This document shows positions 1-64,000 of a DNA stretch of 64,000 nucleotides, piece after piece. The notes under the pieces are model-generated. The model searched no databases, was not told where the DNA came from, and saw only the letters and a list, made by a program, of their open reading frames with translations. The number at the start of each line of letters is the position of its first letter. Positions within the stretch are counted from its first letter, which is position 1. The stretch spans positions 1,398,419-1,462,418 of the forward strand of contig OZ244777.1 in NCBI GenBank assembly GCA_965219495.1. The letters are read 5' to 3'. The position numbers were made by a program, and so were the translations under genes. Source of the DNA: Rhodobacterales bacterium. Lineage in GTDB: Bacteria; Pseudomonadota; Alphaproteobacteria; Rhodobacterales; CAZPXZ01.

Positions 1-249
1 GCTTGGTGCTGCAGAGAACCGAGCGGGACAAGATCCAGAATCAGCGACACCAAGGCATTCGCCGCGCCGCCTGACTGCGGCCGGCCGAGCCAACGCCGTC
101 GGCATGCGCCCCGGCCCTGGCCGGGGCCCCGTCCTCATGGCGGAAGATCGTCGGCATCCTCGACATTCGCGCGAAACCCGCCCCCAACCGCTCATTCACG
201 GCGCCAGGGGCCGAATTCCGCGCCGGGCGCCTGGGCCGGAAACCTCGCG

Positions 250-273
250 CCGGGTTCAAAACCCGGAATTTTT
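250..273 (+). terminator. rho-independent terminator-like hairpin
   Basis: Stem CCGGGTT (250-256) pairs with AACCCGG (260-266) across a 3-nt loop, followed by AATTTTTG. The T-run exists only on the + strand. Confidence 0.45.
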
Positions 274-283
274 GCACAGACAC

Positions 284-982
284 TATCTAGGTTTCGTCGA
301 TTTCGACAATGAAGCCGGCGGCGCCATGGGTGCGGACGAGTTGGCCCGGCTGGTTGGCAACGAAGGGGTGGTTCTTGAAACCCGGGGATCGGTCGGTTCT
401 GCCCAGGCGCAATTGCGCCACAAGTGCTTTAATGATTGCATGGCATCAGCCTATTCAACTATCGAAGTTCGGTCGTTGAACACGGAATGGGCGGCGGATA
501 ACGCATATTCCATGGTTCTTGACGCGTTTACGCAGAACCCCGACATCAAAGGCGTGTTCAGCCACAACGACGAAATGGTTCGTGGAATTGTTTCGGCTCT
601 GCGGCAAATCGGCAAGCTGATTCCGACGGGCGAAGGGGGCCATGTCGCGGTGGTCGGGCTTGACGGCACACCGCTCGGCCTCGATCGCATTCGGGAAGGC
701 ACCCAGGATGCTTCGGTCGGGCAAGACCCAATCGCCATGGGTGGCGCGATCCTGGATCAAATGATCGCCTACTTCGAGGGAGAGTCTTACGAGCCGTTTG
801 CGGTCACGCAACCCGTGCTGATCAACGCGGACAACGTCAACGACCCTACTCATTGGGGAAACTTCCAGCAGCCGCTTCGCCAGAACACTGGCGCGAATGA
901 GGCAGCAGCGCTAATGCGTCTCCTTGCGGGGTTCGGACCCGGGTCATTTTGTCCGAATTCCTGTCTTTTGCCATTCGGATGA
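284..982 (+). pseudogene. periplasmic sugar-binding protein (RbsB/LacI-type PBP) fragment, N-terminal part missing
   Basis: ORF 104-982 from about aa 61 (YLGFVDFDNEAGG...VFSHNDEMVRGIVSAL...VVGLDGTPLGLDRIREGTQDASVGQDPIAMGG) looks like the distal two thirds of a sugar ABC substrate-binding protein. There is no signal peptide or N-lobe. The upstream residues are unrelated, and a terminator hairpin lies just 5' of the homology. Confidence 0.5.
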
Positions 983-1141
983 AAGCCAATGGCGGGCATA
1001 TTCGGTCGCCACCAGAAACACTCCGCATGATCGCAGCGAAATTGCTCTTTCAAGTCTTTGTCCGGATGAATCCAACGGACTGAATTTCGTGCATGGAACC
1101 TGCTTCGTGCCCAGTTTCCCGCTTCCGCGCCGTGATCCGAT

Positions 1142-2413
1142 TCAACAGGTAATTCCAAACTCAGTGTAAGGAATAAATGCCACCGTTTCACCGGCCGCCA
1201 CTTCCACCGTGTCCTCGTGAAGTTCCACCAACCCCTCCGACCAGCGCAATCCCGAAATCAGCCCAGACCCTTCAGAACGGAATTTCTCCGCAGCGCCGGC
1301 CTCGTTCAGCCTTGCGCGCAAGAACTCCCTGCGACCGCGTTTTTTTCGAATATCCGCCGCAAGCGGCACTTGATACCGGCGTGGCTCATTCCAACCCGCT
1401 CCAGCGAGACGCAGCAGCGCGGGGCGGGCAAACACCAAGAAACAGACGAACACGGCGACCGGATTGCCAGGCAAGCCGAAAACAGGCATTCCATCCCAGT
1501 TTCCCATGATCAGGGGTCGGCCTGGCTTCACTGCAACGCGCCAGACGTGGAGACTTCCCGCTTCTGCAAGCGCCCGCGATATGTGATCCTCATCGCCTCC
1601 CGATGCACCGCCCGAAGTCACGACGGCATCGCACCGGTCCCGCGCTTCCTTGAGCGCAGAGCGGACGGTCGCGCCTTCGTCCCCGGCAATTCCTAGATCC
1701 ACGCATTCGAACCCCTGTTCCTGCACTAACGCTCTCAACATGGGCCGGTTGGCATCCGCGACCGCATCCGGACTCAGGGAAGGCTCCGCTTCACGAATTT
1801 CGTCTCCGGTGGAGAGAATCCCGACTCGAAGCCGTTTCTTCACGCGCAGGCTCGACGCGCCTGAGGATGCGGCCTGCGCAAGATCCTGCGGTCGAAGCCG
1901 GTTTCCCTCTTCGACAGCCACCGCTCCCCTGGCAAGATCTTCACCGGCGGCGCGCGTATTGGCGCCCGGCCTTGGGGCACGGAGGATTTTCACCCATCCA
2001 TCTCCCGCTTCGGTTTCTTCCTGCAGTACAACCGTATCTGCACCCGCAGGCACGGGCGCGCCGGTGAGAATTCGAAGCGCTTGTCCACTAGCGAGCGTAC
2101 CGTTGAACGGATGGCCGGCGGCGGCGCGCCCTTTGGTTAGTGGAAGCCTGCCCGCCTTCTTTCCGGCCAGCGAAGCCGCCGCATAGGCATAGCCATCCAC
2201 GGCCGCGTTCGGACACCTCGGCACGTCCCAGTACGCGTGCACCGGTTCGGCTGCGATCCTTCCTGCTGCCTCGGACAGCGGAACCTCTTCGACACCGGTG
2301 AGCGACTGGAGCCGTTCCTCCAGCACGCGAAGCGCTTCGTCAACTGGTGTCCAATAAACCCCGGGCGGTAGCGCGAAGCAATCGTCGGCCAGAGGACGCT
2401 GATTACTCATCAA
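1142..2413 (-). CDS. moeA: molybdopterin molybdotransferase MoeA
   Basis: 423-aa ORF with typical MoeA length and motifs (PPGVYWTPVDEAL..., GILSTGDE, VVTSGGASGGDEDH, VAVKPGRP, FGLPGNPVA). It overlaps mobB by 11 nt. Confidence 0.9.
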   Translation of the reverse strand: MMSNQRPLADDCFALPPGVYWTPVDEALRVLEERLQSLTGVEEVPLSEAAGRIAAEPVHAYWDVPRCPNAAVDGYAYAAASLAGKKAGRLPLTKGRAAAGHPFNGTLASGQALRILTGAPVPAGADTVVLQEETEAGDGWVKILRAPRPGANTRAAGEDLARGAVAVEEGNRLRPQDLAQAASSGASSLRVKKRLRVGILSTGDEIREAEPSLSPDAVADANRPMLRALVQEQGFECVDLGIAGDEGATVRSALKEARDRCDAVVTSGGASGGDEDHISRALAEAGSLHVWRVAVKPGRPLIMGNWDGMPVFGLPGNPVAVFVCFLVFARPALLRLAGAGWNEPRRYQVPLAADIRKKRGRREFLRARLNEAGAAEKFRSEGSGLISGLRWSEGLVELHEDTVEVAAGETVAFIPYTEFGITC

Positions 2414-2924
2414 CGGAATTTCCCGCCGAAATCAGGCGGCATTCACCGAGAATGAAGTCGGCGATCCCGGCCACGTCATCCAATTCAAACACCGGCACCG
2501 AAATCCCTTCGGGCGGCGAGTCGCAAGCTACTCCCCGCACTGTTGGGTCGGCCACCGCGATCGGCTCCCTCCCGGTCGCATGCCGCCAGGCTTCAAGCTT
2601 GGGGTGTGTTTCCCCCTTGAAGCCCTCGACCAAGATGAGATCGACAAGCGACAGGCGCTGCAGAAGTTCGTCAAGCGTCGGTTCTGCCGAGCCCCGCAAC
2701 TCCGCCATCAAGGCCCAGCGCAGGCGCGAGGAAACCACCACCTCTTGTGCGCCGGCCTTACGATGGCGCCAAGAATCGCGCCCCGGTTGGTCGACGTCGA
2801 ACCCATGATGTGCATGCTTGACGGTCGAAACCCGGAATCCGCGCGAACTGATTTCCGATACCAGCCGTTCCACCAGCGTGGTCTTGCCGCCGTTCTTCCA
2901 CCCAACCACACCGAAAACACGCAT
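2403..2924 (-). CDS. mobB: molybdopterin-guanine dinucleotide biosynthesis adaptor MobB
   Basis: 173 aa with N-terminal P-loop VVGWKNGGKTTL, then STVKHAHHGFDVDQPGRDSWRH. The start shares 1 nt with the mobA stop. Confidence 0.9.
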   Translation of the reverse strand: MRVFGVVGWKNGGKTTLVERLVSEISSRGFRVSTVKHAHHGFDVDQPGRDSWRHRKAGAQEVVVSSRLRWALMAELRGSAEPTLDELLQRLSLVDLILVEGFKGETHPKLEAWRHATGREPIAVADPTVRGVACDSPPEGISVPVFELDDVAGIADFILGECRLISAGNSVDE

Positions 2925-3562
2925 CAGGCCGACTCAGCGAACATTTGGGCGGACTGGTTCAGGTCGGCGGGCGTATTGACATTGAAGAAAGGGTCGCGAT
3001 CGCTGATATCGAATTCCGCACGTGCCCAACCATGCGCGTCTGTCCAATCGAGAACTTTGCGGATTCCATGGTCTTCGATCGCCCTTCGCAGGTTTGCTGC
3101 CAAGCGGACGGGCCACAATCCAATCACGGGATGGTCCCGGAATTGGCCGCCCTCCCTCGTAGAGGCGAGGGCGATCGGTTTTTCCGCTCGGTTCGCCGCC
3201 GCGTGCAAGGATTCCACCAAATCCAAGGGCAAGAACGGGGTGTCTGCCGCGGCCGTTACGATGTGCGTAAACTTGCAGGCGTTATCCCCTGCCCACTCAA
3301 GCCCGGCGAGAACCCCGCCGAGCGGGCCGGGATTGCCGGGGATCGTATCCGCCACAACTTCCAGTCCAAACACCGCAAACCGTCCGGAGTCACCGTTTGC
3401 ATTTAGAACCATCTGCGCACATTGCGGTTGCAACGCCCGAATGACATGCGCAAGAATGGGCTCCCCTCCGAGTTCCAACAAACATTTGTCGCCACCGCCC
3501 ATCCGCCTCGACAGTCCGCCGGCAAGCACGACCCCGAGAGTCTGCTCCCTGAAGATCATCAC
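2924..3562 (-). CDS. mobA: molybdenum cofactor guanylyltransferase MobA
   Basis: 212 aa with the MobA signature LGVVLAGGLSRRMGGGDKCLLELGG. There is a 4-nt overlap with the fdhD stop. Confidence 0.9.
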   Translation of the reverse strand: MMIFREQTLGVVLAGGLSRRMGGGDKCLLELGGEPILAHVIRALQPQCAQMVLNANGDSGRFAVFGLEVVADTIPGNPGPLGGVLAGLEWAGDNACKFTHIVTAAADTPFLPLDLVESLHAAANRAEKPIALASTREGGQFRDHPVIGLWPVRLAANLRRAIEDHGIRKVLDWTDAHGWARAEFDISDRDPFFNVNTPADLNQSAQMFAESA

Positions 3563-4449
3563 TCCGCTCTCCGGCTGCCCTTACGAACCGAACCCGGCGG
3601 TTCATCCGCCACTTCTTCTGGCGCCTGATCGTAAACCAGGCGATCCGCACCAGACAGGCACACGAACCTCCGGCCTCTCATTCGGCCGATGAGCGTCATC
3701 CCGACCTCCCGGGCAATCTCAACGCCCCACGCGGTAAAGCCGGAGCGTGATGCCAAGGTGGGTATGCCCATCATGGCCGTTTTCAGAATCATCTCGGATG
3801 TAAGACGGCCAGTCGTATAGAAGATCTTGTCCGCCGCCGGAATTTTCCGCATCGCCATCAGGCCGGCGATCTTGTCGACCGCATTGTGTCGGCCCACATC
3901 TTCCATATAGACCAGGGGCTCGTCAGCGCGACAAAGCACACATCCATGAATCGCTCCCGCGCTCAGATAAAGCGACGGGCGTGTGTTGATCTTGCGGGCA
4001 AGGGCGTAGAGCCAGCCGGTTCTTACTTCGTTCCCGGGCAACTGAACGCCGGAAACCATCTCCATCATGTCTCCGAACACGGTGCCCACCGCACACCCGG
4101 AGGTACGTGTGGCCCGTCGCAGTTTTTCTTCGTAGTCGGTCGTGCGGGCAGTTCGCACTACCACGACACCGAGCTCCTGGTCGTAATCCGCACCATCTAT
4201 GCAGTCTTCCACCTGGATCAGCCCCTGATTCAGCAGATAGCCGATGCCCAGATACTCAGGAAAATCGCCAATGGTCATCACGGTAACGATCTCGCGATCG
4301 TTCAGGTAAATTGTCAGGCCACGCTCTTCAACAACGCGAATCTCGACGCTGCCTCCTTCATGATCGATTCCCGTTACCGGTCGTGAAAGGCGTGGATTGT
4401 CCGGTTCCGGCGCGATCGAAAACTCTTCCATTCTCCCTCTGCCTGCCAT
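3559..4449 (-). CDS. fdhD: formate dehydrogenase accessory sulfurtransferase FdhD
   Basis: 296 aa containing TSGCAVGTVFGD and MEDVGRHNAVDKIAG, both characteristic of FdhD. Confidence 0.9.
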   Translation of the reverse strand: MAGRGRMEEFSIAPEPDNPRLSRPVTGIDHEGGSVEIRVVEERGLTIYLNDREIVTVMTIGDFPEYLGIGYLLNQGLIQVEDCIDGADYDQELGVVVVRTARTTDYEEKLRRATRTSGCAVGTVFGDMMEMVSGVQLPGNEVRTGWLYALARKINTRPSLYLSAGAIHGCVLCRADEPLVYMEDVGRHNAVDKIAGLMAMRKIPAADKIFYTTGRLTSEMILKTAMMGIPTLASRSGFTAWGVEIAREVGMTLIGRMRGRRFVCLSGADRLVYDQAPEEVADEPPGSVRKGSRRAE

Positions 4450-4982
4450 TCGACTTCACCGTTCAACCAAATGCGTCAAATTTTGCCCTCGATACTTCCC
4501 ACCTGTTGTGCTCTCACAATTTCCGCCTGCGATCGGCATTCCCGCAAACGGATACCATAATCTCGCGCACGCCGAATCAAAAAGCGAGTTTCAGATGTCA
4601 CTGGATCATTGTTCCTTGCGACAATCCAACGCGCATTAATTTCCCCGGAAACGCCTTGGAACCGAAGACAGCGCGATCTCGCCGGTTCTGACCGTCCCGC
4701 ACTCGCCGGATTGAACACCATTTCCGACTCAATAGGCGGATGAGAAATCCCATGAGCGACGAAGTTTGACCGACATCGGACGCACTGGCAAGAGGGTTCC
4801 TTTGGAAATGCTTGCTCGATATCGAGGTCGATTCTTGAGGTATTTGGGTGAAATTCGCTCCTTGCACGGACAGCACAATTGCATGACTGATCGCGCAACT
4901 ATCGCCGGATTTGTTGGCGAGTTTCGTTTCAAGTATGAGGCGCGACCCGCAGGTCTGATTTCGAAAGGAACCTAGTAGATTC

Positions 4983-5594
4983 ATGAAAAGTTCAAATCGT
5001 CCCATTCTGACATCAACAATTCCAGGCGATGCTGATGATCGGATGGACAAGCGGCAAGATGGATCCGACGTACCATCCGAGACGGGCGGATACTCGCCCT
5101 TATCGATTGTGTCTCACTGGTCGGCGGCAATCCTCATCGCGGTGTTGTTTCTGACCCACGAAGGCGCTCCCGGCAGCCTGGCGCATTTCCTTCACGTGAG
5201 CGGTGGCGCTCTCGCCGGTCTCTTCCTTCTCTGGCGCGTTTGGCATCGCGTGAGTCGAGGCGTGCCTCCTCTGCCGGACCAGGCGTTCATACTCAACGTC
5301 CTGGCGAGAAGCGTGCAATGGGGACTCTTGATCACCATTGTCATCGTTGTGATCAGCGGATACTTGCTTCCCTGGACCCAAGGGCGCCCCTTGGAGGCAT
5401 TCGGCTTGGCAATCCCCTCACCAATGGCGGCAAACGGGGACTTTCACCAACTCGTCGAAACGGCACACGATGTCGCGGGACATCTATTTGTGCCTCTGCT
5501 GATCCTCCACATTCTGGGAACGGTCAAACACGCTGTTGTCGACAGGGACGGTATCGCTCGTCGCATGTTCCGGCCGGTGGGCAATGGCCGCTGA
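4983..5594 (+). CDS. cytochrome b561 family membrane protein
   Basis: 203 aa with LSIVSHWSAAILIAVLF, then further hydrophobic helices and conserved His (HDVAGHLFVPLLILHILG), CybB-like. The start is uncertain; ATG at 5043 is an alternative. Confidence 0.65.
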   Translation: MKSSNRPILTSTIPGDADDRMDKRQDGSDVPSETGGYSPLSIVSHWSAAILIAVLFLTHEGAPGSLAHFLHVSGGALAGLFLLWRVWHRVSRGVPPLPDQAFILNVLARSVQWGLLITIVIVVISGYLLPWTQGRPLEAFGLAIPSPMAANGDFHQLVETAHDVAGHLFVPLLILHILGTVKHAVVDRDGIARRMFRPVGNGR

Positions 5595-5707
5595 CTGAAT
5601 CGACTTTGAGGCCAGCGCCAATGTTGTGCTGGAGCAGTTGAGTTCTCCAGTGCAGACAGGGTTTGCCTTGCTTCGACGCGCCGCTGGCGCGAAACGCGCA
5701 CTCAACT

Positions 5708-8122
5708 TCAAGTGCGCAGCACACCACCCGTCGCTTCTTCGACCCTGGATATGATCTTCTTTCCGACACGTTCGATCGCGGATTCAGAAAGTGTCTCGTT
5801 CCGGGGCTGCAACCGGACACTGATTGCAATCGACTTTTTCCCTGGACCGAAGTGTTCTTCCGCCTGTGACCCTTCAAATACGTCGAATACATGGACGGAT
5901 TCGATCAGTTCACGTTCGGCGCCCCGCGCTGCCCGCACCAGGTCTTTTGCCTGAACTTGCTCGTCGAGCGTGAACGCAAAATCACGGTCCACAGCCTGAA
6001 AATTTGCAATTTCCAGTGGAGGGCGGGCGCCTCGCCCGCGCTTGGGGAACGGGAGATTCTCAATGTTGAGTTCGAACGCGGCGACCGGTTCTTCGAGTTC
6101 GAACTCCTCAACCAACCGGGGATGCAGTTCCCCGAACACCGCCAAAGGCTTTCCCCGAACGAACCCGAGCGTCCCGGACCGCCCTGGATGGTACCAGGCG
6201 GGAGCCTCCGCGTGCGCATCCAGCCGGTTCACCGGTCCTCCCAGTGCGGAAACCAGTGCCAGCGCATCGGCCTTCACATCAAACACATCGGCCGGACGAC
6301 AATGCTCGTTCCACGCCCTTCGTGACGCATCTCCCATACGCAGCGCGGCAGCCATGTTTTGCTGTGCGCCCGGAGCGCCACCGTAAAACTCCGGTCCGAC
6401 TTCGAACAACCCGAGATCCCGGTATCCCCGCGCACGATTTCGTGCGGCCGCCCTCAACAAAGCCGGCAACAGGGAGGGGCGCATAACCGCGAGATCGTTT
6501 GAAATCGGGTTGTCCAGTTGAAGCTCCGAATACTTGCACCCAAATCTCTCCGCATCCTCGGCAGAGACGAACGAATAGCACACGCATTCGTTCAGGCCTC
6601 GCGCCGCGAGCGCGCGCCGCGCCAAGGCGACCCGGCGTTGCATTCGGTCCAACGCGGGGACGGCAACTCCGGAGCGCCGCCTAGGAAGCGGGGTTGCCTC
6701 GATCCGGGACAAGGACGCAATTCGCGCGACTTCTTCAACGAGGTCCGCCTCGCCTTCGACATCCGGCCTCCAGCTGGGCACCGCTACCCTGAGCACCTCT
6801 CCGGCAACCTCGACCTTGAAGCCGAGCGCAGTCAGGATGCGCCGCTGTTCCCGCCCCGGAAGGTCCATCGCCAAGAGCGCCTTGAGACGAGCGGGCCGAT
6901 AGTCGATCGCGCGAGCGGTGTCCGGAACCGCGCCCGCGACAATCACGTCCGAGGCTTCCCCACCGCAGAATTCCAAGATCATCCTGGTTGCAATTTCAAT
7001 TCCAAAGGGGGTGAACGCGGGATCGATACCCCGTTCGAACCGGAATCGCGCGTCGGAAGAAATCCCCAACAACCGGCCCGTCGTTGCGGTTCGAACCGGA
7101 TCGAAATACGCCGACTCCAGTACAATGCTCGCGGTCCCTTCGGTGCACCCCGTCCACTCCCCGCCAATCACCCCGCCCAGCCCCTGCGGCCCGGAGGCGT
7201 CGCCGATCACGGTCATGCCCTCGCCAAGGGGATACTCCTTTCCATCGAGCGCCTTCATGGTCTCGCCCGGTTTTGCAAATCGGACAAGAATATCGCCCGT
7301 AATGCGATCCGCATCGAACACGTGCAGAGGACGGCAGAGATCATGGGTCATGTAATTGGTGATATCGACCAGCGCGCTGATCGGACGCAGCCCGACGGCG
7401 CGAAGGCGCCGCTGCATCCATTCCGGCGACGGACTGTTCTTCAGGCCGCGCAAATGGCGCCCGACGAAGATCGGGCATGCCCGATCTGCGACAGCCGAAT
7501 CCAGCGAGACGGCGATCGGACTCTTGTAAGAGCCCGGAATCCGGTCAATCGACTGCGGGCGCAACGCTCCCACCTTCCGCGCAGCCAGATCCCGCGCAAT
7601 CCCGCGCACCCCGAGAGCATCCGGCCGGTTGGGCGTGACTCCCACCGTAAACACCGGATCGTCGAGACCCGCGTGACTCGCGTAAGATTCACCGATTCTG
7701 GCGCCGCTCTCGAGTTCGATGATTCCTTCGTGTACATCGGATATCCCGAGTTCACGTTCCGAAAGCAACATGCCACGGGATTCCACGCCGCGAATTTTCG
7801 CCGCCCTCAGATCCAGGCCTGTCCCGGGAATACGCACGCCCGCGGGAGCGAAAACGCCGATCAAACCAGTGCGAGCGTTCGGCGCGCCGCAGATGACCTG
7901 CGCTTTTCCGTTGCCGGTATCGACTTGGCATACCGTGAGCCGGTCCGCATTCGGATGCGATTCCGCGGAGATAACTCTGGCTACGACGAACGAGGCGAAC
8001 GCCTGAGCCGGATCCGAAATTTCCTCGACCTCCAGGCCGAGATCGGTAAGCGCAGCGGCAACCTCGTCGGCGGAAGACTCGGTTTCCAGGTGCTCGAGCA
8101 ACCAGTTCAAGGTGAGTCTCAT
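5708..8122 (-). CDS. pheT: phenylalanine--tRNA ligase beta subunit
   Basis: 804 aa with a full-length PheT pattern ([12 protein letters not shown], tRNA-binding domain, B3/4, FDX-ACB C-terminus). It overlaps the pheS stop by 4 nt. Confidence 0.97.
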
Positions 8123-9207
8123 CGGGTGGCTCCCGAATCAACAGAGATTCCGGCGTGCACCGACGGCATCTCGAGCGGATCAAATCCGTAGTGCCGCAGC
8201 CACCGAATATCGCATTCGAAAAATGCGCGCAGATCCGGCATGCCGTATTTGAGCATGGTCAGGCGGTCGATGCCGAGTCCGAACGCGAATCCCTGCCATT
8301 CGCCGGGATCCACGCCACACGCCCTCAACACGTTCGGATGCACCATTCCGCATCCGAGTATCTCCAACCAGTCCTCCCCTTCGCCGAAAGCGAGGCGACC
8401 GCCCTCCCAGGAGCATCGGAGGTCGACCTCCGCGGATGGTTCGGTGAACGGAAAATGCGAGGCCCGAAACCGGAGTTCGACACTCTCCACCTCGAAGAAG
8501 GCTCGGCAGAATTCCTCCAGCGTCCAGCGCAATTGCGCCATGGTCACATCCCGGTCGATCGCCATGCCTTCGACCTGGTGAAACATGGGCGAGTGCGTGA
8601 CATCGCTGTCGCAACGATACGTGCGTCCCGGCGCGATGAAGCGCACCGGCGGACCAAGTTCGAGCGTGCGTATCTGCACTGGAGAAGTATGCGTCCGAAG
8701 AACCCGTCTCTCGCCATCCGCCTCGGCGAAGAAGAACGTGTCGTGTTCCTGACGCGCCGGATGTTCGGGAGGCATGTTCAAGGCATCGAAGTTGTAGAAC
8801 TCACTTTCGACATCCGGTCCTTCGCGCAAGTCAAAACCGAGATCCGCAAAAATCGCGATGATGGACTCCGTTACCTGGTTGACCGGATGGATCGTCCCGG
8901 CCGCCTCTGGACGGGTTGGCAGAGTCACGTCGACGCCTTCGGCGACGAGGCGCTCTTCAAGTTCCACCTCGGCGTATTCCGCCTGACGCTTCGCGATTTC
9001 AGACTCGATATGAACCCTCAGTCGGTTGAGCACAGTGCCGCGCTGGCGCCGCGCTTCGGGCTCCATCTTTCCAAGCCCGCGGACCAACCGGGTAATCTGC
9101 CCCTTTCTGCCAAGGGCAGCCACACGAACCGCTTCGAGAGCGGCGGTGTTTTCCGAAGCCTCGATTGCCTTGAGGTACGAGTTCTGCAGTTCTTCCAGAT
9201 CGGACAT
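8119..9207 (-). CDS. pheS: phenylalanine--tRNA ligase alpha subunit
   Basis: 362 aa carrying class II aaRS motifs ([53 protein letters not shown]). Confidence 0.97.
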
Positions 9208-9247
9208 TCGACGAACAGCTTGCGGCTATTCCCCCATCGGGGAGATA

Positions 9248-9610
9248 TTATGCAATGGCTTTTTGGGCGCGCTCAAATATTGCGTCAAAGACTTCGGGCT
9301 CCCGAACCGCGAGATCTGCGAGCACTTTCCGGTCGCATTCAATCCCCGATTTCTTCAAGCCCTGTATAAAGCGGGAATAGGGAAAGGCAGGATCCCGAGC
9401 CCTCACCGCCGCATTGATACGCTGTATCCACAAGGTGCGAAAGTTGCGTTTGCGGACCTTTCGGTCCCGGGTCTGGTATTCCCGGGCGCGATCCACGGCC
9501 TGCATCGCGACCCGGATCGTGTTTTTGCGGCGGCCGGAATATCCCTTCGCGGCATTCAGAATCTTGCGGCGCCGGGCACGGCTGGCGACCGTGTATCTTG
9601 CTCGTGTCAT
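9248..9610 (-). CDS. rplT: 50S ribosomal protein L20
   Basis: 120 aa beginning [28 protein letters not shown]...[14 protein letters not shown]. Confidence 0.97.
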
Positions 9611-9625
9611 CGTCGATTCCCCGCT

Positions 9626-9823
9626 TCAACCGTACGGAATGAATTTGCGGACGATCTTCTGGTCGGGAGCGGACAGGACTTCCATTCCCCGCGCCTTGCG
9701 AATGAACTTCGGCGTTCGCTTGATCATGCCGTGGCGCTTCCCAGTTTGTTGCGCCTTGATGCGCCCGTTTGCGGTTACCTTGAATCGCTTCTTGGCCCCC
9801 GACTTTGTCTTCAGCTTGGGCAT
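9626..9823 (-). CDS. rpmI: 50S ribosomal protein L35
   Basis: Internal ATG of ORF 9626-9946 gives a 65-aa protein, [37 protein letters not shown]. The start codon complement cat is at 9821-9823. Confidence 0.95.
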
Positions 9824-10058
9824 TTCGTCCTCAAGAATGTGTTTGGACAACAGAAACAGCCGCCTCGGCAGCCCATTGCGAGCCGGGCGGCTCTGCTGAT
9901 CCCCGAAATACGGGAAATCGGGACGTTTGACAAGGGGGGCCGCCACGCGCCGCCTCCCTCCACAGTCCCAATTCTACTGTCTTGGGCAATCATACCTATC
10001 CGCAAGGGTTTCTCGGCGCCATTCCACGCCACTTGTGGCGAAGGCGCCTTCGGGCGAT

Positions 10059-11389
10059 TCAATCCGAAATCAGTTCGGTGATCTCACGCCGGAACGGAAC
10101 CGTGTCCCCGGTTACGGGAGCGCCGTCCAATTCTTCTGCGAATCGCCTGCCGGCAAAAACCGCATGAGCGATTGTCGCGGGCGCCAGCGCGTCACCGATT
10201 GCCTCGACGGTTTCTATACCCGCGTCTTCCCAAGAGTCCCTCACTGCTTTCAATTCGGCGACGATTTGATCCGAAGGAATTCTCGAAGTCACGAGGACGG
10301 TCGTGTCGGCTTCGATTGACTCGGCTCGGCCAGTGTGAACGCAAGAGACCGAGGCAACGCCGGGAGCAATTCGGTCGAGTTGGCGAAACGCCTCGATTCG
10401 GATGCCCTTTTCCAACATTCGCGCCTGTATGAAGTGCTGTTCCATCGTGTTGCGGGTCCAGGTCGAAGCCTCGGAAGCCGGGGTAATGTATGTCGTTTCG
10501 AACCCGCCGTCCGCGAGGCGCTCAGCCAGGACCCCGCCCATATAGAAGTGATCGTCGTCCCAGACCGCCACTTTCTTCCCGCTGGGCAACAGGCCGTCCA
10601 TCAGATCATCGGGAGTAAGAACCTCAGACCCCTCCGCAATGGGCACCGGTGTCTTCCAGCAGTAGCCGATTCCGTCGATGCGCCATCGGGCGCCGGTCGC
10701 TATCGCAACTCGGGGAAAGCCGAACTCCAGAATCGCCGCGGCGTCAAGCTCCGATTCCATGTACATCATGACGTTGGGAAGCTTGTGCAGTTGCCCGACC
10801 CGGTAGTCCCGGACCCGAATCCAGGCGGCGAGCCCCGGCAGCCGGCTCTCCCGGGTCACGCGACCGCCCGCCTCCGTGCTTCGTTCCGCCACGGTCACTT
10901 CGTAACCGCGCTTGCCCATCGCCTGAGCAGCCTCCAGGCCCGCCGGACCCGCTCCGACAATCAGCACGGCCTTGCCGCTCTCCTTGGGCCGGATGTATTC
11001 CGGATGCCATCCGCGCCGCCATTCCTCTCCCATGGAGGGGTTCTGGGTGCAGCGGATCGGCGACATCGTAAAGTCCCCCGACACACAGATATTGCACCCG
11101 ATGCACTCGCGTATGTCTTCCAGCCGCCCCTCCTCCACCTTCCTGGGCAGAAACGGGTCGGCGATCGACGGGCGTGCGCAACCGATCATGTCGACTATGC
11201 CTTTGCGGATGACGGAGACCATGCGATCGGGAGAGGTATAGCGGCCCACGCCAACCACAGGCTTGGTGGTAAGCTGCTTCACGCCCGCGATGAAGGGTTC
11301 CTGCCGCCCCTCCTCTCCAAAGCGGGATGTCTGGCTGTCGTTCTCCCACGGAGCAAGGCAAACGTCCCAAAGATCCGGGATTTCGGCAA
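10059..11389 (-). pseudogene. trimethylamine/dimethylamine dehydrogenase-like flavoprotein, C-terminal part (interrupted by IS)
   Basis: Translation EIPDLWDVCLAPWENDSQTSRF...KPVVGVGRYTSPDRM...GCARPSIADPFLPRKVEEGR...CIGCNICVS...LIVGAGPAGLEAA matches the 4Fe-4S and ADP-binding half of TMADH-type enzymes. The reading frame continues upstream of the listed ORF as far as the IS junction. Confidence 0.8.
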
Positions 11390-13107
11390 GGGTGCAGGTC
11401 TCCTATGGCAAAATCGCACTGAGGAATTTCAGGCACTTACGTCAGGAAGCAAGGGCGATGCGGGGGATTTGCTGTGAAACTCTGCGGCCGGAGGCAATTT
11501 TTCCCGGGAAACCCGCGATATGGAGCGGATGAGAGTGCTCTCAACCACAAGCCGTGGTATCTTGAATGCAAAAAGCAAAGAACGCACAAGAAAGGAGCAC
11601 TCTCATGTCTATTCTACCTTTTCCCGACAATCCGTCCAGCTTTCCTGCTTCCGTCCAGCGGTCGGATTCGGTGCCGGGCGCGCTTCCGGCGAAGCTCATC
11701 GAAGCCTTTCATTGGCGCCTTGGCGCGGTCTTGCAATCCGGCATGGCGGCGACGGATTTCGAGCGGTTTGAGCGGGACGTGGTGTCGGCGTTGCATGGGT
11801 TTGGCCGGGAGATATTGCAAGACAGCATCGAACGTCTTGACGATGGCGCCGCTTCGCTGACGCGGGACGGGCGGGTCTATACGCGGGTGGAGGCGACGTC
11901 GAAGACGATCATGACGTCGGTGGGGCAGGTGAGTTTTTGGCGGAGCCGCTACCGGCGTGCGGGAGAGGCATCGGTGGCGCCGGTGGACGAGAAACTCGGC
12001 TTGGCGGACGCCTTTTTCACGCCGCTTGGGGCCTGCCAGTCTCTGTACCTGCTGAGCGGCAACACGGCGCGGGATTGCGTTGCGCAGCAGGAAATGTTCG
12101 GCATCGACGGGGCCTCGGTGAGCAGCCTGCAGCGGCTGGGCAGGGCAGCTGCGGAACATTGGGAAGAGGTGGCGGAAGAGGCGATGGAGGAGATCCGGTT
12201 GGAAGAGGGGGTTCCGGCGGCGGCGGCGAGCGCCTGCGTCTCCCTCGACGGCGTCATGGTTCCGATGCGGCCGGGCGAGGGGGAAGACCGGAAAACCGTA
12301 TACCGGGAAGCATCTTGCGGCAGCCTTACCTACTACGACGAGGCGGGCAAGCGGCTGCACAGCGTGTATTTCGGGCGCATGGCGGAGCCGGGGAAAGCGA
12401 CCCTCAAGGAGGAGCTGGCGGCCGAAGTCGCCGGCCTTGTCGGACGCCGCCCGGATCTGCGGATCGTCGGCATCGCCGATGCCGCGCCGGACAACTGGAG
12501 CTTCCTCGGCACACTGGTCGCGGAGGATTGCCAGCTGGTCGACTACTGGCATGCCTGCCAGCACCTGCAATGCGTGGCGGATGCCGCCTTCGGCGGCGGC
12601 GCGGCGGCCGGCGCGAAGTGGTTCGAGAAGTACAAGGCCGTCCTGCGCGACGACGAGGATGGCATCGAGAAGGTGATCGACGCCATCCGCTACCGCCTGC
12701 GCCGCGCCGGCGCCGCGAAGGCCGAGGTGAAGCGCGAGCTGCGCTTCTTCCGCAAGCACCGCCGGCGCATGCGCTACGCGGCATTCCATGCCAAGCGCCT
12801 GCCCATCGGCTCGGGGGTAATTGAGGCGACCTGCAAATCCCTGGTGAGCGCCAGAATGAAGAAGGCCGGCCAACGCTGGGGGCACAGCGGGGGACAAGCC
12901 ATCCTGACGTTCCGCAGCTTGGTCAAGTCCGAGCGGTTCGACCGGGCATGGAGAGCAATTGCGGCGAGATTGAAGGGCGCCGCCAACGACAACGGCGCCG
13001 CAATCGAGACACCGAGGAAGGCTGCATGAATGAATATTGAACGAAAAGATGCTCAATGAAGGGACATATTAAAACTTGAGTCTGTTTTCCATATGAGAAT
13101 CACACCC
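11390..13107 (+). mobile_element. insertion sequence (ISKra4/ISAzba1-like), 1718 bp, with 9-bp target-site duplication
   Basis: The direct repeat TTTCGGCAA occurs at 11381-11389 and again at 13108-13116. The terminal inverted repeats are GGGTGCAGGTCTCCTATGGCAAAAT and the reverse complement GGGTGTGATTCTCATATGGAAAACA (17 of 25 positions match). Removing the IS and one repeat restores ...MIELIAEIPDLWDV... in frame. Confidence 0.85.
11605..13029 (+). CDS. DDE transposase, ISKra4-family-like
   Basis: AAGGAG lies 7 nt upstream of the ATG at 11605. Motifs are SLDGVMVPMR, IADAAPDNW, DYWHACQHL and IGSGVIEATCKSLVSARMKKAGQRW. The family call comes from remembered motif spacing. Confidence 0.7.
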   Translation: MSILPFPDNPSSFPASVQRSDSVPGALPAKLIEAFHWRLGAVLQSGMAATDFERFERDVVSALHGFGREILQDSIERLDDGAASLTRDGRVYTRVEATSKTIMTSVGQVSFWRSRYRRAGEASVAPVDEKLGLADAFFTPLGACQSLYLLSGNTARDCVAQQEMFGIDGASVSSLQRLGRAAAEHWEEVAEEAMEEIRLEEGVPAAAASACVSLDGVMVPMRPGEGEDRKTVYREASCGSLTYYDEAGKRLHSVYFGRMAEPGKATLKEELAAEVAGLVGRRPDLRIVGIADAAPDNWSFLGTLVAEDCQLVDYWHACQHLQCVADAAFGGGAAAGAKWFEKYKAVLRDDEDGIEKVIDAIRYRLRRAGAAKAEVKRELRFFRKHRRRMRYAAFHAKRLPIGSGVIEATCKSLVSARMKKAGQRWGHSGGQAILTFRSLVKSERFDRAWRAIAARLKGAANDNGAAIETPRKAA

Positions 13108-13864
13108 TTTCGGCAATCAACTCGATCATGTCCTCGGCCTCGTGCTTTTCCAGCCCGCCGGGCCCCGCGAGTTCATCTGTGGAAATTCGGCAAGGAACCG
13201 CGCAGCGGTCACCCACGGCCTCCTTGGTTTCAACCAGGACTTCCTTCAGGAGACGAACACGGTTTTCCAGCGAGCCGCCGTATTCGTCGCGGCGCTGATT
13301 GAGTTGCCTGGACATGAATTGGGAGAGAATTGTCAATGCGTGTCCCGCGTAGACGTAAACGAGGTCGTATCCCGCCCTTTCGGCCCGAAGCGCGGCCGCC
13401 TTGTGCCAGCGGCGAACATTGCGGATATCATCCCTGTCCATGCTGCGCGCATGCACCGGATCGTAGCTGAACGATGCAATCGGCAATCCGGTCGGGGCCA
13501 TCGGCACTTCGCGCGAGTAGAAATTGGAGCCATGCAGCCCGTTGTAGCAAAGCTCCAATCCCGCCAGCGCACCGTGCTCGTGAATCTTGTCCGCCGTCCG
13601 GGCGAGAGCCGGGATGTCCCGATCATCCCAAAGCCGCAATTCGATGAAGGGCGTGATCTCGGAAGTGTGATGGAATTCGACCTGCTCCGTGCAAACGACC
13701 GCCCATCCACCCTCGGCCTTGACGCCGCGCATATGTGCGAGCGCCGTAGGATCGCGATATCCCATGCCGTTGCAGTGGGGAACCTGGTAAAAGCGGTTCT
13801 TCGCGGTGACGGGTCCGATTCTGACGGGTTCGAACAGGATGTCGAAGCGTGAGTCTCTGGGCAT
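13108..13864 (-). pseudogene. trimethylamine/dimethylamine dehydrogenase-like flavoprotein, N-terminal (OYE/TIM-barrel) part
   Basis: MPRDSRFDILFEPVRIGPVTAKNRFYQVPHCNGMG...KAEGGWAVVCTE...GYDLVYVYAGH...RRDEYGGSLENR is closely parallel to the TMADH N-terminus. It is cut off by the IS at 13107. Confidence 0.8.
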
Positions 13865-14016
13865 GATATCGAGCGCATTCCTGGTTGCGGAAGCCGCATA
13901 CGGCTTCCGGCTGGCCGGTGGCGGGCTTGCGCCAAGGTCGCCGCCTTGCGCGGCGAGCCGGGCGCGAGCCTTGCCGGGCGGCGGACTCCCGGAGAAGCCC
14001 GCCGCTCCATGAGAAG

Positions 14017-14754
14017 CTAGTTCGCTACTTCTTCAGGCGCGTCCAGATCGTGTCGTACACTTCCCTGGGTTGCCTGGTCGCAAACCGCGATGAATGTGCC
14101 CGCAGGCGCATCGGCCGGCGGAACGGACTCGGGCTGGGAACTGAGTTCCGGGTCGAGGAATGGGCCGACGCCCTTCACTCCTGCGGCATACCGGGCGTAA
14201 TTCGTTACCGCCCCGATATTTTCCGGTTCCAGCAAGAAGTCCATGAACTTGATGGCGCTTGCCCGATTCGGAGCATCCTTTAACAGCACCACGTTATCCA
14301 TCCAGACGATGTAACCTTCCCTGGGATATGCGTACTCGACATTTGCGCCTTCTTCACGCGCCTTCGCGGAAAAGCCGTTGTAGATCATCCCGGCCGCCGC
14401 ATCGCCGGAAACAAGGACGTCCTTGGCGATATCGGAGCCGAAGAATGCCCAGTGTGCCTTTGCCGACTGCAGGAGCGCGTCAAGCGCCTTCAACTGCTCC
14501 CTGTCATTGGTGCGCTGGGGAATTCCGAGATGCAGCGCCGCAAGGAGCATGACCTCGCCCTGACTGTCGAGCACGTTGATCTTGCCCTTTAGTTCGTCCG
14601 GCGGATCAAGAATGACACCGGTGGTGTGGATGTCGCCCTGGTAGACATCACGATTCGCCGAGAAGCTGGTGGAACCCCATTGGTAGGGGACGGAATGCTT
14701 GCGTCCCGTGTCAAAGGGCACGTCGACCCACTGCGGCTCGATATTCTGACTTCC
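14017..14754 (-). pseudogene. spermidine/putrescine ABC substrate-binding protein (PotD/PotF-like), C-terminal part
   Basis: The frame gives ...NIEPQWVDVPFDTGRKHSVPYQWGSTSF...YPREGYIVWMDNVVLLKDAPN. It is separated from its N-terminal part by the 877-bp element. Confidence 0.8.
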
Positions 14755-15631
14755 TGACCTCATGCGATGATCCGGGCGTCCTGATGGAGGCCATTTCTTT
14801 GTCGCAGAAGGATTTTCCCGTGGCAAAGGCCATGACATTCCATGCGGATCGCCCTATATGCCATGATGCTGTCGCGGGGGCCGACTTGACCATTTCACCC
14901 TTGCCGATGTGTCCAGCAGACGCCATTGCGATCCGTTCCACCATGTCCATGATCAGCCGGGATGGAACCACGACGTATTCTCTCAATCTGCAACCCATCT
15001 GCAGCCATGCCGACGAAGACAGCAACGCGCGCAACCGCATGATCGGCCAGTTCGCCGTCACCGGGCTGGCGTCGCACAAGGAATATCGTGGCCGCATTCG
15101 GCGTCAGCCGCGCGACGGTCACGCGCGCCGCGCGAACACGTCGCGAAAAAGGGGACGACGGTTTGCACAAGCCGCCCATGCCGCGCAGCCGGACGGCGAT
15201 TGACGCGGCGTGCGCGGGAGAGGCCGGCCGCCTTCGCACCCAGGGGTTGAGAATTCGCCGGACCGCGAAGCTTCTCGGCTTGTCGCCTATCGAGCCGAAG
15301 CCGCCATGATACCCTGCATCGCCAAGGCTTCAGGGAAAGAAAAGCAACCCACGCGCCGACCTCCGCACCCTGTTCTCCACCGAAGCGACCATCCTGTCCG
15401 ACTGCCCGCGGAAAACCCTTGCCATCCGCATCCCGTATCTCGACAACAAGGCGCACACCCGTCATCTCCGACCTCTCCTCGAAACCCTCAACGTAACCAA
15501 GACCGTGTTCCCCGGAACTGACCTTACAATGGCGTGCGAACTCGCATTCGACTTCGATTGTGACCATCCATTCGACCTCGCCGTCCCTGCGAAATGGATC
15601 ATCTCAAATGGTATGGGGTCAGGAAGTCAGA
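14755..15631 (+). mobile_element. 877-bp non-autonomous TIR element (internally deleted IS derivative)
   Basis: Perfect 15-bp terminal inverted repeats: TCTGACTTCCTGACC at 14755-14769 and GGTCAGGAAGTCAGA at 15617-15631. They are flanked by the direct repeat TAT (14752-14754 and 15632-15634). The interior has only broken frames: HTH-like FGVSRATVTRAARTRREKGDDGL and RLRTQGLRIRRTAKLLGLS, plus a C-terminal-tail-like segment. Confidence 0.8.
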
Positions 15632-15953
15632 TATTGGCGATATTGGCGAGTTCGCCCTCTGCGATCATGTTCAGCAGGCCCTCGTCGGCCATGATCTTCG
15701 TCATGTAGTCGCCGGGAACCGCCACGTCGTACGACCCGATCTTGCCCGCCTCGAGGGAAGCCAGCAGCGCTTCATTGGAATCGTAGGTGTCCATCGTTAC
15801 CACGATTCCCGTCTCCGCGGCGAACTTGTCGAGAAGTTCCTGCGGGATGTATTCGAACCAGTGATAGATCGAAATCTTGTCGGTGGCGTTCGCCGCGCTT
15901 GCGGCGACGTTGAAGAGCAACGCCGCCAGTCCGAGTTTGAAACAGGATTTCAT
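15632..15953 (-). pseudogene. PotD/PotF-like substrate-binding protein, N-terminal part with signal peptide
   Basis: MKSCFKLGLAALLFNVAASAANATDKISIYHWFEYIPQELLDKFAAETGI.... Removing the element and one TAT rejoins ...ELANIANIEPQWVD... in frame. Confidence 0.8.
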
Positions 15954-15997
15954 TGGATTCTCCTTTTCCGGTTTCTGGATTCGGTTGGGAACAAGCC

Positions 15998-16810
15998 TCA
16001 GCTTTCCGTCTTTGTCCCATATTTCCCAATGAAATAGGACAAGGTGACGAGAAACACCGAGACGATGAGCATCAGGGAGCTGAGTGCCATGATGTTGGGC
16101 TTGATTCCCTGTTTGACGGAGCCGTAGATCGCCGTAGGCAGCGTTTCCACGCCCGCGCCCTTGATGAAATTGGTGATGATGAAATCGTCGAGAGAAATGA
16201 TGAACGCCAGCAGGAATCCCGCGAGAATTCCCGGCGCCATCAGTGGAAACAGGACCCGCCGAAACGCTTCCAGGCGGTTGGCGTACAAGTCCTGCGCTGC
16301 CTCTTCGTAACTTCCGTCGATCCCCTGCAAGCGGGCGGCGATGGGCAGGTAGGCGAATGGAATGCAGAAGACGATGTGGGCGACGACAATGGACGGATAT
16401 CCAAGCTCGAACCCGATGGCGCTAAAGAAGATCAGGGTCGCGACCGCGGTGACGATTTCGGGAACCATGATCGGCATGCGGATGAGACCGAGGCTCAGGT
16501 ACTTGCCGCGAAACGAACCGCCTCGCACCATTGCGATCGCGGCAGCCGTGGCAATGGTTGTGCTGACGGTTGCGGCGGAGACAGCGATCGTCAGCGAATT
16601 CCCCGCGGCGGTCTTGAACTTTGCGGCTTCCAGCCCAACAAAGATGTCCGCGTACCAGCGCAAGCTAAACCCACCCCAGCGGGAGATCGAGATGGAATCA
16701 TTGAAACTGTACGCCATCACGACGAGCAACGGCGCATAAAGCACAAGCAGGCACACGATCGTTACCGGCAGGAAGCCCGGATAGGCCCTGACATCGTGCC
16801 GGCGATCCAT
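15998..16810 (-). CDS. polyamine ABC transporter permease (PotC-like)
   Basis: Membrane protein with an ABC permease EAA-type loop ([28 protein letters not shown]). The chosen ATG at 16810 lies 1 nt after the stop of the upstream permease. Confidence 0.85.
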
Positions 16811-16811
16811 T

Positions 16812-17738
16812 TCAGTTGCCGGCGGCCTTCGCGCGGGCCTGCTGCCGCGCGCAAACAAGGAGCGCCAGCAACACGAGTGTCAGGAGAATCATGGATGCTG
16901 CGGCGCCGAAGGGACAATTTCCGGCATTTCCCTTGAATTGCTCCTCGATCAGGGACCCGATCAAGAAGGTCTTGACGCCTCCCAGCAGGTCCGGTGCGAG
17001 GAATGCCCCCAGGCTCGGCACAAAGACGAGGATGCAACCCGCTACGATCCCCGGGCGAACAATCGGCAGCAGCACCCGTCGGAGGATGGTCCAGCGGCCG
17101 CCATACAGGTCGGCCGCCGCTTCGGAGAGAGCGAAATCGTAACGTTCCACGGACGCATAGATCGGAAGCACCATGAACGGCAGGTAGGAATAGAAAAGTC
17201 CCAATTGCACGGCGAGATTGGTGTCGACCAGCGCTAGCGGTTCCCCGATCAACCCAAGTGAAAGCAGCGCTTCATTGAGCGGTCCCGTATCGCGAATGAG
17301 AAACTTCATCGACACGGTGCGGATGAGCAGGTTCACCCAGTAGGGAACCGTGATCAGAAAGAGCCATGCGGACCGAGTCGCCGCCGAACGAGTCGCGATG
17401 AAGTAGGCCGTTGGAAATCCGATTGCCAGGCAAAGAAGCGTCGCCACACCCGCCTGAAGAATCGAACGCACGAAGATAACGATGTAGGTCCACTCGATCT
17501 TCGGGGGCTCGTCACCGAACAGGCCGCGGTCAAATACGAACTGGTCGTAGGCGGCAAGCGTAAAGTCCCAGATCACTCCGCCGCGGATTTCCTTCGTCAG
17601 GAACGAATAAACCAGCATCAAAAGCACGGGCAGCAGCAGGAAGAAGCCAATTGTCGCCCAGGTTGGAAGCAGGAGCATGGTCCGCACCCGGTGGTAGGTG
17701 CGGGAGACCTCCCTGCCGCCGCCCAGTGCATCAGTCAT
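16812..17738 (-). CDS. polyamine ABC transporter permease (PotB-like)
   Basis: 308 aa with six predicted hydrophobic segments and [27 protein letters not shown]. The start ATG shares one base with the ATPase stop. Confidence 0.85.
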
Positions 17739-18820
17739 CAGTCCACCAGGAGCCGGGCCGCACCCTCGGCCAGCGCCGGCCCCACCCGTTCCCCGTATCC
17801 GACCGGTTTCGAGTCGCCCGCATATTGCGACCGAACGAGGACCTCGGGTCCTTCGTCGAGCTTCACCGAGTACTGGATGTCGGTCCCGAGATATACTGCC
17901 TGCCGGATCGTCCCCCTCAGACCTGCCGCGCCATTCGACTCGGGAAGAAGGAGCAGCCGTTCCGGACGAATCAGGACATGCGCCGCGGCGCCTTCCGCAG
18001 GCGGCAGGCCCGCCTGACAGGGAAATTCCGCGCCATTAACCAGGCGGCAGGTGTAGGCGCCGTCGGACCCTGTGTCGACGATTGCATCGAGCAGGTTGGT
18101 TTCCCCGATAAAATCAGCGACGAAGCGATTGAGGGGAGCTTCATAGACGTCGAACGGCGTCCCGACCTGCTGAATCTCCCCGGCAGACATCACCGCGATC
18201 CGATCGGACATGGTGAGCGCCTCTTCCTGGTCGTGGGTAACGAAGACGAACGTGATTCCAGTGTCCCGCTGATTTTGCTTCAACTCGATGAGCATCGACT
18301 GCCGGAGTTTGAGATCGAGCGCGGACAGCGGCTCATCCAGAAGCAGGACCTTGGGGCGCGGCGCCATCGCCCGCGCGAGCGCGACGCGCTGTTGCTGTCC
18401 GCCGGAGAGTTGGCTTGGCATTCGGCCGGCGAAGTCCCCCAGCTTCACAAGTTCGAGAATCCGGGAAATCTACGACTTGATTTCCGCCTCGCTCCAGTCA
18501 AGCCGCTTCATGCCAAAGGCTACGTTTTCCGCGACCGACATGTGCGGAAGCAGGGCGTAATGCTGGAAAACCGTGTTGATCGGACGCTTGTTCCGGGAAA
18601 GATGGGCAATGTCCTCGCCCTCCAGGAAAATCTCCCCTCCGGTCAGTTCCTCGAAGCCGGCGATGAGCCGCAGCAAGGTTGTCTTGCCGCAGCCGGAGGG
18701 TCCGAGGAGGGTAAAGAACTCGTTCCTCCGAATCTCCAGAGTGGCGCCGTTCAGGGCGGTCACCGCGCCATATTTCTTGATGGCGTTTCTGACTTCGATG
18801 GAGTTTGCGGGACCGTTCAA
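17738..18820 (-). pseudogene. polyamine ABC transporter ATPase (PotA-like) with in-frame TAG
   Basis: Walker A (GPSGCGKTT), the signature (QLSGGQQQRVALARA) and Walker B (LLLDEP) lie in one frame. That frame is broken by TAG at 18470-18472 (...EAEIKS*ISRILELVKLGDF...). The proposed TTG start at 18820 has GGGAGA upstream. Confidence 0.75.
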
Positions 18821-18866
18821 CTGGGTTCTCCCAGCCGCACTTCCTCCCGCCGCCCCGTCACCAGGC

Positions 18867-19628
18867 TCATGTCTCGAACCCAAGTCTTTCGGAAAGGATC
18901 GCAGCAACCTCCGAGAGCCGATCCCGGACCCTGGTCCTGGGTATGAGACAAAACCGGTCCGCAAGCCCGGTGATGCCGACGGAATAGAGAACATGGCCAC
19001 CGCGGACTCGGACGGGTTGCCCGTAGCTGAGCACGCCTGCATCCAGTTCGTTGTCGCAGACGGCCATTCCTTCGGCCCGGATCTGCTCCAGTTCCCTGAG
19101 AATTTCGGTTTGCCCGATCTTGGTCCTGGAAGTGAATTGCTCGCGTGGCCTGGTCATAAAACGCGCAATGAAGTCCGGATCCTGGAACGCCAGAATCGCC
19201 TTGCCCGAAGCCGCGGCGTGCAGCGGCAACTGGCGGCCGGGCTGCACGAAGGTTCGACCCGAACCAACGGGCTGCGCCATGAGGACGGACTCTGCCACGT
19301 CGCCTTTCAGTTGGGCCAGATGCGCGGTCTCGCCAAATTCATTGACCAGTTGATCCAGCGCGGACCGGGCCAGGTCCCCGTACCCGGTCAAGTTCATGGT
19401 CTTTTGAAGGAGGGCCTGTAATCGGAAACCAAGCATGAAGCCCTTCGATCCGGAGGAGCGTTGCAGCAGGCCGAGATTCACAAGTCCGTGCACTAGGCGA
19501 TGCACCGAAGCCGGTTGCAATCCCATTTCGCGGGCGATCTCCGTCAGCGTCAAGCCGGTGTTCGACGCCGCAACCTCTTCCAGCACCCGGACATACCTTC
19601 CGAGTGGCTTGTCGTCATGTTCAGTCAT
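18867..19628 (-). CDS. IclR family transcriptional regulator
   Basis: 253 aa from an internal ATG: MTEHDDKPLGRYVRVLEEVAASNTGLTLTEIAREMGLQPASVHRLVHGL, followed by an IclR effector domain. ATGA overlap with the upstream gene. Confidence 0.85.
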   Translation of the reverse strand: MTEHDDKPLGRYVRVLEEVAASNTGLTLTEIAREMGLQPASVHRLVHGLVNLGLLQRSSGSKGFMLGFRLQALLQKTMNLTGYGDLARSALDQLVNEFGETAHLAQLKGDVAESVLMAQPVGSGRTFVQPGRQLPLHAAASGKAILAFQDPDFIARFMTRPREQFTSRTKIGQTEILRELEQIRAEGMAVCDNELDAGVLSYGQPVRVRGGHVLYSVGITGLADRFCLIPRTRVRDRLSEVAAILSERLGFET

Positions 19629-22006
19629 TCGGCTCTCGGTCTTGTAGTAAAATCCCCGGGGGACCCGGTCCCGGCGCCTGCGGACCGTTCCGCATCCCGG
19701 CGCCTGAGCGCGCGCACGACCCGCTCTGGCGTGATCGGCATCTCGAACACGCGGACTCCAATGGCGTCCGCCACCGCGTTGGCAATCGCCGGGGCGACCG
19801 CGGTCATGGCGGGCTCCCCGACGCCCTTGGCGCCGAACGGTCCGACCCCGCTTCGGGACTCGAGCAGGATGCATTCGACCTTGGGCATGTCCATGGCGGT
19901 CGGCATCAGGTATTCGCTGAAGGACGGCGTCACTAGGCGGCCCTTCTCGTACAGCATCTCCTCGCTCAATGCGTAACCCTGTCCATTCTGGGCGCCGCCC
20001 TGAATCTGGCCTTCAACCGCGGCGGGGTTGATGCACTGGCCAATGTCATGCGCGGCGACGCTCTTCCGCACCTCGACCTCGCCGGTTTCGACGTCTACCG
20101 ATACCTCCACCGCATGAGCGCCGTAGACATAATCCGGATGGGCCTGGCCCTGGCCCGTCTCTGGATCGAGAAAGTCTGAAAAAGGCGCGCGGAAAATGGC
20201 GAGCTCGGAGCGGTGGATGCCTTCGGACGCGCATTTTCGAACGAGTTCCACCAAGGGGAGCGCCTTTCCCGGCTCGTCAGGCGCGAAGACCTTGTTGAAC
20301 TCCATGTCCACTTCACCGGGTTCCACGCCGAATTCTTCGGCGGCGCGCTTCGCCAGCCGCGCGCGGAGGGTTTCCGCCGCCTGTTTGACCGCATTGCCGG
20401 TCATGTACAGCGCCCGGGTCGCCGTTGTCGTGCCGGCGAGCGGCGTTGTCGCGGAATCGCTGTTGTAGACGGCAACGTTGTCCAGGGTGACCCCGAGGAC
20501 CTCGGCTGCGATCTGGGCCAGGGCCGAGACCTGGCCCGCGCCGATATCCGTTACGCCGGAACGCACGACGACAGTTCCGTCCATCTCGATCCCCACCCAG
20601 GCCTCCGACGTGTCGTGCAGGAATGTCAGCCGTCCGTAGCTTTGCTGATAGCAGGCGATTCCGCGCCCGATCCGGATCGACCCATCCGGCCGCGAGGGCG
20701 GGCTAAGGGCGGCCCAGGCCTTCTCCGCACATTGTTCGGTCCAAATCGCGCTCGGTGGCACGAACCCCGTCGATATCGGCTCGCCTGTCTTCAGAAAATT
20801 GCGCCTCCGCACTTCCATGCGGTCCAGGCCTACCGCCTTGGCCACCTCGTCCATCTGTTGCTCGTACGCGGCGCAGGCCTGCAACGCCCCAAACCCGCGG
20901 AACGCGCTGGTGTACATGTTGTTCGTCGCAACCGCCTGGGCGAACACGCGCAAATTGTCGACGCGATAGGGTCCCGGGGCGGCGACCAGCGCGTAGAGGA
21001 GGACGTAAGGGCTCAGGAACACGTACGCCCCGGAATCGGCGATCATCCGCACGTCCAGCGCCGTGATCCTGCCGTCCGCCCGAACGCCGGTCCGGTAGGT
21101 CAACACGAACGGATGGCGCTTGCCGTGACCTACGAACGAATCCTCGCGGGTGTACTCCAGGCGCACCGGCCGGCGCGTATGCAGGGCGAGAAGCGCAAGG
21201 TAGATTTCGACGGTAACGTCTTCCTTGCCGCCAAATCCCCCGCCGACCAGCGCACCGCGAACCCGAATCTTGTTGTGAGGCACGCCGACCGCATCGGCGA
21301 TGGGCCGGAAGTGCTCGATGACCTGGGTAGACACCCGGATGTTGACGACATCGTTCTCGTCGACCCAGGCGAGACCCACCTCCGGCTCCAGAAAGGCGTG
21401 CTCCTGGAACGGTGTGCGGTATGTGTTTTCGACGACGATGTCGGCCTGGGCGAATCCCGCTTCGAAGTCGCCCTTCCTGATCCTGCGCTCCGCGACAATA
21501 TTGCTGTCGCCCTGGACAATCGGTGCGCCCGGTTTAAGCGCTTCCTCGGGATCGTAGACGCCGGGAATGGCTTCGAGATCCACTTCGATCAGCTCCGCGG
21601 CGCAGTCGGCGATGTCGCGGGAATCCGCGGCGATCAGAGCGAGCGGCTCTCCGAAATAGCGGACTTGTTCTCTCACGAGTATCTGCTGGCCCGTATCGAG
21701 CCGTTTCTGGCTGACCTGACCAGGAATATCGGTTGACGCGGTTCGGTCGGGAAGTTCGGACGCCGTCAACACGCAGGCCACGCCGGCGAGTTCCCGCGCC
21801 TTCGATACATCGATGCGAACAAGCCGCGCACTCGCCTGTTCCGCCCTGAATACCCGTATGTGCAGCGTGTCGAGCATCGAGTAATCGCCCGCATATGGCG
21901 TCTTTCCGGTTACCTTTCCGGGCGAGTCGATGCGGGTGAGCGGTTTGCCGACCTGCCGGAACTGAACATTCGGCGGCGCGCCGGAATCCAACCTGGCGGG
22001 GCTCAT
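19625..22006 (-). CDS. molybdopterin-binding large subunit of xanthine dehydrogenase/aldehyde oxidase-family hydroxylase
   Basis: 793 aa with GKVTGKTPYAGDY, GGGFGGKE and GVGEPAMTAVAPAIANAV. ATGA overlap with the small-subunit stop. Confidence 0.9.
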   Translation of the reverse strand: MSPARLDSGAPPNVQFRQVGKPLTRIDSPGKVTGKTPYAGDYSMLDTLHIRVFRAEQASARLVRIDVSKARELAGVACVLTASELPDRTASTDIPGQVSQKRLDTGQQILVREQVRYFGEPLALIAADSRDIADCAAELIEVDLEAIPGVYDPEEALKPGAPIVQGDSNIVAERRIRKGDFEAGFAQADIVVENTYRTPFQEHAFLEPEVGLAWVDENDVVNIRVSTQVIEHFRPIADAVGVPHNKIRVRGALVGGGFGGKEDVTVEIYLALLALHTRRPVRLEYTREDSFVGHGKRHPFVLTYRTGVRADGRITALDVRMIADSGAYVFLSPYVLLYALVAAPGPYRVDNLRVFAQAVATNNMYTSAFRGFGALQACAAYEQQMDEVAKAVGLDRMEVRRRNFLKTGEPISTGFVPPSAIWTEQCAEKAWAALSPPSRPDGSIRIGRGIACYQQSYGRLTFLHDTSEAWVGIEMDGTVVVRSGVTDIGAGQVSALAQIAAEVLGVTLDNVAVYNSDSATTPLAGTTTATRALYMTGNAVKQAAETLRARLAKRAAEEFGVEPGEVDMEFNKVFAPDEPGKALPLVELVRKCASEGIHRSELAIFRAPFSDFLDPETGQGQAHPDYVYGAHAVEVSVDVETGEVEVRKSVAAHDIGQCINPAAVEGQIQGGAQNGQGYALSEEMLYEKGRLVTPSFSEYLMPTAMDMPKVECILLESRSGVGPFGAKGVGEPAMTAVAPAIANAVADAIGVRVFEMPITPERVVRALRRRDAERSAGAGTGSPGDFTTRPRAE

Positions 22007-22491
22007 TTCTCGCCTCCCACGGCCCGCAGGCCGGCAGCGGCGTCCGCCACCGCCTCGAAAATTTTGGTGTATCCGGTACAGCGGCACAAATTACCGCTGA
22101 GGCCGACGCGAATGTCCTCCTCGCTCGGGGTCGGGTTCTCATCGAGGATCGCCTTTGCAGCGATGATGAATCCGGGCGTGCAGTAACCGCATTGGGCGGC
22201 GCCGCTTTCCGCAAATGTCTTCTGCAGGGGATGCTGCTCGGCGCTGTCACCCAGGCCGGAAACCGTGGTGATCTCCTTGCCCCCTGCCGTCCACGCTAGA
22301 GTCAGGCAGCTGTCCACGGCAACCCCGTCGAGCAACACGGCGCAGGCGCCGCAATCTCCCTTTTCGCACCCGGACTTCACTTCCACGTGGCCGAGTTGCC
22401 TGAGCGCTTCCAGCAAGGTGCGATGCGCCGGAAAGTTCCCTTGCCTCTCTCGCCCATTCACGCGAAGAGCAATCTTTCGATCCGCGAACAT
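22003..22491 (-). CDS. (2Fe-2S)-binding small subunit of molybdenum hydroxylase
   Basis: 162 aa with the cysteine motifs GCEKGDCGACAV and CGYCTPGFI...LCRCTGY. Confidence 0.9.
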   Translation of the reverse strand: MFADRKIALRVNGRERQGNFPAHRTLLEALRQLGHVEVKSGCEKGDCGACAVLLDGVAVDSCLTLAWTAGGKEITTVSGLGDSAEQHPLQKTFAESGAAQCGYCTPGFIIAAKAILDENPTPSEEDIRVGLSGNLCRCTGYTKIFEAVADAAAGLRAVGGEK

Positions 22492-22505
22492 GGTTTCGCC
22501 CTCCC

Positions 22506-23375
22506 CTAACTGACCAGCCGATCCCGGGCTTGCGACACCAGCCTCCTGGTCAAGACCTCGATCATTTGACGGCGATAGTCGGCGGACGCCCGAATATCGC
22601 TGACGGGACTGCAAGCGGCTGCCGCTTCGATAGCGCAATGGTTGACTCGTTCCGGCGTCAACGGCGCGCCGACGAGGATGGCTTCGGCCTTCCTAGCGCG
22701 CAGCACCACGGGCGCGACGGCGCCGAGGGCAATGCGCGCCAAGGCGCACACGCCGTTCTGCACCGATAACGTCACCGCGACACCCGCAATCGTGATCGCA
22801 TCGCCCTTCCGGCGCGCCAGCTTGTAAAAGGCGTTGCTGGAATTCTCCGGCAAGTGGGGCCAGGAAATGCGGACAATCAGTTCGTCGGAGCGGCGAACGT
22901 CTTGCTTGTAATCGAGAAAGTACTCTTCAAGCATCACGGTCCGTGTCCCGGCGGCGCTGGCCAGCGTGATGTCCGCGTCGAGGGAAAGCAGCGGAGGCAC
23001 CAGATCCGCTGCCGGCGAGCCGCACGCGATGTTGCCGGCAACCGTAGCGGTATTCCGCACCATGAGGCCGGCGAATAGACGAGCCGAATCGATCAGCGAA
23101 GGGGCCGTTGCGGCAATTTGCGGTGTGTTCAACAGGTCGCTGACCGTGGTTCGCCCGCCGATCGTGACCCCGTCGTCGCCGAATTGCATGCCCCGCAATT
23201 CGTCGATCGCGCCCAAGTCCACGACGCGTTGCGGACGTTCCCGCCGGGCGCGCATGTCAACGATCAGGTTGGTACCTCCAGCGATGGAGACAACCTGCGA
23301 AGCGTCACTCCCGGAGAGCAGGCCAAGCGCGCCGGCCAGGTCGGTCGGCATCTGCAAGTCAAACGGTGCGTACAT
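22506..23375 (-). CDS. FAD-binding medium subunit of molybdenum hydroxylase (CoxM/XdhB-like)
   Basis: 289 aa with AGGTNLIVDMR, TVAGNIACGSPAADL and a CO-dehydrogenase flavoprotein C-terminal region. It ends in TAG. Confidence 0.85.
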   Translation of the reverse strand: MYAPFDLQMPTDLAGALGLLSGSDASQVVSIAGGTNLIVDMRARRERPQRVVDLGAIDELRGMQFGDDGVTIGGRTTVSDLLNTPQIAATAPSLIDSARLFAGLMVRNTATVAGNIACGSPAADLVPPLLSLDADITLASAAGTRTVMLEEYFLDYKQDVRRSDELIVRISWPHLPENSSNAFYKLARRKGDAITIAGVAVTLSVQNGVCALARIALGAVAPVVLRARKAEAILVGAPLTPERVNHCAIEAAAACSPVSDIRASADYRRQMIEVLTRRLVSQARDRLVS

Positions 23376-23408
23376 GCCCCATTCCCCGATTCGTGCCCAG
23401 AGGACGGC

Positions 23409-24191
23409 TCACACGTCCCAGCCGCCGTCCACGGTTACGTCTTGCCCGGTGATCTGACGGCTGTCTTCACTGGACAGGAACAGCACCGCATTGGCCACGT
23501 CCTGCGGCTCGGTCACCCGCTTCAGGGCCATCTCCTGGACGTATTCGTCGTACACTTCTTCTACCGGCCAGCCGCGCCGGCGGGCCTTTTCCTCGCAAAG
23601 CCGTTGCATGCGGGGCGTTTCGACGATACCGGGGCAGACGGCATTCACATTGATGTTGTGTTTGCCGAGCTCCACTGCAACGGTTCGCGTTATGCCGCGC
23701 ACGGCCCATTTTGATGCACTGTACGCGGTCCGCATGGCATATCCGCGAAGTCCGGCGGTTCCCGCGATATTGATGATTTTCCCGAAATTTTGGGCGATCA
23801 GGGTCGGCGCCACGTGTTTGATCGGAAGAAACGTTCCCCGTTCGTTGGAGATGATTACGTGGTCGAAGTCCGAAGCATCGATATCCTGAACCGGTGTCTC
23901 GATCGGTCCGGTGACTCCCGCGACATTGACCAGAATGTCGATCCGGCCCTCGAAGAAGTCGAGAGCCGCGCCAACCATCCCCTTGACCTGTTCTTCATTC
24001 GTGACATCGCAAGCCACAGCATGGGCGCGCCGGCCGACTGCGCGAACTTGTGTTGCCACCTCTTCCAGCGCCGCCGTATCCCGGGCTGCAAGCACCAGAT
24101 CGGCGCCCTCCCGGGCCAGCGTCATGCTGATCGCGGACCCCATGCCCTTCGCGGCCCCGGTGACAATTGCTCTTCTATCGACCAGTTTCAT
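23409..24191 (-). CDS. SDR family oxidoreductase
   Basis: 260 aa with TGAAKGMGSAI (TGxxxGxG), NVAG and YSASKWAV (YxxxK). ATGA overlap with the hyuB-like stop. Confidence 0.9.
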   Translation of the reverse strand: MKLVDRRAIVTGAAKGMGSAISMTLAREGADLVLAARDTAALEEVATQVRAVGRRAHAVACDVTNEEQVKGMVGAALDFFEGRIDILVNVAGVTGPIETPVQDIDASDFDHVIISNERGTFLPIKHVAPTLIAQNFGKIINIAGTAGLRGYAMRTAYSASKWAVRGITRTVAVELGKHNINVNAVCPGIVETPRMQRLCEEKARRRGWPVEEVYDEYVQEMALKRVTEPQDVANAVLFLSSEDSRQITGQDVTVDGGWDV

Positions 24192-25819
24192 TGCGTTACG
24201 TTCCCTGTTGTATCGGATCTGTCCGATGATTTCTTTCCTTCCGGCGTTCCGTATCCGCCGCCGCCGCAACTCTCGACCAGCACCACGTCGTTCTTTCCAA
24301 GCCGAACGTTCGCCTTGCCCGGCAGTTCGAAAGCGTGGCCCCCCGGCCGGGAAACCGTCACGCGAAACGGCGCGCCTGGCTTCCCGCCCTCCAAACCGTA
24401 AGGCGGCACCACGCGCCGCTCGAACATGGCCGTCACGGACATGTCGTCGCAAAGGACCTGGTATTCGCGGTGCAGCCCCTCGCCGCCTCGCCGGAAACCG
24501 TCGCCCCCTGAATCACCACGCAGACGCTGGCAATTAACCCGGACGGGATACTCGGATTCGATAATCTCGGCCGGAGTATTCATCACATTGGACATGTGCA
24601 CGCGGACGACCGGCATTCCGTTGCGGTCGCGCCTCGCGCCCTCTCCTCCGCCGTGCGTTTCGTAGAGCATCGTCCAAGCGCCGTCGGTTCGACGGCCGCC
24701 GAACAACACCAGGCCGGATGTGGTTGGACCGCCGGCGGACAGGCGTTCCGGAACGGCTTGCCCCAGGGCTTGGAACAGGGCGTCGGCAATTCGTTGCGAC
24801 GTCTCGTGATTGCCTCCGACCACTGGACGCTCCGGACCAGGGTCGAGGAGCGACCCCGGTCGCGTGACGATCCTGAGGGGCCGATAGCAACCGCCGCTTG
24901 GTTGGATATCCGGTCCGAACAATGCCTTGACCACATAGAATACGGACGCGGCGGCGATATAGGGGGTTGTGTTCACCGGCCCCCGCACTGAGTCCGCGGT
25001 CTCGGAGAAGTCGAACGTCGCGCCTCCGTCCCGCACGGAAACCGTCACACGAACGGCGACCGGGCCGCCTCCTGCGGCGTCGTCATCCAGCCAGTCTTCT
25101 CCCGAGTACGTCCCATCGGGAATCGCCACAAGCGCCTCGCGCATTTGGGACTCGGCACGGTCATGGATGGCGGCGATCGCGGAGACCGTAGTTTCCGTGC
25201 CATGTTCGGCGAATACCTCGCGAAGACGTTGCTCCCCGGACCGGGTTGCCGCCATCTGGGCAAGGATATCGCCTTTGCGTTCTTCGGCCCCGCGGACGTT
25301 GGCAAGTATCATGTCGAGCTTCTCGCGATCCGGGCCGTCGACGGAAAACAGCCGGACTGGAGGGATCCGCAAACCCTCCTGCCAGGCATCCGTCGCATTG
25401 GCGACATAGCTGCCGGGAACCGCCCCTCCGATATCGGCCCAGTGCGCCAAGCTGACGGCGAATGCCTGAATCTCGCCGTCCGCGAATACCGGGCGAATGG
25501 CCTTCACATCCGGCAGGTGATTGCCTCCCAATTCCGGGAGGTTGAGAAACCACACATCCCCCGGAGCAAGCCGCTCCGCCGGTACACGCTTCAAGAACTC
25601 CCGAACGGTGAAGCTCAGTACACCCATGTGCATGGGGATGTCCCGTCCCTGGGCGATGAGCGCTCCATCGGCGTCCGTTATCACTGAAGAAAGGTCTCCC
25701 GCTTCCCGCAAGAGCGGGGAACGGGCCGAACGCATGACCACCAGCGACATCTCCTCCGCCGTTGCCGTCAAGGCATTGCGAATGACCTCCAGAGTCACCG
25801 GATCGATGGAATCAGTCAC
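24188..25819 (-). CDS. hydantoinase B/oxoprolinase family protein
   Basis: TDSIDPVTLEVIRNALTATAEEM... is a typical HyuB N-terminus. The GTG start overlaps the TGA of hyuA (GTGA). Confidence 0.85.
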   Translation of the reverse strand: MTDSIDPVTLEVIRNALTATAEEMSLVVMRSARSPLLREAGDLSSVITDADGALIAQGRDIPMHMGVLSFTVREFLKRVPAERLAPGDVWFLNLPELGGNHLPDVKAIRPVFADGEIQAFAVSLAHWADIGGAVPGSYVANATDAWQEGLRIPPVRLFSVDGPDREKLDMILANVRGAEERKGDILAQMAATRSGEQRLREVFAEHGTETTVSAIAAIHDRAESQMREALVAIPDGTYSGEDWLDDDAAGGGPVAVRVTVSVRDGGATFDFSETADSVRGPVNTTPYIAAASVFYVVKALFGPDIQPSGGCYRPLRIVTRPGSLLDPGPERPVVGGNHETSQRIADALFQALGQAVPERLSAGGPTTSGLVLFGGRRTDGAWTMLYETHGGGEGARRDRNGMPVVRVHMSNVMNTPAEIIESEYPVRVNCQRLRGDSGGDGFRRGGEGLHREYQVLCDDMSVTAMFERRVVPPYGLEGGKPGAPFRVTVSRPGGHAFELPGKANVRLGKNDVVLVESCGGGGYGTPEGKKSSDRSDTTGNVTQ

Positions 25820-27831
25820 AATTCGGCTCCGGTCTGGATGTGGAGATGGCCGGTGCGGTCGGCGGTGAGGGCCGCGCCGGGGGGAACCACGACCGTCGAC
25901 CGGGCATCCTCGACCACGGCAGGGCCGGTCAGTCTCTGACCGGCTGGCAATTCGGCGCGGTCGTAACGCGGCGTCGGCACCGGTCCGTCGGAGTCGAATG
26001 TGCAGAGAAGGATCCTGGCCGCATCGGCTCTTCCGGTCGGACAAGGACCCGGACAGGGTTCTTCCCGGGCGCGGGGCGCCGAGACCCGAAGCCGGACGGA
26101 AACCAGTTCCCAGGGTTCTGCCGTTGCGAAACCGTAGAGCGACCGGTGCCGATCGTAAAATGCGCGGCCCAGGAGCGCCGGGTCGCCCAGGGAGGGGTTT
26201 TCGATTTCGACCGTCCCGCTTTGGCCGCGGTATCGAAGCGATGCCACTTCCTCGAAGTCCAACTCGTCCGCTGAACGGCCCGCCGCCGCCAATGGCTCGA
26301 TGAGCCGTTCCCGCAATAACCGGCGTTCCCGATCGAGCCGCTCGCTATCCCACTTGTCCACCGGCATCCGGAGCGTGCGTTGCCGCATATGACTCAACTC
26401 CGCGCCCACGCATCCCAACGCTGAAAACTCCCCGGAGTGGGCCGGTACGATTACTTTGGCGATGGAAAAGGCGCGCGCCAGTTCGACTGCATGCATCGGG
26501 CCGGCGCCGCCATAGGCCAGCAGTGCGCATTGGCGGCCATCAATTCCGAGTTCCACGGTCACCCGGCGAAGCGCCCGCAGCATGGCGGAGTTGGTGACGC
26601 GAGCCACGCCCAAGGCCGTTGCGTCGACGGTCATCCCCATGGATGACGCGAGCTCCGCAATTGCGGATCTTGCGGCGGACGAGTCCAGCCGGATTTCGCC
26701 GCCGATCTTCCGCTCCGGGTCCATGTAGCCGAGAACCAGATTGGCGTCGCAAACCGTTGGCTGGCTACCGCCCCGGCCATAGCAAGCAGGTCCTGGTTCG
26801 GCTCCGGCGCTATCCGGTCCCACTTGGAGCGAGCCGTGATCGAATCGTGCGATTGAACCTCCGCCAGCACCGATGGATTCCACTGCAACCATGGGCTGGC
26901 GCACCGGCCGTCCGCCCAGCGAGCGGTCGCTGGAGATATGCGCCTGACCGTTGAGAATCAGACAGACATCCGTTGTGGTGCCGCCCATGTCGAAGGCGAT
27001 TGCTTTTTCGAGTCCGAGGTCCCGCGCGATGCATCCGGCAGCAGCGACACCGGCTGCCGGTCCCGAGGCGGCGAGGCCGAGTGGAAGGTCCCGCAGCGCT
27101 TCCACGGTCGCCATTCCGCCGGCGGAATGGAACAGATGGAGGCCGACTTCGCGCGGTCTTGCAGCGACGAGGTCATCGAGATAGGCCGCGGCAAGCGGCA
27201 TGACGCTGGCATTCAGCGCTGTTGTTGCTGTTCTCTCGTATTCCCGGGCCTCTGGATTGACCCGATTCGACAGCGTGACAAACGCAAATTCCTTGCGCAA
27301 CCGCTTACCGAGTTCTTCTTCATGCGAAGAATCGGCGTAGGAATGCAGGAGCGACACGGCGACCGCCTTCGCGCCGCTCTCCTTGACGCGCCGAAACGCC
27401 GCTTCCGCGGAGCGCGAATCGAGCTTCTTCAGGACCCTGCCACGGTGGTCGAGGCGTTCGGTCACCTCAAAACGCCGTTCGGACGGCACCAGTGGCGTTA
27501 CCTTGGGCGGCAAATCGAGACGGTAGAGATAGCGCCGGTTCTGGCGACCGATTTCCAGTGTATCGGCAAACCCCCGGGTCGTGATCAGCGCGATGTCGGC
27601 AAGGTCGTTGGCCACGATTGCGTTTGTGACCATGGTGGTGCCGTGAACCAGGTTTTCCACATCCGCCCAAGCGAGATGAACCGCACCCAGCGCCGCAAGC
27701 ACGCCCTCGATCTGGTCGCCTGCGCGAGAGGGAACCTTGGCGGCCCGGGTTTCATTGCGCGTGCGGTTTATCGCAACGACGTCGGTAAAGGTGCCGCCGA
27801 CGTCGATTCCGACCTGCCATTTCCCCGGCAT
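25816..27831 (-). CDS. hydantoinase/oxoprolinase A family protein
   Basis: 671 aa beginning MPGKWQVGIDVGGTFTDVVAI, with internal FDMGGTTTDV. Confidence 0.9.
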   Translation of the reverse strand: MPGKWQVGIDVGGTFTDVVAINRTRNETRAAKVPSRAGDQIEGVLAALGAVHLAWADVENLVHGTTMVTNAIVANDLADIALITTRGFADTLEIGRQNRRYLYRLDLPPKVTPLVPSERRFEVTERLDHRGRVLKKLDSRSAEAAFRRVKESGAKAVAVSLLHSYADSSHEEELGKRLRKEFAFVTLSNRVNPEAREYERTATTALNASVMPLAAAYLDDLVAARPREVGLHLFHSAGGMATVEALRDLPLGLAASGPAAGVAAAGCIARDLGLEKAIAFDMGGTTTDVCLILNGQAHISSDRSLGGRPVRQPMVAVESIGAGGGSIARFDHGSLQVGPDSAGAEPGPACYGRGGSQPTVCDANLVLGYMDPERKIGGEIRLDSSAARSAIAELASSMGMTVDATALGVARVTNSAMLRALRRVTVELGIDGRQCALLAYGGAGPMHAVELARAFSIAKVIVPAHSGEFSALGCVGAELSHMRQRTLRMPVDKWDSERLDRERRLLRERLIEPLAAAGRSADELDFEEVASLRYRGQSGTVEIENPSLGDPALLGRAFYDRHRSLYGFATAEPWELVSVRLRVSAPRAREEPCPGPCPTGRADAARILLCTFDSDGPVPTPRYDRAELPAGQRLTGPAVVEDARSTVVVPPGAALTADRTGHLHIQTGAEL

Positions 27832-27854
27832 GCTGATTCTCCGCCCCCCTTCTG

Positions 27855-29246
27855 TCAGTCCTCCGCCAGCCCTTCCCCCGCAGCATTCCGGTGCGTGTCA
27901 TCCAGCGCACGGCCCAAGCGATCGAACATGTCGTCGACTTGGTTCTTGTCGATGATGAGTGGGGGACACAAGCCGATGGTGTCATTCAACAGCGCGCGAA
28001 CGATCAAGCCGTGTTCGAGCGCCCGGTTCACCGCGAAAGCCCCGACCTTTCTGGCGGAATCGAAGTTCTTTCTGGCAAGCTTGTCGGGTACCAATTCCAC
28101 CGCACCGATCAGGCCCACTCCCCTCGCCTCTCCGACCAGTGGATGATCCGAAAGCGCCCTGAGGCGTTGCTGGAATCTGGGCGCAACCGACCGCACATGG
28201 CCGCCGATGTCGCGCTCTTCGTAAATTCTCTGGCATTCAAGTGCGATTGCGGCGGGAACCGGATGACCGGAATAGGTGAAACCGGTCCCGAAGATTCCAA
28301 ATTCGCGGCTGCCCTCGACAAGGACTTCGTGAATCCGATCCGTCATGATGACAGCGCCAATGGGTTGATAGGCGGCCGAGAGGGCTTTGGCCATGCTCAT
28401 CAGGTCCGGCTTCAAATCGTAAGTATCGGCGCCAAACATCTTGCCGGTGCGATAGAAGCCGCTGATCACCTCGTCAACGATGAAAAGGACGTCATAGCGT
28501 TGCAGTATCGGCTGGATCTTGTCGAAGTAGCCTTTCGGCGGCGGTATGACGCCGCCGGCGCCAAGAAACGGTTCGGCAATGAATGCCGCGATGGTGTCCG
28601 GATCTTCACTGACGATCAGCTCTTCCAGGTTCTCGGCCAGGCGAGCGCCGAAGTCTTCTTCCGTCTCTCCATCCTTGCCGAAGTGGTAATAGTGCGGGCA
28701 GTCCGTATGCAGGATGTTGGCAATCGGAACGTCGAATGCGTTATGGGCGTAGGCGAGCCCGGTCAGACTGGCGGAAGCCAGTGTAACGCCGTGATACGCC
28801 CCCCTGCGGGCGATGATTTTCTTCTTCTCCGGCCGGCCGAGAATATTGTTGTAATACCATACGAGCTTGACTTGGGTGTCATTGGCCTCCGACCCCGAGC
28901 ACGTGAAGAACACCTTTGACATCGGCGCCGGCGCCCGCTCCACCAGGAACTCCGCCAATTCGATGGCGGGCTGCACCGTCTTGTGCGCGAAATTGTGATA
29001 GAATGGCAGGACTTCGAGCAGCCACGTCGCCGCCGCAACCAGGCGCTCCTCGCTGAAACCGAGAGCGGCGCACCACAGTCCCGCCAGCCCCTCGATGTAG
29101 CGCTTGCCGTCCTCGTCATAGACGTAAATGCCCTCGCCCCGAGCAAAGACGTGCGGGCCGCATTTCTTGTGCCAGACAAGATCCGTGAACGGATACAGAT
29201 GGTGGGCGATGTCCCGCGCTTGCGGGGAATTGACTGGCTCGAACAT
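27855..29246 (-). CDS. class III (omega) aminotransferase
   Basis: 463 aa from the ATG at 29246 (AAGGTGA upstream). Motifs are SGSEANDT, DEVISGFYRTG and the lysine region SMAKAL. The longer listed ORF start (29429) adds an atypical extension. Confidence 0.9.
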   Translation of the reverse strand: MFEPVNSPQARDIAHHLYPFTDLVWHKKCGPHVFARGEGIYVYDEDGKRYIEGLAGLWCAALGFSEERLVAAATWLLEVLPFYHNFAHKTVQPAIELAEFLVERAPAPMSKVFFTCSGSEANDTQVKLVWYYNNILGRPEKKKIIARRGAYHGVTLASASLTGLAYAHNAFDVPIANILHTDCPHYYHFGKDGETEEDFGARLAENLEELIVSEDPDTIAAFIAEPFLGAGGVIPPPKGYFDKIQPILQRYDVLFIVDEVISGFYRTGKMFGADTYDLKPDLMSMAKALSAAYQPIGAVIMTDRIHEVLVEGSREFGIFGTGFTYSGHPVPAAIALECQRIYEERDIGGHVRSVAPRFQQRLRALSDHPLVGEARGVGLIGAVELVPDKLARKNFDSARKVGAFAVNRALEHGLIVRALLNDTIGLCPPLIIDKNQVDDMFDRLGRALDDTHRNAAGEGLAED

Positions 29247-29465
29247 TTCACCTTGCCGCCTGCCGCAAACATTATTGCGAAAAACGCCAGAATATTTCAA
29301 TATTTGAAAGATACTGCACGAGCCTGTGCAACCTGTCAAGGGGGCGAATCGCTCCCGGATTCGCGCGTCATGGCGGTGGAACGGGAATCCCACAGGTCTC
29401 GGCGGAACCAACATTAGAACTCCCGACATTCCGGCATAAGAAGTGAATCTTTTCAGGCATTTGAC

Positions 29466-29494
29466 TTGACACCTGCGCGGGGAGTCGGAATAAT
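29466..29494 (+). promoter_or_regulatory. sigma70-like promoter (TTGACA-17 nt-AATAAT)
   Basis: TTGACA at 29466-29471, a 17-nt spacer, then AATAAT at 29489-29494. It points away from the aminotransferase operon towards a 19-codon ORF (29534-29593, GAGGAG upstream) that ends where repeat R1 starts. Confidence 0.4.
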
Positions 29495-29591
29495 TCGGAT
29501 TTAGCTAACCACCCCCGCCGAGGAGTTCCGATCATGCTGCCTGCCCGTCTTGGCTTCATTCCCGACAACGCCATCGTCATCAGCGAGCAGT

Positions 29592-29680
29592 GAGCGTGCT
29601 CACATAGATTGATTTCGGATCGGGTGGATCCGATCAGATTCCGTGCATGAATGTCGATCGGTTCCCCCGGGGTGCTTGCA
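29592..29680 (+). repeat. 89-bp repeat R1 (partner R2 at 33931-34019)
   Basis: Hand alignment gives 4 mismatches in 89 bp, same orientation. It contains CGGATC-GGGTG-GATCCG and GAATGTCGATCGG. Confidence 0.85.
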
Positions 29681-30436
29681 AGACTCCCTGAACGCAAAAG
29701 GAAACCTCCTTTTTTGGCGCCTTCACCACCGGAATTCGACGGGCCTTGATTGCCGTTTGCGGCTTTCCCGCCATCGGGATTGAATGGCGAATAGTGATGG
29801 TGTCATCGCCAACCAGAACCTCTTTGACCAGAAGCTGAACGATTCGTTGCCGTGCCGGAACGGCGATGTTCTCGGCCGAAGAACGCAATCGCGGCAGAAA
29901 GGCTGTCAGGGTTTCCGCGAACCGGAGATAGGTTTCCCGGTCCTGGGCTCGACTCACAACAAATTGCAATGCGGCATGAAGGGTCTTATTTCGTAATGTT
30001 GGGTTCAACATTACGAAATTGTGCCCCGCATGCCCGGGAAGAGCCGGTCATTGGCAACACGAGGGTCGTAAATCCCGTCTCCGTCCGACACCAGGCAGCC
30101 AACCAGGCCGCAATACTCCAGCAGCGTGTGCCAGTCTCGGCCATTGCGCGCAAGCCGGGAAGCCGCCACCGACAGGATCAATCCAACTTCCTTGCGGCAT
30201 ATGGCGGCCGGCAGTCGGTCAAATCCGGGCCGCGTCACGCCGTCCCCGGAACGGCCAAGGTAGTCGTCAACGGTCTCGATCCGCCGCCACCCCAGTTCCC
30301 GCGCACGCTCCATCAGACGGTATTGACGCTGTCGGCTTTCCGGGTGGTTCCGCACCTGGCCCGGCGTGGACTGGCGCACAAACACCCAGGCGGCACGGCT
30401 CAAATGCTCGGAGGTGATCCGGGAATCGTCATTCAT
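29681..30436 (-). pseudogene. large serine recombinase with large internal deletion
   Basis: The N-terminal resolvase domain (30011-30436: AAWVFVRQSTPGQV...ASRLARNGRDWHTLLEYCGLVGCLVSDGDGIYDP...GMRGTIS) is joined directly to a C-terminal tail (LQFVVSRAQDRETYLRFAETL...RQRIVQLLVKEVLVGDDTITIRHSIP). The junction is the palindrome at 29988-30019. Confidence 0.75.
29988..30019. repeat. perfect 14-4-14 palindrome HP3
   Basis: ATTTCGTAATGTTG GGTT CAACATTACGAAAT. The stop of the N-fragment and the start of the C-fragment both lie inside it. Confidence 0.95.
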
Positions 30437-31103
30437 TCTTCCCCCCTCCCTTCGCGCACCACGCCATCGCTTCCGCAATCGCCTCCGCCAAGAGCGCAAC
30501 CAGCCGCATCCGTAGTTCCTCCGTCAACGGCTCCAACGGGTTCTTCTGCGGAAACAACTCCGCCAGCCTCTCCTGTCTTCGTCCTGTCATCTCGTTCTCC
30601 CGCAGCCACTCCCTCCAGCCCGGAAAGAAACGCATTGACAACTTCACGCGCCGCCAGGAGGCTTCGCAACGAAATCCGTGGCGGGTCGCGAACGTCCAGC
30701 GCAGCCATTTCCGCGCGGGCCATCCATTCCGGAAGATAGGCAAGCGCTGCATCCGGTTGCCGGACAATCAGAACACCCTTGCCGCCAACTACCCGACGCG
30801 CAACACATTCTTAAGGATTACGCCGGCTCGTCAGAGCCGAGCTTAATCTTTTTGAACGAAGCCGCGTCCCCCTGGGCGGGGTTTTCACGCTATGTGCAAA
30901 GTGTGGTTGCCTGGAAGCGTTGGCGGACGTTCAGCGGGCTTGTTCTGTGCTTGAAGCGTGCTGGATTCGAAGCGTTTTGAACGACAGTGGGGTTGCGGGA
31001 CGGCGGTTTGCCATCGGGCGGAATGGACGAGGGAACGGCGCGAACAGGACGCGGTTGGCCGGCTCGGTTCGGCGCTGGATTGGCCTTGGTTTGTGCGGCG
31101 TCT

Positions 31104-32363
31104 TCATGGCGCGGGGATTTGCGGCGGGGCTGGCGGGGGCGGATCCCGGGATGACGGCGGGCTGGTCTGGCGGGGGATTTCGCGGATCCATTGCAGCTCT
31201 GCGCCGCAATGGGGATAGCCGGGCGCGGTGGCCGGCTCCGGCTCGGCATCCTGGCCGGAAGCGTCGGCTTGGCTCCCGGCTTGGGTGTTTTGCGGGGGGG
31301 CGGTCTCGAAGTTGTGTTCGAAGCCGCCCAGCGCCTTGCGGGCGCTTGCGAGGGTTTTTGCGCGGCTTCCGTTGGCGAGGATGCCGAAGTGGCGGATGCG
31401 GTGCAGGCGCTCGGGCAGGGCATGCAGCAGGAAGCGGCGGATGAACTCGCCGACGTCGAGGGTGGCGATCCCGTAGCGGGGTTTTGGCTGTCCGGGTTTG
31501 CGCGGCTTGCGGTAGCGGAAGGAGACTTTGCGGCCATCGAATGCGGTGATGCGGCTGTCGCCGATGGCAATTCTGTGGGTGTAGCGGGAGAGGTAGCGGA
31601 ACACTTGCTCGGGGCCGCGGAAGGGTCGTTTCGCGTAGATATTCCAGGCCCTTGCGCGGGCGGCGGCGAGGACGGCGCGGAACTCGGCGGGATTGGCGAG
31701 GTGGGCGATTCTGTCGTGGAACTCGAGTTCTCCGCGCGCCCAGGCGCGGTCGAGTTCTTCCGGGAAGCGGTTGCGGAAGCGGCTTGCGAGCACCTTGACG
31801 GGAGCGAAGAAGGTGCGGCTTCCGTTCTTCCATGTGCCGGTTTCGACATTGAAGCCGGCGTTGGGGACGATGCAGTGGAGGTGGGGATGGAAACCCAGCT
31901 TCTGGTTCCAGGTGTGCAGGACGGATGTGCCGCCGATCCGGCATCCGCCATGCCGGGGGTCGGCGGCGATGGCGCGCAGGGCGGCGGCGGCGGCGCGGGA
32001 CAGGATATCGAAGACGACCGTGCGATTGTAGAACGCGATGTCGGCGATGCTGCGGGGTAGCGTGAAGACCAGGTGGAAGTAGGGAACCGGCAGGATCTCG
32101 GCGCTGCGGGCTTGCATCCAGCGCCGTGCCGCGAGGCCCTGGCAGGACGGGCAGTGGCGGTTGCGGCAGGAGTTGTAGAGCGGATGCTCGCGCCCGCAGG
32201 ACGGGCAGCGGTAGAGATGGCCGCCGAGCAGGCGCGTGCGGCAGGCCTCGATGGCCGACATGATCTTGAGCAGGCCGCCGCCGAGGCGGCCCGCCATCTG
32301 CGCGGGCCGGGCCGGGCCGGCGCAACGGAAGATGTCCACCACGCCGGGGTGCGGTTCCTGCAT
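31104..32363 (-). CDS. IS91-family (HUH, Y2) transposase, copy 1
   Basis: 419 aa from MQEPHPGVVDIF. It has the zinc motif CPSCGREHPLYNSCRNRHCPSCQ, the HUH motif GFHPHLHCIVP and the two-tyrosine region FRYLSRYTHRIAI. Confidence 0.85.
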   Translation of the reverse strand: MQEPHPGVVDIFRCAGPARPAQMAGRLGGGLLKIMSAIEACRTRLLGGHLYRCPSCGREHPLYNSCRNRHCPSCQGLAARRWMQARSAEILPVPYFHLVFTLPRSIADIAFYNRTVVFDILSRAAAAALRAIAADPRHGGCRIGGTSVLHTWNQKLGFHPHLHCIVPNAGFNVETGTWKNGSRTFFAPVKVLASRFRNRFPEELDRAWARGELEFHDRIAHLANPAEFRAVLAAARARAWNIYAKRPFRGPEQVFRYLSRYTHRIAIGDSRITAFDGRKVSFRYRKPRKPGQPKPRYGIATLDVGEFIRRFLLHALPERLHRIRHFGILANGSRAKTLASARKALGGFEHNFETAPPQNTQAGSQADASGQDAEPEPATAPGYPHCGAELQWIREIPRQTSPPSSRDPPPPAPPQIPAP

Positions 32364-32542
32364 CCGGGGTCGGGCGCGCGACAGCGCGAAGTCCGAAACC
32401 GGATGGTTCAGCGACTCGAACATCTTGCCGGTGGCGCGGGCGTAGCCCCGCGTGGTTTCGGCATTGCGATGTCCGAGCGCGTCCTGGATGACATTGATAT
32501 CGCCGCCGCGTTCATGCATATGAGTCGCCGCCGAATGGCGCC
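32364..32542 (-). pseudogene. tyrosine recombinase, C-terminal half (box II) of the split IS91-associated integrase
   Basis: (R)HSAATHMHERGGDINVIQDALGHRNAETTRGYARATGKM, which includes the catalytic Tyr region. It runs in frame into the transposase ORF. Its 5' end is at palindrome HP1. Confidence 0.8.
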
Positions 32543-32567
32543 AATGTCGTGTGCGACATTGGCGCCA
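32536..32567. repeat. perfect 14-4-14 palindrome HP1
   Basis: TGGCGCCAATGTCG TGTG CGACATTGGCGCCA. GGCGCC is present on both sides of the 18-bp core. Confidence 0.95.
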
Positions 32568-32568
32568 C

Positions 32569-32942
32569 AATGTCTTGTACTTTTTACGTCGGGTAGCTGG
32601 CTTGAGGCCCTGCAAAGTCTCACGCTGAGTGCAGCATCACTCGACATAAGTCCATGCACGCAGTTTGCCCTTGGTATCCCAGACGGCTTGTTCCGAGAGT
32701 GATTGCAGAGTTTCTGCGAAGGTCCAAACCATTCTCGCGACAACCCTCACTTCTAATGCATCAAACACTTGCGTTCCTGTTGCGGTCTTGCTGGCGATAC
32801 GGACCATGAGTCCAGAAGCATCTTGATTCTCCATATCTCGAGTTGAATCTTGCAACGGAAGCCACAAGACCATGTCGAGTGATTTGACCCTTTTCGCCAA
32901 GCGGCCCAAGGACTTGAACGCATCGCTCGACATAAAATAATA
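32569..32942 (-). mobile_element. small (~383 bp) AT-richer TIR element inserted in the integrase gene (remaining 9 bp at 35376-35384)
   Basis: After the nested IS66-like element is removed, the ends read ACAATGTCTTGTACTTTTTACGTCGG and, as reverse complement, ATAATGTCTTGTATTATTTTATGTCGAG. About 22 of 27 positions match with one gap. The flanks carry GCGCC copies. Confidence 0.65.
32637..32933 (-). CDS. hypothetical 98-aa protein filling the small TIR element
   Basis: This is the only long ORF in the element (MSSDAFKSLGRLAKRVKSLDMVLWLPLQ...). I recognise no family. Its ATG lies within the subterminal repeat. Confidence 0.3.
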   Translation of the reverse strand: MSSDAFKSLGRLAKRVKSLDMVLWLPLQDSTRDMENQDASGLMVRIASKTATGTQVFDALEVRVVARMVWTFAETLQSLSEQAVWDTKGKLRAWTYVE

Positions 32943-32978
32943 GTAACCGTTCGGTTTTAGCGTGATGGGGCTGTGTAT

Positions 32979-33866
32979 TCAGCGGTTCAGGATTCGTTTC
33001 CGGTCTTTTCGCAGGGGGCGAAGCCAGATTTCCTTTTTGGGCAAGGCGTATTGGTTTTGGGTGTCGTAGCGTCCGCGGCCTTGGGTAGTTCCGACATGGA
33101 TCCATCCGGCGGCGCGGTAGGCGGTTCCGACGAATCGCGGGGTCTCGACGAAGGTTTCGACGAGGACGGGGTTGATGTTGTACTGGCGCTTCCAATCCTC
33201 GGGCAGGCGCTGTCGGGCGCTGGCGAGGATGTGGGAGGCGAGGTTGGGGATGCGGATCCAGGGCAGGATGAGGAACCTTGCATTGTCGCACAGGAGCGGG
33301 AGGTTTTTCTCGCGGGTTTGCGGGGACCATCCGATGAAGCGGTCGCGCGGGGCGGTTTTCCATGCCGCGGTGGAGAAGCCGAGCATGGCGAGCGGCGCTC
33401 CGTCGCGGTCCTGGACGGCGTAGCGCATCTGGGCGTCGACCAGGGTCTTGTAGCCGAGATAGTGATAGCGTTCGATGAACTCGTTCCACAGGCGGCTGGC
33501 GCGGGGGCCGGCGCCGGTGACCGGGACGAAGCGCAGCGGACGGACCGCTTCGAGGGTGGCGGGGGGCGGGAACAGCGGCGGGTCGGTGGCCGCGGTGAAG
33601 GGGACCGGCTTGCGCCTGGCGCGCTTGCGGCTTTTCGCCGGCGGCAGGACGATCACCCCGTCGCGATGCATTTTCAGCATGGTGACCTTGGCCATCATGT
33701 GCTTGAGGCCGCCATCCGGCTTGCGCCAGCCGATGCGGCGGCAGAACTCCCGGGCCAGCCGGCTGCGGTTCAAGGCCGGCGGCCCGGCGATCATGGCGCG
33801 CAGCAGTGCCATCTCCTGGGCGCTGAAATCGCGCCCGTAGTAGCGGCATTCGACCTCACCGGTCAT
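32979..33866 (-). CDS. DUF4338 domain protein (DruA-like)
   Basis: 295 aa with NEFIERYHYLGYKTLVDAQMRY, RDRFIGW, CDNARFLILPWIRIPNLASHIL, VETFVETPRFVGTAYRAAGWIHVGTTQGRGRYD. These are motifs I associate with DUF4338. Confidence 0.7.
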   Translation of the reverse strand: MTGEVECRYYGRDFSAQEMALLRAMIAGPPALNRSRLAREFCRRIGWRKPDGGLKHMMAKVTMLKMHRDGVIVLPPAKSRKRARRKPVPFTAATDPPLFPPPATLEAVRPLRFVPVTGAGPRASRLWNEFIERYHYLGYKTLVDAQMRYAVQDRDGAPLAMLGFSTAAWKTAPRDRFIGWSPQTREKNLPLLCDNARFLILPWIRIPNLASHILASARQRLPEDWKRQYNINPVLVETFVETPRFVGTAYRAAGWIHVGTTQGRGRYDTQNQYALPKKEIWLRPLRKDRKRILNR

Positions 33867-33930
33867 GGCGGTTCTTGCAGCCTGCGCCTTCGCTCTTCGC
33901 TCATCGTCCAGGGAAGCCAGATCGCCAGGT

Positions 33931-34019
33931 GTGCGTGCTCACAAAGATTGATTCCGGATCGGGTGGATCCGATCAGATTCCGTGCATGAATGTCGATCGG
34001 TTCCCCCGGGGAGCTTGCA
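33931..34019 (+). repeat. 89-bp repeat R2 (partner of R1)
   Basis: See R1. It lies in the divergent intergenic region between the DUF4338 gene and the Cys-rich ORF. Confidence 0.85.
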
Positions 34020-34073
34020 CAAGCATCCCCGGGGGGTTTGTCTCTCTTGTTATCCAGCAGGAGAGACCAATCA

Positions 34074-34316
34074 ATGTTGCACGGAATCCTCGTCGGCGCC
34101 AGTGAGTGGGCGCATTTCACCCGGATTGACGCGTCGATCGCGGAGGCGTTTCGCGAGGTGGGCTGCGGCCGCTGCGGGGGGCGGCTTCACGTTGCGGATT
34201 ATGCGCGCGAGCCCCGTGGCCTCGGCTTCCGCCGGGGTGAGGGCTTCACGCGGTTCAGCTTCTGCTGCGGTTCGGAGGGCTGCCGGCGGCGGTCGACGCC
34301 GCCCTCGGTGCGCTAA
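34074..34316 (+). CDS. Cys-rich hypothetical protein (probably 3'-truncated)
   Basis: MLHGILVGASEWAHFTRIDASIAEAFREVGCGRCGGRLHVADYAREPRGLG...FSFCCGSEGCRRRSTPPSVR, with GGAGAG upstream. A zinc-ribbon-like CxxC...CC...C pattern. It runs into the antisense strand of the IS66 transposase remnant. Confidence 0.45.
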   Translation: MLHGILVGASEWAHFTRIDASIAEAFREVGCGRCGGRLHVADYAREPRGLGFRRGEGFTRFSFCCGSEGCRRRSTPPSVR

Positions 34317-34434
34317 TTCGGTTCGCGGGTTTACGCCTCCGGATGCTTTCCGGTGGTTTCGGCGCTTTCCGGCGGTTGCAGCGCCGCGGCGGGTTGCTGC
34401 GGGCGCTCCGGTGGCTGTTGCCGTGGCGCTGCGC

Positions 34435-35261
34435 GAGCGATCGACATGAAACCACACCGCGTCGAGCGAAATCCCCACCCACAGCCAGGCGCGGCGCGAG
34501 GCGCCCGCCTCGCCGAGCGCCTGGATCCGCCAGCTGGTCTCGCCGCCCTGGCGCAACCGTTCTGCCGCGCCAGGATCGCTTCCGAAAGCGGCGCGAACAG
34601 CGGCAGGAAACGGAGGATGCTGCTCGACAGGGTCCCCGCTGACAGCCGCAGTCCTTGCTCGCTCATCCATGCCGCGATCCGGTTGACCGGCCGGAAACAG
34701 GCATAGCACTCGTACAGGAAGCGCGCCCAGAAGCTGACGCCGTATGGCGTGTTCGCGAACAGCCGCGCTACCGGCGGCGCCGACACCTCTCGCGGCGACG
34801 ACGCGCAGTCGCAGGCCCGCCGCCGAAGCACGCGCCTGTGCGCCCGGACCTCCACTTCGACGATCTCCAAAACGTGCGAACCGTTCGCCACATAGGATGC
34901 GCCGCAAGTGCCGCAGACCCGGTCCGTCTGCGGTGGATCGCGCGCTTCCGTCTTCTTCGCCAGCTCCGGCCGCTGCGTGCGGCCATGCCCGGCGGCGCCG
35001 AACCGCCGCCGACACCGAAGCCAGCTTCTCGCGGCAACGCTCGAAACCCGAGCGCCAGGAATGCGCCGCTTGCCGCGCGCGACCCGCCTCCCAAAACCGC
35101 GCCTCAGCTTCCGCCTGCAGCGCATCCGACCGTCCCTGTTCCCGTGCGTACAACCGCCGCCAGTCCGGCCCCGCCGGCAACGGCGCACACGCCAAAATCG
35201 GGTCCACCCCGCCAACCGGCGGGGCCGGCATCGTCCCATGCACATCGTCGCGAATCGCCAT
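34435..35261 (-). pseudogene. IS66-family transposase (TnpC-like), frameshifted and 3'-truncated
   Basis: Three frames are needed: an N-terminal coiled region, then VCGTCGASY...VEVRAHRRVLRRRACDC...RIAAWMSEQGLRLSAGTL, then GETSWRIQALGEAGASRRAWLWVGISLDAVWFHVDRSRSA. Homology ends near 34440. Confidence 0.7.
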
Positions 35262-35384
35262 GCATCACACATAGCGCATCCTGAAACGGGTTACCAGTGC
35301 ATCGGCCAATTCGGGATAATGGAAATTAACGGCCGCACGAAAACATCACGTGACAACCGAACGGTTACAATAATACAAGACATT

Positions 35385-36095
35385 ATGGCGCAAACAATGA
35401 AAGGTATGGCGCCGATGGATGCCGGCCCGGTCACGGGCCTGGAGGAAGGCGAAGTTCAGGGTCGCCTTCTTGACGGGGGTGTCCGGGGACTTGCCATAGA
35501 ACAGCCAGCTTGCCGGTCGCGGATAGAGGCGGCTCCAATAGGAGCGCAGATATTCGATCGCCCGCTCCGGCAGCGGCGCCATGCGCTCGTGTCCGCCCTT
35601 GCCGGCGCGGATGTGCAGCAGCCGGCGGTCGGCGTGGATGTCGGAGACCTGCAACGAGAGGGTCTCCGAAATCCGCAGGCCGGCAGCATAGGCGGTCAGC
35701 ATCGCCGCCCGGCAGCGCAGGTCGGGGGTCGCCAGCAGCAAGCGCTCGACCTCTTCCTCTTCGAGATGCCGGGGCAGCTTGCGGGGGATCTTGCGGTTGC
35801 GCAGCCCGGCGACCAGGTCGGGACGGCCGAGCGTATCGCGGAAGAAAAACCGCAACGCGGAGAGGCAGACGTTGGTGGAGCCGGGGTGCAGTCCGCGGTC
35901 GATCAGTTCCAGGACCCAGGCCCGGATTTGCTCCGTATCCAGTTGCTCAGGCGACTGGCCGTAATGGCGGGCAAGACGCCAGATCTCGCGCAGGTAGGAC
36001 TGCTGCGTGTTGTCGGCGAGATTGGCGATGCGCATCTGATCGATCAACCGCTGGCGAAGAATGGAACCCTTGTTCTTGGTGCTTGAAGTCATCAT
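35385..36095 (-). pseudogene. tyrosine recombinase, N-terminal part (ends at HCLRH) of the split IS91-associated integrase
   Basis: MMTSSTKNKGSILRQRLIDQMRIANLADNTQQSYLREI...AYAAGLRISETLSLQVSDIHADRRLLHIRAGKGGHERMAPL...HTFHCLRH, then unrelated codons. The C-terminal half is 2.8 kb downstream at 32364-32542. Confidence 0.8.
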
Positions 36096-36329
36096 CGATC
36101 TCCATGGATGGCGATGGCGCGTGGCCGGACAAGCCGGCAACGGTCCATCAACAAGATCGATGATAAATGGGGGCACGCAGGCCAAGGCGATATCAGACTC
36201 CGCAGCATTCGCCGCCCTCCAAGACCCGCGCAATGTTCAAACTTGAAACTGCCGCGTAGCGGCTTCGTTCTATGCTGCTATATTCCAGCGCGGCCGAATA
36301 TTCGGGAACGGAATCGATGGGAGGACCGC

Positions 36330-39300
36330 ATGCAAACACAAAACGACCAAAGGCTTGCAAAAATCATCGGCAGGGTTACGGCGCGCCTCCAGCAGGAGTT
36401 GCCCGGCGCGGATTCCAGTGCAGCAGCTAAATTTGCCACTCGTTTTTTCTCCGGCGCACTGCCGGAAGATGTCGAGCATGAAGCGTCGGACAACCTTTTC
36501 GGCATGGCCGCCGCTGTGTGGGAGCACATCCGCGTGCGCGAGGCCCACAAGCCCAAGATCCGGGCCTACAACCCGAATATCGAGGCGCACGGTTGGCACA
36601 GTCCGCATTCGGTCGTGGAAGTCGTAACTGACAACAGCCCCTTCCTGCTCGATTCTACGGTCGCCGCGCTGAACTTGCTGGATCTCACCATTCACCTCGT
36701 GATTCATCCGGTAGTGGAAGTCGAACGCGACCAGGCGGGCCGAGCGGTAAAGATTGCCGATACGGGAAAAGGGGGCGAAAACACCCGCTCTGAGTCCTTC
36801 ATCCACGTGCAAGTCACGCGTCAGACGGATCCGGACGATTTCCTAGCGATCACCTCCCGGCTTTCCAAAGTGTTCGCAGACGTTCGCGCCGCGGTCGAGG
36901 ACTGGGAAAGGATGCTGGGCTGGGTGGAGGAACTGATTGAGGATACGCGCATCAAACCTCTCCCGATTGCGCAAGAGGAAGTGGAAGAAGGCCTAGCGTT
37001 CCTTGAATGGTTGCGGGACGGAAATTTCACATTTCTCGGAGCGCGCGACTATTCCCTGGAGGAGGATGACGGAGCGTCCTATCTTCGAATTGTCGATACC
37101 CAGGGGCTTGGAATTCTTCGGGAAGTTTCCGCCGAGTCGCGGGCCCGGCACGATCTGCCGATTTCAGGGACCTATTCCGATTACCTGCGGCGCCCGGAAC
37201 TTTTCCTCATTTCCAAGGCGTGGACGCGATCCAATGTCCATCGGCCGGTTTATATGGACTATATCGGGGTCCGGCGATTTGACGAAGTCGGTCGGGTCGT
37301 TGGCGAACGGCGGTTTCTGGGACTGCTGACCTCCACCGCCTACAGCACTCGCCCGGTTCGGATTCCGCTGCTTCGGCGCAAGGTGGAAACCGTCTTGCAG
37401 CGCTCCGGATTCTCGCCGGGCGATCACGACGCCAAGGCACTCGCCAATATTCTCGACAACTATCCGCGCGACGAACTCTTTCAGGTTGATCTCGAAACAC
37501 TGGAGAATGCCTCGCGGGAAATTCTCCGCCTTGAGCACCGCCAACGGATCCGGCTCTTCCTGCGACGGGACGGCCATGCCGAGTTCTTTTCCGCCCTGGT
37601 CTTCGTGCCGCGCGACGCCTATTCCACCGACCTCCGGCAACGCGTGGAGCGAATCCTGATCGACCGCCTTGGCGGGCATTCTGCGGAAGTCGCCACGCAA
37701 CTTTCGGAAGCGCCGATGGTTCGCGCGCACTTCATCGTGCACATCGAGGAAGAAACTGCGGTTGACCCGGATATCGCGGAAATCGAGCGTGAAATCGTTG
37801 CGTCTGCGAGAAGCTGGGAAGATGAACTGATGGACGCTCTGATCGAGAGCAAGGGGGAAGCCGAAGGCACGCGTCTCCACCGGCGCTACGCCGCCGCCCT
37901 TCCGGCAAGCTACAAGGCCGATTTCGCGGCGCGGGCGGCCGTCGAAGATATTTCCCGAATTGAATCCCTCTCCGCGCCAAACGACATCGCCCTAAACCTC
38001 TACCGGCGCGTCGCCGCTGAGGAGGGCGAAGTCGACTTCAAGGTCTACCACTGCGGCGATTCCATTCCGCTTAGCCGCATGCTCCCGATGCTCGAACACA
38101 TGGGCTTCATCGTTCACGAGGAACACCCTTATACCGTTCCGCGCGGCGACGAGCACGCGCAGGTCGTCGTACATGACTTCCGGATGATCAGCGAGTACGG
38201 TTGGGCGCTGGACATCGCCGCGTCCCGCGTCCGTCTCGAACAATTGTTCGCGGCAGTCTGGCACGGAACTTTTGAGAGCGACGGCTTCAACGCGCTCATA
38301 CAGGGCGGCCTCGACGGCAGGGAGATTGCGCTCGTACGCGCCTACGCCAAGTACTTGCGCCAGATCAAGGCCCCCTTCAGCCTCTCCTATATGCAGGAGA
38401 CTCTTACCGCCAATCCCGAACTGGCTCGGTTGCTGATCCGGTATTTCCGCTCTCTCCACAATCCGAAAGGCGTTACGGACACCGGCCTCTCCTACATGCA
38501 AATTCGACGCAGCTTCCTGGCGGGACTCGACAATGTATCGATTCTGGATCAGGACCGAATTCTTCGCCGGTTCCTCAATCTGGTTGACGCTACCTTGCGA
38601 ACGAACTTTTTCCAGCGCGACTCCGATGGCGATCCCAAGCCGTCCATTGCGCTCAAATTCGATACGGCGGCAGTGGACGAACTCCCCAGTCCCCGGCCGT
38701 GGCGGGAAATTTTCGTCTTCCACCCCAAATTCGAGGCCGTGCATCTGCGCGGGGGCTCGGTGGCGCGAGGCGGAATTCGCTGGTCGGACCGACGCGAAGA
38801 CTTCCGAACCGAAATTCTCGGCCTCGTCAAGGCGCAAATGGTCAAGAACGCCGTAATCGTCCCGGTTGGCGCGAAGGGCGGATTTGTACTGAAGAGCCCC
38901 CCCACGGATATCTCGGAATTCCGGCAGGAAGGCGTCGCCTGCTACCGGCTGTTCATGTCCGCCCTCTTGGATATCACGGACAATCTCGTTTCGGGAGAAA
39001 TACAGACTCGGGACCAGCTGTTCCCTCGGGACGGAGAGGATGCATACCTTGTCGTCGCGGCCGACAAGGGCACCGCAACATTCTCCGATTTCGCGAACGA
39101 AGTCGCTGGAGAATATGCGCACTGGCTGGGCGACGCCTACGCAAGCGGCGGCTCCGCGGGCTATGACCACAAGACCATGGGCATTACCGCTCGTGGCGCT
39201 TGGGAAGCGGTGAAACGCCATTTCCGGGAGCTCGGCAAGGACATCCAGTCCGAGGCGTTTTCGGCCGTCGGGATTGGAGACATGGCCGGCGACGTGTTCG

Positions 39301-41156
39301 GCAATGGCATGCTGCTCTCCGAATGCATCCGATTGGTCGCAGCGTTCAATCACCTCCACGTTTTCGTTGACCCGAAACCGGATCCGACCAGGAGTTTCGC
39401 CGAACGGAAGCGGCTATTCGAAATGAACGGTTCGAGTTGGGAGGACTATGACCCCGGATTAATTTCGGAAGGCGGCGGTGTGTTCAGCCGTCAGGCGAAG
39501 TCGATCGCCGTTACGCCGCAGATGAAAGAACGATTCGGAATATCTTCCGACTACATCACACCGAACCTCCTCATCCGGGCAATTCTGTGCGCGGATGTCG
39601 ACCTCCTGTGGAACGGCGGGATCGGTACGTATGTCAAGGCGCGCTCGGAGACCAACGCCGAAGTGGACGACCGGGGAAACGACCCGCTCCGCGTCAACGG
39701 CGCGGAACTGCGTTGCAAGGTGATCGGAGAAGGCGGAAATCTCGGCATGACGCAGGCGGGCCGGATAGAATTTGCCCTGGCTGGAGGCAGGGTGAACACG
39801 GACGCCATCGACAACTCTGCCGGCGTTGATTGCTCCGATCACGAAGTCAATATCAAGATCCTGCTCGGCAGTGTGGTGGACGCAGGCGATATGACCACCA
39901 AACAGCGCGACCGCCGGCTCGCCGACATGACCGGCGAAGTGGCCCAGCTTGTTCTCCGTCACAACTACGTTCAGACCCAGTGCCTCTCAATGGTGGAATC
40001 CCTCGGAACGACCATGTTCGAGGAGCAGGTGCGATTCCTGCACGCCCAGGAGGCGAGAGGGCTGCTCGACCGCGCGGTAGAAGGGCTGCCGAACGAAGAC
40101 GAATTGGTGGAATGGCGGACAGCCGGACGCCTGTTTACACGGCCAGAACTCGCAGTGTTACTGGCCTACGCGAAAATGAGCCTGTACGACGACCTGCTGA
40201 ATTCGGAATTTCCAGACGACCCCTATTTGCGCAGGGAACTGTTCACGTATTTTCCTGCGCCCCTCCGCAAGGACTTTCCCGAGCACATCCAGGAGCATCG
40301 CCTCAGCCGGGAAATTGTTGCTACGCGTGCTGCCAACAGCGTGATTGATCGTGCAGGCATCACTTTCGTTCACCGGCACACCGAACATTCCGGTATTGCC
40401 CCGGCAGCCGTCGTGCGAGCCTACCTACAGGCGAGAGACGTCTTTGCGTTGCCGTCCATCTGGCGTTCAATCGAGAAGACCGACAATGTGGTTGCCGCCA
40501 GGGCACAAGCCGGCATGCACGTTCGGATCATGTCTTTCCTGGACCACATGACTTCCTGGTTCCTGCGTCACGTCCCGATGGACCGTCCGATGGATGGTGT
40601 CGTGGAGGAGTACCGCTCAGGTGTAACGTCACTGGAGGAGGCCCTCGACAAGGTTCTCGATGAGGGAAGCCGGGAGACCACGGAGCAGGATGTTGCGGGA
40701 CTCCTGGAACTGGGAGTGCCTGACGAATTGGCTCTTGCGCTCGCCCGTCTCCAGCTGCTCTCGGTTGCCTGTGACATCGTGCAGGTGGCGCGCGAGGCGG
40801 AAGCGGAACCTGCCGCGGTGGGCGGCATTTTCTTTGAGGTCGGCCGCCGCTTTGCCTGTGACTGGCTTCGCAACAGTTCGGAACAGCTTCCGAGATCCGA
40901 ACACTGGGACATGCTCGCCGCCAAAGCGATTGCCGAGGACAGCTACGCACACCAGCGGTCTTTGACGGCGCACGTGCTGGCTTTCGCTTCCGGCCAGCCA
41001 GAGGTAAATGCCGTCGACGAGTGGGCCAAGAAAAATGAAGAACCGATTCGGCGCTTCAAAGTGGTATTCGGAGAATTGAGCAGTACCACCGCGCATTCCC
41101 TTGCGATGCTGAATGTCGTCAATCGGTCTCTCCGAGTGCTTACGGAGTCGCTCTAG
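36330..41156 (+). CDS. gdhZ: NAD-specific glutamate dehydrogenase, large (about 1600 aa) type
   Basis: 1608 aa from the ATG at 36330 (GGGAGG upstream). The length and the catalytic region ([49 protein letters not shown]) are typical of 180-kDa NAD-GDH. Confidence 0.9.
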
Positions 41157-41173
41157 TTCTACCGATCAGGAAT

Positions 41174-42370
41174 TTGCCCGTGAACAAGCAAGAAACCCGT
41201 CCCCCGTTCGAATGGGCCGACCCGCTCGGTCTTGAAGAACAGTTGAAGGAAGAGGAGATCCTGATTCGGGACAGCGCCCGGAGCTTTTGCGTTTCCGTAC
41301 TTGAGCCCCGCGCTTCGAGGGACTTTCGCGACGAGGGAGCCGGAAAATCCGTTCTTGTGGAAATGGGCGCGGCGGGACTGCTCGGATGCAACCTTCACGG
41401 ATACGGGTGTGCCGGCGCCAGTTCCGTCGCCTACGGCCTGCTGGCCAGGGAAATCGAGTCCGTGGACAGCGGCTACCGCTCAATGATGAGCGTGCAATCT
41501 TCGCTGGTGATGTGGCCAATTCTCGCCTATGGCACAGAAGAACAGAGGGAACGGTATCTTCCCGGCCTGGCGCGGGGCGAAATCGTAGGATGCTTCGGAC
41601 TCACTGAACCCGAATTCGGCTCCGATGCCGGGGGACTGAGGTGCCAGGCCACGCCGTCCGAGGGCGGCTGGCATCTTTCCGGCAACAAGTCCTGGATCAC
41701 AAATGCTCCGATCGCCGATCTTTGCTTGGTCTGGGCCAAGGACCCGGAGGGAAAGATCCGTGGTTTCCTGGTCGATACCGCGAGCGAGGGTGTCGAAACG
41801 CCGGTCATTCATGGAAAGATGAGCCTTCGCGCATCGCCTACCGGCGAAATCGTGCTGCGTCGCGCATTCGTCCCGGAAGCAAACGTTTTTCCGGAAATCC
41901 GCGGTCTCAAGGGTCCGTTCGGATGCCTCAACAATGCCCGGTACGGAATCGCCTGGGGCGCGCTCGGGGCGGCGGAATCCTGCTGGCGAACCGCGAGGGA
42001 GTACGTGTTGGACAGGAAACAATTCGGGCGGCCGCTCGCCGCCAACCAGTTGATTCAGAAAAAGCTGGCTGACATGCAGACCGAGATTTCACTCGGTCTT
42101 CAGGCCGCTTTCCGGGTAGGACGACTCAAGGACGAGGACCGTGCCGCACCGGAGACGATTTCGCTGATCAAACGCAATGCCTGCGGCAAGGCGCTGGAGA
42201 TCGCGCGCAACGCAAGGGACATGCTTGGCGCGAACGGGGTTTCAGATGCCTATCCAGTCATGCGGCACATGGTCAATCTGGAAGCGGTCAACACCTATGA
42301 AGGAACGCACGACATTCACGCATTAATTCTCGGCCGTGCCCAGACCCAACTCCAGGCATTCACCGGATGA
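41174..42370 (+). CDS. gcdH: glutaryl-CoA dehydrogenase (acyl-CoA dehydrogenase family)
   Basis: [55 protein letters not shown]. The start is TTG at 41174 or GTG at 41180. Confidence 0.85.
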
Positions 42371-42562
42371 TTCTGGTGTCAATGAATTGGGGCGCGCGTA
42401 GGCGTTTCGCTTGACGCCACAGGCAGGCAAATCAAATGTCGCGAAAGCTCCAGACTGGCGACAACCGCTTTCCGAGGCCGCTCTCCGCGTCTCGGCCCGC
42501 ACCTGCGCCCTTGAGGCCACCGCAGAAAATTCGGAGAATTCTACACCAAGGTAACAATATCC

Positions 42563-42591
42563 TTGAATCGGCGCTTTGGCGCCTCTATACT
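42563..42591 (+). promoter_or_regulatory. sigma70-like promoter upstream of rpmB (TTGAAT-17 nt-TATACT)
   Basis: TTGAAT at 42563-42568, a 17-nt spacer, then TATACT at 42586-42591. This would leave a leader of roughly 240 nt before rpmB. Confidence 0.4.
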
Positions 42592-42835
42592 CCGTTGTAC
42601 TGGAAACTAGGCTGAAAGCGCCGGTTCCGCTGACACGTCGTGCGGCGGGCATTTGCCGTTCACGGGTGGGGAATGGCGGGAAACCGCTTCCCGTGGCGCC
42701 GGCAAGGGGAAGGCGAAGAATGGGGGTTGCCCCGCCTCGGCGTGGAACAGTGTCGGGAGCGCATTGTGCCTCTCGTATGTAAGTCCCAAAGCGTGGGATC
42801 ATTGAAGCATCGTCTGTTTAAGGGGGGAGTGGCCG

Positions 42836-43126
42836 ATGTCGCGCCGCTGTGAGCTTTCCGGTAAGGGTGTGCTTACCGGCAACAATGTTAGTCATTCTCA
42901 GCGGAAGACCCGGAGACGGTTTCTTCCCAATTTGCACGCCGCGACCTTGCATAGCGAGATGCTTGGGCGTTCTTTCCGCCTGCGTGTCACAAACTATGCG
43001 CTCCGCGCCGTGGACCATCGTGGAGGGCTTGACGCATACCTCGCGAAAGCGAAAGACAGTCAATTGTCGCCTCGCGCCTTGCGACTGAAAAAGTCGATTT
43101 TTGACGCCGCAACGCAAAGCCATTGA
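42836..43126 (+). CDS. rpmB: 50S ribosomal protein L28
   Basis: [33 protein letters not shown]... Confidence 0.95.
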
Positions 43127-43182
43127 TCCTGCTTTCTCCCGGCGTCCCTCTTCGCATCCGCACGTCCTCCGGCGGTCTCATC

Positions 43183-43611
43183 ATGTCCGCACTCGCTACT
43201 ATTTCTCCCGTGCTCGCAGCCGAGTCCGAAATCGCGACCTCCAATTCGTTCGCCTGGATCGCGCCCGCAAGAACCTCCGGAGCAGTATATTTTTCCGTTT
43301 CAAACATGGGTGGCAGCAACGACCGAATTGTCTCGGTTCACGCGGACATCGCCAAACGCACCGAACTGCACAAAATGGAAGTCGGGAACGACGGGATCGT
43401 TCGCATGCGACGGATCGAAGAAGGAATACCAATCGCAGCAGGGGATACCGTGGAACTTGCGCCCGGAGGCACGCATGTCATGTTGATGGGGTTAGAGGAA
43501 GCGCCGGAGATTCACGGAATGGTGAAAGTCACTTTGACGCTGGAAAGCGGAACAGAGATCACCGTCCTGGCCACCGTCCGGCAGCAGGGCGACATGCCCG
43601 GCGCGAATTGA
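43183..43611 (+). CDS. copper chaperone PCu(A)C (DUF461)
   Basis: Short signal-like N-terminus, then AWIAPARTSGAVYFSVSNMG...ELHKMEVGNDGIVRMRRI...LAPGGTHVMLMGL. A TTG at 43123 is an alternative start. Confidence 0.75.
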   Translation: MSALATISPVLAAESEIATSNSFAWIAPARTSGAVYFSVSNMGGSNDRIVSVHADIAKRTELHKMEVGNDGIVRMRRIEEGIPIAAGDTVELAPGGTHVMLMGLEEAPEIHGMVKVTLTLESGTEITVLATVRQQGDMPGAN

Positions 43612-43714
43612 GCCACCGCTCACGGTCCGCAGTCGCACGAAAGCCGTCAATAGTTTCGCCGCAGTCGCCCGGTCGTGGGCCTCGAACTGAACCAGTTCTC
43701 GGCCGTTTCCGCGT

Positions 43715-46132
43715 TCATCCCGCCCGCAGTTCCCGGTTGTCCGGATCGTAGGCGGGCTCCCCAAGGACGACCGCCCTCCTTATCTCGCCCAAGACCGGCA
43801 CGAGCAGTTGCTGACCCGGTTCGGCCAATTCCGGCGGAACATACGCGAAGAACAGGCTCTTGCCGGTTGAATGCCCGTAGCCTCCGGAAGTCGTCACCCC
43901 GATATCCCGACCGTCGTGAAACACGGATTCGCCACCGGCAACATCGGCGTCCTCGAACTCCGTGAGTTCGCAATACACGATCTGAACGGCCGGAGGCCGA
44001 TTGCGCGCCGTTTCAACCGCCTGCTGCCCCGTATACCCGTCGCCCCGCACAAACCGGAGCAATCCGGCTTCGACGGGAGTGATTTCATTGGTCAACTCTG
44101 CGCCGATGCCCTTGTAGGCCTTTTCCAGACGAAGACTGTCGACCGCGTATGCTCCAAAATCCGCAATTCCGTGTTCGCCGCCGCTTTCACAAACCGCGTC
44201 GTAGACAGTGGGGATCTGTTCCATTGGACAGTGCAGTTCCCATCCCAATGAACCTACATAGTTGACCCGAAGCGCTTGCACCCCCACGCCCGCCAACTCG
44301 ATCTCGCGTACGGACAACCACGGAAACGCTTCGTTCCCAAGATCCGAATTGGTGAGACCTTGCAGCGTCGGACGCGATTTCGGACCAGCCACCACCAATA
44401 CTCCGAAATCGTTTGACCGGTTTACGATCTCAACCCGCGCGTTATCCCGCCTAGCACACCTGAACGCGTCCCAATCCCGTGTTTCCCAGGCGGATCCCGA
44501 AACCACGTAAAACCGTTCGTCTTCAAGACGAGCGATAGTCGACTCGCTCTGAATACGGCCCGCTTCGGAAAGGCGGTGGGCCAGAGTGAGCCTGCCCTCC
44601 GCCGGCGGGCGGTTTGCGTAGACGCGGCCCAGGAATGTTTCCGCGCCGGAACCGGTCACCTCAAATTTTGCAAAACTCGAAAAGTCCATGATCCCGACTC
44701 GCTCGCGCACGGCGCGGCATTCCTTCCCCACCACATCGTGCACGTTGGAACGGCGAAAACTGTACGCTTCCTCCTCGCCGTCAACGGAAAACCACTTGGG
44801 GCGCTCCCAGCCAAAGGCTTCCGTATGCACGCCGCCCTTCGAGGTGAGCTTGCCGTAAAGCGTGGAAGTTCGCGCGGGCCGCCCGGCCGGCAATTCCTCG
44901 CCGGGCAAAGGCACCGCGTACATCAGTGAGTAGTCCTGAATCGACTTGTTACTTGTATACTCCGTAGTAGCCCATTCGCCGAACCGCCGCGGGTCCACCG
45001 CGGTCATGTTGATCTGGGAATCCCCATGCACCATCCACTGCGCGAGGTACTTGCCGGAACCGGCGCCCTGCGCAATGCCGATGGACGACCCGCAACACAT
45101 CCAGAAATTCTGGAGTCCGGGAGCAGGACCCAGCAGGGGATTCGAATCCGGCGTGTGCGAGATGGCGCCATGGACGGCTCGCTTGATGCCCACAGAGGCA
45201 AACAGCGGAATTCGCTGGAGGCCGCGTTCAAGCCATGGCCCGACTCGGTCGTATGCGGGTTCGAAGAGTTCGTTCTCGGATTCCCAGTGGGGCTCACCGC
45301 CATCCCAGGCTTCCGCTGCCCCCTCTGTTTCGTAGATCCCGATCATCCCGGCCTTCTGTTCCTGCCGCAGGTAATTGGACGCATGGGGATCGCGAATCAC
45401 GGGCAACTCTTCGTCACGGTCAATGAGTTCGGGTATGGGCGCCGTGACCACGTAATGATGCAGCATGTTGGAAATCGGCACGCTTCCGCCGACCATCGCC
45501 TGCACCGCGCGCGCATAGCATCCGGCAGCGTTCACTACATGCTCCGCGATAATGTCGCCCTTGTCCGTCTGAACTCTCCACTCCCCGTTCCGTTCCCGCT
45601 GAATGCCCGTTACTCGGCATCGCCTGCGAATGGTTACGCCCATGCGGCGGGCGCCTTTCGCCATGGCGTTCGCCACACCTGCAGGATCGACATGTCCGTC
45701 CCCGCGCGTGAGCGCGCCCACGAGCACGCCATCGAGAGAAAGGAACGGATGCAGTTCCCGAATTTCTTCGGGCGTCAGGATTTCAACTTCAAAACCGATT
45801 TGCGGCCCGATACTCTTCACGAACCTGAACCAATCCACGAAGTTTTCACTCGTAGCAATCCGGATACTCCCGCATCCGTGCCAACTGACGTATTGACCGG
45901 TCAGTTGCTCCAGGCGCGGATAGAATTTGACGCCGTACGCGTGCAACTGCCCGATGGCGTACCCTCCGATGAAATAGGTGCAAAGTCCGGCTGCGTGCCA
46001 GGTCGAACCGGAAGTCAACTCGCCCTTCTCCACCAAGGTGACATCCGTCCAGCCTTCCTCTGCGAGGTGATAGGCAAGCCCTGTCCCCATCGCGCCGCCG
46101 CCGATGATGACTACTTTGGCGTGAGCATCCAT
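43715..46132 (-). CDS. FAD-dependent oxidoreductase with aminomethyltransferase (GcvT-like) C-terminal domain, dimethylglycine/sarcosine dehydrogenase family
   Basis: 805 aa with VVIIGGGAMGTGLAYHLAEEG, GSTWHAAGL and a C-terminal folate-binding GcvT-type region. Confidence 0.85.
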   Translation of the reverse strand: MDAHAKVVIIGGGAMGTGLAYHLAEEGWTDVTLVEKGELTSGSTWHAAGLCTYFIGGYAIGQLHAYGVKFYPRLEQLTGQYVSWHGCGSIRIATSENFVDWFRFVKSIGPQIGFEVEILTPEEIRELHPFLSLDGVLVGALTRGDGHVDPAGVANAMAKGARRMGVTIRRRCRVTGIQRERNGEWRVQTDKGDIIAEHVVNAAGCYARAVQAMVGGSVPISNMLHHYVVTAPIPELIDRDEELPVIRDPHASNYLRQEQKAGMIGIYETEGAAEAWDGGEPHWESENELFEPAYDRVGPWLERGLQRIPLFASVGIKRAVHGAISHTPDSNPLLGPAPGLQNFWMCCGSSIGIAQGAGSGKYLAQWMVHGDSQINMTAVDPRRFGEWATTEYTSNKSIQDYSLMYAVPLPGEELPAGRPARTSTLYGKLTSKGGVHTEAFGWERPKWFSVDGEEEAYSFRRSNVHDVVGKECRAVRERVGIMDFSSFAKFEVTGSGAETFLGRVYANRPPAEGRLTLAHRLSEAGRIQSESTIARLEDERFYVVSGSAWETRDWDAFRCARRDNARVEIVNRSNDFGVLVVAGPKSRPTLQGLTNSDLGNEAFPWLSVREIELAGVGVQALRVNYVGSLGWELHCPMEQIPTVYDAVCESGGEHGIADFGAYAVDSLRLEKAYKGIGAELTNEITPVEAGLLRFVRGDGYTGQQAVETARNRPPAVQIVYCELTEFEDADVAGGESVFHDGRDIGVTTSGGYGHSTGKSLFFAYVPPELAEPGQQLLVPVLGEIRRAVVLGEPAYDPDNRELRAG

Positions 46133-46275
46133 GATGTGCCTCCATTTCCGCCGGAGTGCGATTAACAGTTCCTTGCGGTTCGATCGAGCTAAATCTCCGG
46201 GAGACCCGGGCGCTCCGGCGCCCGCGGCGAATTCACTCTAACGAACGTATAGGTGCCCGAAACGGGAAAACAGAA

Positions 46276-46482
46276 CTATCGCTCGCCCTCGCGCTGCGCA
46301 CGCTTTCGGGCGAGCTTTCTGGCCCGGCGAATGGCTTCAGCACGTTCGCGAGCGCGCCGCTCGGACGGTTTTTCGTACGCCTGCCGAAGTTTCATCTCGC
46401 GAAACAAACCTTCGCGTTGCATTTTCTTCTTAAGCGCGCGAAGCGCCTGGTCGACATTGTTTTCGCGAACTACGACTTGCAC
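46276..46482 (-). CDS. rpsU: 30S ribosomal protein S21
   Basis: [43 protein letters not shown]... Confidence 0.95.
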
Positions 46483-46515
46483 GTTTCCACCTCGCGGGCG
46501 CTGACAACCAACTGT

Positions 46516-47040
46516 TTATTCCCCTATAGTTGCAGTGCATCCGAATGTCCAACAGTCGAGAGAATCCGGCCCGGCAAGTTGCCATCCGGCCACAAGCCCG
46601 CAGAACACCCTTTTCGCTTTCCGGGCTTCCGGAACCGTTCCGGCAACCCTGTGCAGTCTGTCGCCGAACCAAGTCCTGATTTTCGTGCACGGCTTGCCGG
46701 TCCAGGCCTCCACTCCGCGGGTCTCGTGCTTGTCCAGTCTGCATCAGATGTCGCGCCCGTGACCCGGTTCTTGCTTCCCGTCGAATGGCTCCAAATCGCC
46801 TTGCCGTCGTAACCCAGATTCGCGCCGGAGTCGCCCAGTTCCGCCAGCAACTGTTCGCGTAGCAGGTCGAATGTTAAATCGCGTTCAATATTTTGCGACC
46901 AGCAATTCGAACGCAATTCGGCACATAGTGGGCGCCCGAGCCGTCCGACAACGCGGGCTCGAACAGAACGCTCATCCCGTCGGTGATGGTCCATCCGGCG
47001 TTGTTGAGCAGGGCGTAGATATTTACCCGGGAGAACGTCT
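46516..47040 (-). pseudogene. DDE transposase fragment (IS4/IS5-superfamily-like), multiple frameshifts
   Basis: Pieces occur in three frames: GANLGYDGKAIWSHSTGSKNRVTGATSDADW, then EAWTGKPCTKIRTWFGDRLH. No intact ORF and no recognisable ends. Confidence 0.45.
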
Positions 47041-47052
47041 CGCTCGTTTCGC

Positions 47053-47468
47053 TCACGCGCCGGCCCACAGATCGATGAGGTCGATTCCCATGTCCTCGAA
47101 GTTCTGGTCGTTTCTGGTCGCCGCCGCCACGCTGCGCGACCTTGGCAATTGCCGCAATCTCGCAATCGGCCTGCGAGACTGGCGGCCCGGCGGGCCACCG
47201 CGAATTCTACGTAGTCGCGTGCCGCGCCACCGTCAAAGAGCAGAACAGAGCCGGGAAACAACGTGCCGCAGGCGCGTTCGACCACCGCCGCGATATCCCA
47301 GCGATGCCTGCCCTCCGGCGGAAACGCGACGCCGGTGCCCACCTTCGCTTCCGTCATCGCCGTCACGAACAGCTCGCGCAACAGCGGTCGATTCAGCCAA
47401 GTAAGAACGACCAGGCTGGGTCTTCGCGCATCAAGTTCGGAAACGACGTCGGTGTCCAGCACGATCAT
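47053..47468 (-). pseudogene. vapC: PIN-domain toxin VapC, two frameshifts
   Basis: MIVLDTDVVSELDARRP...FDGGAARDYVEFAVARRAA in frame 0. PVSQADCEIAAIAKVAQRG follows in a second frame, and ATRNDQNFEDMGIDLIDLWAGA-stop in a third. Confidence 0.7.
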
Positions 47469-47724
47469 CGTTGCCGTCACACCCGATCCGGGGCGATTCG
47501 CGCATCGGCTCGCGTGGCGGCAACTCCAGTTCAACACCGCCGAAGGGCTTGAAATGTTCGAAAAGCGTCGTCCCCAGTCCTTTCGCCGGCACTGCCTCTC
47601 GCCCGACCGCATCGGCCAGGATCGAGCGCGCCTCCTCTTCCATCCAGCGGCCGTGTCCGGCCGCCCGCTTGCGTAGACGGGTCTTCACGTCATCGTCGAG
47701 ATTGCGAAACGTAATGCTTGCCAT
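47431..47724 (-). CDS. antitoxin, FitA/VapB (Arc-type ribbon-helix-helix) family
   Basis: MASITFRNLDDDVKTRLRKRAAGHGRWMEEEARSILADAV. It lies immediately upstream of, and overlaps, the vapC remnant. Confidence 0.7.
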   Translation of the reverse strand: MASITFRNLDDDVKTRLRKRAAGHGRWMEEEARSILADAVGREAVPAKGLGTTLFEHFKPFGGVELELPPREPMRESPRIGCDGNDDRAGHRRRFRT

Positions 47725-48958
47725 GGTCAGAACCTTTTGGACTATGCAATTCTGAATTTGCAGGATGCTTGCATTGCAATCAAAACGATGCAGCGAGAAG
47801 CGGAACTCCCCAAACTGCTGCCATTCCTGCCGGAAACACTCAAGAACAGCAAAAAAACGGAACACGCACCGGAACCTGACCGAATTGATATCCGAGGAGG
47901 GCTGGTCCGAGAACGAAATGCACTGCATGTCGCCGTTCGGCAGAGCCGCACACATGCTGGTTGACACGACGGCCAAATGCCTACGGGAATTGTCGACGAA
48001 CAGTGTCGTTCAGTCATGCGGCAGGCGAAGCGGCCGAGTCGTAAGACGAACTGGAAGCGACGTTGCGCCCGGCGCGAAACGTAATCCATGGACACGGCCC
48101 GGAACACAAAACGCTGGCCGAGCCACGCTTCCTGTAGCTGACGCAAATTTGCCGACTGGGAGGGATGTCGAAACAAGACCTCGCAGACCGGACGGTAGGA
48201 AAATCACTGATGTCCAGACGGCTCTCGAAGAACGCAAGAGGTTCCGCACCATCAAGGAAGCAAACCGGGAAGAAGGCGGCAGGTAGGCGTGACGTGCGCT
48301 GCCCGGCTGACTGACGCAACGGAAACGCGGTAATAAGGCGACCGAGGAGGCGAAATCGCTGGCCGACATCGGCAATCTCCACAAGCTGGCGAAGTCAACG
48401 CCTGGCTCCTCGCCCGCCGAAGCGGCGACGGCCGGATCCGCAGGACGAGGCTTGAACGCAACGAAGCCGGGTGAGAGTCAGGAAGAACGAGATGAAGAAC
48501 AAGTTCCGGACAACCGGCTCGCCAAAGGCTGGCCGACCACCGGAAATTGGCGGTTTTTCAGCACGGTCGTGGCGCAACCATCGCCACCGGTCATGCGAAC
48601 CGCCGCGCCGGCGAAGAATCTCACTGTTATCCCTCCATGCGCGGCGGCCACGAGAGCACCACCAATTCGTTCGACCTTGACCCACAGTTTCTGAACCGAA
48701 TGCAGCGTGCGAAGCCTGCCGCAGCGGCCAAGCATTCCGCAGCTCGGACAAGACGATTCAGGTGGAAAACAGACCGCAGGCCAAGTCAACGCACAGCGCC
48801 CATCCATGCAAAAAGGACAGGACCGAGGTATCCAGCAGCCGAATATTGCCGCAAAATGGTCTTGTGAACGGCCGAGACCGGCCCTGGCGCTGAGAACCGG
48901 CGCCGGCGACCGCCACGCGAGCGCCGACCCGGTATGACCTCAAGGAAAAGGAGTTCCC

Positions 48959-49768
48959 ATGAATCGCAGAATGAATCGCCTGTTGATCACAGGCGCAGCC
49001 GGCGGGCTGGGAAGCATGGTGCGTGATCGTCTGGGCCATCTGGCAAACATTCTTCGCCTCTCCGATATGGCCCGCATGAAGCCGCCGAACAAGGATGAAG
49101 AGGTAGTTGAATGTGATCTCTCGAATTTCTCCGAAGTGAAGGAGTTGGTCAGGGACTGCGATGGCATCGTACAGCTTGGCGCAAAGGGAACAGAGGGTAC
49201 GTTCGATGAAATCCTGAAGTCCAATCTGATTGGCCACTACAACATCTACGAAGCTTCCCGGCAAGCCGGTGTCCCCAGGATCCTGTTCTCGAGTTCCAAT
49301 CACACGATCGGGTTTCATACGCGCGAGACAAGACTTGATGCGTTTGCAGACCTTCGGCCCGACAGCCTCTACGGTGTATCCAAGTGCTATGGAGAAGCGG
49401 TGGCGCGGCTCTATTACTACAAGTTCGGCCTCGAAACCGCGATTGTTCGAATCGGCTCGTGCTTCGCGGAGCCGGTCGACCACCGGATGCTCGCCACCTG
49501 GTTGAGTGCGGATGATTTTGTCGCCCTGATCGAGCGGGTATTTCGCGTTCCCCGTCTAGGATGCCCGATCATCTACGGCGTATCCTGCAACGACGAGTGC
49601 TGGTGGGAAAATTCCGGAATCGAGTATCTAGGCTGGCATCCGAAGGACAATGCCGAGGAGTTCCGCGCCAAGCTGGATACAGCCATGTCGCCGCCGCCCG
49701 CGGAAGATCCGGCGGTCAAATTCCAGGGTGGATCATTCGCAGGGGCGGGTCACTTCGAGGACAACTAG
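48959..49768 (+). CDS. udh: NAD-dependent uronate dehydrogenase (epimerase/dehydratase fold)
   Basis: 269 aa, near colinear with remembered Udh sequences: LLITGAAGGLGSMVRDRL, SSSNHTIGF, LYGVSKCYGEAVARLYYYKFGLETAIVRIGSC, WWENSGIEYLGWHPKDNAEEF. GGAG lies upstream of the ATG. Confidence 0.8.
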   Translation: MNRRMNRLLITGAAGGLGSMVRDRLGHLANILRLSDMARMKPPNKDEEVVECDLSNFSEVKELVRDCDGIVQLGAKGTEGTFDEILKSNLIGHYNIYEASRQAGVPRILFSSSNHTIGFHTRETRLDAFADLRPDSLYGVSKCYGEAVARLYYYKFGLETAIVRIGSCFAEPVDHRMLATWLSADDFVALIERVFRVPRLGCPIIYGVSCNDECWWENSGIEYLGWHPKDNAEEFRAKLDTAMSPPPAEDPAVKFQGGSFAGAGHFEDN

Positions 49769-49805
49769 CGTCCTTTGCACGGACCAAGCAGGACAACTCC
49801 TGTCT

Positions 49806-50120
49806 CTATCCCAGATCTACAAGAACCGCCCCGTTTTCGACCTTTACGGAATACGTATTGAGATCGACGCAAACCGGCGCACCTTTGGCCTGTCCGGTCC
49901 GGTAGTCGAACCGTCCGTTGTGCTTCGGACATTCGATGATGTTGTCGATAACCAGGCCGTCGGCCAGATGCGCTTCTTCGTGAGTGCAGTGGCCGTCAGT
50001 GCAAAAGAATACGTCGTCTGGAGACCGATAGACGGCGAAAGTGCGGCCTTCGTGATCGAACCTGAAGACATCCTCCAATTCAATGTCTTCTGAATCGCAC
50101 GCGCGAATCCATTGGCACAT
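49806..50120 (-). CDS. Rieske (2Fe-2S) ferredoxin
   Basis: 104 aa with CTHEEAHL...CPKHNGRF (CxH...CxxH). Confidence 0.85.
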   Translation of the reverse strand: MCQWIRACDSEDIELEDVFRFDHEGRTFAVYRSPDDVFFCTDGHCTHEEAHLADGLVIDNIIECPKHNGRFDYRTGQAKGAPVCVDLNTYSVKVENGAVLVDLG

Positions 50121-50187
50121 TCGAGTGTTCCTTGTACTTGCTAGCCTGAATTCCCACCCGCAGGGGCGGTGTGACCTATGAGGCGGA

Positions 50188-51957
50188 TCATCCGCCGAAT
50201 TCCAGTTTCAGGGACCGGTTTGCCAGCCACGGCAGCGCGGTCACCTGGTCCGCGAAGCCGGCATTGATCATCATCGGGTTGTGGGCCCGGTGCCCGAAGC
50301 GGACGCGGACGGTGTGATCAGAGATGGTGACGTTGGCAGTGGCGTCGATGAAGTTCCGGAACAGGGTCCTGGCCCGCGCGATCGCCTGCCCGTTGCCGAT
50401 CCGGTTTGCCAGCAGCCGGTAGAGCCCGCTGGCCATGAGGGTGAGCTGGAGGTCGGTGTTGATGCGCATGGGCACGGCGGCGGAGAGCGCGTCCATGTGG
50501 AAGAAGTCAATGGTCTCGGCGATCTGGTTTTCGACGACCATTCTGCGCGCATAGCGGTCGACGAGGTCGGCGGGCCTGGCCCGCATCTGGTTGGTCATGA
50601 GCAGCACCGGGTCGTCGTGCCCGAGGTCGGCGACGGCGATCTGGCGGATCTCGCCGGGATACTGCGGCAGGCGGATGCGGTCGTCGATGATCCGCGGCGT
50701 GCGGTAGCGGCGGCCGATGTTGGCCAGCCGGATGCGGCGCCAGTCGGCCTCGGGACGTGCACGAAGTTCCGCCATCATTTTCTTCGAACGCCGGCGCAGG
50801 GTGAGGAAGGCAATGCCCTGCCGGTCGATCCCGGCTAGGTTCACCTGGGTCGTGAGGCGGCTGTCGAAGACCAGTTCGGCGGGCAGGATGCCGGTCTCGT
50901 CCCGGTAATCCTCGACAAAGCGCAGGATGGCGTCGTTCTGGCGGTCCTTGCGGATGGTCGCATCGGCAGAGCAGAACACCCGGGCCTCGGCATCGCGGGC
51001 CAGGAAAGCGAGGACGCCGTTCTGGCGGCGCGAGCGCTTGGAGACATAATGCTTCTCGATCAGCGCCTGGTCGCCATGGTAGGGAATGGTGTGGAAGTCG
51101 AGATCGAAGGAGGCGCCGGAGCCGAGACCGTGGTCGCGGACGGCGCGGTTCCACGCGCGCATCAGCCCGGGGAGCAGGCGGGGATCGACCCGGGTGCTGT
51201 ATTCGGTGAGCGTCGAGCGCTTGGGCATGGCGTTGAGGCCGGCAAACAGCGCCAGGCCGGGATCGAACACCTCGGCCATGGCCTGCGAGGGCCGGCCGAT
51301 GCCCCAGAGCTTGAGAGCCAGCAGGGCACGCCAGGCACAGTCCGCGGGGATCATGGCGCTGCCCGGCATGGAGGTCTCCGCAAGCAGGCGATCGAGATCG
51401 AGGGCGGCGAGCATCGGGGCGAAGACAAACAGCCCGCCGAAGCGGGTGCGGAACGTGCCCGCCTGAAGGTGGAAGACGCGGCGGTCGGCGACCGGCGCGG
51501 CATCCGGGCCGATGATATCGGCCAGCACGGCAGCAGAGCGCCGCGGCAACCGCGCCAGGCCGGCCTCGCGGATCACCTTGGCCACGGTCGACAGGCTGGC
51601 AGGACAGTCCTCGGCTGCAAGGACGGCGGCGATCTGGTGGATCGACATCTGCCGCTCCCGCCGCAACTCCAGGATACGCCGGTTCCGGTGCCTGCGTGAG
51701 ACCGTCGCCCCCGGAGCGGGCTCTTCGTCCTTCGGCTTCTCTGGCGGCTGGAAGAAGGCCCACCCGGGATCTGCATTGAACGCGGAGCAGAGGTTGCGGA
51801 AGGAGCCGATGCTGTAGCCGAAGGCCTCCGCGGCAGCCTTGCAGTCCATGCCGTCAACGTAGTGGGCGCGCAGCGCCTCGTAGCGTCTTTGGGCCGGGTT
51901 CCGTGGCCTGAGGAATGTGTCCCGGAGTGTCAGAATCTCCAACCCTGCATATAACAC
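50188..51957 (-). CDS. DDE transposase (IS4-superfamily-like, family uncertain), apparently intact
   Basis: 589 aa with a GTG start and two N-terminal HTH-like regions. Motifs are DLDFHTIPYHGD and YARRMVVENQIAE (YREK-like). The C-terminal tail FRNFIDATANVTISDHTVRVRFGHRAHNP resembles the tail remnant in the 877-bp element. The IS ends are not confidently located (roughly 50.15-52.0 kb). Confidence 0.75.
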   Translation of the reverse strand: MLYAGLEILTLRDTFLRPRNPAQRRYEALRAHYVDGMDCKAAAEAFGYSIGSFRNLCSAFNADPGWAFFQPPEKPKDEEPAPGATVSRRHRNRRILELRRERQMSIHQIAAVLAAEDCPASLSTVAKVIREAGLARLPRRSAAVLADIIGPDAAPVADRRVFHLQAGTFRTRFGGLFVFAPMLAALDLDRLLAETSMPGSAMIPADCAWRALLALKLWGIGRPSQAMAEVFDPGLALFAGLNAMPKRSTLTEYSTRVDPRLLPGLMRAWNRAVRDHGLGSGASFDLDFHTIPYHGDQALIEKHYVSKRSRRQNGVLAFLARDAEARVFCSADATIRKDRQNDAILRFVEDYRDETGILPAELVFDSRLTTQVNLAGIDRQGIAFLTLRRRSKKMMAELRARPEADWRRIRLANIGRRYRTPRIIDDRIRLPQYPGEIRQIAVADLGHDDPVLLMTNQMRARPADLVDRYARRMVVENQIAETIDFFHMDALSAAVPMRINTDLQLTLMASGLYRLLANRIGNGQAIARARTLFRNFIDATANVTISDHTVRVRFGHRAHNPMMINAGFADQVTALPWLANRSLKLEFGG

Positions 51958-51999
51958 ACATTGTCACGCTATCATTCAGCACAATCCCCGTCAACCGCT

Positions 52000-52581
52000 T
52001 CATCCGGTGGCAATGCCAATGAGCTTGCGCTCCGGTAGCTGTTTCCAGCCCGCGTTGCGCCAGCGCTTGTGACGATGCGACCAGATACGTCGCAAGATCC
52101 AGCCGTCAAGCTGGTGGAAGAGTTGGCGAACATGGGCATTGCAGTAGTATTGGCCCCAGCCGCGAATGACCGGATTGATCTCGTCGATCAACTCCCGCGT
52201 ACTGACGGGAGACTTGCGCCGCGTGCGCTTGCGGATCTGGTCCTTGAAGTGCCGGACGGATTTCGCACGCGGAACCGCGTAGCGCGTCCCCCTGCGAGCC
52301 CCGCTCCTGATCTTCGAGGGATGCAGCCTGAACGGCCGCCGGCCCTGCTTGATCTTGAAGCCGAGAAATTCGAACCCGTACTTCACATGGACAATACGGG
52401 TCTTCCCGGCATGCAGGGTCACGCCCAGCTTCGACAGTATCCGCCTGGCTTCCTCCAGTGCCGCCCGGGCTTCCCCGTCTGTGCGGCATGTGATCAGCCA
52501 GTCGTCGGCATATCGAGTAAGTCGATAAGCGCGCCGGCGCATTTCCCGATCAGACGGGGTCAGCAAGATATTACTGAGCAA
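52000..52581 (-). pseudogene. group II intron reverse transcriptase/maturase, C-terminal fragment
   Basis: LLSNILLTPSDREM...RYADDWLITC (the YADD motif), followed by the maturase X region (INPVIRGWGQYY). RT domains 0-4 are missing. Confidence 0.8.
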
Positions 52582-52585
52582 CGGA

Positions 52586-52668
52586 TATGGGAACCTTATG
52601 ATTATGGGAACCTAAGCCGCTGCGGGCGTTGATTTTCAAGGGATTGGACAAGGATCAGGTTCCCATAA
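52586..52668. repeat. TATGGGAACCT x2 (direct) plus inverted AGGTTCCCATA
   Basis: Copies at 52586-52596 and 52603-52613, with the inverted copy at 52658-52668. They lie exactly between the 5' break of the RT fragment and the 3' end of an integrase fragment. Confidence 0.8.
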
Positions 52669-52679
52669 AATTGGCGGGT

Positions 52680-52907
52680 TCAGGTGCCTGCGAGCATCGC
52701 GAGCAACTCGTCCTGCACACCCTTGAACATGCCCTTCCGGAGGCTGGGAGGGCGCCATTTGTCGAGCGTATCCAGCTTGTCGGTCGGATCCGCCTGCAGA
52801 TACATCTCGGTGGTCTGAAGGCTTGAGTGCCCAAGCCAGAGTGAGACCTTCCTGACGTCACCGGTCGCCTCGAGAGTGTGGGTCGCGCAAGCGTGACGCC
52901 TATGTCG
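52680..52907 (-). pseudogene. tyrosine recombinase C-terminal fragment (box II only)
   Basis: RHACATHTLEATGDVRKVSLWLGHSSLQTTEMYLQADPTDKL...LAGT-stop. It begins at the 50-bp palindrome. Confidence 0.75.
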
Positions 52908-52934
52908 TGCACGACATAGGCGTCACGCTTGCGC
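52885..52934. repeat. perfect 50-bp palindrome HP2
   Basis: GCGCAAGCGTGACGCCTATGTCGTG | CACGACATAGGCGTCACGCTTGCGC. The inner part, TATGTCG-TGCA-CGACATA, resembles HP1. Confidence 0.95.
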
Positions 52935-53157
52935 AATGCACATCCTGGAGGCCACAAAAGATATCCGGAAAGTATCCCTCTGGCTGGGCCATGCCAGCAT
53001 GCAGAGCACCGCAGCCTACCTCCGTGTCGATCCCGTGGAAAAGCTCGAGGTGTTGAACGCAATTGTCCCCCCGGCAATCAAAAAGGGATCGTTCGATGGG
53101 GCGCAGGACAAACTGCTTCGGATGCTAGGCGACGCCCCGACTCCACAAATATGTTAA
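52912..53157 (+). pseudogene. second, divergent tyrosine recombinase C-terminal fragment, head-to-head with the first
   Basis: RHACAMHILEATKDIRKVSLWLGHASMQSTAAYLRVDPVEKL...PQIC-stop. Confidence 0.75.
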
Positions 53158-53238
53158 GTGATTCCGGCCCCGAGGCCAGCGCCACAAGGGCGCTCGCCGC
53201 CTCACTCAACATATGTCTTTACTCAACATATTGAATAG

Positions 53239-53275
53239 GCTCTTATCGGTCATGCTGCGCATGACCGATAAGAGC
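53239..53275. repeat. 17-bp-stem hairpin downstream of IS91-type transposase copy 2
   Basis: GCTCTTATCGGTCATGC TGC GCATGACCGATAAGAGC, a perfect stem. Candidate ori-end structure of the rolling-circle element (inference). Confidence 0.6.
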
Positions 53276-53649
53276 GTTGAGCTGAGCCGCGCGCTCCAGA
53301 TGGCGCTGTTCAATGGGGAATGGAAAGGCTGGGCCGGGATTGATTGTGCGGAAGCGATGCGTTTAGTGGCTCGCCACGGGTTCGCCGTGACGTCGAGAGC
53401 CGGCTCCGGGTAGATTTCTTCCTCCAGGCAGGGGCATTCGAGGTCGCTTTTCAGAATCACGAGCGAGATCGACACAGCAGCGACGCGAGCCGGCGGTGCG
53501 TCGCGGCGATATCGGATCGGGATCGGTCGGCACTGGCGCATCGTCATGGTGGTCGGGGCCTTTTCGCTCCTGTCGCGGTCTGGAACCGTGGCCCGGGAAT
53601 GGGGATCTGTCGCAGTGGACCCTGCCCGCACTGCTGGCACACAGTGATG

Positions 53650-54753
53650 TCAATTCCCGTCAGGCGTAGCATCATCTCCTGCGTCGTTTCCGGCTCGGAC
53701 GGTTCCGGATCGGGCTAACCGAGCAGCGCTCGGCATTGGGCAAGCTTGCGAGCCCGGAAGCGATTGGCGAGCAAACCGTAGTGGCGTAGCCGGGTGAATC
53801 CGTGCGGGAGAAAGCGGCGGATGAACTCGTCGGGGTTGAGGCGCATGACCTTGGCTTTGTTGCCATGCGCGTAATCGCGCCACCGGAAGCGGACGTGCTG
53901 GCCGTCGAAGTCGAGCAGACGGTGGTTGGCGATGGCGGTTTTGTGGGTGTAGCGCCCGAGATAGCCCAGAACCTGTTCCGCGCCGGCGAAGGGGGCCTTG
54001 GTGTAGACCACCCAGTCGTGCGACCGCAGCGCAGTTTTCAGCGCTTCGAACACGCGGTCGTCGCCGACGCGATTGGGGCCCGGCATGCCCAGCTCGCGCT
54101 TGCGATGGGCGGTGGTGAGGATGTCGAGATACTTTCCCCGAAAGACCTTGGAGAGGGCCGCCGTGGGAAACAGGAATCCCTTCCGGGCCGGGGTGAGCCA
54201 GCGTTCGTGGCCCGGGCTCAAGCCGCCGTCGGTGACGATGCAGTGGACATGGATGTGCTGCCCCAAGTTCTGCCCCCAAGGTGTGCAGCACCATGGTGAT
54301 GCCGAGCTCACCGCCGAGCCAGCGGGGATTGCGCCCGAACTCGAGCAAGGTCTGGGAAGCGGCCTTGAAGAGCAGCTTGTAGAGGAGTTCGGGACGCGCC
54401 TGGGCGAGGGGGTTGAGCTCGTGTGGCAGCGTGAACACGACATGCCAGTAGCCGATGTCGAGCAGATCGGCACACTGACGCTCGACCCATCGGGTCTGCG
54501 AGAGAGTCTGACACTTGGGGCAGTGCCGGTTCCGGCGCGACGCATATTGAAAGGTCACCGCGCCGCAGTGGTCGCAATGAGCCTTGAATCCGCCGAGAGC
54601 GGCGGTACGACACCGCACCAAGTCGTCCACGACCCGCTGTTGCCGGGTCGAGAGCCGATGCGACTCCGCGTAGGCATCGGCACGTTCGCGGAGAATGTCC
54701 GCCACTTCCAGTGCCGGCCGAGCGGCCGGCGCTGCGTGGCTGGCATGAGCCAC
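53650..54753 (-). pseudogene. IS91-family (HUH) transposase, copy 2, frameshifted
   Basis: GTG start. It has the zinc motif CDHCGAVTFQYASRRNRHCPKCQ. The frame is lost at about 54279 by one extra base (ACCTTGGGGGC where ACCTGGGGGC would give HTWGQNLGQHIHVHCIV). The second frame continues to YLGRYTHKTAI...RHYGLLANR. Confidence 0.8.
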
Positions 54754-54756
54754 CGG

Positions 54757-55618
54757 TCAGGACGACGCGGCTCGTGGGAACTCCAACAGATCCAGTGGCG
54801 ACGGCGTGGCGCTTGTCTTGTTCTGTGCAAGATGCAGGTAGCGCATCGTCGAACGGATCGAGCCGTGCCCGAGCCGGCGCTGAATGACGGGGAGTTCGAC
54901 CCCGGCCTCGAGGAGCCCGGTGGCGTAGCAGTGCCTCAACGTGTGGATCCCGCCGGCTTTGCGGATCCCGGCCTTCCGCTTGGCACACTTGTAGATGTGT
55001 GCGGCCCCCGCGCGGGTCATCGGCCGGCCAAGAAGCTGGCTGGGGAACAGCCAGGGTCGGGGGCGCTCGCGGTGCCAGTACTTGCGCAGCTGCTTGAGCA
55101 GCCGGGGCGAGAGCGGAACGTAACGGTCCTTGTTGCCCCTGCCCTAGTCGACGCGCAGACACATCCGCGCGGAGTCGATGTCCGTGAGCTGCAATCGGCC
55201 GAGCTCGCTTGCCCGAAGTCCCGCGGCGTAGGCCGTCATCAGCAAGGCGCGATGCTTGGAGTTGGTGGTGACCGCGAACAGCCGCACCAGTTCGTCGTGG
55301 TTGAGGATCTCGGGCAGCGTGGAAGGCGTCTTGGCGCCGGGTACCGGGTACATAGAAGTGCGGGTCGGGCAGACCGAGCGTGACGCGGTACAGGAAGCGA
55401 ATGCCGTGGCGTACGCAGTTGCAGCTCTTCCAGCTCAATCCGCGTTCTTCGTGCAGGTAGATGAGGTAATCCTGGACCTCCTGCGCCGAGATCCTGCCGG
55501 GACTGCGGCGGTAGTGTCGCGCGAGCCCGGTGACGGAGTGGAGATAGGAACGCATGGCGTTCTCGGCAAAGGCGCGGACCGTCATGTCGTTTACCATCCG
55601 TTTACGCAAAGGTGTCAT
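54757..55618 (-). pseudogene. tyrosine recombinase partner of IS91 copy 2, inactivated
   Basis: N-terminal SAM-like domain (MTPLRKRMVNDMTVRAFAENAMRSYLHSV...). A 7-bp tandem duplication CGGGTAC at 55338-55351 shifts the frame. In-frame TAG at 55144-55146 (LRVD*GRGNKDRY). The C-terminus is intact (HTLRHCYATGLLEAGVELPVIQRRLGHGSIRSTMRYLH). Confidence 0.8.
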
Positions 55619-55838
55619 GAGTCGTCTCCCTTGAAGTGTGATCGATCACGAAGACGCACCAACCATTGCGCCCGCCGGTGCGTCGGTGAACGACTATCGC
55701 GAAACGACGGAGAGACGGGAACGGTCTACGATATCCGCGACCGTCAAACAGTCGCGCTGAAACGACTCACCGGAACAAGGAAAATCACTCTGAGCGCGCG
55801 GCGGGCACCCTCCCGCCGCGGAACGCGGCTCAGTTCAG

Positions 55839-55870
55839 TGGGAGATATGTTGTTCTCAACATATCTCCCA
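55839..55870. repeat. perfect 14-4-14 palindrome HP4
   Basis: TGGGAGATATGTTG TTCT CAACATATCTCCCA, at the boundary between IS91-type copy 2 and the group II intron remnant. Confidence 0.95.
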
Positions 55871-57019
55871 GGTCCCTGTGCAGCGCGTACGTGCATCCCT
55901 TGGGGGCTTCGACACCGCAGGGTCCCACCCTGCCTCACCCGTTCCGGCAGAGAAGATGTCGCCTTCGACCCTTCACAAAGTCTTGGGACCCCGGACATAC
56001 CCTTTGTCGGTGCTCAATTCCCACGGCTACACGCTCCCCTGTCAACGCTTGACCGCCATCCTCACGAATGACAGCCCACGACTCGGGGCGAAAGGGGTCG
56101 GTTACACCTTGTCGGGTAGGGCACTGGCGCGCGCACCCTTAGGTGGAGGCTTATCCGGTCCTGCCCTTTCGGTCGCAGGTGGGTGCGCAGCTCCACCATA
56201 GGCCACGTTTCCAGCCGCCCTCCCCAAAAACCGGACTTCGGGTTTTCCCCGGTACGGCTTCAAGCAACAGGCACCTGGCAGTTTGGAGCGGAGCCTTCCG
56301 CGTGACCGCCGAGGTTAAGGCCGACCCAGCCATTCCCCCGAGCAGAACCCGCGTTCACTCCGTCCTCAGGCTGCATCGACCACCGTGAGGCTCCGCCACT
56401 GTGTGCGGGCCCCTTGGATGCCGTACAGCCGCCTGTGCCCAGAGGTCCTCGCTCCGGGTGGGTTGTGTTGTCCCACACTTCATCCCTTGGCGACCTCATC
56501 CGCCAGTGTGGAGATCTCCGTCTCATGTCCCGGAACAACCGGTTATAGAGACGGTCTTTGACATTCATAGCGTCATCCTGTCCAACCTCCACACCTTCCG
56601 GACTTTCGCTGCTGTACTTGCCAGGATTGCCGCCTTCAATACGCCGGGTGACCCGTGCTCTTCTCAGTTCCTTCCGCATCGGCTCTGGCCATCGGATCAT
56701 ACGGACACCCTTGGCATCACCAACACCCCGCAAGTCAGCTCCATGCGGGAACCCGTTTTGGCGCTTCATCCGTTCGCTTTCGCTACGGCCCTCCTGTTTG
56801 CTCGCCCCCTGCGCTGACCGGACCGGCAGGGCTTTACGTCCCTGCAAGCCTCCCAGGGCTTTTACTTCCGGGCTTCCAGGTCACCAGGTCACCCCGCATG
56901 CCTGCCGGATATTACTACGACGCCAAACTGAGAATTGCGCCGGTGGGACTTTCACCCACTAGTACAGCAGCTAGTCTCGCTGCACCCTTTCTACTGGACG
57001 TTCACCAGCTACATTGCAC
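55871..57019 (-). ncRNA. group II intron 5' ribozyme fragment (domains I to about IV), truncated
   Basis: The minus strand starts GTGCAATGTAGC at 57019. It contains recurrent GNRA-loop and receptor-like motifs (GGTGAAAGTCCCACC, GCGAAAGCGAAC, GCGAAAGTCCGGAAGG, GGGGAAAACCCGAAGTCCGG) and no credible ORF over more than 1.1 kb. An RT fragment of the same orientation lies 3.3 kb downstream. Confidence 0.45.
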
Positions 57020-57098
57020 AAGTTAGCCTGGCGCTCGCGAAGTTGGGCTAGGAATAATTGCTGACGGCATTAGCCGAGACCTAAGCCACGCGTTCCAG

Positions 57099-57905
57099 GT
57101 GATGGACGAATTCGATCTTGAATTCGTCGAACTGCAATTCATCTGGGACAAGGAAGTCGGCGACCTCGACAAGCGGGAACTGGAGTGCACGAAGCAGCTT
57201 CTCTGCGAGCACGGGAAGAAAGTCTCTTGCCTTTCAAGGCACATATTCGCGGGAACGACAGTCAGGAATCGCGTCGGCGACAAGCTCCACACCCTACACA
57301 CGGACTCGCTGAAGCGGGTCATGAAGATGGCGCATTCAGTCGGGTCGCCGCTTGTGCGCATCATGACCCCCAAGAAGGAAACCATTCTCTGGGGAGGGCA
57401 CGGCGCCAAGTTGTGGAACGTGACGCAGGGCGCGTGGGGCGCCCTTCTCCTCCTCATCGAAACCGCAGTCGACCTCGCGCAAAATGAGGTCACTCTCCTG
57501 GTCGCGGAAGCGGGAAACGGCACAATGGTGAATTCCTGTTACACGGCCCGAAACCTGATCGACGACCCGGATGCCCGCGATACACTCAAGGTCCTCTGGG
57601 ACCCTGCCAACAGTTGCTGGTGTCATGAAACCGCATTTCCGGACGGCTATGAGGAAATTCGCGGAGGCTACCTGGGGCACATCCACCTCAAGGACAAAAT
57701 TGTCGACACGCCGCGCGCAACTCTTGAGGTCTGCCTGATGGGCGAGGGGCAGTTGGGCGCGCAATTCCGGCCCATGGCCAACGCGCTGCGGACAGACGGA
57801 TATGACGGGGTGATCTCCCTCGATTGCGTCTACCGTCCGGGCAATGGCGACTTCGAGGCAGGCTTCCGGGAGTGCGTCGGTCCGTTCAAGTCGCTCTTCG
57901 CCTGA
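57099..57905 (+). CDS. sugar phosphate isomerase/epimerase (xylose isomerase-like TIM barrel)
   Basis: Homology already runs upstream of the listed start (...IIADGISRDLSHAFQVMDEFDLEFVELQ), but an in-frame TAG at 57048 lies only a few codons before it. The true start is uncertain or lost next to the intron end. Confidence 0.65.
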   Translation: MMDEFDLEFVELQFIWDKEVGDLDKRELECTKQLLCEHGKKVSCLSRHIFAGTTVRNRVGDKLHTLHTDSLKRVMKMAHSVGSPLVRIMTPKKETILWGGHGAKLWNVTQGAWGALLLLIETAVDLAQNEVTLLVAEAGNGTMVNSCYTARNLIDDPDARDTLKVLWDPANSCWCHETAFPDGYEEIRGGYLGHIHLKDKIVDTPRATLEVCLMGEGQLGAQFRPMANALRTDGYDGVISLDCVYRPGNGDFEAGFRECVGPFKSLFA

Positions 57906-57948
57906 TGCGGCCGCGGACAGCAATGCTGGTAATGAGTTCGAAGATCTG

Positions 57949-58779
57949 ATGAAGACGCTCTACACGTGGGCGGCAGGCAAGCCGTCCAAGTGCAACTTGA
58001 CGGTGGCTGATCTTCGCGCCGGCAAGGGAAAGAGGAAATTCACCCAGGTCACCGCAAATTCCGCGGAAGAGGCGTCCGCAGCGGCCGAGACGGGAATCGA
58101 CATGATGATCGGTACCTCGTAGAACATTGAAGCCGTGCGCTCCGGCAACGAGATCTGCTTTCTGACGGGCGCCATCGCGCTCGCGCGTTATCTGACGGCG
58201 GATGACGTCCTGAGAGAAGTCTTTCGGGCCATGATCCTCGGCGCAGACGCGGTCATGACCCAGCGAAGCCTGGATATTGTCTCCATGCTTGCCCGCGAGG
58301 ACATTCCGGTAATGGACCACCTGGGACTGGTGCCCCGAAAATCGACCTGGGTTGACGGACATCGGGCAGTCGGCAAAACCGGGCAGGAGGCGTTCGAACT
58401 CTATCGACGGTTCCAGCGTCTGGAAGAGGCCGGCGCATTCGCAGTCGAGGCGGAAGTGATACCTGCCCGGGTGATGTCGGAGATCTCCGCGCGAACGGGG
58501 CTCATCACCTTTTCCCTGGGTTCCGGGTCCGGCGGCGACGTGAACTATCTGATCATGGTAGACATTTGCGGCGACACCGAATCTCCGCCACGGCACGCCC
58601 GCGCTTTCGGCAACCTCAGGCGATTGCGCCGCGAAATCGCCAGGGAACGGGTTCGGGTACTCAAAGCGTTCCGCCAGGCGGCGGAAGACGGGTCCTTTCC
58701 TTTAGCAAAGGAAGAAGCCGTCATCCCGGACGAAGCGTTCGAAGGGTTCCTGTCAGAACTGGCTCGCGAAGACGTTTGA
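57949..58779 (+). pseudogene. ketopantoate hydroxymethyltransferase (PanB) family paralogue with in-frame TAG
   Basis: MKTLYTWAAG...KRKFTQVTANSAEEASAAAETGIDMMIGTS, then TAG (58120-58122), then NIEAVRSG...HLGLVPRKSTW...EEAGAFAVEAEVIP...SLGSGSGGDVNYLIMVDICG, all in one frame. Colinear with PanB. Confidence 0.7.
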
Positions 58780-58812
58780 GACCGTCCGAAAACCGGCGCC
58801 GGAGAACGGGTG

Positions 58813-60177
58813 TCAATTCGGATTGGCGCAGCCGACAGGGTTCATGAACCGACCCGCGGCGATCCTCGCCGTTCCGTAAGACGCATCTTCAGACACCGCC
58901 CCGGACAATTGCAAGCCGAGCGCCCGCGCCCGGATTCGATTCCAAGACTTCGACTTCGCACCTCCCCCGGTAGTATAGATGCTCTTCACACAAGGCGCGC
59001 CCAATGCGCTGAGAACGGAGTATCCCCTGGCCTCAATCGCGGCGATTCCTTCCAGCAGGCCCTGAAGGAATCTCGCCTCGCTCTTTGGCCGTGGCGCCAA
59101 CCGGGGGGGCAGATCCGGGTCATTCACCGGAAACCGCTCGCCTGGCGCGAGAAGTGGATAGTAGTCGAGCCCGGTTGGCCGGTCCGGGTCGAGTTTGGCC
59201 TCAAGGCGGTCCATATCGGCGTCGGAAAAATAGGACCGCAGCACGGAACCGCCGGAATTGGACGCGCCGCCCGCGAGCCACATACTGCCGATTCGATGGC
59301 TGTAGGCTCCGGAATTCGAGTCCCGTAGTTCCCGGTCACACAAGAGCTTGATCGTGAGCGTCGAACCGAGCGACGAAACGCCGTCGCCAACCCGGGACGC
59401 TCCCGAAGCGAGAAACGCCGCGTTGCCATCCGTTGTGCCTGCCACAACAAGCGTCCCCCGGGAAAACCCGAACTCCGAGGCGATCACGCTGCTGACGGAC
59501 CCGAGCGGGTCGCCCACAGGATGCACTTCCGGAAGGAGTTCGGTTCGAAGCCCGGTCGCCTGCATCCATTCGGGCCATGCGGAAAGGCCCAGGTCATATC
59601 CGAGCTTCAGGACGTTGTTTTCATCCGAAACGCCGCCCCAACCCAGGAGCCGCCCGACAATCCAGTCGGCTTGGTGCAGGCAATGCCTGGCCCGGGAATC
59701 CTCATCCAAGTCCTGCAAGAACAGAAGCCGCGCCAGCGCGGATCCCGAACCCTGCATGATGGCAGAGTTCGGCGCCACGCGGGCAATTCGATCCGCCTGC
59801 TCCAGAAATCCGGCCGAGTTGTACATCATGCCCGGGGTAACCGGATTCAGGGCACGGTCGACGAGAACCATGCTTCCCGAGGTCCCGTCCACGGCGATGG
59901 CGTGGATTTCGAGCATCTCAAGTTTTCGCTTGGATAGAGCCTCGGCCTGCGCGTGAATGCACTCCTTGACGCCCGCCCACCAGGTTTCAGAATTCTGACA
60001 CGGACGCCCACCGATCCTTCCCGGTACCGGCATGTCTACCCGCGCCGCGGAAACCTGGATACCTGATTCGTCGATGACCGAACTGCGTACGCCGCTCGTT
60101 CCAATATCAATTCCAAGAAAGAGCGGCACGGAATCAGCGACGGTTCCGCGCCAATTCGATGCGGTATTTCTCCGCAT
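58813..60177 (-). CDS. FGGY-family carbohydrate kinase
   Basis: FLGIDIGTSGVRSSVID... and GGGAKS near the C-terminus. The ATG at 60177 overlaps the upstream gene by 44 nt. A GTG at 60129 (giving MPLFLGIDIG), 4 nt after the upstream stop, is an equally plausible start. Confidence 0.8.
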   Translation of the reverse strand: MRRNTASNWRGTVADSVPLFLGIDIGTSGVRSSVIDESGIQVSAARVDMPVPGRIGGRPCQNSETWWAGVKECIHAQAEALSKRKLEMLEIHAIAVDGTSGSMVLVDRALNPVTPGMMYNSAGFLEQADRIARVAPNSAIMQGSGSALARLLFLQDLDEDSRARHCLHQADWIVGRLLGWGGVSDENNVLKLGYDLGLSAWPEWMQATGLRTELLPEVHPVGDPLGSVSSVIASEFGFSRGTLVVAGTTDGNAAFLASGASRVGDGVSSLGSTLTIKLLCDRELRDSNSGAYSHRIGSMWLAGGASNSGGSVLRSYFSDADMDRLEAKLDPDRPTGLDYYPLLAPGERFPVNDPDLPPRLAPRPKSEARFLQGLLEGIAAIEARGYSVLSALGAPCVKSIYTTGGGAKSKSWNRIRARALGLQLSGAVSEDASYGTARIAAGRFMNPVGCANPN

Positions 60178-61129
60178 CCCACTCGAGAAGTTCCGCCTCC
60201 GCGCGTTCTCCAATTGCCCGCAAGTTCCAGTCATCCGGAACGCGGCGCAATATTTCCCAAAGGCATTCCAGCAACTGGCGCTGTACGCGCGTCGAATTCC
60301 GGCGCATGAACACACCGGCGCCGGGCACAAGAACTGCCGGGAGATTGGCGCCGATACCCTCGGCGCCGTCCCAATCTTCCGCATCGGCAACCGGGAGGCC
60401 CGGACCGAGAAACGTAACGTGGTCCGGGTAATAGGATCCTTCTGTGGCGCGGGCGAATTCGCGGGGGTCCAGGGCGAGTAACGCAAATCTCGGAATCCGT
60501 TCCCATCCTTCCGGAATTCTCACCGTTTCAGCGACATTCACCTTCCGCGTCTTGGGCGCCAAATCGAGCCTTTGCTCCACAGAATCGAGCACAGAGCGAA
60601 CCGAGGCAACATTCTCGCCTGCGACAATCAGGCCGTGATTCTCCAGGATCACGACCTCGGCTTCGCCGTCAGGCAGGGCCGAACGAATCGCCCGGGAAAG
60701 CGGAATGCCGGGCTTGCGATAGCCGACCCCAATCCATTTGTGCCCGGATAGTTTGTCGGGAAGCGCGGCCAATCCTTCGGTCGAAATCGCGTGACAAATG
60801 GTGGCCACGGAGTGAACGTGAAAGACGATCCGCTGCGGGAGCAGCGCATGAAATGTCGTTTCTATGGAAGGACGCAACCGGGCGTTGGAGTCGATCACCG
60901 CCGCCCGGCATGAGCCATCCCCCTCGCCATCGATTTCCCGTATCGCCCTCTCGCGGTCCACCGCCACGAATATCTCCTGCCGTTCCGCATCGGCGAGTTC
61001 CGTGCCGGATGCCTTCACCCACATCGTACCGCCGGACTTGAACGAGGTGTTGCCTCCCGGACCTTGGGTAAGGAGCGGGTCCGCGCCCACCCGTGCGGAC
61101 AAAGCCAGGAATTCCTCGGGAAGTTTCAC
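60134..61129 (-). CDS. class II aldolase/adducin-domain protein
   Basis: 331 aa, GTG start. GPGGNTSFKSGGTMWVKASGTELA, IETTFHALLP...VFHVHS, ILENHGLIVAG. Confidence 0.75.
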   Translation of the reverse strand: MKLPEEFLALSARVGADPLLTQGPGGNTSFKSGGTMWVKASGTELADAERQEIFVAVDRERAIREIDGEGDGSCRAAVIDSNARLRPSIETTFHALLPQRIVFHVHSVATICHAISTEGLAALPDKLSGHKWIGVGYRKPGIPLSRAIRSALPDGEAEVVILENHGLIVAGENVASVRSVLDSVEQRLDLAPKTRKVNVAETVRIPEGWERIPRFALLALDPREFARATEGSYYPDHVTFLGPGLPVADAEDWDGAEGIGANLPAVLVPGAGVFMRRNSTRVQRQLLECLWEILRRVPDDWNLRAIGERAEAELLEWDAEKYRIELARNRR

Positions 61130-61149
61130 GAATCCCGGTCCACCTGAAG

Positions 61150-62031
61150 TCAGGCTAGAATCGGCAAACTGATGTCGGGGGCGATTCCGCCACCGTGTTC
61201 CGTGGCGAATCCCGAAATTGCAGCCACGACTGAAGACCTGTCCATTCCGCTTGGAAACTCTCCGGCAAACAGCCCACCCTGGACAAATGCGGTCGACATG
61301 CCTGCCGCCGCCGCGCCGACGATATCATGCTCGAACGAATCCCCGACCATCAGGAACCGTTTCCCCGGAATCTCCGGATACAGGTTTCGAACAGCATCGA
61401 AAACCCGCCGATGCGGCTTGCCGTACCAGATTACCTCTCCCCCCATCCGCAGATAATGTTCGGCAAGAATTCCGGGCTCGGTTCTCTGGCCGCCTTCCCG
61501 AGGGGATGCCTTGTCCGGGTTCGAACAAATCACCGTTCGCCCGGCGCCAAGCGCGACATCGAGCTCGTGCCGGTGTTCCAACATCCCGTGCCCGTCGCGA
61601 ACTCCCATGATCAAAACCGCGTCCGAATCCTCGATCCTGTCGCAATTCACGTTCAAGAAATCGATTCCGCGCGCCCAGGCCGTCGCATCTTCGCGGGTCG
61701 CGCTGATCGTGTAAAGGCGCCTTGGGCGCCGCCCTTCAACTCGCAAGCTGCCATCGAGCAGGTCTCTCCAAAGCAATTCGCCCGAGGTGATCAGGCAAGA
61801 AATTGGCTTCAGCGGGATCCCAAATCTCGAAATGCGCTGAAGATTCGGCGCCGCCCGCTTGCCCGAGTTTGAAAGCACGACCACCGGTTTCCTTGTGCGC
61901 AAAAGCATTTCGAGCGCGGCGATTGCCCTGGGATAAGGCCGTTTGCCATCGTGAAGCACGCCCCACTGGTCGAGAACAAAAACGTCATGGTCTTCGACGA
62001 TTTCGCTCAGGCTCGCGATAACACGGGTCAT
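61150..62031 (-). CDS. HAD-superfamily hydrolase, subfamily IIA
   Basis: FVLDQWGVLHDG (the DxxG nucleophile motif), VVVLSNSGKR, MVGDSFEHDIVGAAAAG. Confidence 0.8.
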   Translation of the reverse strand: MTRVIASLSEIVEDHDVFVLDQWGVLHDGKRPYPRAIAALEMLLRTRKPVVVLSNSGKRAAPNLQRISRFGIPLKPISCLITSGELLWRDLLDGSLRVEGRRPRRLYTISATREDATAWARGIDFLNVNCDRIEDSDAVLIMGVRDGHGMLEHRHELDVALGAGRTVICSNPDKASPREGGQRTEPGILAEHYLRMGGEVIWYGKPHRRVFDAVRNLYPEIPGKRFLMVGDSFEHDIVGAAAAGMSTAFVQGGLFAGEFPSGMDRSSVVAAISGFATEHGGGIAPDISLPILA

Positions 62032-62046
62032 TCAGAGATCCGGCAA

Positions 62047-62889
62047 TTACCCGCGCGGCATGTCGGCAAAGTAGAACGGGTATCCTGGAATATGTCGCCT
62101 GCGGTCCCGAAGCTGCATTCCTTCGAACGGATACACTTCGTGCTCGCCAACCTTCTCATCGTGACAGGGAAGCACGTAATCCGCCCGCTTGTCGATCTCT
62201 TCGACGGACCGCCAGCCTTCGATGGAGTTCACGAACCGCGCCGGCACCCAGTAGCGCCATTTCTCCTCTTCGTTCGGCTCGAGATTGCGTGCCTGAAATA
62301 CCGCGTCTCCCGCCAGAACGATATTGCCGGAGCCGGTTTCCACGGATACCGCCATGTGTCCCGGGGAATGGCCGGGGGTCGGAAACATGGAAATTCCGGG
62401 AATGATTTCCGTCTCCCCGTGTACGAGTTCGAAGCTGCAACCGTAGTAGGCCGGTTCAATCCCGAGCACCGGCGATTCGTAGGTCCGGTAGTAAAGTGGA
62501 AGCGGGTTGTATGCCCACTTGATCTCGATCTCCGGGCATATGTAGCGGGCCTTCCGGAACTCTTTCATGTTCTGCACGTGGTCCCAATGCAGATGCGTGA
62601 AAATGACCATGTCGATTTCATCCGGAACAACACCGAGCTTTTCCTGCAAGTGATCGTGAACTTCCAGGCATCCGCGTTTCTGGCACTTGTGGTGATAGGT
62701 TGTCGCCCTCTCCTCGTCGCATAGCCCGGTATCAACCAGGAGCTTCGCGTCTCCCGTGTCGATGAAAAAACAGTACACCGGATTCCAGATCTTCTTTCCG
62801 GCGGGCCCCTTCCAGAAAATATATGTGCCGAGATCCGCCTCTAGCCAACCAGTGTTGATGGGATAGATTTGAGTTTCCTTGATTCCCAT
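62047..62889 (-). CDS. MBL-fold metallo-hydrolase (lactonase-like)
   Basis: IFTHLHWDH (HxHxDH), TPGHSPGH. GGAAGGA lies upstream of the ATG. Confidence 0.8.
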   Translation of the reverse strand: MGIKETQIYPINTGWLEADLGTYIFWKGPAGKKIWNPVYCFFIDTGDAKLLVDTGLCDEERATTYHHKCQKRGCLEVHDHLQEKLGVVPDEIDMVIFTHLHWDHVQNMKEFRKARYICPEIEIKWAYNPLPLYYRTYESPVLGIEPAYYGCSFELVHGETEIIPGISMFPTPGHSPGHMAVSVETGSGNIVLAGDAVFQARNLEPNEEEKWRYWVPARFVNSIEGWRSVEEIDKRADYVLPCHDEKVGEHEVYPFEGMQLRDRRRHIPGYPFYFADMPRG

Positions 62890-63167
62890 GGTGATCCTTC
62901 CCGCATTCGATTCGCGCTTCCGAAGATTCCAGTGCTTGCCGACGACTCAAGGCTTGAATTCACAAACCCGAACCCCGGTCCGGCGCAAGCAACTCGAAAG
63001 ATCTGGTGCCTGACGCCGTGTCATCTTCGAAACGGCCAAGTCCGCTTGAAATATGAGAATTGTTGCGCAGAGGTGAGCATTCTATTATGCAAAAATCGCT
63101 GTTGCGAATTTGCGCCGTAGCGCAGGCAAACCGCACAACGCCAGGGCAACGACGCCAGGAGGCACCC

Positions 63168-64000
63168 ATGCCCGAAATCCGCCTTGAGGGACTCACCAAG
63201 ACTTACGGAACGGTAAAGGTAATTCATGGCTTGGACCTCAAAATGGCGGACAACGAACTCACCGTATTGGTCGGACCTTCCTGCTGCGGGAAATCCACCA
63301 CCATGCGGATGGTGGCAGGGCTGGAAACGGTAACTTCGGGCGAAATCTACATCGGTGACCGGGAGGTAAGCCAGCTTGAGCCGAAAGAACGCGACCTCGC
63401 CATGGTGTTTCAGGATTGCGCGCTCTACCCGCACATGAACGTGGCCCGGAACATGTCCTTTGGTTCGCGAATCGCGCGTTACCCCAGAGCCGAAATCGAA
63501 GAACGCGTTCAGCGGGTCGCCGGAATGCTCGGGCTGGAAAAACTCCTGCATCGGAAGCCCGGCGAATTGTCCGGCGGACAGCGCCAGCGCGTCGCCATGG
63601 GCCGCGCCCTCGTACGCGACACTTCGACCTAGCTGATGGACGAGCCCCTCTCCAATCTCGATGCCAAGTTGCGCGGCCAGATGAGGACCGAACTGGCGCT
63701 CATGCTGGGCTGCATGGCTGCGTACGCCATTGTTCGATTCCACTTCATGGGCCGGGATGTCGTATCGACCACCACCCTGCTCATGCGAATGGTCCCGCCG
63801 GCGGTGCTGACGGTTCCCGTATTCGCCATCTGGACTTTCCAGTACAACCTCTCGAACAGCCTGCACGGGCTGAACCTGGTCTATATCGCCATCAACCTGC
63901 CGTTCGTGATCAGGATCCTTCAGAGCTTCATCCAGCGGGTGCCGATCCGACTGGAAGAAGCGGCCCGCATGGACGGCGCCAATCCGTTCCAGGTCTTTTT
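63168..64000 (+). pseudogene. chimeric remnant: sugar ABC ATPase (MalK/UgpC-like) N-half fused to ABC permease C-half, with in-frame TAG
   Basis: MPEIRLEGL...GPSCCGKST...[21 protein letters not shown], then TAG (63630-63632), then LMDEPLSNLDAKLRGQMRTELA. In the same frame it switches at about 63696-63702 to permease sequence (...VPVFAIWTFQYN...IRLEEAARMDGANPFQVF). It runs off the window end. Confidence 0.7.

Follow-up and report, generated by a model that had tools for sequence, protein, structure and literature searches.

Recombinase-in-trio (RIT) elements (Van Houdt 2009, 2012) consist of three adjacent tyrosine-recombinase genes within about 3.4-3.5 kb, bordered by terminal inverted repeats and accompanied by an overlapping palindrome (PMC3414803, PMC5737581). 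They are present in many phyla. Published single insertions of RITs lie in radC, in the tnpA of an IS66 and in a transposase gene of the Tn6049 type; in a table of 2023, the target specificity of these elements is entered as 'not tested'. In the literature found there is no reported experiment on RIT movement and, Ricker 2013 not being covered, no rule for the choice of target.

Here we describe a window of 64,000 nucleotides (the whole stretch of DNA analysed, from a Rhodobacterales bacterium) in which the integrase gene of an IS91-type element is broken at the codons of the catalytic Arg-His pair (R-H). The RIT elements that we analysed as relatives have exactly the structure outlined above, and the insert in this integrase shares their end architecture and junction type; unlike them, it is a miniature of about 400 bp without rit genes. 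We consider it likely that the element which struck the integrase was a non-autonomous miniature from the RIT family, and that RITs target the R-H codons of other tyrosine recombinases via a double-core site.

Results

The interrupted host, designated element A (30805..36275, minus strand), encodes an integrase and a transposase. The latter (31104..32363, minus strand) is a Y2 HUH transposase with an N-terminal zinc domain (Pfam Y2_Tnp, 2.4e-54; Zn_Tnp_IS91, 1.9e-28), which places the element in the IS91 family. Defined ends and an intact copy elsewhere, as required of an IS91 element with an upstream integrase, were also found: homology to contig L171 extends over window positions 36275-30805, and element A is colinear, at 95-97% identity, with the intact element at 7819-10438 of that contig. 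By eye the two transposases are roughly 95% identical (the identity was not computed). A megablast search of the region against plasmids returned nothing but IS91 transposase matches.

The integrase is split at the HxLRH codons with both halves on the same strand, exactly as the original prediction had it. Its N-part (35385..36095, minus strand), which matches Phage_int_SAM_4 and positions 2-134 of the 172 of the Pfam Phage_integrase profile, ends ...HTFHCLRH, the final codons being TTT CAT TGT TTG CGC CAT (FHCLRH) at 35385. The C-part (32370..32540, minus strand; RHSAATHMHERGGDINVIQDALGH...TTRGY...) matches profile positions 133-169 and opens with CGC CAT TCG (RHS) at 32540. Compared with L171, the stop codon of the gene has changed from TGA to CGA, and this is the source of an apparent in-frame fusion of the C-part with the transposase. 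The intact copy that the prediction proposed to look for exists as a 290-aa ortholog in L171 (P0001, 95% identity), and this uninterrupted sequence proves that the two halves are colinear. The junction foreseen for such a copy is present there as TTTCATTCGCTGCGTCATTCGGCG, differing at 4 bases from the expected sequence. Positions 7819-8708 of L171 align to window positions 36275-35385, and 8702-10438 to 32541-30805. Since the 7-bp overlap of these alignments (L171 8702-8708) is the duplicated GCGCCAT, which contains the R-H codons and whose N-side copy lies at 35385..35391 (minus strand), the insert is bounded at 32543-35384. It is thus 2,842 bp long, close to the 2.8 kb first estimated, with the 7-bp duplication on both flanks.

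The C-part is adjoined by a 34-bp double-core palindrome (32535..32568), composed of rcO (GTGGCGCC), the core AATGTCG CACA CGACATT, and O (GGCGCCAT), where O denotes a shared 8-bp exchange sequence and rcO its reverse complement. The R-H codons within O (32535-32540) are those with which the C-part begins. The complete junction therefore reads O (GCGCCAT), element, rcO, core, O; because it carries O, rcO and O, the motif GCGCC(AT), reported earlier as occurring three times around the insertion, is fully accounted for. The same layout was seen at 25 RIT ends elsewhere. The window contains the core motif ATGTYG-N4-CRACAT 4 times, where 0.02 occurrences would be expected.

The insert itself is an approximately 400-bp non-autonomous element with RIT-type inverted repeats, interrupted by a 2.4-kb IS. 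Its left tip (AATGTCTTGTATTAT; 35370..35384, minus strand) forms an inverted repeat with 32569-32580 and aligns to RIT left ends, and the rest (32569..32936, minus strand), which contains no ORF with a family match, ends ...GTACAAGACATT. RIT-type terminal repeats (AATGTCTTGTA...TTTAYGTCGRG) are present at both ends, and three ATGTC/GACAT boxes, at positions 1, ~18 and ~75, align with those of RIT ends; the spacing of the boxes matches that of RIT left ends, and overall sequence identity is low. The palindrome overlaps one end, as in RITs. By the definition adopted in this analysis (N-part ...LRH followed by an inverted repeat; inverted repeat followed by rcO-core-O and RH...; 7-bp duplication), the junction is of the same kind as in bona fide RITs. 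The nested IS (32937..35374) has 31-bp inverted repeats and possibly a 5-bp ATTAT duplication. Its cargo, an N-terminal remnant of an IS66 transposase (positions 3-145 of 387 of the NCBIfam IS66 profile; Pfam DDE_Tnp_IS66) and a DruA-domain ORF (32979-33866; Pfam DruA), provides the only Pfam or NCBIfam matches among the ORFs of the insert. As no similarity to tyrosine recombinases was detected within 32543-35384, the insert lacks the adjacent, unidirectional ritA-ritB-ritC trio that defines a RIT, and it can at most be a non-autonomous RIT derivative. No rit genes were found in or near it, nor was any autonomous relative whose ends are of the AATGTC type. The mini element had no BLAST match among plasmids, and against all fetched loci the palindrome was the sole matching part. 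A homing endonuclease, intein or group II intron is likewise not supported, Rfam finding nothing in 32.5-35.4 kb.

A second junction of interest lies at 52.9 kb, where a canonical RIT palindrome (GTGACGCC TATGTCG TGCA CGACATA GGCGTCAC; 52893..52926) stands without an element between two head-to-head 3' fragments of RitC-like integrases. Fragment no. 1 (52680..52898, minus strand) matches profile positions 133-169 and, by tblastn, RitC residues 261-330 (E = 4.5e-9). Fragment no. 2 (52921..53159, plus strand), identified by Pfam and tblastn, is followed at about 53195-53235 by the inverted repeat of its own RIT, with two TATGTTGAG boxes resembling those of loci L104 and L124. Both fragments start at R-H, at Phage_integrase profile position 133. 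This junction is best read as one orphan attachment-site palindrome plus two ritC 3' fragments, a by-product of a second exchange. The claim of three independent integrase breaks at R-H thus holds as far as all three fall at one Pfam profile position, and has to be given up insofar as the 52.9-kb junction does not represent two separate insertions. The fourth integrase of the window (copy B, 55609-54796) is frameshifted and not interrupted at R-H. A 125-aa ORF to the left of a further palindrome at 30.0 kb and a 112-aa ORF had no NCBIfam or Pfam hits.

To place these junctions in context, we analysed 80 metagenome loci fetched by RitB protein similarity alone, which yielded 85 distinct RIT ends. 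All of the sample belongs to a single RitB clade, 63-86% identical to the query, and other lineages have other targets. Three recombinase genes are also present in L083, L035, L069 and L044, which come from the DNA-pattern scan described below; these loci, together with L172 and L091-L170, meet the RIT criterion (trio plus inverted repeats, about 3.4 kb), and the distances from ritB to both ends are constant. A tyrosine-recombinase gene is abutted exactly at its R-H codons in 72 of the 85 ends. The flank is either an N-part (...HxLRH directly followed by the inverted repeat) or a C-part separated from the inverted repeat by the palindrome: 49 ends are of the N-type, ending HxxRH, and 25 show a palindrome and C-part, 23 of the latter starting with RH. 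Seven further ends are imperfect palindromes, assigned by inspection and not by the automatic classifier. Pfam Phage_integrase was matched by 57 of 64 flank fragments. The target of the surveyed RITs is accordingly a 6-8 bp sequence (G CGN CAY) encoding the catalytic Arg-His of box II in other tyrosine-recombinase genes. The postulated agent specific for active-site DNA is borne out by these counts, though not as something 'homing-like' in the endonuclease sense. The proposal that it lives parasitically on other mobile elements is also supported, the targets including integrases of IS91-type elements (12 loci) and rit genes of other RITs.

The palindrome side is that of ritC in 13 loci and of ritA in 8; in L160 and L165, where homologous integrases were struck in opposite orientations, the palindrome stands beside the C-part in both. 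At least 9 loci contain copies lying between two N-parts without any palindrome. A DNA-pattern scan of 185,579 genomes found a RIT-type end with palindrome in 15 loci, in all 15 of which a recombinase C-part from R-H lies beyond it. The scan also brought up L059 and L088, in which mini elements of 310-360 bp are simple insertions (...HTLRH, inverted repeat...inverted repeat, palindrome, RHSFA...). Such junctions recur in the finished plasmid 2 of Aromatoleum aromaticum EbN1 and are therefore not an assembly artefact. Other RIT lineages adjoin IS66 and ISL3 transposase genes.

The position of the exchange could be narrowed down in 20 simple insertions. On the C side, O position 1 always comes from the element, as does position 8 on the N side, and the bases of the target are retained at the reciprocal positions, which confines the exchange to 6 bp (NCGNCA). 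Loci L132 and L133 share 4,213 bp (RIT and right flank) at 100% identity and diverge exactly inside O, one leading into a palindrome and C-part, the other into a different N-part. As far as sequences alone can tell, a 6-bp exchange region is in keeping with site-specific recombination by a tyrosine recombinase acting from a symmetric double core.

Discussion

The agent behind these junctions is the RIT family with its miniature derivatives, most likely integrating by tyrosine-recombinase site-specific recombination. In the scheme that we propose, the attachment site would be a symmetric double core, in the order IRR, rcO, TATGTCG-N4-CGACATA, O, IRL (IRL and IRR being the left and right terminal inverted repeats), whose core would copy the inverted-repeat tips, with strand exchange occurring in O, the 8 bp adjoining the inverted repeat (GGCGNCAC). 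Recombination of one O with a target CGN CAY would produce N-part, O, IRL...IRR, rcO, core, O, C-part, so that the palindrome would always lie beside the C-part in either orientation of the element. The second O would stay active and might recombine with another recombinase gene; the resulting swap of flanks would give rise to RIT copies between two N-parts and to orphan palindromes between two C-parts, such as that at 52.9 kb. The mini element of the window would have been moved in trans by Rit recombinases encoded elsewhere (mobilisation is inferred); later, the 2.4-kb IS would have landed in it and the dead integrase would have lost its stop codon. A circular intermediate is inferred and remains unproven, since Nielsen et al. 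2017 found exonuclease-protected RIT DNA without any circular junction reads (PMC5737581); an IRR-palindrome-IRL circle junction was found in none of our 172 loci. The commonness of copies between two N-parts is awkward if these are dead-end products. The whole integration scheme is deduced from sequence, with no experiment behind any of its steps.

The absence of a circle junction from the 172 loci could also point to the same agent and target with a hairpin-ended or single-stranded intermediate, the palindrome being made at insertion by fold-back of the inverted-repeat tip and 8 bp of target. Hairpin intermediates have been proposed (Nielsen 2017, PMC5737581); the palindrome core is equal to the 7-8 nt with which the inverted repeat begins, plus a 4-nt 'loop'; and several CAACAT-type sites have 8-bp arms that repeat the neighbouring target exactly, in inverted orientation. 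At canonical RITs, however, the inner arm is often unlike the outer, target-side arm and was therefore not copied from the adjacent target; moreover, the tracking of bases across O is the classic signature of an overlap region, and the L132/L133 flank swap falls exactly within O. We regard fold-back as unlikely, without dismissing it.

The nested IS, with its IS66 remnant and DruA-domain ORF, makes up most of the 2.8-kb insert and might itself have targeted the integrase, the short flanks then belonging to it. This is highly improbable: the IS has its own 31-bp inverted repeats, placed 10-15 bp inside the mini element, and the same integrase junction exists without it in L059, L088 and about 70 RIT ends. 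Just as little credit can be given to assembly chimeras or coincidental decay in a mobile-element junkyard, even though the region is dense in element fragments, many metagenome contigs break at RIT ends and L096 has artefactual inverted flanks, because neither would explain the excess of the palindrome motif over expectation, the single profile position of all three breaks, or an architecture repeated in about 100 independent assemblies of many phyla, a finished isolate plasmid among them. A programmed split of the SSV type known from archaea, in which the integrase gene contains the attachment site and is itself divided when integration takes place, would likewise leave N- and C-parts on one strand around inserted DNA; it has virtually no chance here and is excluded by the anatomy. 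The order is N-part, foreign insert, C-part, and not C-part...N-part at the ends of the integrase's own element; the insert has foreign inverted repeats; and the integrase belongs to an IS91-type element whose intact ortholog contains no internal site of this kind. IS91 terminal hairpins were excluded as the origin of the palindromes, the ortholog placing the ends of element A at 30805 and 36275. Abutted IS ends or ordinary-IS circle junctions, protelomerase sites, hAT-like excision footprints, DGR and terminator hairpins were dropped by reasoning only, after the link to RITs had been made.

The RIT family was already known; what is new, as far as can be judged with Ricker 2013 not covered, is the R-H-codon target, the reading of the palindrome as a double core, the 6-bp exchange region and the mini derivatives. 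Targeting of these codons accounts for the truncated integrases that form 'complex combinations' on plasmids, pHG1 and EbN1 plasmid 2 among them, and for many truncated or unexplained 'integrase' gene calls beside trios. The niche of RITs would thus be other mobile elements (IS91-type, other RITs, phage-type integrases), which are inactivated and ridden on. For the window, the integrase of element A should be annotated as a pseudogene that a mini-RIT has inactivated, and the two integrase fragments lying head to head as recombination scars. Furthermore, donor and target sites are now defined, which makes a direct test of transposition possible.

Tentatively, and with a little more doubt than conviction, we suggest that RIT-family elements form a general class of 'recombinase-gene hunters', whose lineages may have retuned their overlap to the most conserved, often catalytic, codons of different mobile-element enzymes. 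What determines the target would be the 6-8-bp overlap, of which each arm of the palindromic double-core site holds a copy: R-H of tyrosine recombinases in the surveyed clade, IS66 transposase at ...TNNEA and YGGY, and ISL3 transposase at VFDK. For the window palindromes at 30.0 and 55.85 kb, the targets may be a serine recombinase (at GTIS) and a group II intron. No paper stating this was found (Ricker 2013 not covered). If true, RITs would be tyrosine-recombinase integration systems that are re-targetable by nature, and widespread elements that parasitise and inactivate other mobile DNA; should the overlap sequence indeed set the target, this suggests a compact recombinase system open to re-aiming.

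Comparison with known systems

The partition of SSV-type integrases of archaeal viruses likewise leaves an integrase in two pieces around inserted DNA; there the gene splits itself at its own attP, whereas the integrase of the window was split by a foreign element (PMC8371274). The mini elements of the window, L059 and L088 resemble MITEs in being short, in having the inverted repeats of a parent family and in lacking a recombinase gene, and differ from them in that the parent is a tyrosine-recombinase element and not a DDE-type IS.

The att554 site of Tn554 lies within radC. The Tn554 family, GInt and SE elements also employ several cooperating tyrosine recombinases, with high target specificity and without classical target duplication (PMC10214605, PMC5385486). 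They differ from RITs in their gene sets (TnpABC, GinABCD), in their targets and in having no palindromic double core; targeting of recombinase genes is not known for any of them. Other elements have a preference for mobile DNA: Tn5053/Tn402 are 'res hunters', and insertion sequences of the IS1111 group land in the attC sites of integrons or in the inverted repeats of Tn21. They share with RITs the strategy of landing in a conserved sequence that is confined to other mobile DNA, so that the parasite rides on those elements. The res hunters and the IS1111 group, however, rely on DDE or DEDD transposases and are directed to recombination sites or repeats that are non-coding, whereas the RIT is a tyrosine-recombinase element whose target is the coding sequence of a catalytic motif.

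Interruption of the integrase gene

The integrase gene of element A, an IS91-type element that also encodes a Y2 transposase (30805-36275, minus strand), is present in two parts. The N-part, which runs up to and includes the catalytic R-H codons of box II, is an ORF starting at 36095 and ending at 35385 with the codons TTT CAT TGT TTG CGC CAT (FHCLRH), beyond which the sequence is unrelated. The C-part lies on the same minus strand, begins at 32540 with CGC CAT TCG GCG (RHSAATHMHERGGDINVIQDALGH...TTRGY) and continues into the IS91-type transposase. In the Pfam Phage_integrase profile (172 positions) the N-part covers positions 2-134 and the C-part positions 133-169, which confirms the original observation of an integrase cut at its HxLRH codons, with both halves on one strand.

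The halves had also been proposed to be colinear parts of a single gene. This was borne out when about 5.8 billion proteins were searched: an intact 290-aa protein, encoded on contig L171, shows 95% identity over 99% of the joined N- and C-part sequence. In the nucleotide alignment, L171 7819-8708 corresponds to 36275-35385 of the window, and L171 8702-10438 to 32541-30805. The 7 bp common to both alignments represent the duplicated GCGCCAT, and the insert therefore spans 32543-35384 (2,842 bp) within a host element of 30805-36275. The uninterrupted junction in the ortholog reads TTTCATTCGCTGCGTCATTCGGCG, and the empty site predicted for the source genome is CATTGTTTGCGCCATTCGGCG. The TGA stop codon of the L171 integrase is replaced by CGA in the window, hence the apparent fusion of the integrase and transposase ORFs; its loss is compatible with decay following inactivation. 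One more integrase in the window, that of the IS91-type copy B (55609-54796), is frameshifted, yet tblastn showed it to be unbroken through R-H.

Structure of the insert

Read along the minus strand, the end of the N-part (...CGC CAT) abuts the left tip (AATGTCTTGTATTAT) of a mini element of about 400 bp, which is followed by an IS of 2.4 kb with 31-bp inverted repeats (32937-35374), the rest of the mini element (about 370 bp, terminating ...GTACAAGACATT), a palindrome (GTGGCGCC, AATGTCG, CACA, CGACATT, GGCGCCAT) and the C-part (TCG GCG...). The three GCGCC copies previously noticed around the insertion were identified as O, rcO and O again, where O is the shared 8-bp exchange sequence over the R-H codons and rcO its reverse complement.

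The outer mini element is bounded by inverted repeats of its own and contains no ORF that matches a known family. The nested IS contains a frameshifted N-terminal remnant of an IS66 transposase and a 295-aa ORF with a DruA domain (DUF4338); its insertion is a later event, unrelated to the integrase split. A possible 5-bp duplication (ATTAT) accompanies this IS. It also includes one copy (33929-34019) of a 91-bp direct repeat, whose other copy (29590-29680, 96% identical) is found on the left margin of the cluster of mobile elements, beside an aminotransferase gene.

Identification of the agent

A pattern scan of one genome per species (185,579 species) with the query CGCCNATGTCGNNNNCGACATNGGCG yielded 90 loci, many of which are merely GC-rich coding sequence that matches by chance. 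In 15 loci from several phyla there is a conserved element end (CGACATAGGCGNCAC TATCTACCCTYCCTGAC TATGTCTYGT...CGACATAGTCTYG), and in all 15 the opposite arm of the palindrome leads into a tyrosine-recombinase C-part that begins at R-H. Behind these ends lie three consecutive tyrosine-recombinase genes (for proteins of about 410, 316 and 330 aa), a set that is the signature of RIT (recombinase-in-trio) elements, ritA-ritB-ritC. Two loci carry miniatures of 310-360 bp as simple insertions (...HTLRH / IR...IR / palindrome / RHSFA...).

RIT ends were also surveyed without reference to the palindrome, using the 80 best metagenome loci retrieved with four aligned RitB proteins on protein similarity alone. 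Within this set, the distance from ritB to the element ends is constant, and all resolvable ends are of two kinds: either a recombinase N-part reads inward, with H-x-(L/F/I/M)-R-H directly at the inverted repeat (49 of 85 distinct ends), or the inverted repeat is followed by the palindrome and then by the C-part of a recombinase, directed outward from R-H (25 of 85, 23 of them starting with RH). Among the remaining ends, 7 of 11 are imperfect palindromes. Pfam Phage_integrase is matched by 57 of the 64 distinct flank fragments (35-110 aa) taken by themselves. A second inverted-repeat subfamily (TATTCCGCG...) shows the same junction behaviour, and in 12 survey loci the split integrase lies, as in the window, beside an IS91-type transposase. 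Since these junctions are also found in a finished replicon, plasmid 2 of Aromatoleum aromaticum EbN1, they are not assembly artefacts. The agent originally postulated, a parasite of mobile elements specific for the DNA of the recombinase active site, is therefore supported and can be named as the RIT family.

Many of the metagenome contigs (L091-L170) break off no more than about 100 bp from a RIT end, and the flanks of one, L096, are perfect inverted duplicates; evidently, the inverted repeats and palindromes of RITs break or confuse short-read assemblies. In EbN1 plasmid 2 (L172, 379-5140), a RIT is placed between a RitB-type N-part (...LHDLRH) and a RitC-type C-part. This looks like a RIT-mediated deletion within an older RIT, which accounts for the "complex combinations" of the literature.

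Other palindromes and RIT lineages

Four copies of the core ATGTYG-N4-CRACAT are present in the window (29996, 32544, 52902 and 55847), where 0.02 would be expected, and at all four sites the arms are perfectly complementary over at least 14 bp (6 conserved plus 8 variable bases). Both arms of the 52.9-kb palindrome lead outward into diverged RitC-like integrase 3' fragments; these had been described as beginning at R-H, and indeed both start at Pfam profile position 133. The palindrome at 29988-30019 (ATTTCGTA ATGTTG GGTT CAACAT TACGAAAT) marks the exact point at which the N-part of a serine recombinase (30499-30011, Pfam Resolvase profile 3-120) breaks off, after ...GMRGTIS; on its other side is a 125-aa ORF, encoded by the same strand and without a family match. 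A CAACAT-type RIT lineage may have left this palindrome as a scar in the serine-recombinase gene.

The palindrome at 55839-55870 (TGGGAGAT ATGTTG TTCT CAACAT ATCTCCCA), which borders a group II intron on its outer side, belongs to a second RIT lineage, of the CAACAT type, the ritC 3' end and inverted repeat of which are located at 52921-53235. This inverted repeat contains two TATGTTGAG boxes and lies 2.6 kb from its palindrome, with the IS91-type copy B (about 53237-55838) in between.

The RIT on L171 is of a different lineage and adjoins an IS66 transposase at ...PFTNNEA (Pfam profile position 277 of 284). CAACAT-type palindromes accompanied by RIT-like repeats directly border the DDE domain of IS66 in L124 (profile 135, YGGY) and that of ISL3 in L104 (profile 83, VFDK). 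These few cases, not a systematic test, suggest that the overlap sequence of each RIT lineage sets its own target.

All three observed copies of the IS91-plus-integrase element adjoin RIT-type sequence at the transposase-distal end: AATGTGTTGCGCGTCGGGTAGTTGG at 30785-30811, an inverted repeat at ~53236, and TATGCCGATATCGGCATAG at ~10664 of L171. Two left ends have GAAC in front. These elements, or their unexplained integrase, may prefer RIT ends for insertion. At its right end, the L171 copy carries 42-45-bp repeats in tandem (10453-10664), five in number and each containing a GC-rich hairpin; the window has a single such repeat (30811-30852). The cluster also includes group II intron pieces (52000-52590, 55903-56127 and 56778-56961), namely the C-terminal fragment of an RT/maturase (NCBIfam profile 189-353) and two matches to D1-D4 RNA (Rfam RF02005, 122.7 bits; RF02003, 55 bits), and a 589-aa ORF (50188-51957) with weak similarity to IS1380/DDE_Tnp_1 transposases. 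A group II intron separates the RIT of L171 from its IS91-type element.

Point of exchange and possible mechanism

Either side of the element can carry the palindrome (ritC side, 13 loci; ritA side, 8 loci), which is always beside the C-part of the target; in L160 and L165, related RITs occupy homologous integrases in opposite orientations. In 20 simple insertions, the element invariably supplies base 1 of O on the C side and the last base of O on the N side, and the target's own bases are kept at the reciprocal positions, which places the exchange within the 6 bp NCGNCA. Over 4,213 bp (RIT and right flank), L132 and L133 have 100% identity; they part inside O, one leading to the palindrome and a C-part, the other to the N-part of a different gene.

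We infer that the free form carries IRR/rcO/core/O/IRL (IRL and IRR being the left and right terminal inverted repeats), i.e. two adjacent mirror-image core sites; for the mini element, the predicted circular site is ...ACAAGACATT-GTGGCGCC-AATGTCG-CACA-CGACATT-GGCGCCAY-AATGTCTTGT... Either O could recombine with a target CGNCAY through the tyrosine recombinases of the element, the mini element presumably depending on Rit proteins acting in trans. The O left unused after integration might then recombine with a second recombinase gene, an exchange that would leave some RITs with an N-part on both sides, an arrangement present in at least 9 loci, and would also give rise to orphan palindromes with a C-part on both sides, as at the 52.9-kb site. 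The main rival is a hairpin-type mechanism of movement: a mobilome study (PMC5737581) found RIT DNA that was protected from exonuclease, but no circle junctions, and suggested hairpin intermediates, and no circular junction was found in the 172 loci that we searched. The double-core model thus remains an inference.

Comparison with known RIT elements

The RIT family is already known. First described in 2009-2013, its published members are about 3.5 kb long, with a 28-29-bp inverted repeat and an overlapping palindrome; palindromic ends of 47-51 bp are also reported. Single insertions have been published in radC, IS66 tnpA and a Tn6049-type transposase gene; the mechanism is stated to be unknown, and a 2023 comparison gives the target specificity of RITs as not tested. 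A full-text literature search, whose reach did not extend to Ricker et al. 2013, did not find the R-H target rule. With that paper not covered, what appears to be new is the target rule, the reading of the palindrome as a double core, the mapping of the exchange region and the existence of miniature derivatives. The mini element of the window shares with RIT ends three ATGTC/GACAT boxes that align at equal spacing, with low overall identity; in its core, AAT/ATT replaces the TAT/ATA of canonical RITs.

Follow-up and report, generated by a model that had tools for sequence, protein, structure and literature searches.

Several described classes of bacterial mobile DNA resemble the small insertion considered here, each in some respects only. 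With the bacterial MITEs it shares a length of a few hundred base pairs, terminal inverted repeats (TIRs), an apparent short flanking duplication, the lack of a transposase, folding into a long stem, and occurrence in more than one copy. It has, however, no known parent IS sharing its ends and has been seen in only two copies, and favouring a single codon position of tyrosine-recombinase genes has not, to our knowledge, been described for MITEs. Repeated insertion at one critical, conserved position of mobile-element genes is instead reminiscent of the site-hunting elements, among them the "res hunters" Tn5053/Tn402, IS1111-attC, IS4321/IS5075, inteins and homing introns, which either depend on conservation of the target sequence or structure or remove themselves by splicing. 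The present element differs from these in that its target DNA is not conserved, it has TIRs and an apparent duplication, it does not splice (Rfam is negative and the internal ORF has a stop codon), and the host gene is killed. Four palindromes associated with the element, termed P1 to P4 below, look like pairs of tips fused directly to each other where an element was once inserted, and in this they recall Tn10, whose "nearly precise excision" reportedly (Foster et al., in 1981) leaves a short palindromic remnant of the two tips after a deletion promoted by the inverted repeats. The Tn10 precedent nevertheless leaves unexplained the inverted flank copies and the exact 32-bp length of three of the four.

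Mobile insertion cassettes provide a further comparison. In MIC231, IS231 ends flank a passenger gene, and the present element is likewise bounded by TIRs with 5'-CAT tips and holds an internal non-transposase ORF; this ORF, however, has no support as a gene, the duplication spans 4-7 bp rather than 10-12 bp, and no IS4-type partner was found. Conserved 5'-CAT ends together with 10-12 bp duplications are features of the IS231 and ISH8 subgroups of the IS4 family (PMC2266710). IS91-family elements, finally, use CTCG, CTTG and GTTC as cleavage and target tetranucleotides and carry subterminal palindromes at their ends, oriIS and terIS (PMC13181058). The small element similarly has hairpin-forming sequences near IS91-type transposase genes, with CTTG and CTCG in its ends, but the two ends of an IS91 element do not form an inverted repeat and are associated with no target duplication (PMC13181058). 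In our reading, which we give a probability of roughly 0.6, the small insertion is a degenerate copy of a MITE-type, non-autonomous DNA transposon that has not been described before.

An inverted-repeat element in a split integrase gene

Within the window, by which we mean the whole 64,000-nt stretch of DNA analysed, a tyrosine-recombinase gene is divided by an insertion (Table 1). When the insert and one copy of ATGGCGC are deleted in silico, the gene gives a single Pfam Phage_integrase match over positions 2-169 of 172 at 129 bits, compared with 82 and 37 bits for the two pieces separately, and the boundaries of the element coincide exactly with the break in the integrase. The 7-bp repeat ATGGCGC flanks the element together with palindrome P2, and the 4-bp GCGC flanks the element directly; a duplication of 7 bp (GCGCCAT on the gene strand) and one of 4 bp (GCGC), with CA...TG ends, are equally consistent with this arrangement. 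Once the nested IS66-like element and one AATAATA are removed, the element comprises 32566-32942 plus 35376-35387, or 389 bp with 5'-CA...TG-3' ends, a value that agrees within boundary tolerance with the compact insert of about 383 bp in the original prediction.

Table 1. Coordinates of the features of the locus, in window positions.
Feature	Position	Strand	Description
P1	29988..30019		14-4-14, core TAATGTTG..CAACATTA; at break of truncated serine-recombinase gene
Tyrosine-recombinase C-part	32430..32541	-	RH SAATH...LGH...Y; runs on into IS91 Y2 transposase ORF
Left copy of 7-bp direct repeat ATGGCGC	32535..32541		Gene strand GCGCCAT = third base of Leu + Arg + His codons; integrase C-part begins here
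P2	32536..32567		TGGCGCCAATGTCG-TGTG-CGACATTGGCGCCA; two element-like tips set end against end; lies between integrase C-part and End B; z = -4.8
Small TIR element, main part	32566..32942	-	End B (ORF-distal) up to IS66-like insertion point; GC 0.50; aligns end to end with L014:10328-10714
End B terminal inverted repeat	32566..32593	+	CACAATGTCTTGTACTTTTTACGTCGGG; tip in related strain L015 is CATAATG...
Subterminal repeat	32635..32649	-	TTATGTCGAGTGATG; holds ORF stop codon
98-codon ORF	32637..32933	-	ATG start; in frame with upstream integrase N-part once IS66-like element is removed
Subterminal repeat	32921..32935	-	TTATGTCGAGCGATG; holds ORF start codon
End A inverted repeat, inner 17 nt	32926..32942	-	Joined with 35376-35387 gives CATAATGTCTTGTATTATTTTATGTCGAG
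Nested decayed IS66-like element	32943..35368	-	GTAACCGTTCGG inverted repeats, IS66 transposase fragment, DruA-like ORF; AATAATA flanks 32936-42 / 35369-75
Small TIR element, End A last 12 bp	35376..35387	-	CAAGACATTATG; cut off from main part by nested IS66-like element
Right copy of ATGGCGC	35385..35391		Integrase N-part stops here (...HCLRH)
Tyrosine-recombinase N-part	35385..36092	-	SAM-like domain + catalytic domain to HCLRH; part of IS91-family unit
RIT-like integrase C-terminal fragment from P3	52680..52884	-	RH ACATHTLE...LGH...Y
P3	52885..52934		25-0-25, core CTATGTCGTG/CACGACATAG; two different integrase C-parts head to head at same nucleotide (G/GCGTCAC)
Second RIT-like integrase C-terminal fragment from P3	52935..53150	+	RH ACAMHILE...LGH...Y
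P4	55839..55870		14-4-14, core ATATGTTG..CAACATAT; between group II intron 5' part and second IS91-like unit

The TIRs of the element are imperfect and about 28 bp long (CAYAATGTCTTGTA...). Arms of 26 nt with 85% complementarity were found at 32559-32584 and 35369-35394, both including the perfect 11-mer AATGTCTTGTA, and the similarity extends by eye to about 28 nt (CAYAATGTCTTGTAYTWTTTTAYGTCGRG), in accordance with the imperfect repeats of 24-27 bp first proposed; the ends take the form 5'-CAT...ATG-3', and as a profile sequence they read CATAATGTCTTGTAYTWTTTTAYGTCGAG. The element was also correctly described as less rich in GC than its surroundings (0.497 across 32569-32942 vs 0.613 for the whole window) and as too small to encode a conventional transposase. 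At 389 bp it is below the MITE limit of about 600 bp, it contains no transposase gene, and its sole ORF of at least 60 aa has no transposase or other domain. Inside the termini, the repeat TTATGTCGAGYGATG is present at both subterminal positions where 0.12 occurrences are expected by chance, the subterminal TTATGTCGAG repeats alternate in orientation, and inverted copies of the repeat core, CTCGACAT and CCCGACGT, lie about 40 nt from the repeat, so that a hairpin could form at each end. The whole element folds as a long stem with z of about -4.3 on both strands, a score that pairing of the inverted repeats is by itself enough to produce.

As the original prediction also held, this TIR-bounded insert was struck later by a second element. 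Hallmarks of the IS66 family are inverted repeats of the form GTAA..., an IS66 DDE transposase and an 8-bp duplication. The nested element has arms of 31 nt that are 84% complementary and read GTAACCG, a partial match to DDE_Tnp_IS66 (E = 1.5e-5) and a 7-bp duplication, AATAATA, and it is itself decayed. The insertion in the integrase is common to strains 1-3% apart, as represented by locus L015.

A search for further copies, which had been recommended at the outset, yielded one more full copy, L014:10328-10714, on another contig of the same metagenome. It is 387 bp long, 84% identical to the window copy in a mosaic pattern, and has inverted repeats of 22 nt that are 95% complementary. The flanks of the two copies cannot be aligned and represent unrelated DNA, and yet the same two element ends recur, with 0 occurrences expected by chance. 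The L014 flank is a RitC-like recombinase fragment that ends exactly at ...KRVSPHTLRH (tblastn against Rhizobium RitC, E = 1.4e-5; 302 plasmid hits for this N-part); read on the opposite strand, the flank resembles an integrase C-part (tblastn E = 0.02-0.1), an interpretation that was dropped in favour of the same-strand N-part. Orientation and frame are identical in both copies, with the junctions LRH/NVLYYFMSSD in the window and LRH/YILYFFMSSD in L014. The End B tip of the L014 copy is shortened and adjoins TAGACAT, and a duplication cannot be read there. This second copy was detected through a called fusion ORF, which biases detection toward in-frame insertions in genes.

Both full copies known fall within one set of ENA metagenomes, and the evidence represents one metagenomic population only. 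Scanning of GTDB genomes with AATGTCTTGTANTNTTTTANGT gave 11 hits, all of them chance matches in AT-rich genomes and lacking a partner repeat; in JGI metagenomes a single chance hit was obtained with a conserved-block 20-mer; four patterns retrieved nothing related from IMG/VR; and blastn of the whole element and of the inverted repeat against PLSDB gave no match. A full-length IS or autonomous partner with the same ends was found neither in the window and the 20-kb loci L012-L015 nor in the GTDB, JGI, IMG/VR and PLSDB collections, and L014 and L015 have no IS with similar inverted repeats.

The features assembled above suggest the following history. A transposase supplied in trans, most likely of the DDE type and making staggered cuts, would have inserted the element into the tyrosine-recombinase gene of an IS91-family unit, duplicating either the 7 bp GCGCCAT, which comprise the third base of the Leu codon and the Arg and His codons of the Box II motif HxLRH, or the 4 bp GCGC. 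The insertion would have inactivated the recombinase, an IS66-like element landing in End A would afterwards have immobilised the small element, and P2 and the three similar palindromes would be remnants of sister copies.

Target position and palindromes

What the insertion sites have in common is a codon position in tyrosine-recombinase genes, namely the third base of Leu followed by Arg and His of HxLRH, and not a DNA word. The original prediction had raised the question of a target resembling GGCGCC, and this is borne out in part: the duplicated target is GCGCCAT in the window, but the adjoining DNA is TAGACAT at L014 and GCGTCAC at P3, and only the codon position is shared. Because the target DNA is unconserved at the shared site, a mechanism of recognition cannot be put forward. 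The element family shows a strong preference for the Box II Arg-His codons of tyrosine-recombinase genes, on the basis of five junctions distributed over four genes, and this preference would presumably be a trait of the transposition machinery. P1 and P4 are situated outside tyrosine-recombinase genes.

Of the four perfect palindromes in the window, three are of the form 14-4-14 and one is 25-0-25, and their inner cores match the element tips, a correspondence already noted in the original prediction and exemplified by P2, whose perfect 14-bp stem has the core AATGTCG, identical to the inverted-repeat tips of the small element. P2 is also present in L012, L013 and L015 with small differences. 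The core pattern WATGTYG-N4-CRACATW occurs 4 times in the window against an expectation of 0.01, and the arms reach 8, 8, 8 and 17 bp past the core; for a related pattern in IMG/VR, none of the 119 chance occurrences extends by more than 4 bp. The arms of P3 run straight into two different integrase C-parts, both with Pfam position 133 (Arg-His) as their first residue, as is also the case for the C-part at the window insertion. Outside the palindrome tips, 7-8 nt repeat one flank perfectly in inverted orientation, and a length of exactly 32 bp is common to three of the four palindromes. The palindromes are probably what remains, tip against tip, of sister copies that have lost their interiors, although outer arms that are inverted, not direct, copies of the local flank are not what simple DDE insertion followed by internal deletion predicts.

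Taken further, these observations might describe a transposon family that homes to the active-site Box II Arg-His codons of IS91-associated and RIT-type integrases through a cue other than a conserved DNA word and leaves 32-bp palindromes with inverted flank copies, in effect a selfish "integrase-killer" in conflicts among mobile elements; we offer this wider proposal tentatively and consider it rather doubtful. If the site preference is real, IS91-type units, recombinase-in-trio elements and other mobile DNA could have their integrases put out of action by a competing element, and we know of no earlier mobile element aimed at the catalytic-motif codons of tyrosine recombinases. An exact codon position despite unconserved target DNA constitutes a concrete puzzle of site recognition. 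A second oddity that lends itself to testing, this one of repair or transposition chemistry, is provided by the perfect 32-bp palindromes and their inverted copies of the flank. Split integrases in metagenomic assemblies merit a check for such inserts.

The 98-codon frame and rival explanations

The original prediction described one ORF that almost completely fills the element and starts at an ATG in the subterminal repeat. Both features are present: the ORF covers 76% of the element, and its ATG and TGA each lie inside a copy of the subterminal repeat. That its product has no recognisable motif was borne out by the absence of any match in Pfam, NCBIfam, PHROGs, PADLOC and PDB sequences. A word-indexed homologue search gave no useful result, and an exhaustive HMMER search of 1.84 billion representative proteins had as its sole matches P0001 and P0002, both derived from the element's own copies and each forming a singleton cluster. 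The AlphaFold model of the 98-aa product is poor (pLDDT 49), and gene callers left the ORF uncalled in three assemblies. Comparison with the second copy demonstrates decay of the frame, since the L014 version carries a TAA at codon 60 and frameshifts, together with 2 synonymous vs 4 non-synonymous substitutions. These findings speak against the ORF as meaningful cargo, and it is most likely an accidental open frame. It had also been suggested that, with no other copies and an ORF matching the 3' end of a larger gene, the insert would be just a captured fragment; a second copy does exist, and the ORF is not such an end. For annotation, the lesson is that even a tempting frame of 98 codons, when it lies in a small repeat element, can be open by accident.

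A contrary view would take the ORF as real and the element as a mobile insertion cassette, or as a module that swaps the catalytic C-terminus of the integrase for a 106-residue tail to give an inactive or regulatory variant. The extent of the ORF, its in-frame fusion to the integrase N-part in both copies, and the improbability of 98 open codons in DNA of 50% GC (an estimated ~1% per frame) lend this some appeal. In-frame fusion, however, is a necessary consequence of both copies sharing one site and one orientation, and the nonsense codon, frameshifts and substitution ratio in L014, the lack of homologues, domains or a confident fold, and the missing gene calls make a functional ORF unlikely; an ORF without homologues that is disrupted in the second copy likewise sets the element apart from mobile insertion cassettes. 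Slightly better placed, yet still improbable, is the proposal that the element and palindromes are hairpin-bearing mini-elements moved by the HUH (Y2) transposase of the IS91 family, or by a similar single-strand enzyme, in a rolling-circle or single-strand mode without any DDE enzyme. Two IS91-family units contain or adjoin the window copy and all four of the palindromes, the element tips contain GTCTTGTA (CTTG), the subterminal repeats contain CTCGAC, and either end could fold into a stem of about 12 bp that closes a loop of 40-43 nt; IS91-family ends also bear subterminal palindromes (PMC13181058). The small element nonetheless has ends that are inverted repeats and an apparent 7-bp duplication, which separates it from the IS91-family mini-elements, IS91-family elements having neither TIRs nor a duplication (PMC13181058); its ends are symmetric rather than functionally distinct ori and ter, and the L014 copy has no Y2 gene within 10 kb of it.

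The placement of everything within recombinase genes also invites the idea of a cassette moved by site-specific recombination through a tyrosine recombinase, with the 32-34-bp palindrome as a lox-like core (13-bp arms, 8-bp spacer), the element ends as half-sites and the 7-bp repeat as the crossover region. P2 can indeed be read as 13-8-13, like loxP, and identical 7-bp segments flank the insert. Neither end, however, shows a second arm after the tip, the outer palindrome arms differ between copies to a degree intolerable to a sequence-specific recombinase, and the L014 flank TAGACAT has no GCGCC arm. Moreover, the ends are inverted, so that recombination between them would flip the segment and not excise it, and we regard this scheme as very unlikely. 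A module of the Xer/dif or lox type, which calls for two complete sites at the borders, each with two conserved arms and a spacer of 6-8 bp, was rejected, there being one arm-like tip per border and a dif resemblance (GCGC-ATAATGT) that requires flank bases absent from L014. Finally, there might be no mobile element at all, and the insert would then be a captured piece of DNA or an assembly artefact whose inverted repeats arose by chance. The source contigs were assembled from long reads at low coverage, and other imperfect inverted repeats of similar length and quality arise by chance in the same 8.5 kb. Against this, the same two ends occur in the unrelated flanks of L014, the boundaries match the integrase break, and the locus including palindrome P2 was recovered in three independent assemblies with strain-level differences between them, which effectively refutes the artefact and makes it the least credible of the readings.

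Several other identities were considered and set aside in favour of the MITE-type transposon. Transib/RAG-type ends have a 5'-CACAATG terminus and a 5-bp GC-rich duplication; CACAATG is found here at one end in one strain only, the corresponding tips being CATAATG in L015 and at End A and CATTATA in L014. The 5'-CAT tips are like those of IS231 and ISH8, from which the element departs in the length of its duplication, and no IS family can be assigned from the tips alone. An intein, whose frame would run unbroken from N-extein to C-extein and close with His-Asn, was rejected because the ORF stops at a TGA, 68 nt short of End B, and lacks an HN motif. An RNA gene was discounted for want of an Rfam match, and the fully conserved 112-nt block folds like shuffled sequence (z = 0.2, -1.3). 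Group I and group II introns, which would match intron covariance models and lack TIRs and a duplication, were excluded since positions 32300-33100 give no Rfam hit at E <= 1; the group II intron hits that Rfam returns for the window lie at 55.9-57.0 kb only.

A small element at the catalytic codons of an integrase gene

On the minus strand of the window, a tyrosine-recombinase gene lies in two pieces (N-part and C-part) separated by 2.8 kb, mostly taken up by a decayed IS66-like element in which a DruA-like ORF accompanies an incomplete IS66 transposase. What is left once this element and one AATAATA copy are taken out is a 389-bp element whose ends read CACAATGTCTTGTACTTTTTACGTCGGG and, from the opposite side, CATAATGTCTTGTATTATTTTATGTCGAG, and whose GC content is 0.50 vs 0.61 for the window. 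Two direct ATGGCGC copies bracket the whole insert, and joining the gene across one of them gives ...HCLRHSAATH... and a single unbroken match to Pfam Phage_integrase (2-169/172, 129 bits). The original prediction described this insert accurately, and its reading as a compact terminal inverted repeat (TIR) element is supported.

The element's 98-codon ORF starts and stops within two copies of the subterminal repeat TTATGTCGAGYGATG. A reading of it as cargo is not supported: the product has no match in Pfam, NCBIfam, PHROGs, PADLOC or PDB sequences and no relative in a word-indexed homologue search, AlphaFold run on the single sequence gives a mean pLDDT of 49, and gene callers left it uncalled in three independent assemblies of the window locus. 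Exhaustive HMMER searching of 1.84 billion representative proteins found just two significant relatives, both singletons: P0002, a 31-residue piece of the same locus from another sample, and P0001, of 175 residues, the last 59 of which are 93% identical to the first 59 of the ORF. Through P0001 a second locus, L014, was reached on contig ctg811885 (ENA assembly ERZ25067264); there the ORF has a TAA at codon 60, frameshifts after it and, over codons 1-59, two synonymous and four non-synonymous changes relative to the window. From this decay, purifying selection on the ORF is judged absent and its open frame most likely accidental.

Several further features surround the insert. The DruA/DUF4338-like ORF (Pfam E = 9e-39) lies beside a mere fragment of the IS66 transposase. 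Assembly L013 differs from the window by a ~185-bp indel near 34385. L015, from a related strain (97-99% identical, third metagenome), has a different internal deletion in the IS66-like element and an extra IS5-like element (DDE_Tnp_1) inside the small element. Since no stop separates the integrase C-part from the Y2 transposase, the uninterrupted ancestor may have been a fusion of integrase and Y2 or a pair of overlapping genes.

Features of the window and related loci (window coordinates unless stated)
Feature	Position	Strand	Description
Integrase N-part	35385-36092	-	C-terminal end ...HTFHCLRH
Integrase C-part	from 32541 downward	-	RH SAATHMHERGG...LGH...Y; continues into IS91-family Y2 transposase ORF
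C-part + Y2, one continuous ORF	31104-32615	-	
Small element	32566-32942 + 35376-35387		
ORF	32637-32933	-	
ATGGCGC copies	32535-41; 35385-91		
IS66-like element	32943-35368		inverted repeats 31 nt, start GTAACCGTTCGG; AATAATA on both sides
DruA-like ORF	32979-33866	-	
IS5-like element	L015 9017-9976 (= window 32752-32756)		5-bp overlap
91-nt direct repeat	29590-29680; 33929-34019		96% identical
Serine-recombinase gene	29634-30499	-	
P1	29988-30019		14-4-14
P2	32536-32567		14-4-14
P3	52885-52934		25-0-25
P4	55839-55870		14-4-14
Second IS91-family unit, apparently in group II intron	52000-56130		integrase 55618-54308; Y2 transposase 54753-53650
Intron, group-II-D1D4-6	55903-56127	-	Rfam, 122 bits
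Reverse-transcriptase C-terminal fragment	52000-52581	-	
Further palindrome	53239-53275		17-3-17
Second copy of small element	L014 10328-10714		387 bp; inverted repeats 22 nt, 95% complementary
950-aa ORF	L014 10745-13597	-	

A second copy and a shared break point

The possibility, raised in the original prediction, that no other copies exist anywhere is answered by the full copy in L014, which has flanks that do not align to the sequence around the window copy. Identity between the two is 89% over the first 100 alignment columns, essentially 100% over the next ~100 (including a 113-nt identical block) and about 74%, with indels, in the second half, a mosaic that suggests recombination among diverged family members. 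Upstream of End A (the end that the IS66-like element splits in the window), the same strand of L014 reads ...CPTLQGKRVSPHTLRH and then YILYFFMSSD. This flank matches RitC, the third recombinase of recombinase-in-trio elements (302 plasmid records with matches), and its alignment with a Rhizobium RitC (pairwise tblastn, E = 1.4e-5) stops exactly at LRH; the two tyrosine-recombinase genes that the copies adjoin are thus unrelated, and the codon, orientation and frame are the same in both. An opposite-strand integrase C-terminus was rejected as a much weaker match than RitC. At the copy's other end the tip is shortened and adjoins a different IS, so no duplication is readable there.

The L014 locus is an IS graveyard: the IS fragments beside the copy read as one 950-aa ORF, an IS21 IstB-like ATPase within a Transposase_29-type gene, and IS1595, DDE_Tnp_1, HipA and PrlF/YhaV genes are also present.

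Perfect palindromes

P2, a perfect palindrome adjoining the ORF-distal End B, reads TGGCGCCAATGTCG-TGTG-CGACATTGGCGCCA (DNA folding z = -4.8), and a perfect-palindrome scan found three more (P1, P3 and P4) with the same inner core, WATGTYG-N4-CRACATW, which occurs four times in the window vs 0.01 expected from shuffled sequence. As originally noted, the cores match the element tips: the inner 8-9 nt of the palindromes resemble those tips (ATGTCGTG and ATGTTGKK vs ATGTCTTG). The outer 7-8 nt vary between palindromes, yet are perfect inverted copies of each other, and three of the palindromes are exactly 32 bp; among 119 chance occurrences of ATGTCG-N4-CGACAT-N-GGCG in IMG/VR, used as a control, no extension exceeds 4 bp. 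P1 and P2 were recovered in three assemblies, with small differences in L015, which rules out assembly artefacts.

P3 is the most informative. Its arms each run straight into a different integrase C-terminal fragment, one rightwards (RH ACAMHILE...LGH...Y) and one leftwards (RH ACATHTLE...LGH...Y); both match Pfam Phage_integrase from position 133 (Arg-His) and are similar to plasmid-borne RIT-type recombinases. Comparison with an intact Agrobacterium homologue (CTG CGC CAT AGC TGC GCA ATG CAC) puts the start of native sequence in P3 at G CGT CAC, the same nucleotide as the start of the window C-part (G CGC CAT). Pooling N-part junctions (window integrase, L014) with C-part junctions (window integrase, P3-left, P3-right), five junctions in four different recombinase genes share one nucleotide position, at which the target words differ (GCGCCAT, GCGTCAC, TAGACAT); the site would be defined by codon position, not DNA sequence. 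The preference is not absolute, because P1 marks the point where a serine-recombinase gene is truncated and P4 falls between the 5' part of a group II intron and the second IS91-like unit.

The large serine-recombinase gene is cut after Resolvase-domain position ~120, exactly at P1, whose flanks are imperfect inverted copies of each other over about 29 nt. One copy of a 91-nt direct repeat lies beside this region and the other within the nested IS66-like element. The second IS91-family unit, which appears to lie within the intron, has an integrase and a Y2 transposase that are both frameshifted in this assembly, its integrase being intact at HTLRH (CAC ACG TTG AGG CAC). Downstream of this Y2 transposase, another perfect palindrome (GCTCTTATCGGTCATGC-TGC-GCATGACCGATAAGAGC), with a core unlike P1-P4, may be an IS91-type oriIS hairpin or a terminator.

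A candidate family of non-autonomous transposons

The simplest account is that these copies represent a putative new family of non-autonomous TIR transposons. Insertion would have produced a short staggered-cut duplication, read either as 7 bp (GCGCCAT) around the element and P2 together or as 4 bp (GCGC) around each separately, the ends then being 5'-CA...TG-3'; both readings fit the data equally. The best reading of the palindromes is that they would be what remains of sister copies after loss of their interiors, joined tip to tip, much like the short palindromic remnant that Tn10 leaves on 'nearly precise excision'. Two head-to-head C-parts, as at P3, would be expected if two copies lying in opposite orientation in two integrase genes had undergone inversion and the element had then collapsed. 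What stands out is that Box II codons of tyrosine-recombinase genes are hit repeatedly and that perfect palindromes accompany these hits. The evidence is drawn entirely from one metagenomic population (three related assemblies and one further contig), and the apparent site preference therefore needs confirmation from more copies. Neither the window nor the 20-kb loci yielded an element that combines the same ends with a transposase, and no further copy turned up by DNA in GTDB genomes, JGI metagenomes, IMG/VR or PLSDB.

Structurally the element is a MITE, being small and multicopy, with inverted repeats and a putative duplication and without a transposase, but a parent IS, the link that defines such elements, is missing. 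Its 5'-CAT ends are similar to those of the IS231 and ISH8 subgroups of the IS4 family, whose duplications are 10-12 bp (PMC2266710) as against 4 or 7 bp here. The apparent choice of a catalytic-motif codon in genes of other mobile elements recalls homing elements, 'res hunters' and attC- or TIR-targeting IS, but theirs is a conserved DNA target, of which the element shows none. Intein, intron, integron cassette, dif module and Transib-like element were each tested and failed.

Among rival explanations, IS91-type single-strand mobilisation draws on the position within IS91 units, the subterminal hairpins and the presence of CTTG and CTCG motifs. Against it, inverted repeats and duplications are both lacking in IS91 elements (PMC13181058), and no Y2 gene lies near the L014 copy. 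A tyrosine-recombinase (lox-like) mechanism, for which P2 could be read as 13-8-13, fails because the element ends are inverted, full sites are lacking and the palindrome arms vary. The decayed second copy contradicts a functional ORF or a swap of integrase tails. Chance or assembly artefact is excluded by the single integrase match restored on removal of the insert, by the same ends recurring in L014, and by the excess of palindrome cores and the recovery of P1 and P2 across assemblies.

Follow-up and report, generated by a model that had tools for sequence, protein, structure and literature searches.

A solo RIT core between two ritC fragments: probable origin of a 50-bp palindrome

In the 64-kb stretch of DNA analysed here (the window), the 3' fragments of two tyrosine recombinase genes are joined head-to-head through a perfect 50-bp palindrome, which is probably a "solo core", that is, a side product of site-specific recombination mediated by a RIT (recombinase in trio) element of the type carried by plasmid pHG1. 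The feature itself is a relic of RIT activity and no element, as it comprises only two ritC 3' fragments, and we regard the palindrome as a genuine but inert-looking scar amid a junkyard of mobile elements. Its parts are listed in Table 1.

Table 1. Parts of the junction, with positions in the window
Feature	Position	Strand	Remarks
Right end of the RIT owning arm B	52582..52679	-	TTATGGGAACCT near the stop (52657-52668)
Arm B, ritC 3' fragment, 72 codons from box-II Arg to stop (RHACATHTLEATGDVRKVSLWLGHSSLQTTEMYLQADPTDKL...AGT-stop)	52680..52898	-	tblastn, Pfam
Perfect 50-bp palindrome	52885..52934	.	O', core and O, plus 8 more symmetric bases per side
O', GTGACGC (reverse complement of G-CGT-CAC), putative crossover/overlap region	52893..52899	-	Holds the Arg-His codons of arm B
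Solo 20-bp RIT core CTATGTC-GTGCAC-GACATAG	52900..52919	.	Two inverted 7-mers, 6-bp spacer; not integrase-derived
O, GCGTCAC, putative crossover/overlap region	52920..52926	+	Holds the Arg-His codons of arm A
Arm A, 3' part of another ritC gene; 78 codons, box-II Arg to stop (RHACAMHILEATKDIRKVSLWLGHASMQSTAAYLRVDPVEKL...PQIC-stop)	52921..53157	+	tblastn, Pfam
Right end of the RIT owning arm A	53150..53231	+	TATGTTAAGTG overlaps the stop (53150)

Two different ritC ends on either side of a palindrome

The arms of the palindrome are 25 bp each, with the centre at 52909/52910, while the other perfect palindromes of the window (centres 7477 and 27120) have arms of only 10 bp. Folded as single-stranded DNA, the 50-bp hairpin reaches -35.4 kcal/mol, compared to -13.8 +/- 2.3 for shuffled sequences (z = -9.6), and an Rfam scan of 51500-54000 returned no match. 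From the centre outward, RHACATHTLEATGDVRKVSLWLGH... is read on the minus strand and RHACAMHILEATKDIRKVSLWLGH... on the plus strand, exactly as a preliminary description of this DNA had it. That description had recognized a perfect palindrome carrying two divergent recombinase C-termini, and this was confirmed, both arms matching positions 133-169 of the 172 of Pfam Phage_integrase.

More specifically, the two arms belong to the RitC subfamily. Their alignments cover the Paracoccus, Agrobacterium, Novosphingobium and Sinorhizobium RitC proteins from residue 259 to the C-terminus, and their identity to RitC of intact trios is 53-68%, with E-values of 1e-21 to 1e-29. For arm B, tblastn gave 56-59% identity to the Paracoccus and Agrobacterium proteins, and the identity to RitC of the intact Novosphingobium and Sinorhizobium trios is 53-67%. 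Compared with each other beyond codon 5, the arms use identical codons at just 8 of 24 conserved residues; past the first 25 bp, 10-19 of 25 positions per block can be aligned, and similarity is gone after about 240 bp. Judging by these sequences, the arms are two different paralogous ritC genes with different downstream repeats and not a recent inverted duplication, in agreement with what the preliminary description had argued from their divergence.

Each arm is followed by the right end of a RIT. Behind arm B, two inverted copies of AGGTTCCCATA lie 17 nt apart, at 52603-52613 and 52586-52596, and this end abuts a truncated group II intron ORF at 52581. Behind arm A, two inverted copies of ACTCAACATAT, also 17 nt apart, start at 53204 and 53221. 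The layout of one copy near the stop, about 40 nt, and two inverted copies 17 nt apart is common to both arms and to the RITs in loci L002 and L005. As the end motifs differ between the arms, these derive from two RITs with different specificity. We also considered that RIT terminal repeats might natively contain the 3' end of ritC in inverted form, and rejected this because the RITs in L001 and L002 are without such a repeat.

Using RitA, RitB and RitC of Paracoccus, Agrobacterium and the pHG1-type RIT as tblastn queries, we found no RitC N-terminal part in the 64 kb, and no close match to any of the three proteins besides the two ritC 3' fragments. A nucleotide search of plasmids with the 650-bp locus returned single-arm matches only (about 75% identity), none of which spans the palindrome. 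An exact 33-mer of arm A had no match in the JGI metagenomes, and no intact or occupied version of the arm A gene was found. A protein database search with the 81-aa arm gave two short proteins only and no intact relatives; the contigs of these two proteins provided the key lead to the RIT core.

The central 20 bp are the terminal core of a RIT family

RIT elements were reportedly named in 2009 and are said to have been described by Van Houdt et al. in 2009 and Ricker et al. in 2013, with copies on pHG1 and in Cupriavidus metallidurans CH34. They occur across many bacterial phyla. Their terminal inverted repeats (TIRs) are about 34 bp long (PMC10214605), a palindromic stretch at one end has been noted without explanation (PMC3414803, PMC5737581), and an extra C-terminal helix of RitC has been described (PMC8138268).

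At the point corresponding to the junction, intact RitC genes encode P-H-V-L-R-H (e.g. ccg cat gtg ctg cgg cac), and the central CCTATGTCGTG/CACGACATAGG has no counterpart in them. These 20 bp are not integrase sequence; they are the core found at the end of 3.44-kb RITs of a widespread family, the type present on Cupriavidus plasmid pHG1. Elements bearing this core are 3.43-3.45 kb long, carry ritA, ritB and ritC, and have TIRs of about 34 bp with the consensus GCGCCACTATCTACCCTTCCTGACTATGTC at both ends. In 14 loci among the matches listed, the distance between the core and an inverted TIR copy is 3.40-3.42 kb. The core, CTATGTC-N6-GACATAG, is located outside the TIR and at one element end only, and this 7-6-7 arrangement forms the outermost 20 bp of one RIT end in at least 58 sites from many phyla.

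Like the RITs already described, the core-owning element has three overlapping recombinase genes on the same strand (in L016 at 532-1770, 1767-2711 and 2708 onward), whose products pair one to one with RitA, RitB and RitC as best matches, at 36%, 35-38% and 39-41% identity, respectively. The gene order ritA-ritB-ritC is the same in 14 further complete copies among the matches listed. Within the same matches, the core adjoins the ritA end of 9 elements and the ritC end of 4, so that the RIT faces either way. The pHG1 copies belong to this family, and the arms in the window are the RitC C-termini of two further RITs; unlike a RIT, however, the window feature is a footprint of 20 bp left between two disrupted ritC genes.

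The joined ends of the element were found in one contig (L128), which is a circular permutation of the element with a unit of 3445 bp and contains the predicted junction TIR-O'-core-O-TIR, where O is G-CGC-CAC. A circular or tandem form of 3445 bp thus exists. The joined ends read TAGATAG-TGGCGC-CTATGTC, with the shared N-CGN-CA(C) between inverted 7-mers. In the window, the CTATGTC-type core occurs once and no copy of the CTATGTC-core RIT was found in the 64 kb. A copy is present in another contig of the same metagenome (L005), in which the core sits between a truncated recombinase fragment and a whole RIT.

Insertion at the L/RH codons of recombinase genes and exchange at O

A genome scan for the core pattern gave at least 119 loci. 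At least 58 cores are flanked on one side by a RIT interior; the outer side, which the pattern left unconstrained, carries a recognisable recombinase C-terminal fragment starting from RH in 49 of them, and in the remaining 9 an RH start with a putative fragment. The fragments beside the cores come from many recombinase families among the matches listed, and in L006 truncated recombinase genes have the core 1 nt ahead of their RH codons. We removed the element in silico from the 13 complete insertions among the matches listed. In all 13, an open recombinase frame was restored across ...P-H-x-L/R-H..., the point of insertion (marked here by the slash) falling between the Leu and Arg codons of the catalytic box-II motif H-x-L/R-H. 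A complete Phage_integrase domain was present in each of the five restored ORFs that were scanned, and two of the restored targets are integron integrases (TIGR02249, scores of 375 and 436 bits); other RITs are also among the targets. That the flanking fragments might instead belong to the inserting element was rejected, since removal of the element restores intact foreign genes.

On pHG1, a published isolate plasmid, a RIT lies at L/RH of the ritC of another RIT, and its removal restores a RitC of 332 aa; the second RIT copy on this plasmid has mismatched partners on its N and C sides. The window contains a second, occupied site, with a related element at L/RH of an IS91-associated integrase (32542-35390). 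A variant core, CAATGTC-N6-GACATTG, was observed at position 32542. In a collection of viral contigs, 11 matches to the core pattern were found, which we read as chance because none is flanked by a recombinase fragment or a RIT interior, and this collection gave no sign of phage integrases being targeted.

The product of an insertion reads N-part-O-TIR...RIT...TIR-O'-core-O-C-part, with the core always on the side of the RH...C-terminal fragment. The matching O is the target's own G-CGN-CAC, and the consensus next to every core is N-CGN-CA(C/T) towards the target and G-CGC-CAC towards the element. In 29 of 63 sites the two O copies have mirrored variable bases, compared to 9.7 +/- 2.7 after shuffling. 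O behaves as the exchange region.

Cores lacking an element were also observed outside the window. Among the matches listed, 11 other genomes have fragment-core-fragment sites without an element, often uniting unrelated recombinase families. For example, the junction in L117 joins a RitB-like C-terminus to another type, and the one in L021 joins an IS91-associated/Xer-like type to an RHTKAMHML type. As C-termini of unrelated families are joined in this way, homology of the genes plays no part in the junction. In two further loci, a full RIT (L109) and a 420-bp mini-element (L023) are each bracketed by a pair of identical cores, beyond which C-terminal fragments face outward on either side, a sign that solo cores serve as docking sites. 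The solo core of the window probably remains a docking site for a RIT.

These observations may be put together by viewing pHG1-type RITs as "recombinase-gene hunters". Their attachment site would be the box-II H-x-L/R-H DNA of any tyrosine recombinase, their joined ends would be a palindrome of four sites in which the 20-bp core lies between two alternative 7-bp crossover regions, and use of the second region would shed solo cores that become secondary docking sites. We give an even chance to this view being both correct and not already described. The hunted genes, as far as the sequences indicate, would be those of other RITs, IS91-associated integrases and integron integrases. In the accessible RIT literature, target specificity is listed as not tested and the mechanism as unknown, radC and IS66 genes are the targets mentioned, and movement has never been reproduced in the laboratory. 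In the accessible full text we found no target-site statement beyond radC and IS66, and no description of insertion at H-x-L/R-H, of the O/core/O layout or of solo cores. If the view is true, the long-unknown target and recombination sites of RITs would be defined, and a mobile element would be spreading by disabling the integrases of other mobile elements. An element inserting into the integrases of others, integron integrases included, would lock them in place and ride along.

Targeting a conserved feature of other mobile elements is a property that these RITs would share with the Tn5053/Tn402 "res hunters" and with the IS1111-attC elements of integron cassettes. DDE transposases move those elements, whose targets are recombination sites (res, attC). 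A target on other mobile elements is found in most genomes, is harmless to the host and lies on transmissible DNA. In contrast to the res hunters and IS1111-attC elements, the tyrosine recombinases of the RIT target the recombinase gene itself, integron integrase genes included.

A tyrosine recombinase gene split in two by an integration event is also a feature shared with the SSV-type "suicidal" integrases of archaeal viruses and plasmids, for which the crossover site lies inside the coding sequence (PMC7253208). However, the SSV element splits its own integrase, whereas the RIT splits the recombinase of another element, at a box-II catalytic motif common to the whole enzyme superfamily, and leaves its own three genes intact. 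Indeed, removal of the whole RIT restores the split gene in the 13 complete insertions among the matches listed. In Tn554 and the strand-biased circularizing elements (SE), about 6 bp adjoining the element travel along and are left at the next site (PMC10214605), and the variable bases of the RIT 7-bp O are likewise exchanged among O copies. The gene sets of those elements differ (TnpABC; IntA/Tfp/IntB/Srap), they are without a 7-6-7 core between two inverted O copies, and recombinase genes are not their targets.

For one large RIT family, the palindrome thus leads to a testable description comprising the 3445-bp circular or tandem form, the joined-end site and the L/RH target. In annotation, many "truncated integrase" pseudogenes, pHG1-like recombinase "mazes" and odd palindromes in regions rich in mobile elements become readable as nested RIT insertions and their footprints. 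The practical bearing on the window itself is modest.

Origin of the junction in the window

For the window junction, we infer recombination at the 7-bp overlap G-CGN-CAC. A pHG1-type RIT would have inserted at L/RH of the ritC of one resident RIT (that of arm A or of arm B), and the intact second O' beside its core would then have crossed over with L/RH of a second ritC in the opposite orientation. The 20-bp core would thereby have been detached from the element, leaving rc(C_B)-O'-core-O-C_A, which corresponds to 52680-53157. As partner product, one would expect either a RIT lacking the core and flanked by the two N-terminal parts, or a circle that was deleted. The window does not contain it, and no core-less RIT flanked in this way was seen among the loci examined, all of which had been selected for having a core. 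The order of these events and their catalysis by RitABC are presumed from the arrangement of the sequences.

Alternatively, two RIT copies, one in each ritC and facing each other, could have recombined inside their 6-bp core spacers, the intervening DNA being deleted as a circle. The outcome would be indistinguishable from the observed junction, and such an exchange is possible in the window because its spacer, GTGCAC, is palindromic; cores also evidently serve as recombination partners, as in L109 and L023. However, a palindromic spacer is found in only 3 of the 17 sites flagged as fragment/fragment (12 of the 17 verified by eye; among the matches listed), and antiparallel exchange in a non-palindromic spacer would be mismatched. 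The route through O covers all cases with a single element, and the mirrored variable bases indicate O, not the spacer, as the exchange region. We consider exchange between two cores unlikely.

The preliminary description had proposed that inversion or recombination at a symmetric site native to the LRH codons of two oppositely oriented integrase genes fused their C-termini, with an N-N junction at the same core elsewhere. Part of this holds, since the junction is a symmetric, site-specific product at L-R-H with breakpoints at the same codon in both genes. The site, however, is not part of the integrase genes: no such sequence is found upstream of RH in intact RitC genes, and the central 20 bp form the end of a mobile element. 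Moreover, an exchange between homologous positions of two oppositely oriented genes would give N-C hybrids and not a C-C fusion, and the same type of junction unites unrelated recombinase families. The anatomy of the element predicts a core-less RIT or a lost circle in place of the reciprocal N-N product; a check for the reciprocal junction, covering the window, revealed neither a RitC N-terminal part nor a second CTATGTC core. A native symmetric site is accordingly very improbable.

Divergent C-terminal segments lying head-to-head across a tyrosine-recombinase site are also the generally known geometry of the R64 shufflon (Rci/sfx) and of other invertible C-terminal cassettes such as phase-variable hsdS, and a programmed switch could in principle swap recombinase C-termini by inversion at the palindrome. 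Unlike a shufflon, the window has a single core, with no constant N-terminal part, second core or RitC-type gene in 64 kb and no sign of switching, and the paired fragments elsewhere come from unrelated families. Because the ends of two different RITs follow them, the arm fragments are wrecks of two elements and not cassettes, which leaves a switch of this kind hardly credible.

Finally, a fold-back chimera or a hairpin-primed inverted duplication, arising in assembly or replication, would agree with perfect palindromes being a classic signature of chimeric reads and with the high stability of the 50-mer hairpin, and the preliminary description had named an assembly artefact among the findings that would speak against it. 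The same 50-mer is nevertheless contained in two independently assembled ENA metagenome contigs, of 354 kb at 11x (L003) and of 57 kb at 4x (L004), which differ from the window at 11 and 5 positions, respectively (99.93% identity). As three assemblies differing by SNPs carry the junction, it is not an assembly artefact, and given that the arms split after 25 bp into different genes with different downstream repeats and that analogous junctions occur in the 11 other genomes among the matches listed, this explanation has next to no probability.

Under recombination at O by a pHG1-type RIT, the symmetry of the palindrome would have three sources. The innermost 3 + 7 bp of each arm would be the half-spacer and the 7-mer; the next 7 bp would be O, whose variable bases tend to mirror each other across the core in the pHG1-type family; and the outermost 8 bp would be the Ala-Cys-Ala codons common to the two paralogues. 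The first four codons are identical between the arms, compared to 8 of 24 of the later conserved codons (P about 0.012, rising to about 0.11 when the RH codons are taken as fixed by the exchange), and some extra homogenisation near the palindrome centre is conceivable. A local template-switch "correction" of a quasi-palindrome could have added the last 8 symmetric bases.

The palindrome and its two arms

Each strand, read outward from the centre of the palindrome, codes for a tyrosine-recombinase C-terminal part that begins at the box-II Arg-His and runs to the stop, with the sequences given in the preliminary description. We compared the two arms with intact recombinase-in-trio (RIT) elements, made of ritA, ritB and ritC, from Paracoccus, Agrobacterium, Novosphingobium and Sinorhizobium plasmids. 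A RIT right end is retained 3' of each arm, with an 11-12-nt motif at the stop, about 40 nt, and two inverted copies 17 nt apart; this layout is matched by the RITs of L002 (Agrobacterium plasmid pTi1D1609) and L005 (a metagenome contig). The motif reads TTATGGGAACC in arm B versus TATGTT(A/G)AGTG in arm A, and this unlikeness indicates that the arms are the right-hand 300 bp of two RITs differing in specificity. No RitC N-terminal part, RitA or RitB of the arms' kind was found within the 64-kb window.

Past 25 bp, identity between the arms is only about 55-75%, and identical codons are used at only 8 of 24 residues conserved between the two arm proteins. The arms are two old paralogues; as had been proposed from the sequence alone, they are not a recent inverted duplication. 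As single-stranded DNA, the palindromic stretch folds into a hairpin of -35.4 kcal/mol, compared to -13.8 +/- 2.3 kcal/mol for shuffled sequences. ENA metagenomes of two samples each yielded a contig with the exact 50-mer, and each contig is 99.93% identical to the window across 11-20 kb with 5-11 substitutions; since these are further, non-identical contigs, an assembly artefact, the objection raised in the preliminary description, is very unlikely. A fold-back artefact was rejected, given the divergent arms and a junction present in three assemblies.

Features of the window, with positions within it
Feature	Position	Strand	Remark
Palindrome	52885-52934		perfect; 25-bp arms; centre 52909/52910
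Arm B, ritC 3' fragment	52680-52898	-	
Arm A, ritC 3' fragment	52921-53157	+	
Core	52900-52919		spacer GTGCAC
Only other perfect palindromes with arms of at least 9 bp	7477; 27120		10-bp arms each
DDE transposase	50188-51957		589 aa; weak IS1380-like match
Group II intron reverse transcriptase/maturase ORF	52000-52581	-	lacks N-terminal half
IS91-like unit	53232-55700		
Hairpin of the unit	53239-53275		17-bp stem
Y2 transposase of the unit	53650-54753		frameshifted
Upstream integrase of the unit	54308-55618		frameshifted
IS91-associated integrase split at L|RH, N-part	36233-35391	-	
IS91-associated integrase split at L|RH, C-part	32540-32400	-	
Element inside this integrase	32542-35390		2849 bp; RIT-family end layout
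Variant core of this element	32542-32561		CAATGTC-GCACAC-GACATTG

The element that owns the core and its target

Intact ritC genes read ...P-H-V-L-R-H... at the junction point. Homology to them ends at the Arg codon in both arms, and nothing in them corresponds to the central CCTATGTCGTG|CACGACATAGG; intact relatives thus contradict the earlier proposal of a symmetric site belonging to the integrase genes themselves. When arm A was searched against proteins, only two short ones were returned, whose contigs gave the decisive lead. In L006, CTATGTC-N6-GACATAG, the 20-bp core, precedes the RH codons of two other truncated recombinase genes by 1 nt. In L005, from the same metagenome, the core lies between a truncated recombinase fragment and a complete RIT, with further 7-mer copies in the left end of the RIT. 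A RIT with a CTATGTC core was absent from the 64 kb and present once in another contig of the same metagenome.

Scanning for CTATNTC-N6-GACATAG-N-MGN-CAY, with one genome per species, gave at least 119 loci; those listed come from Alpha-, Beta-, Gamma- and Deltaproteobacteria, Acidobacteriota, Verrucomicrobiota and others. We classed by flank translation 126 cores in loci from the listed matches (two known before the scan) and the window. Among the matches listed, 58 cores have the element interior (GCGCCACTATCTACC...) as one flank, the opposite flank being a recombinase fragment that begins at RH (49) or an unconfirmed RH start (9); 12, checked by eye and including the window, have recombinase fragments on both sides; 13 have a fragment on a single side only; and about 25 have neither flank recognisable and are probable chance matches. 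The rest were mostly ended by contig ends or carried an automated fragment flag alone. Among these matches the fragments invariably point away from the core and belong to RitC-like, RitB-like, IS91-associated, integron-integrase-like and other families. The element side alone satisfies the RH part of the pattern, so the search left the outer flank unconstrained; the association of the core with recombinase genes is real. At four cores with a one-sided fragment (L009:2406, L011:785, L033:2568, L105:7241) the other flank is shared, AAAAANNCTCT(G/T)(C/T)(A/T) directly before CTATGTC, which hints at another partner element or site.

Whole copies of the element, found at 14 loci among the matches listed (one lacking only its far flank), measure 3.43-3.45 kb; a shorter copy, in L122, measures 2.38 kb. 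Every copy ends in inverted repeats of about 34 bp, has the core outside the repeat at one end only, and carries three overlapping tyrosine recombinases corresponding one-to-one to RitA, RitB and RitC. The element owning the core is a RIT, and its relatives include those on Cupriavidus necator plasmid pHG1, in Aromatoleum EbN1 and on pNGR234a. Its removal in silico restored an open recombinase frame over ...P-H-x-(L/F)|R-H-x-x-A... in 13 of 13 simple insertions among the matches listed. A complete Phage_integrase domain was present in all five restored ORFs scanned, and two restored ORFs score as integron integrases (375 and 436 bits; cut-off 265). The core adjoins the RH...C-terminal part in every simple insertion, and the direction of the RIT genes varies (nine copies have the core on the ritA side, four on the ritC side).

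RITs have been described as trios with 34-bp repeats (PMC10214605), some reports mentioning a palindromic stretch at the ends (PMC3414803, PMC5737581). Insertions in radC and IS66 genes are reported, and this literature states that target specificity is untested and the mechanism unknown. We found in it no statement of a RIT family targeting box-II codons of recombinase genes; an earlier description is possible. The Agrobacterium RIT (L002, 1911-5303) shows the same architecture with different 7-mers (ATTATGTG-GAGCTC-CGCATAA), which lie outside a repeat of 41 bp; its insertion point is in an IS66 tnpB gene, after ...V-D-F and before R-K-G-H.... The right end of a Sinorhizobium plasmid RIT (L127) adjoins a near-identical flank (GAAGTCGACAGG vs GAAGTCCACAGG), which suggests that both occupy the same site. 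With this tnpB-type site, RIT families thus appear to have distinct fixed targets.

Proposed crossover region and origin of the junction

A 7-bp region O, G-CGC-CAC, is found inverted on both sides of the core in the element (GTGGCGC|core|GCGCCAC); at this position the target has N-CGN-CA(C/T), that is, Arg and His codons. In the joined ends O lies between inverted 7-mers (TAGATAG-TGGCGC-CTATGTC), an arrangement typical of the crossover sites of tyrosine recombinases. Scanning JGI metagenomes for the predicted joined-end junction TIR-O'-core-O-TIR (TIR, terminal inverted repeat) gave one contig of 3457 bp (L128, Ga0335082_10073382). It is a circularly permuted RIT with a 12-bp terminal overlap (unit 3445 bp) and the junction TIR-GTGCCGG-CTATATC-GCTGGA-GAGATAG-TCGCCAC-TIR, a candidate 3445-bp excised circle or tandem repeat.

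The variable bases of the O copies (positions 1 and 4) are mirrored across the core in 29 of 63 RIT-linked cores (L005-L125), with 9.7 +/- 2.7 of 63 expected from 5000 shuffles; rare Arg codons of the target are among the mirrored cases. This mirroring indicates that Arg-codon bases of the target are copied to the element side; in complete insertions they are carried by the inner or the far O. We infer from these patterns that strands are exchanged within O; the bases would be reshuffled when heteroduplexes are resolved and when the element inverts between its two inverted copies of O. A fold-back step, from which the same symmetry is expected, is another candidate.

Insertion of a RIT at gene A would give N_A-O-TIR...RIT...TIR-O'-core-O-C_A, in which O' beside the core would still be a complete, inverted crossover region. 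Exchange between O' and the L|RH of a second recombinase gene B would then yield rc(C_B)-O'-core-O-C_A, plus a RIT without a core, flanked by N_A and rc(N_B). The former is the exact anatomy of window 52680-53157, and fragment-core-fragment anatomy recurs at 11 sites in other genomes (L020, L021, L049, L065, L068, L071, L098, L116, L117, L123, L125). Unrelated families are paired in several of these, so gene homology plays no part. We infer the order of events, the enzyme roles and the cut positions in O from sequence. The junction would also be produced if two elements recombined within the spacer of the core, which the palindromic spacer makes possible in the window. In most of the other sites the spacer is non-palindromic, and we therefore rank this route second. 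A shufflon-like switch was rejected, there being no constant N-terminal part or second site in the window.

Under exchange at O, 10 symmetric bases per arm would correspond to the half-spacer and 7-mer, 7 to O, in which about 40% of RIT-family sites have variable bases that agree across the core, and the outermost 8 to Ala-Cys-Ala codons common to both paralogues. The first four codons of the arms would be identical by chance with a probability of about 0.012; this becomes about 0.11 if the exchange sets the Arg-His codons. Local homogenisation of a quasi-palindrome may have a small share in the 25-bp symmetry.

In L109 a full RIT is enclosed by two identical cores in direct orientation, beyond each of which a C-terminal fragment faces outward. 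The same arrangement, with recombinase C-terminal fragments, surrounds a 420-bp RIT miniature in Paraburkholderia elongata (L023, 4076-4537), which has two inverted ends and no genes. Both layouts are as would be expected if a circle had integrated by O x O exchange at a solo core (a copy without an element), which suggests that solo cores can be used for docking.

pHG1, a second window site and neighbouring elements

On pHG1, a RIT carrying an ISAe1 insertion lies at the L|RH of a neighbouring RIT's ritC; with the inserted RIT removed, a RitC of 332 aa is recovered. A second copy is flanked by exchanged partners: the N-part beside it is RitB-like and the C-part RitC-like. The recombinase cluster (L140, 2800-16400), a 'maze' of recombinase genes noted without explanation (PMC2864759, PMC3414803), can be read as nested RITs.

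In the window, removal of the 2849-bp element restores the reading frame of the IS91-associated integrase. Its repeats are GCGCCA(T/C)AATGTCTTGTA, and it lacks rit genes, its content being limited to an IS66-like transposase fragment and a DruA-like (PF14236) ORF; it had no match in the plasmid collection.

Around the arms, the group II intron ORF is truncated exactly at the arm-B RIT end and is adjoined by the DDE transposase gene; Rfam found no group II intron RNA domains within 51500-54000. The IS91-like unit directly adjoins the arm-A RIT end, and its first bases, TGAATAGGCTCTTAT, also directly adjoin a RIT core in another genome (L089).
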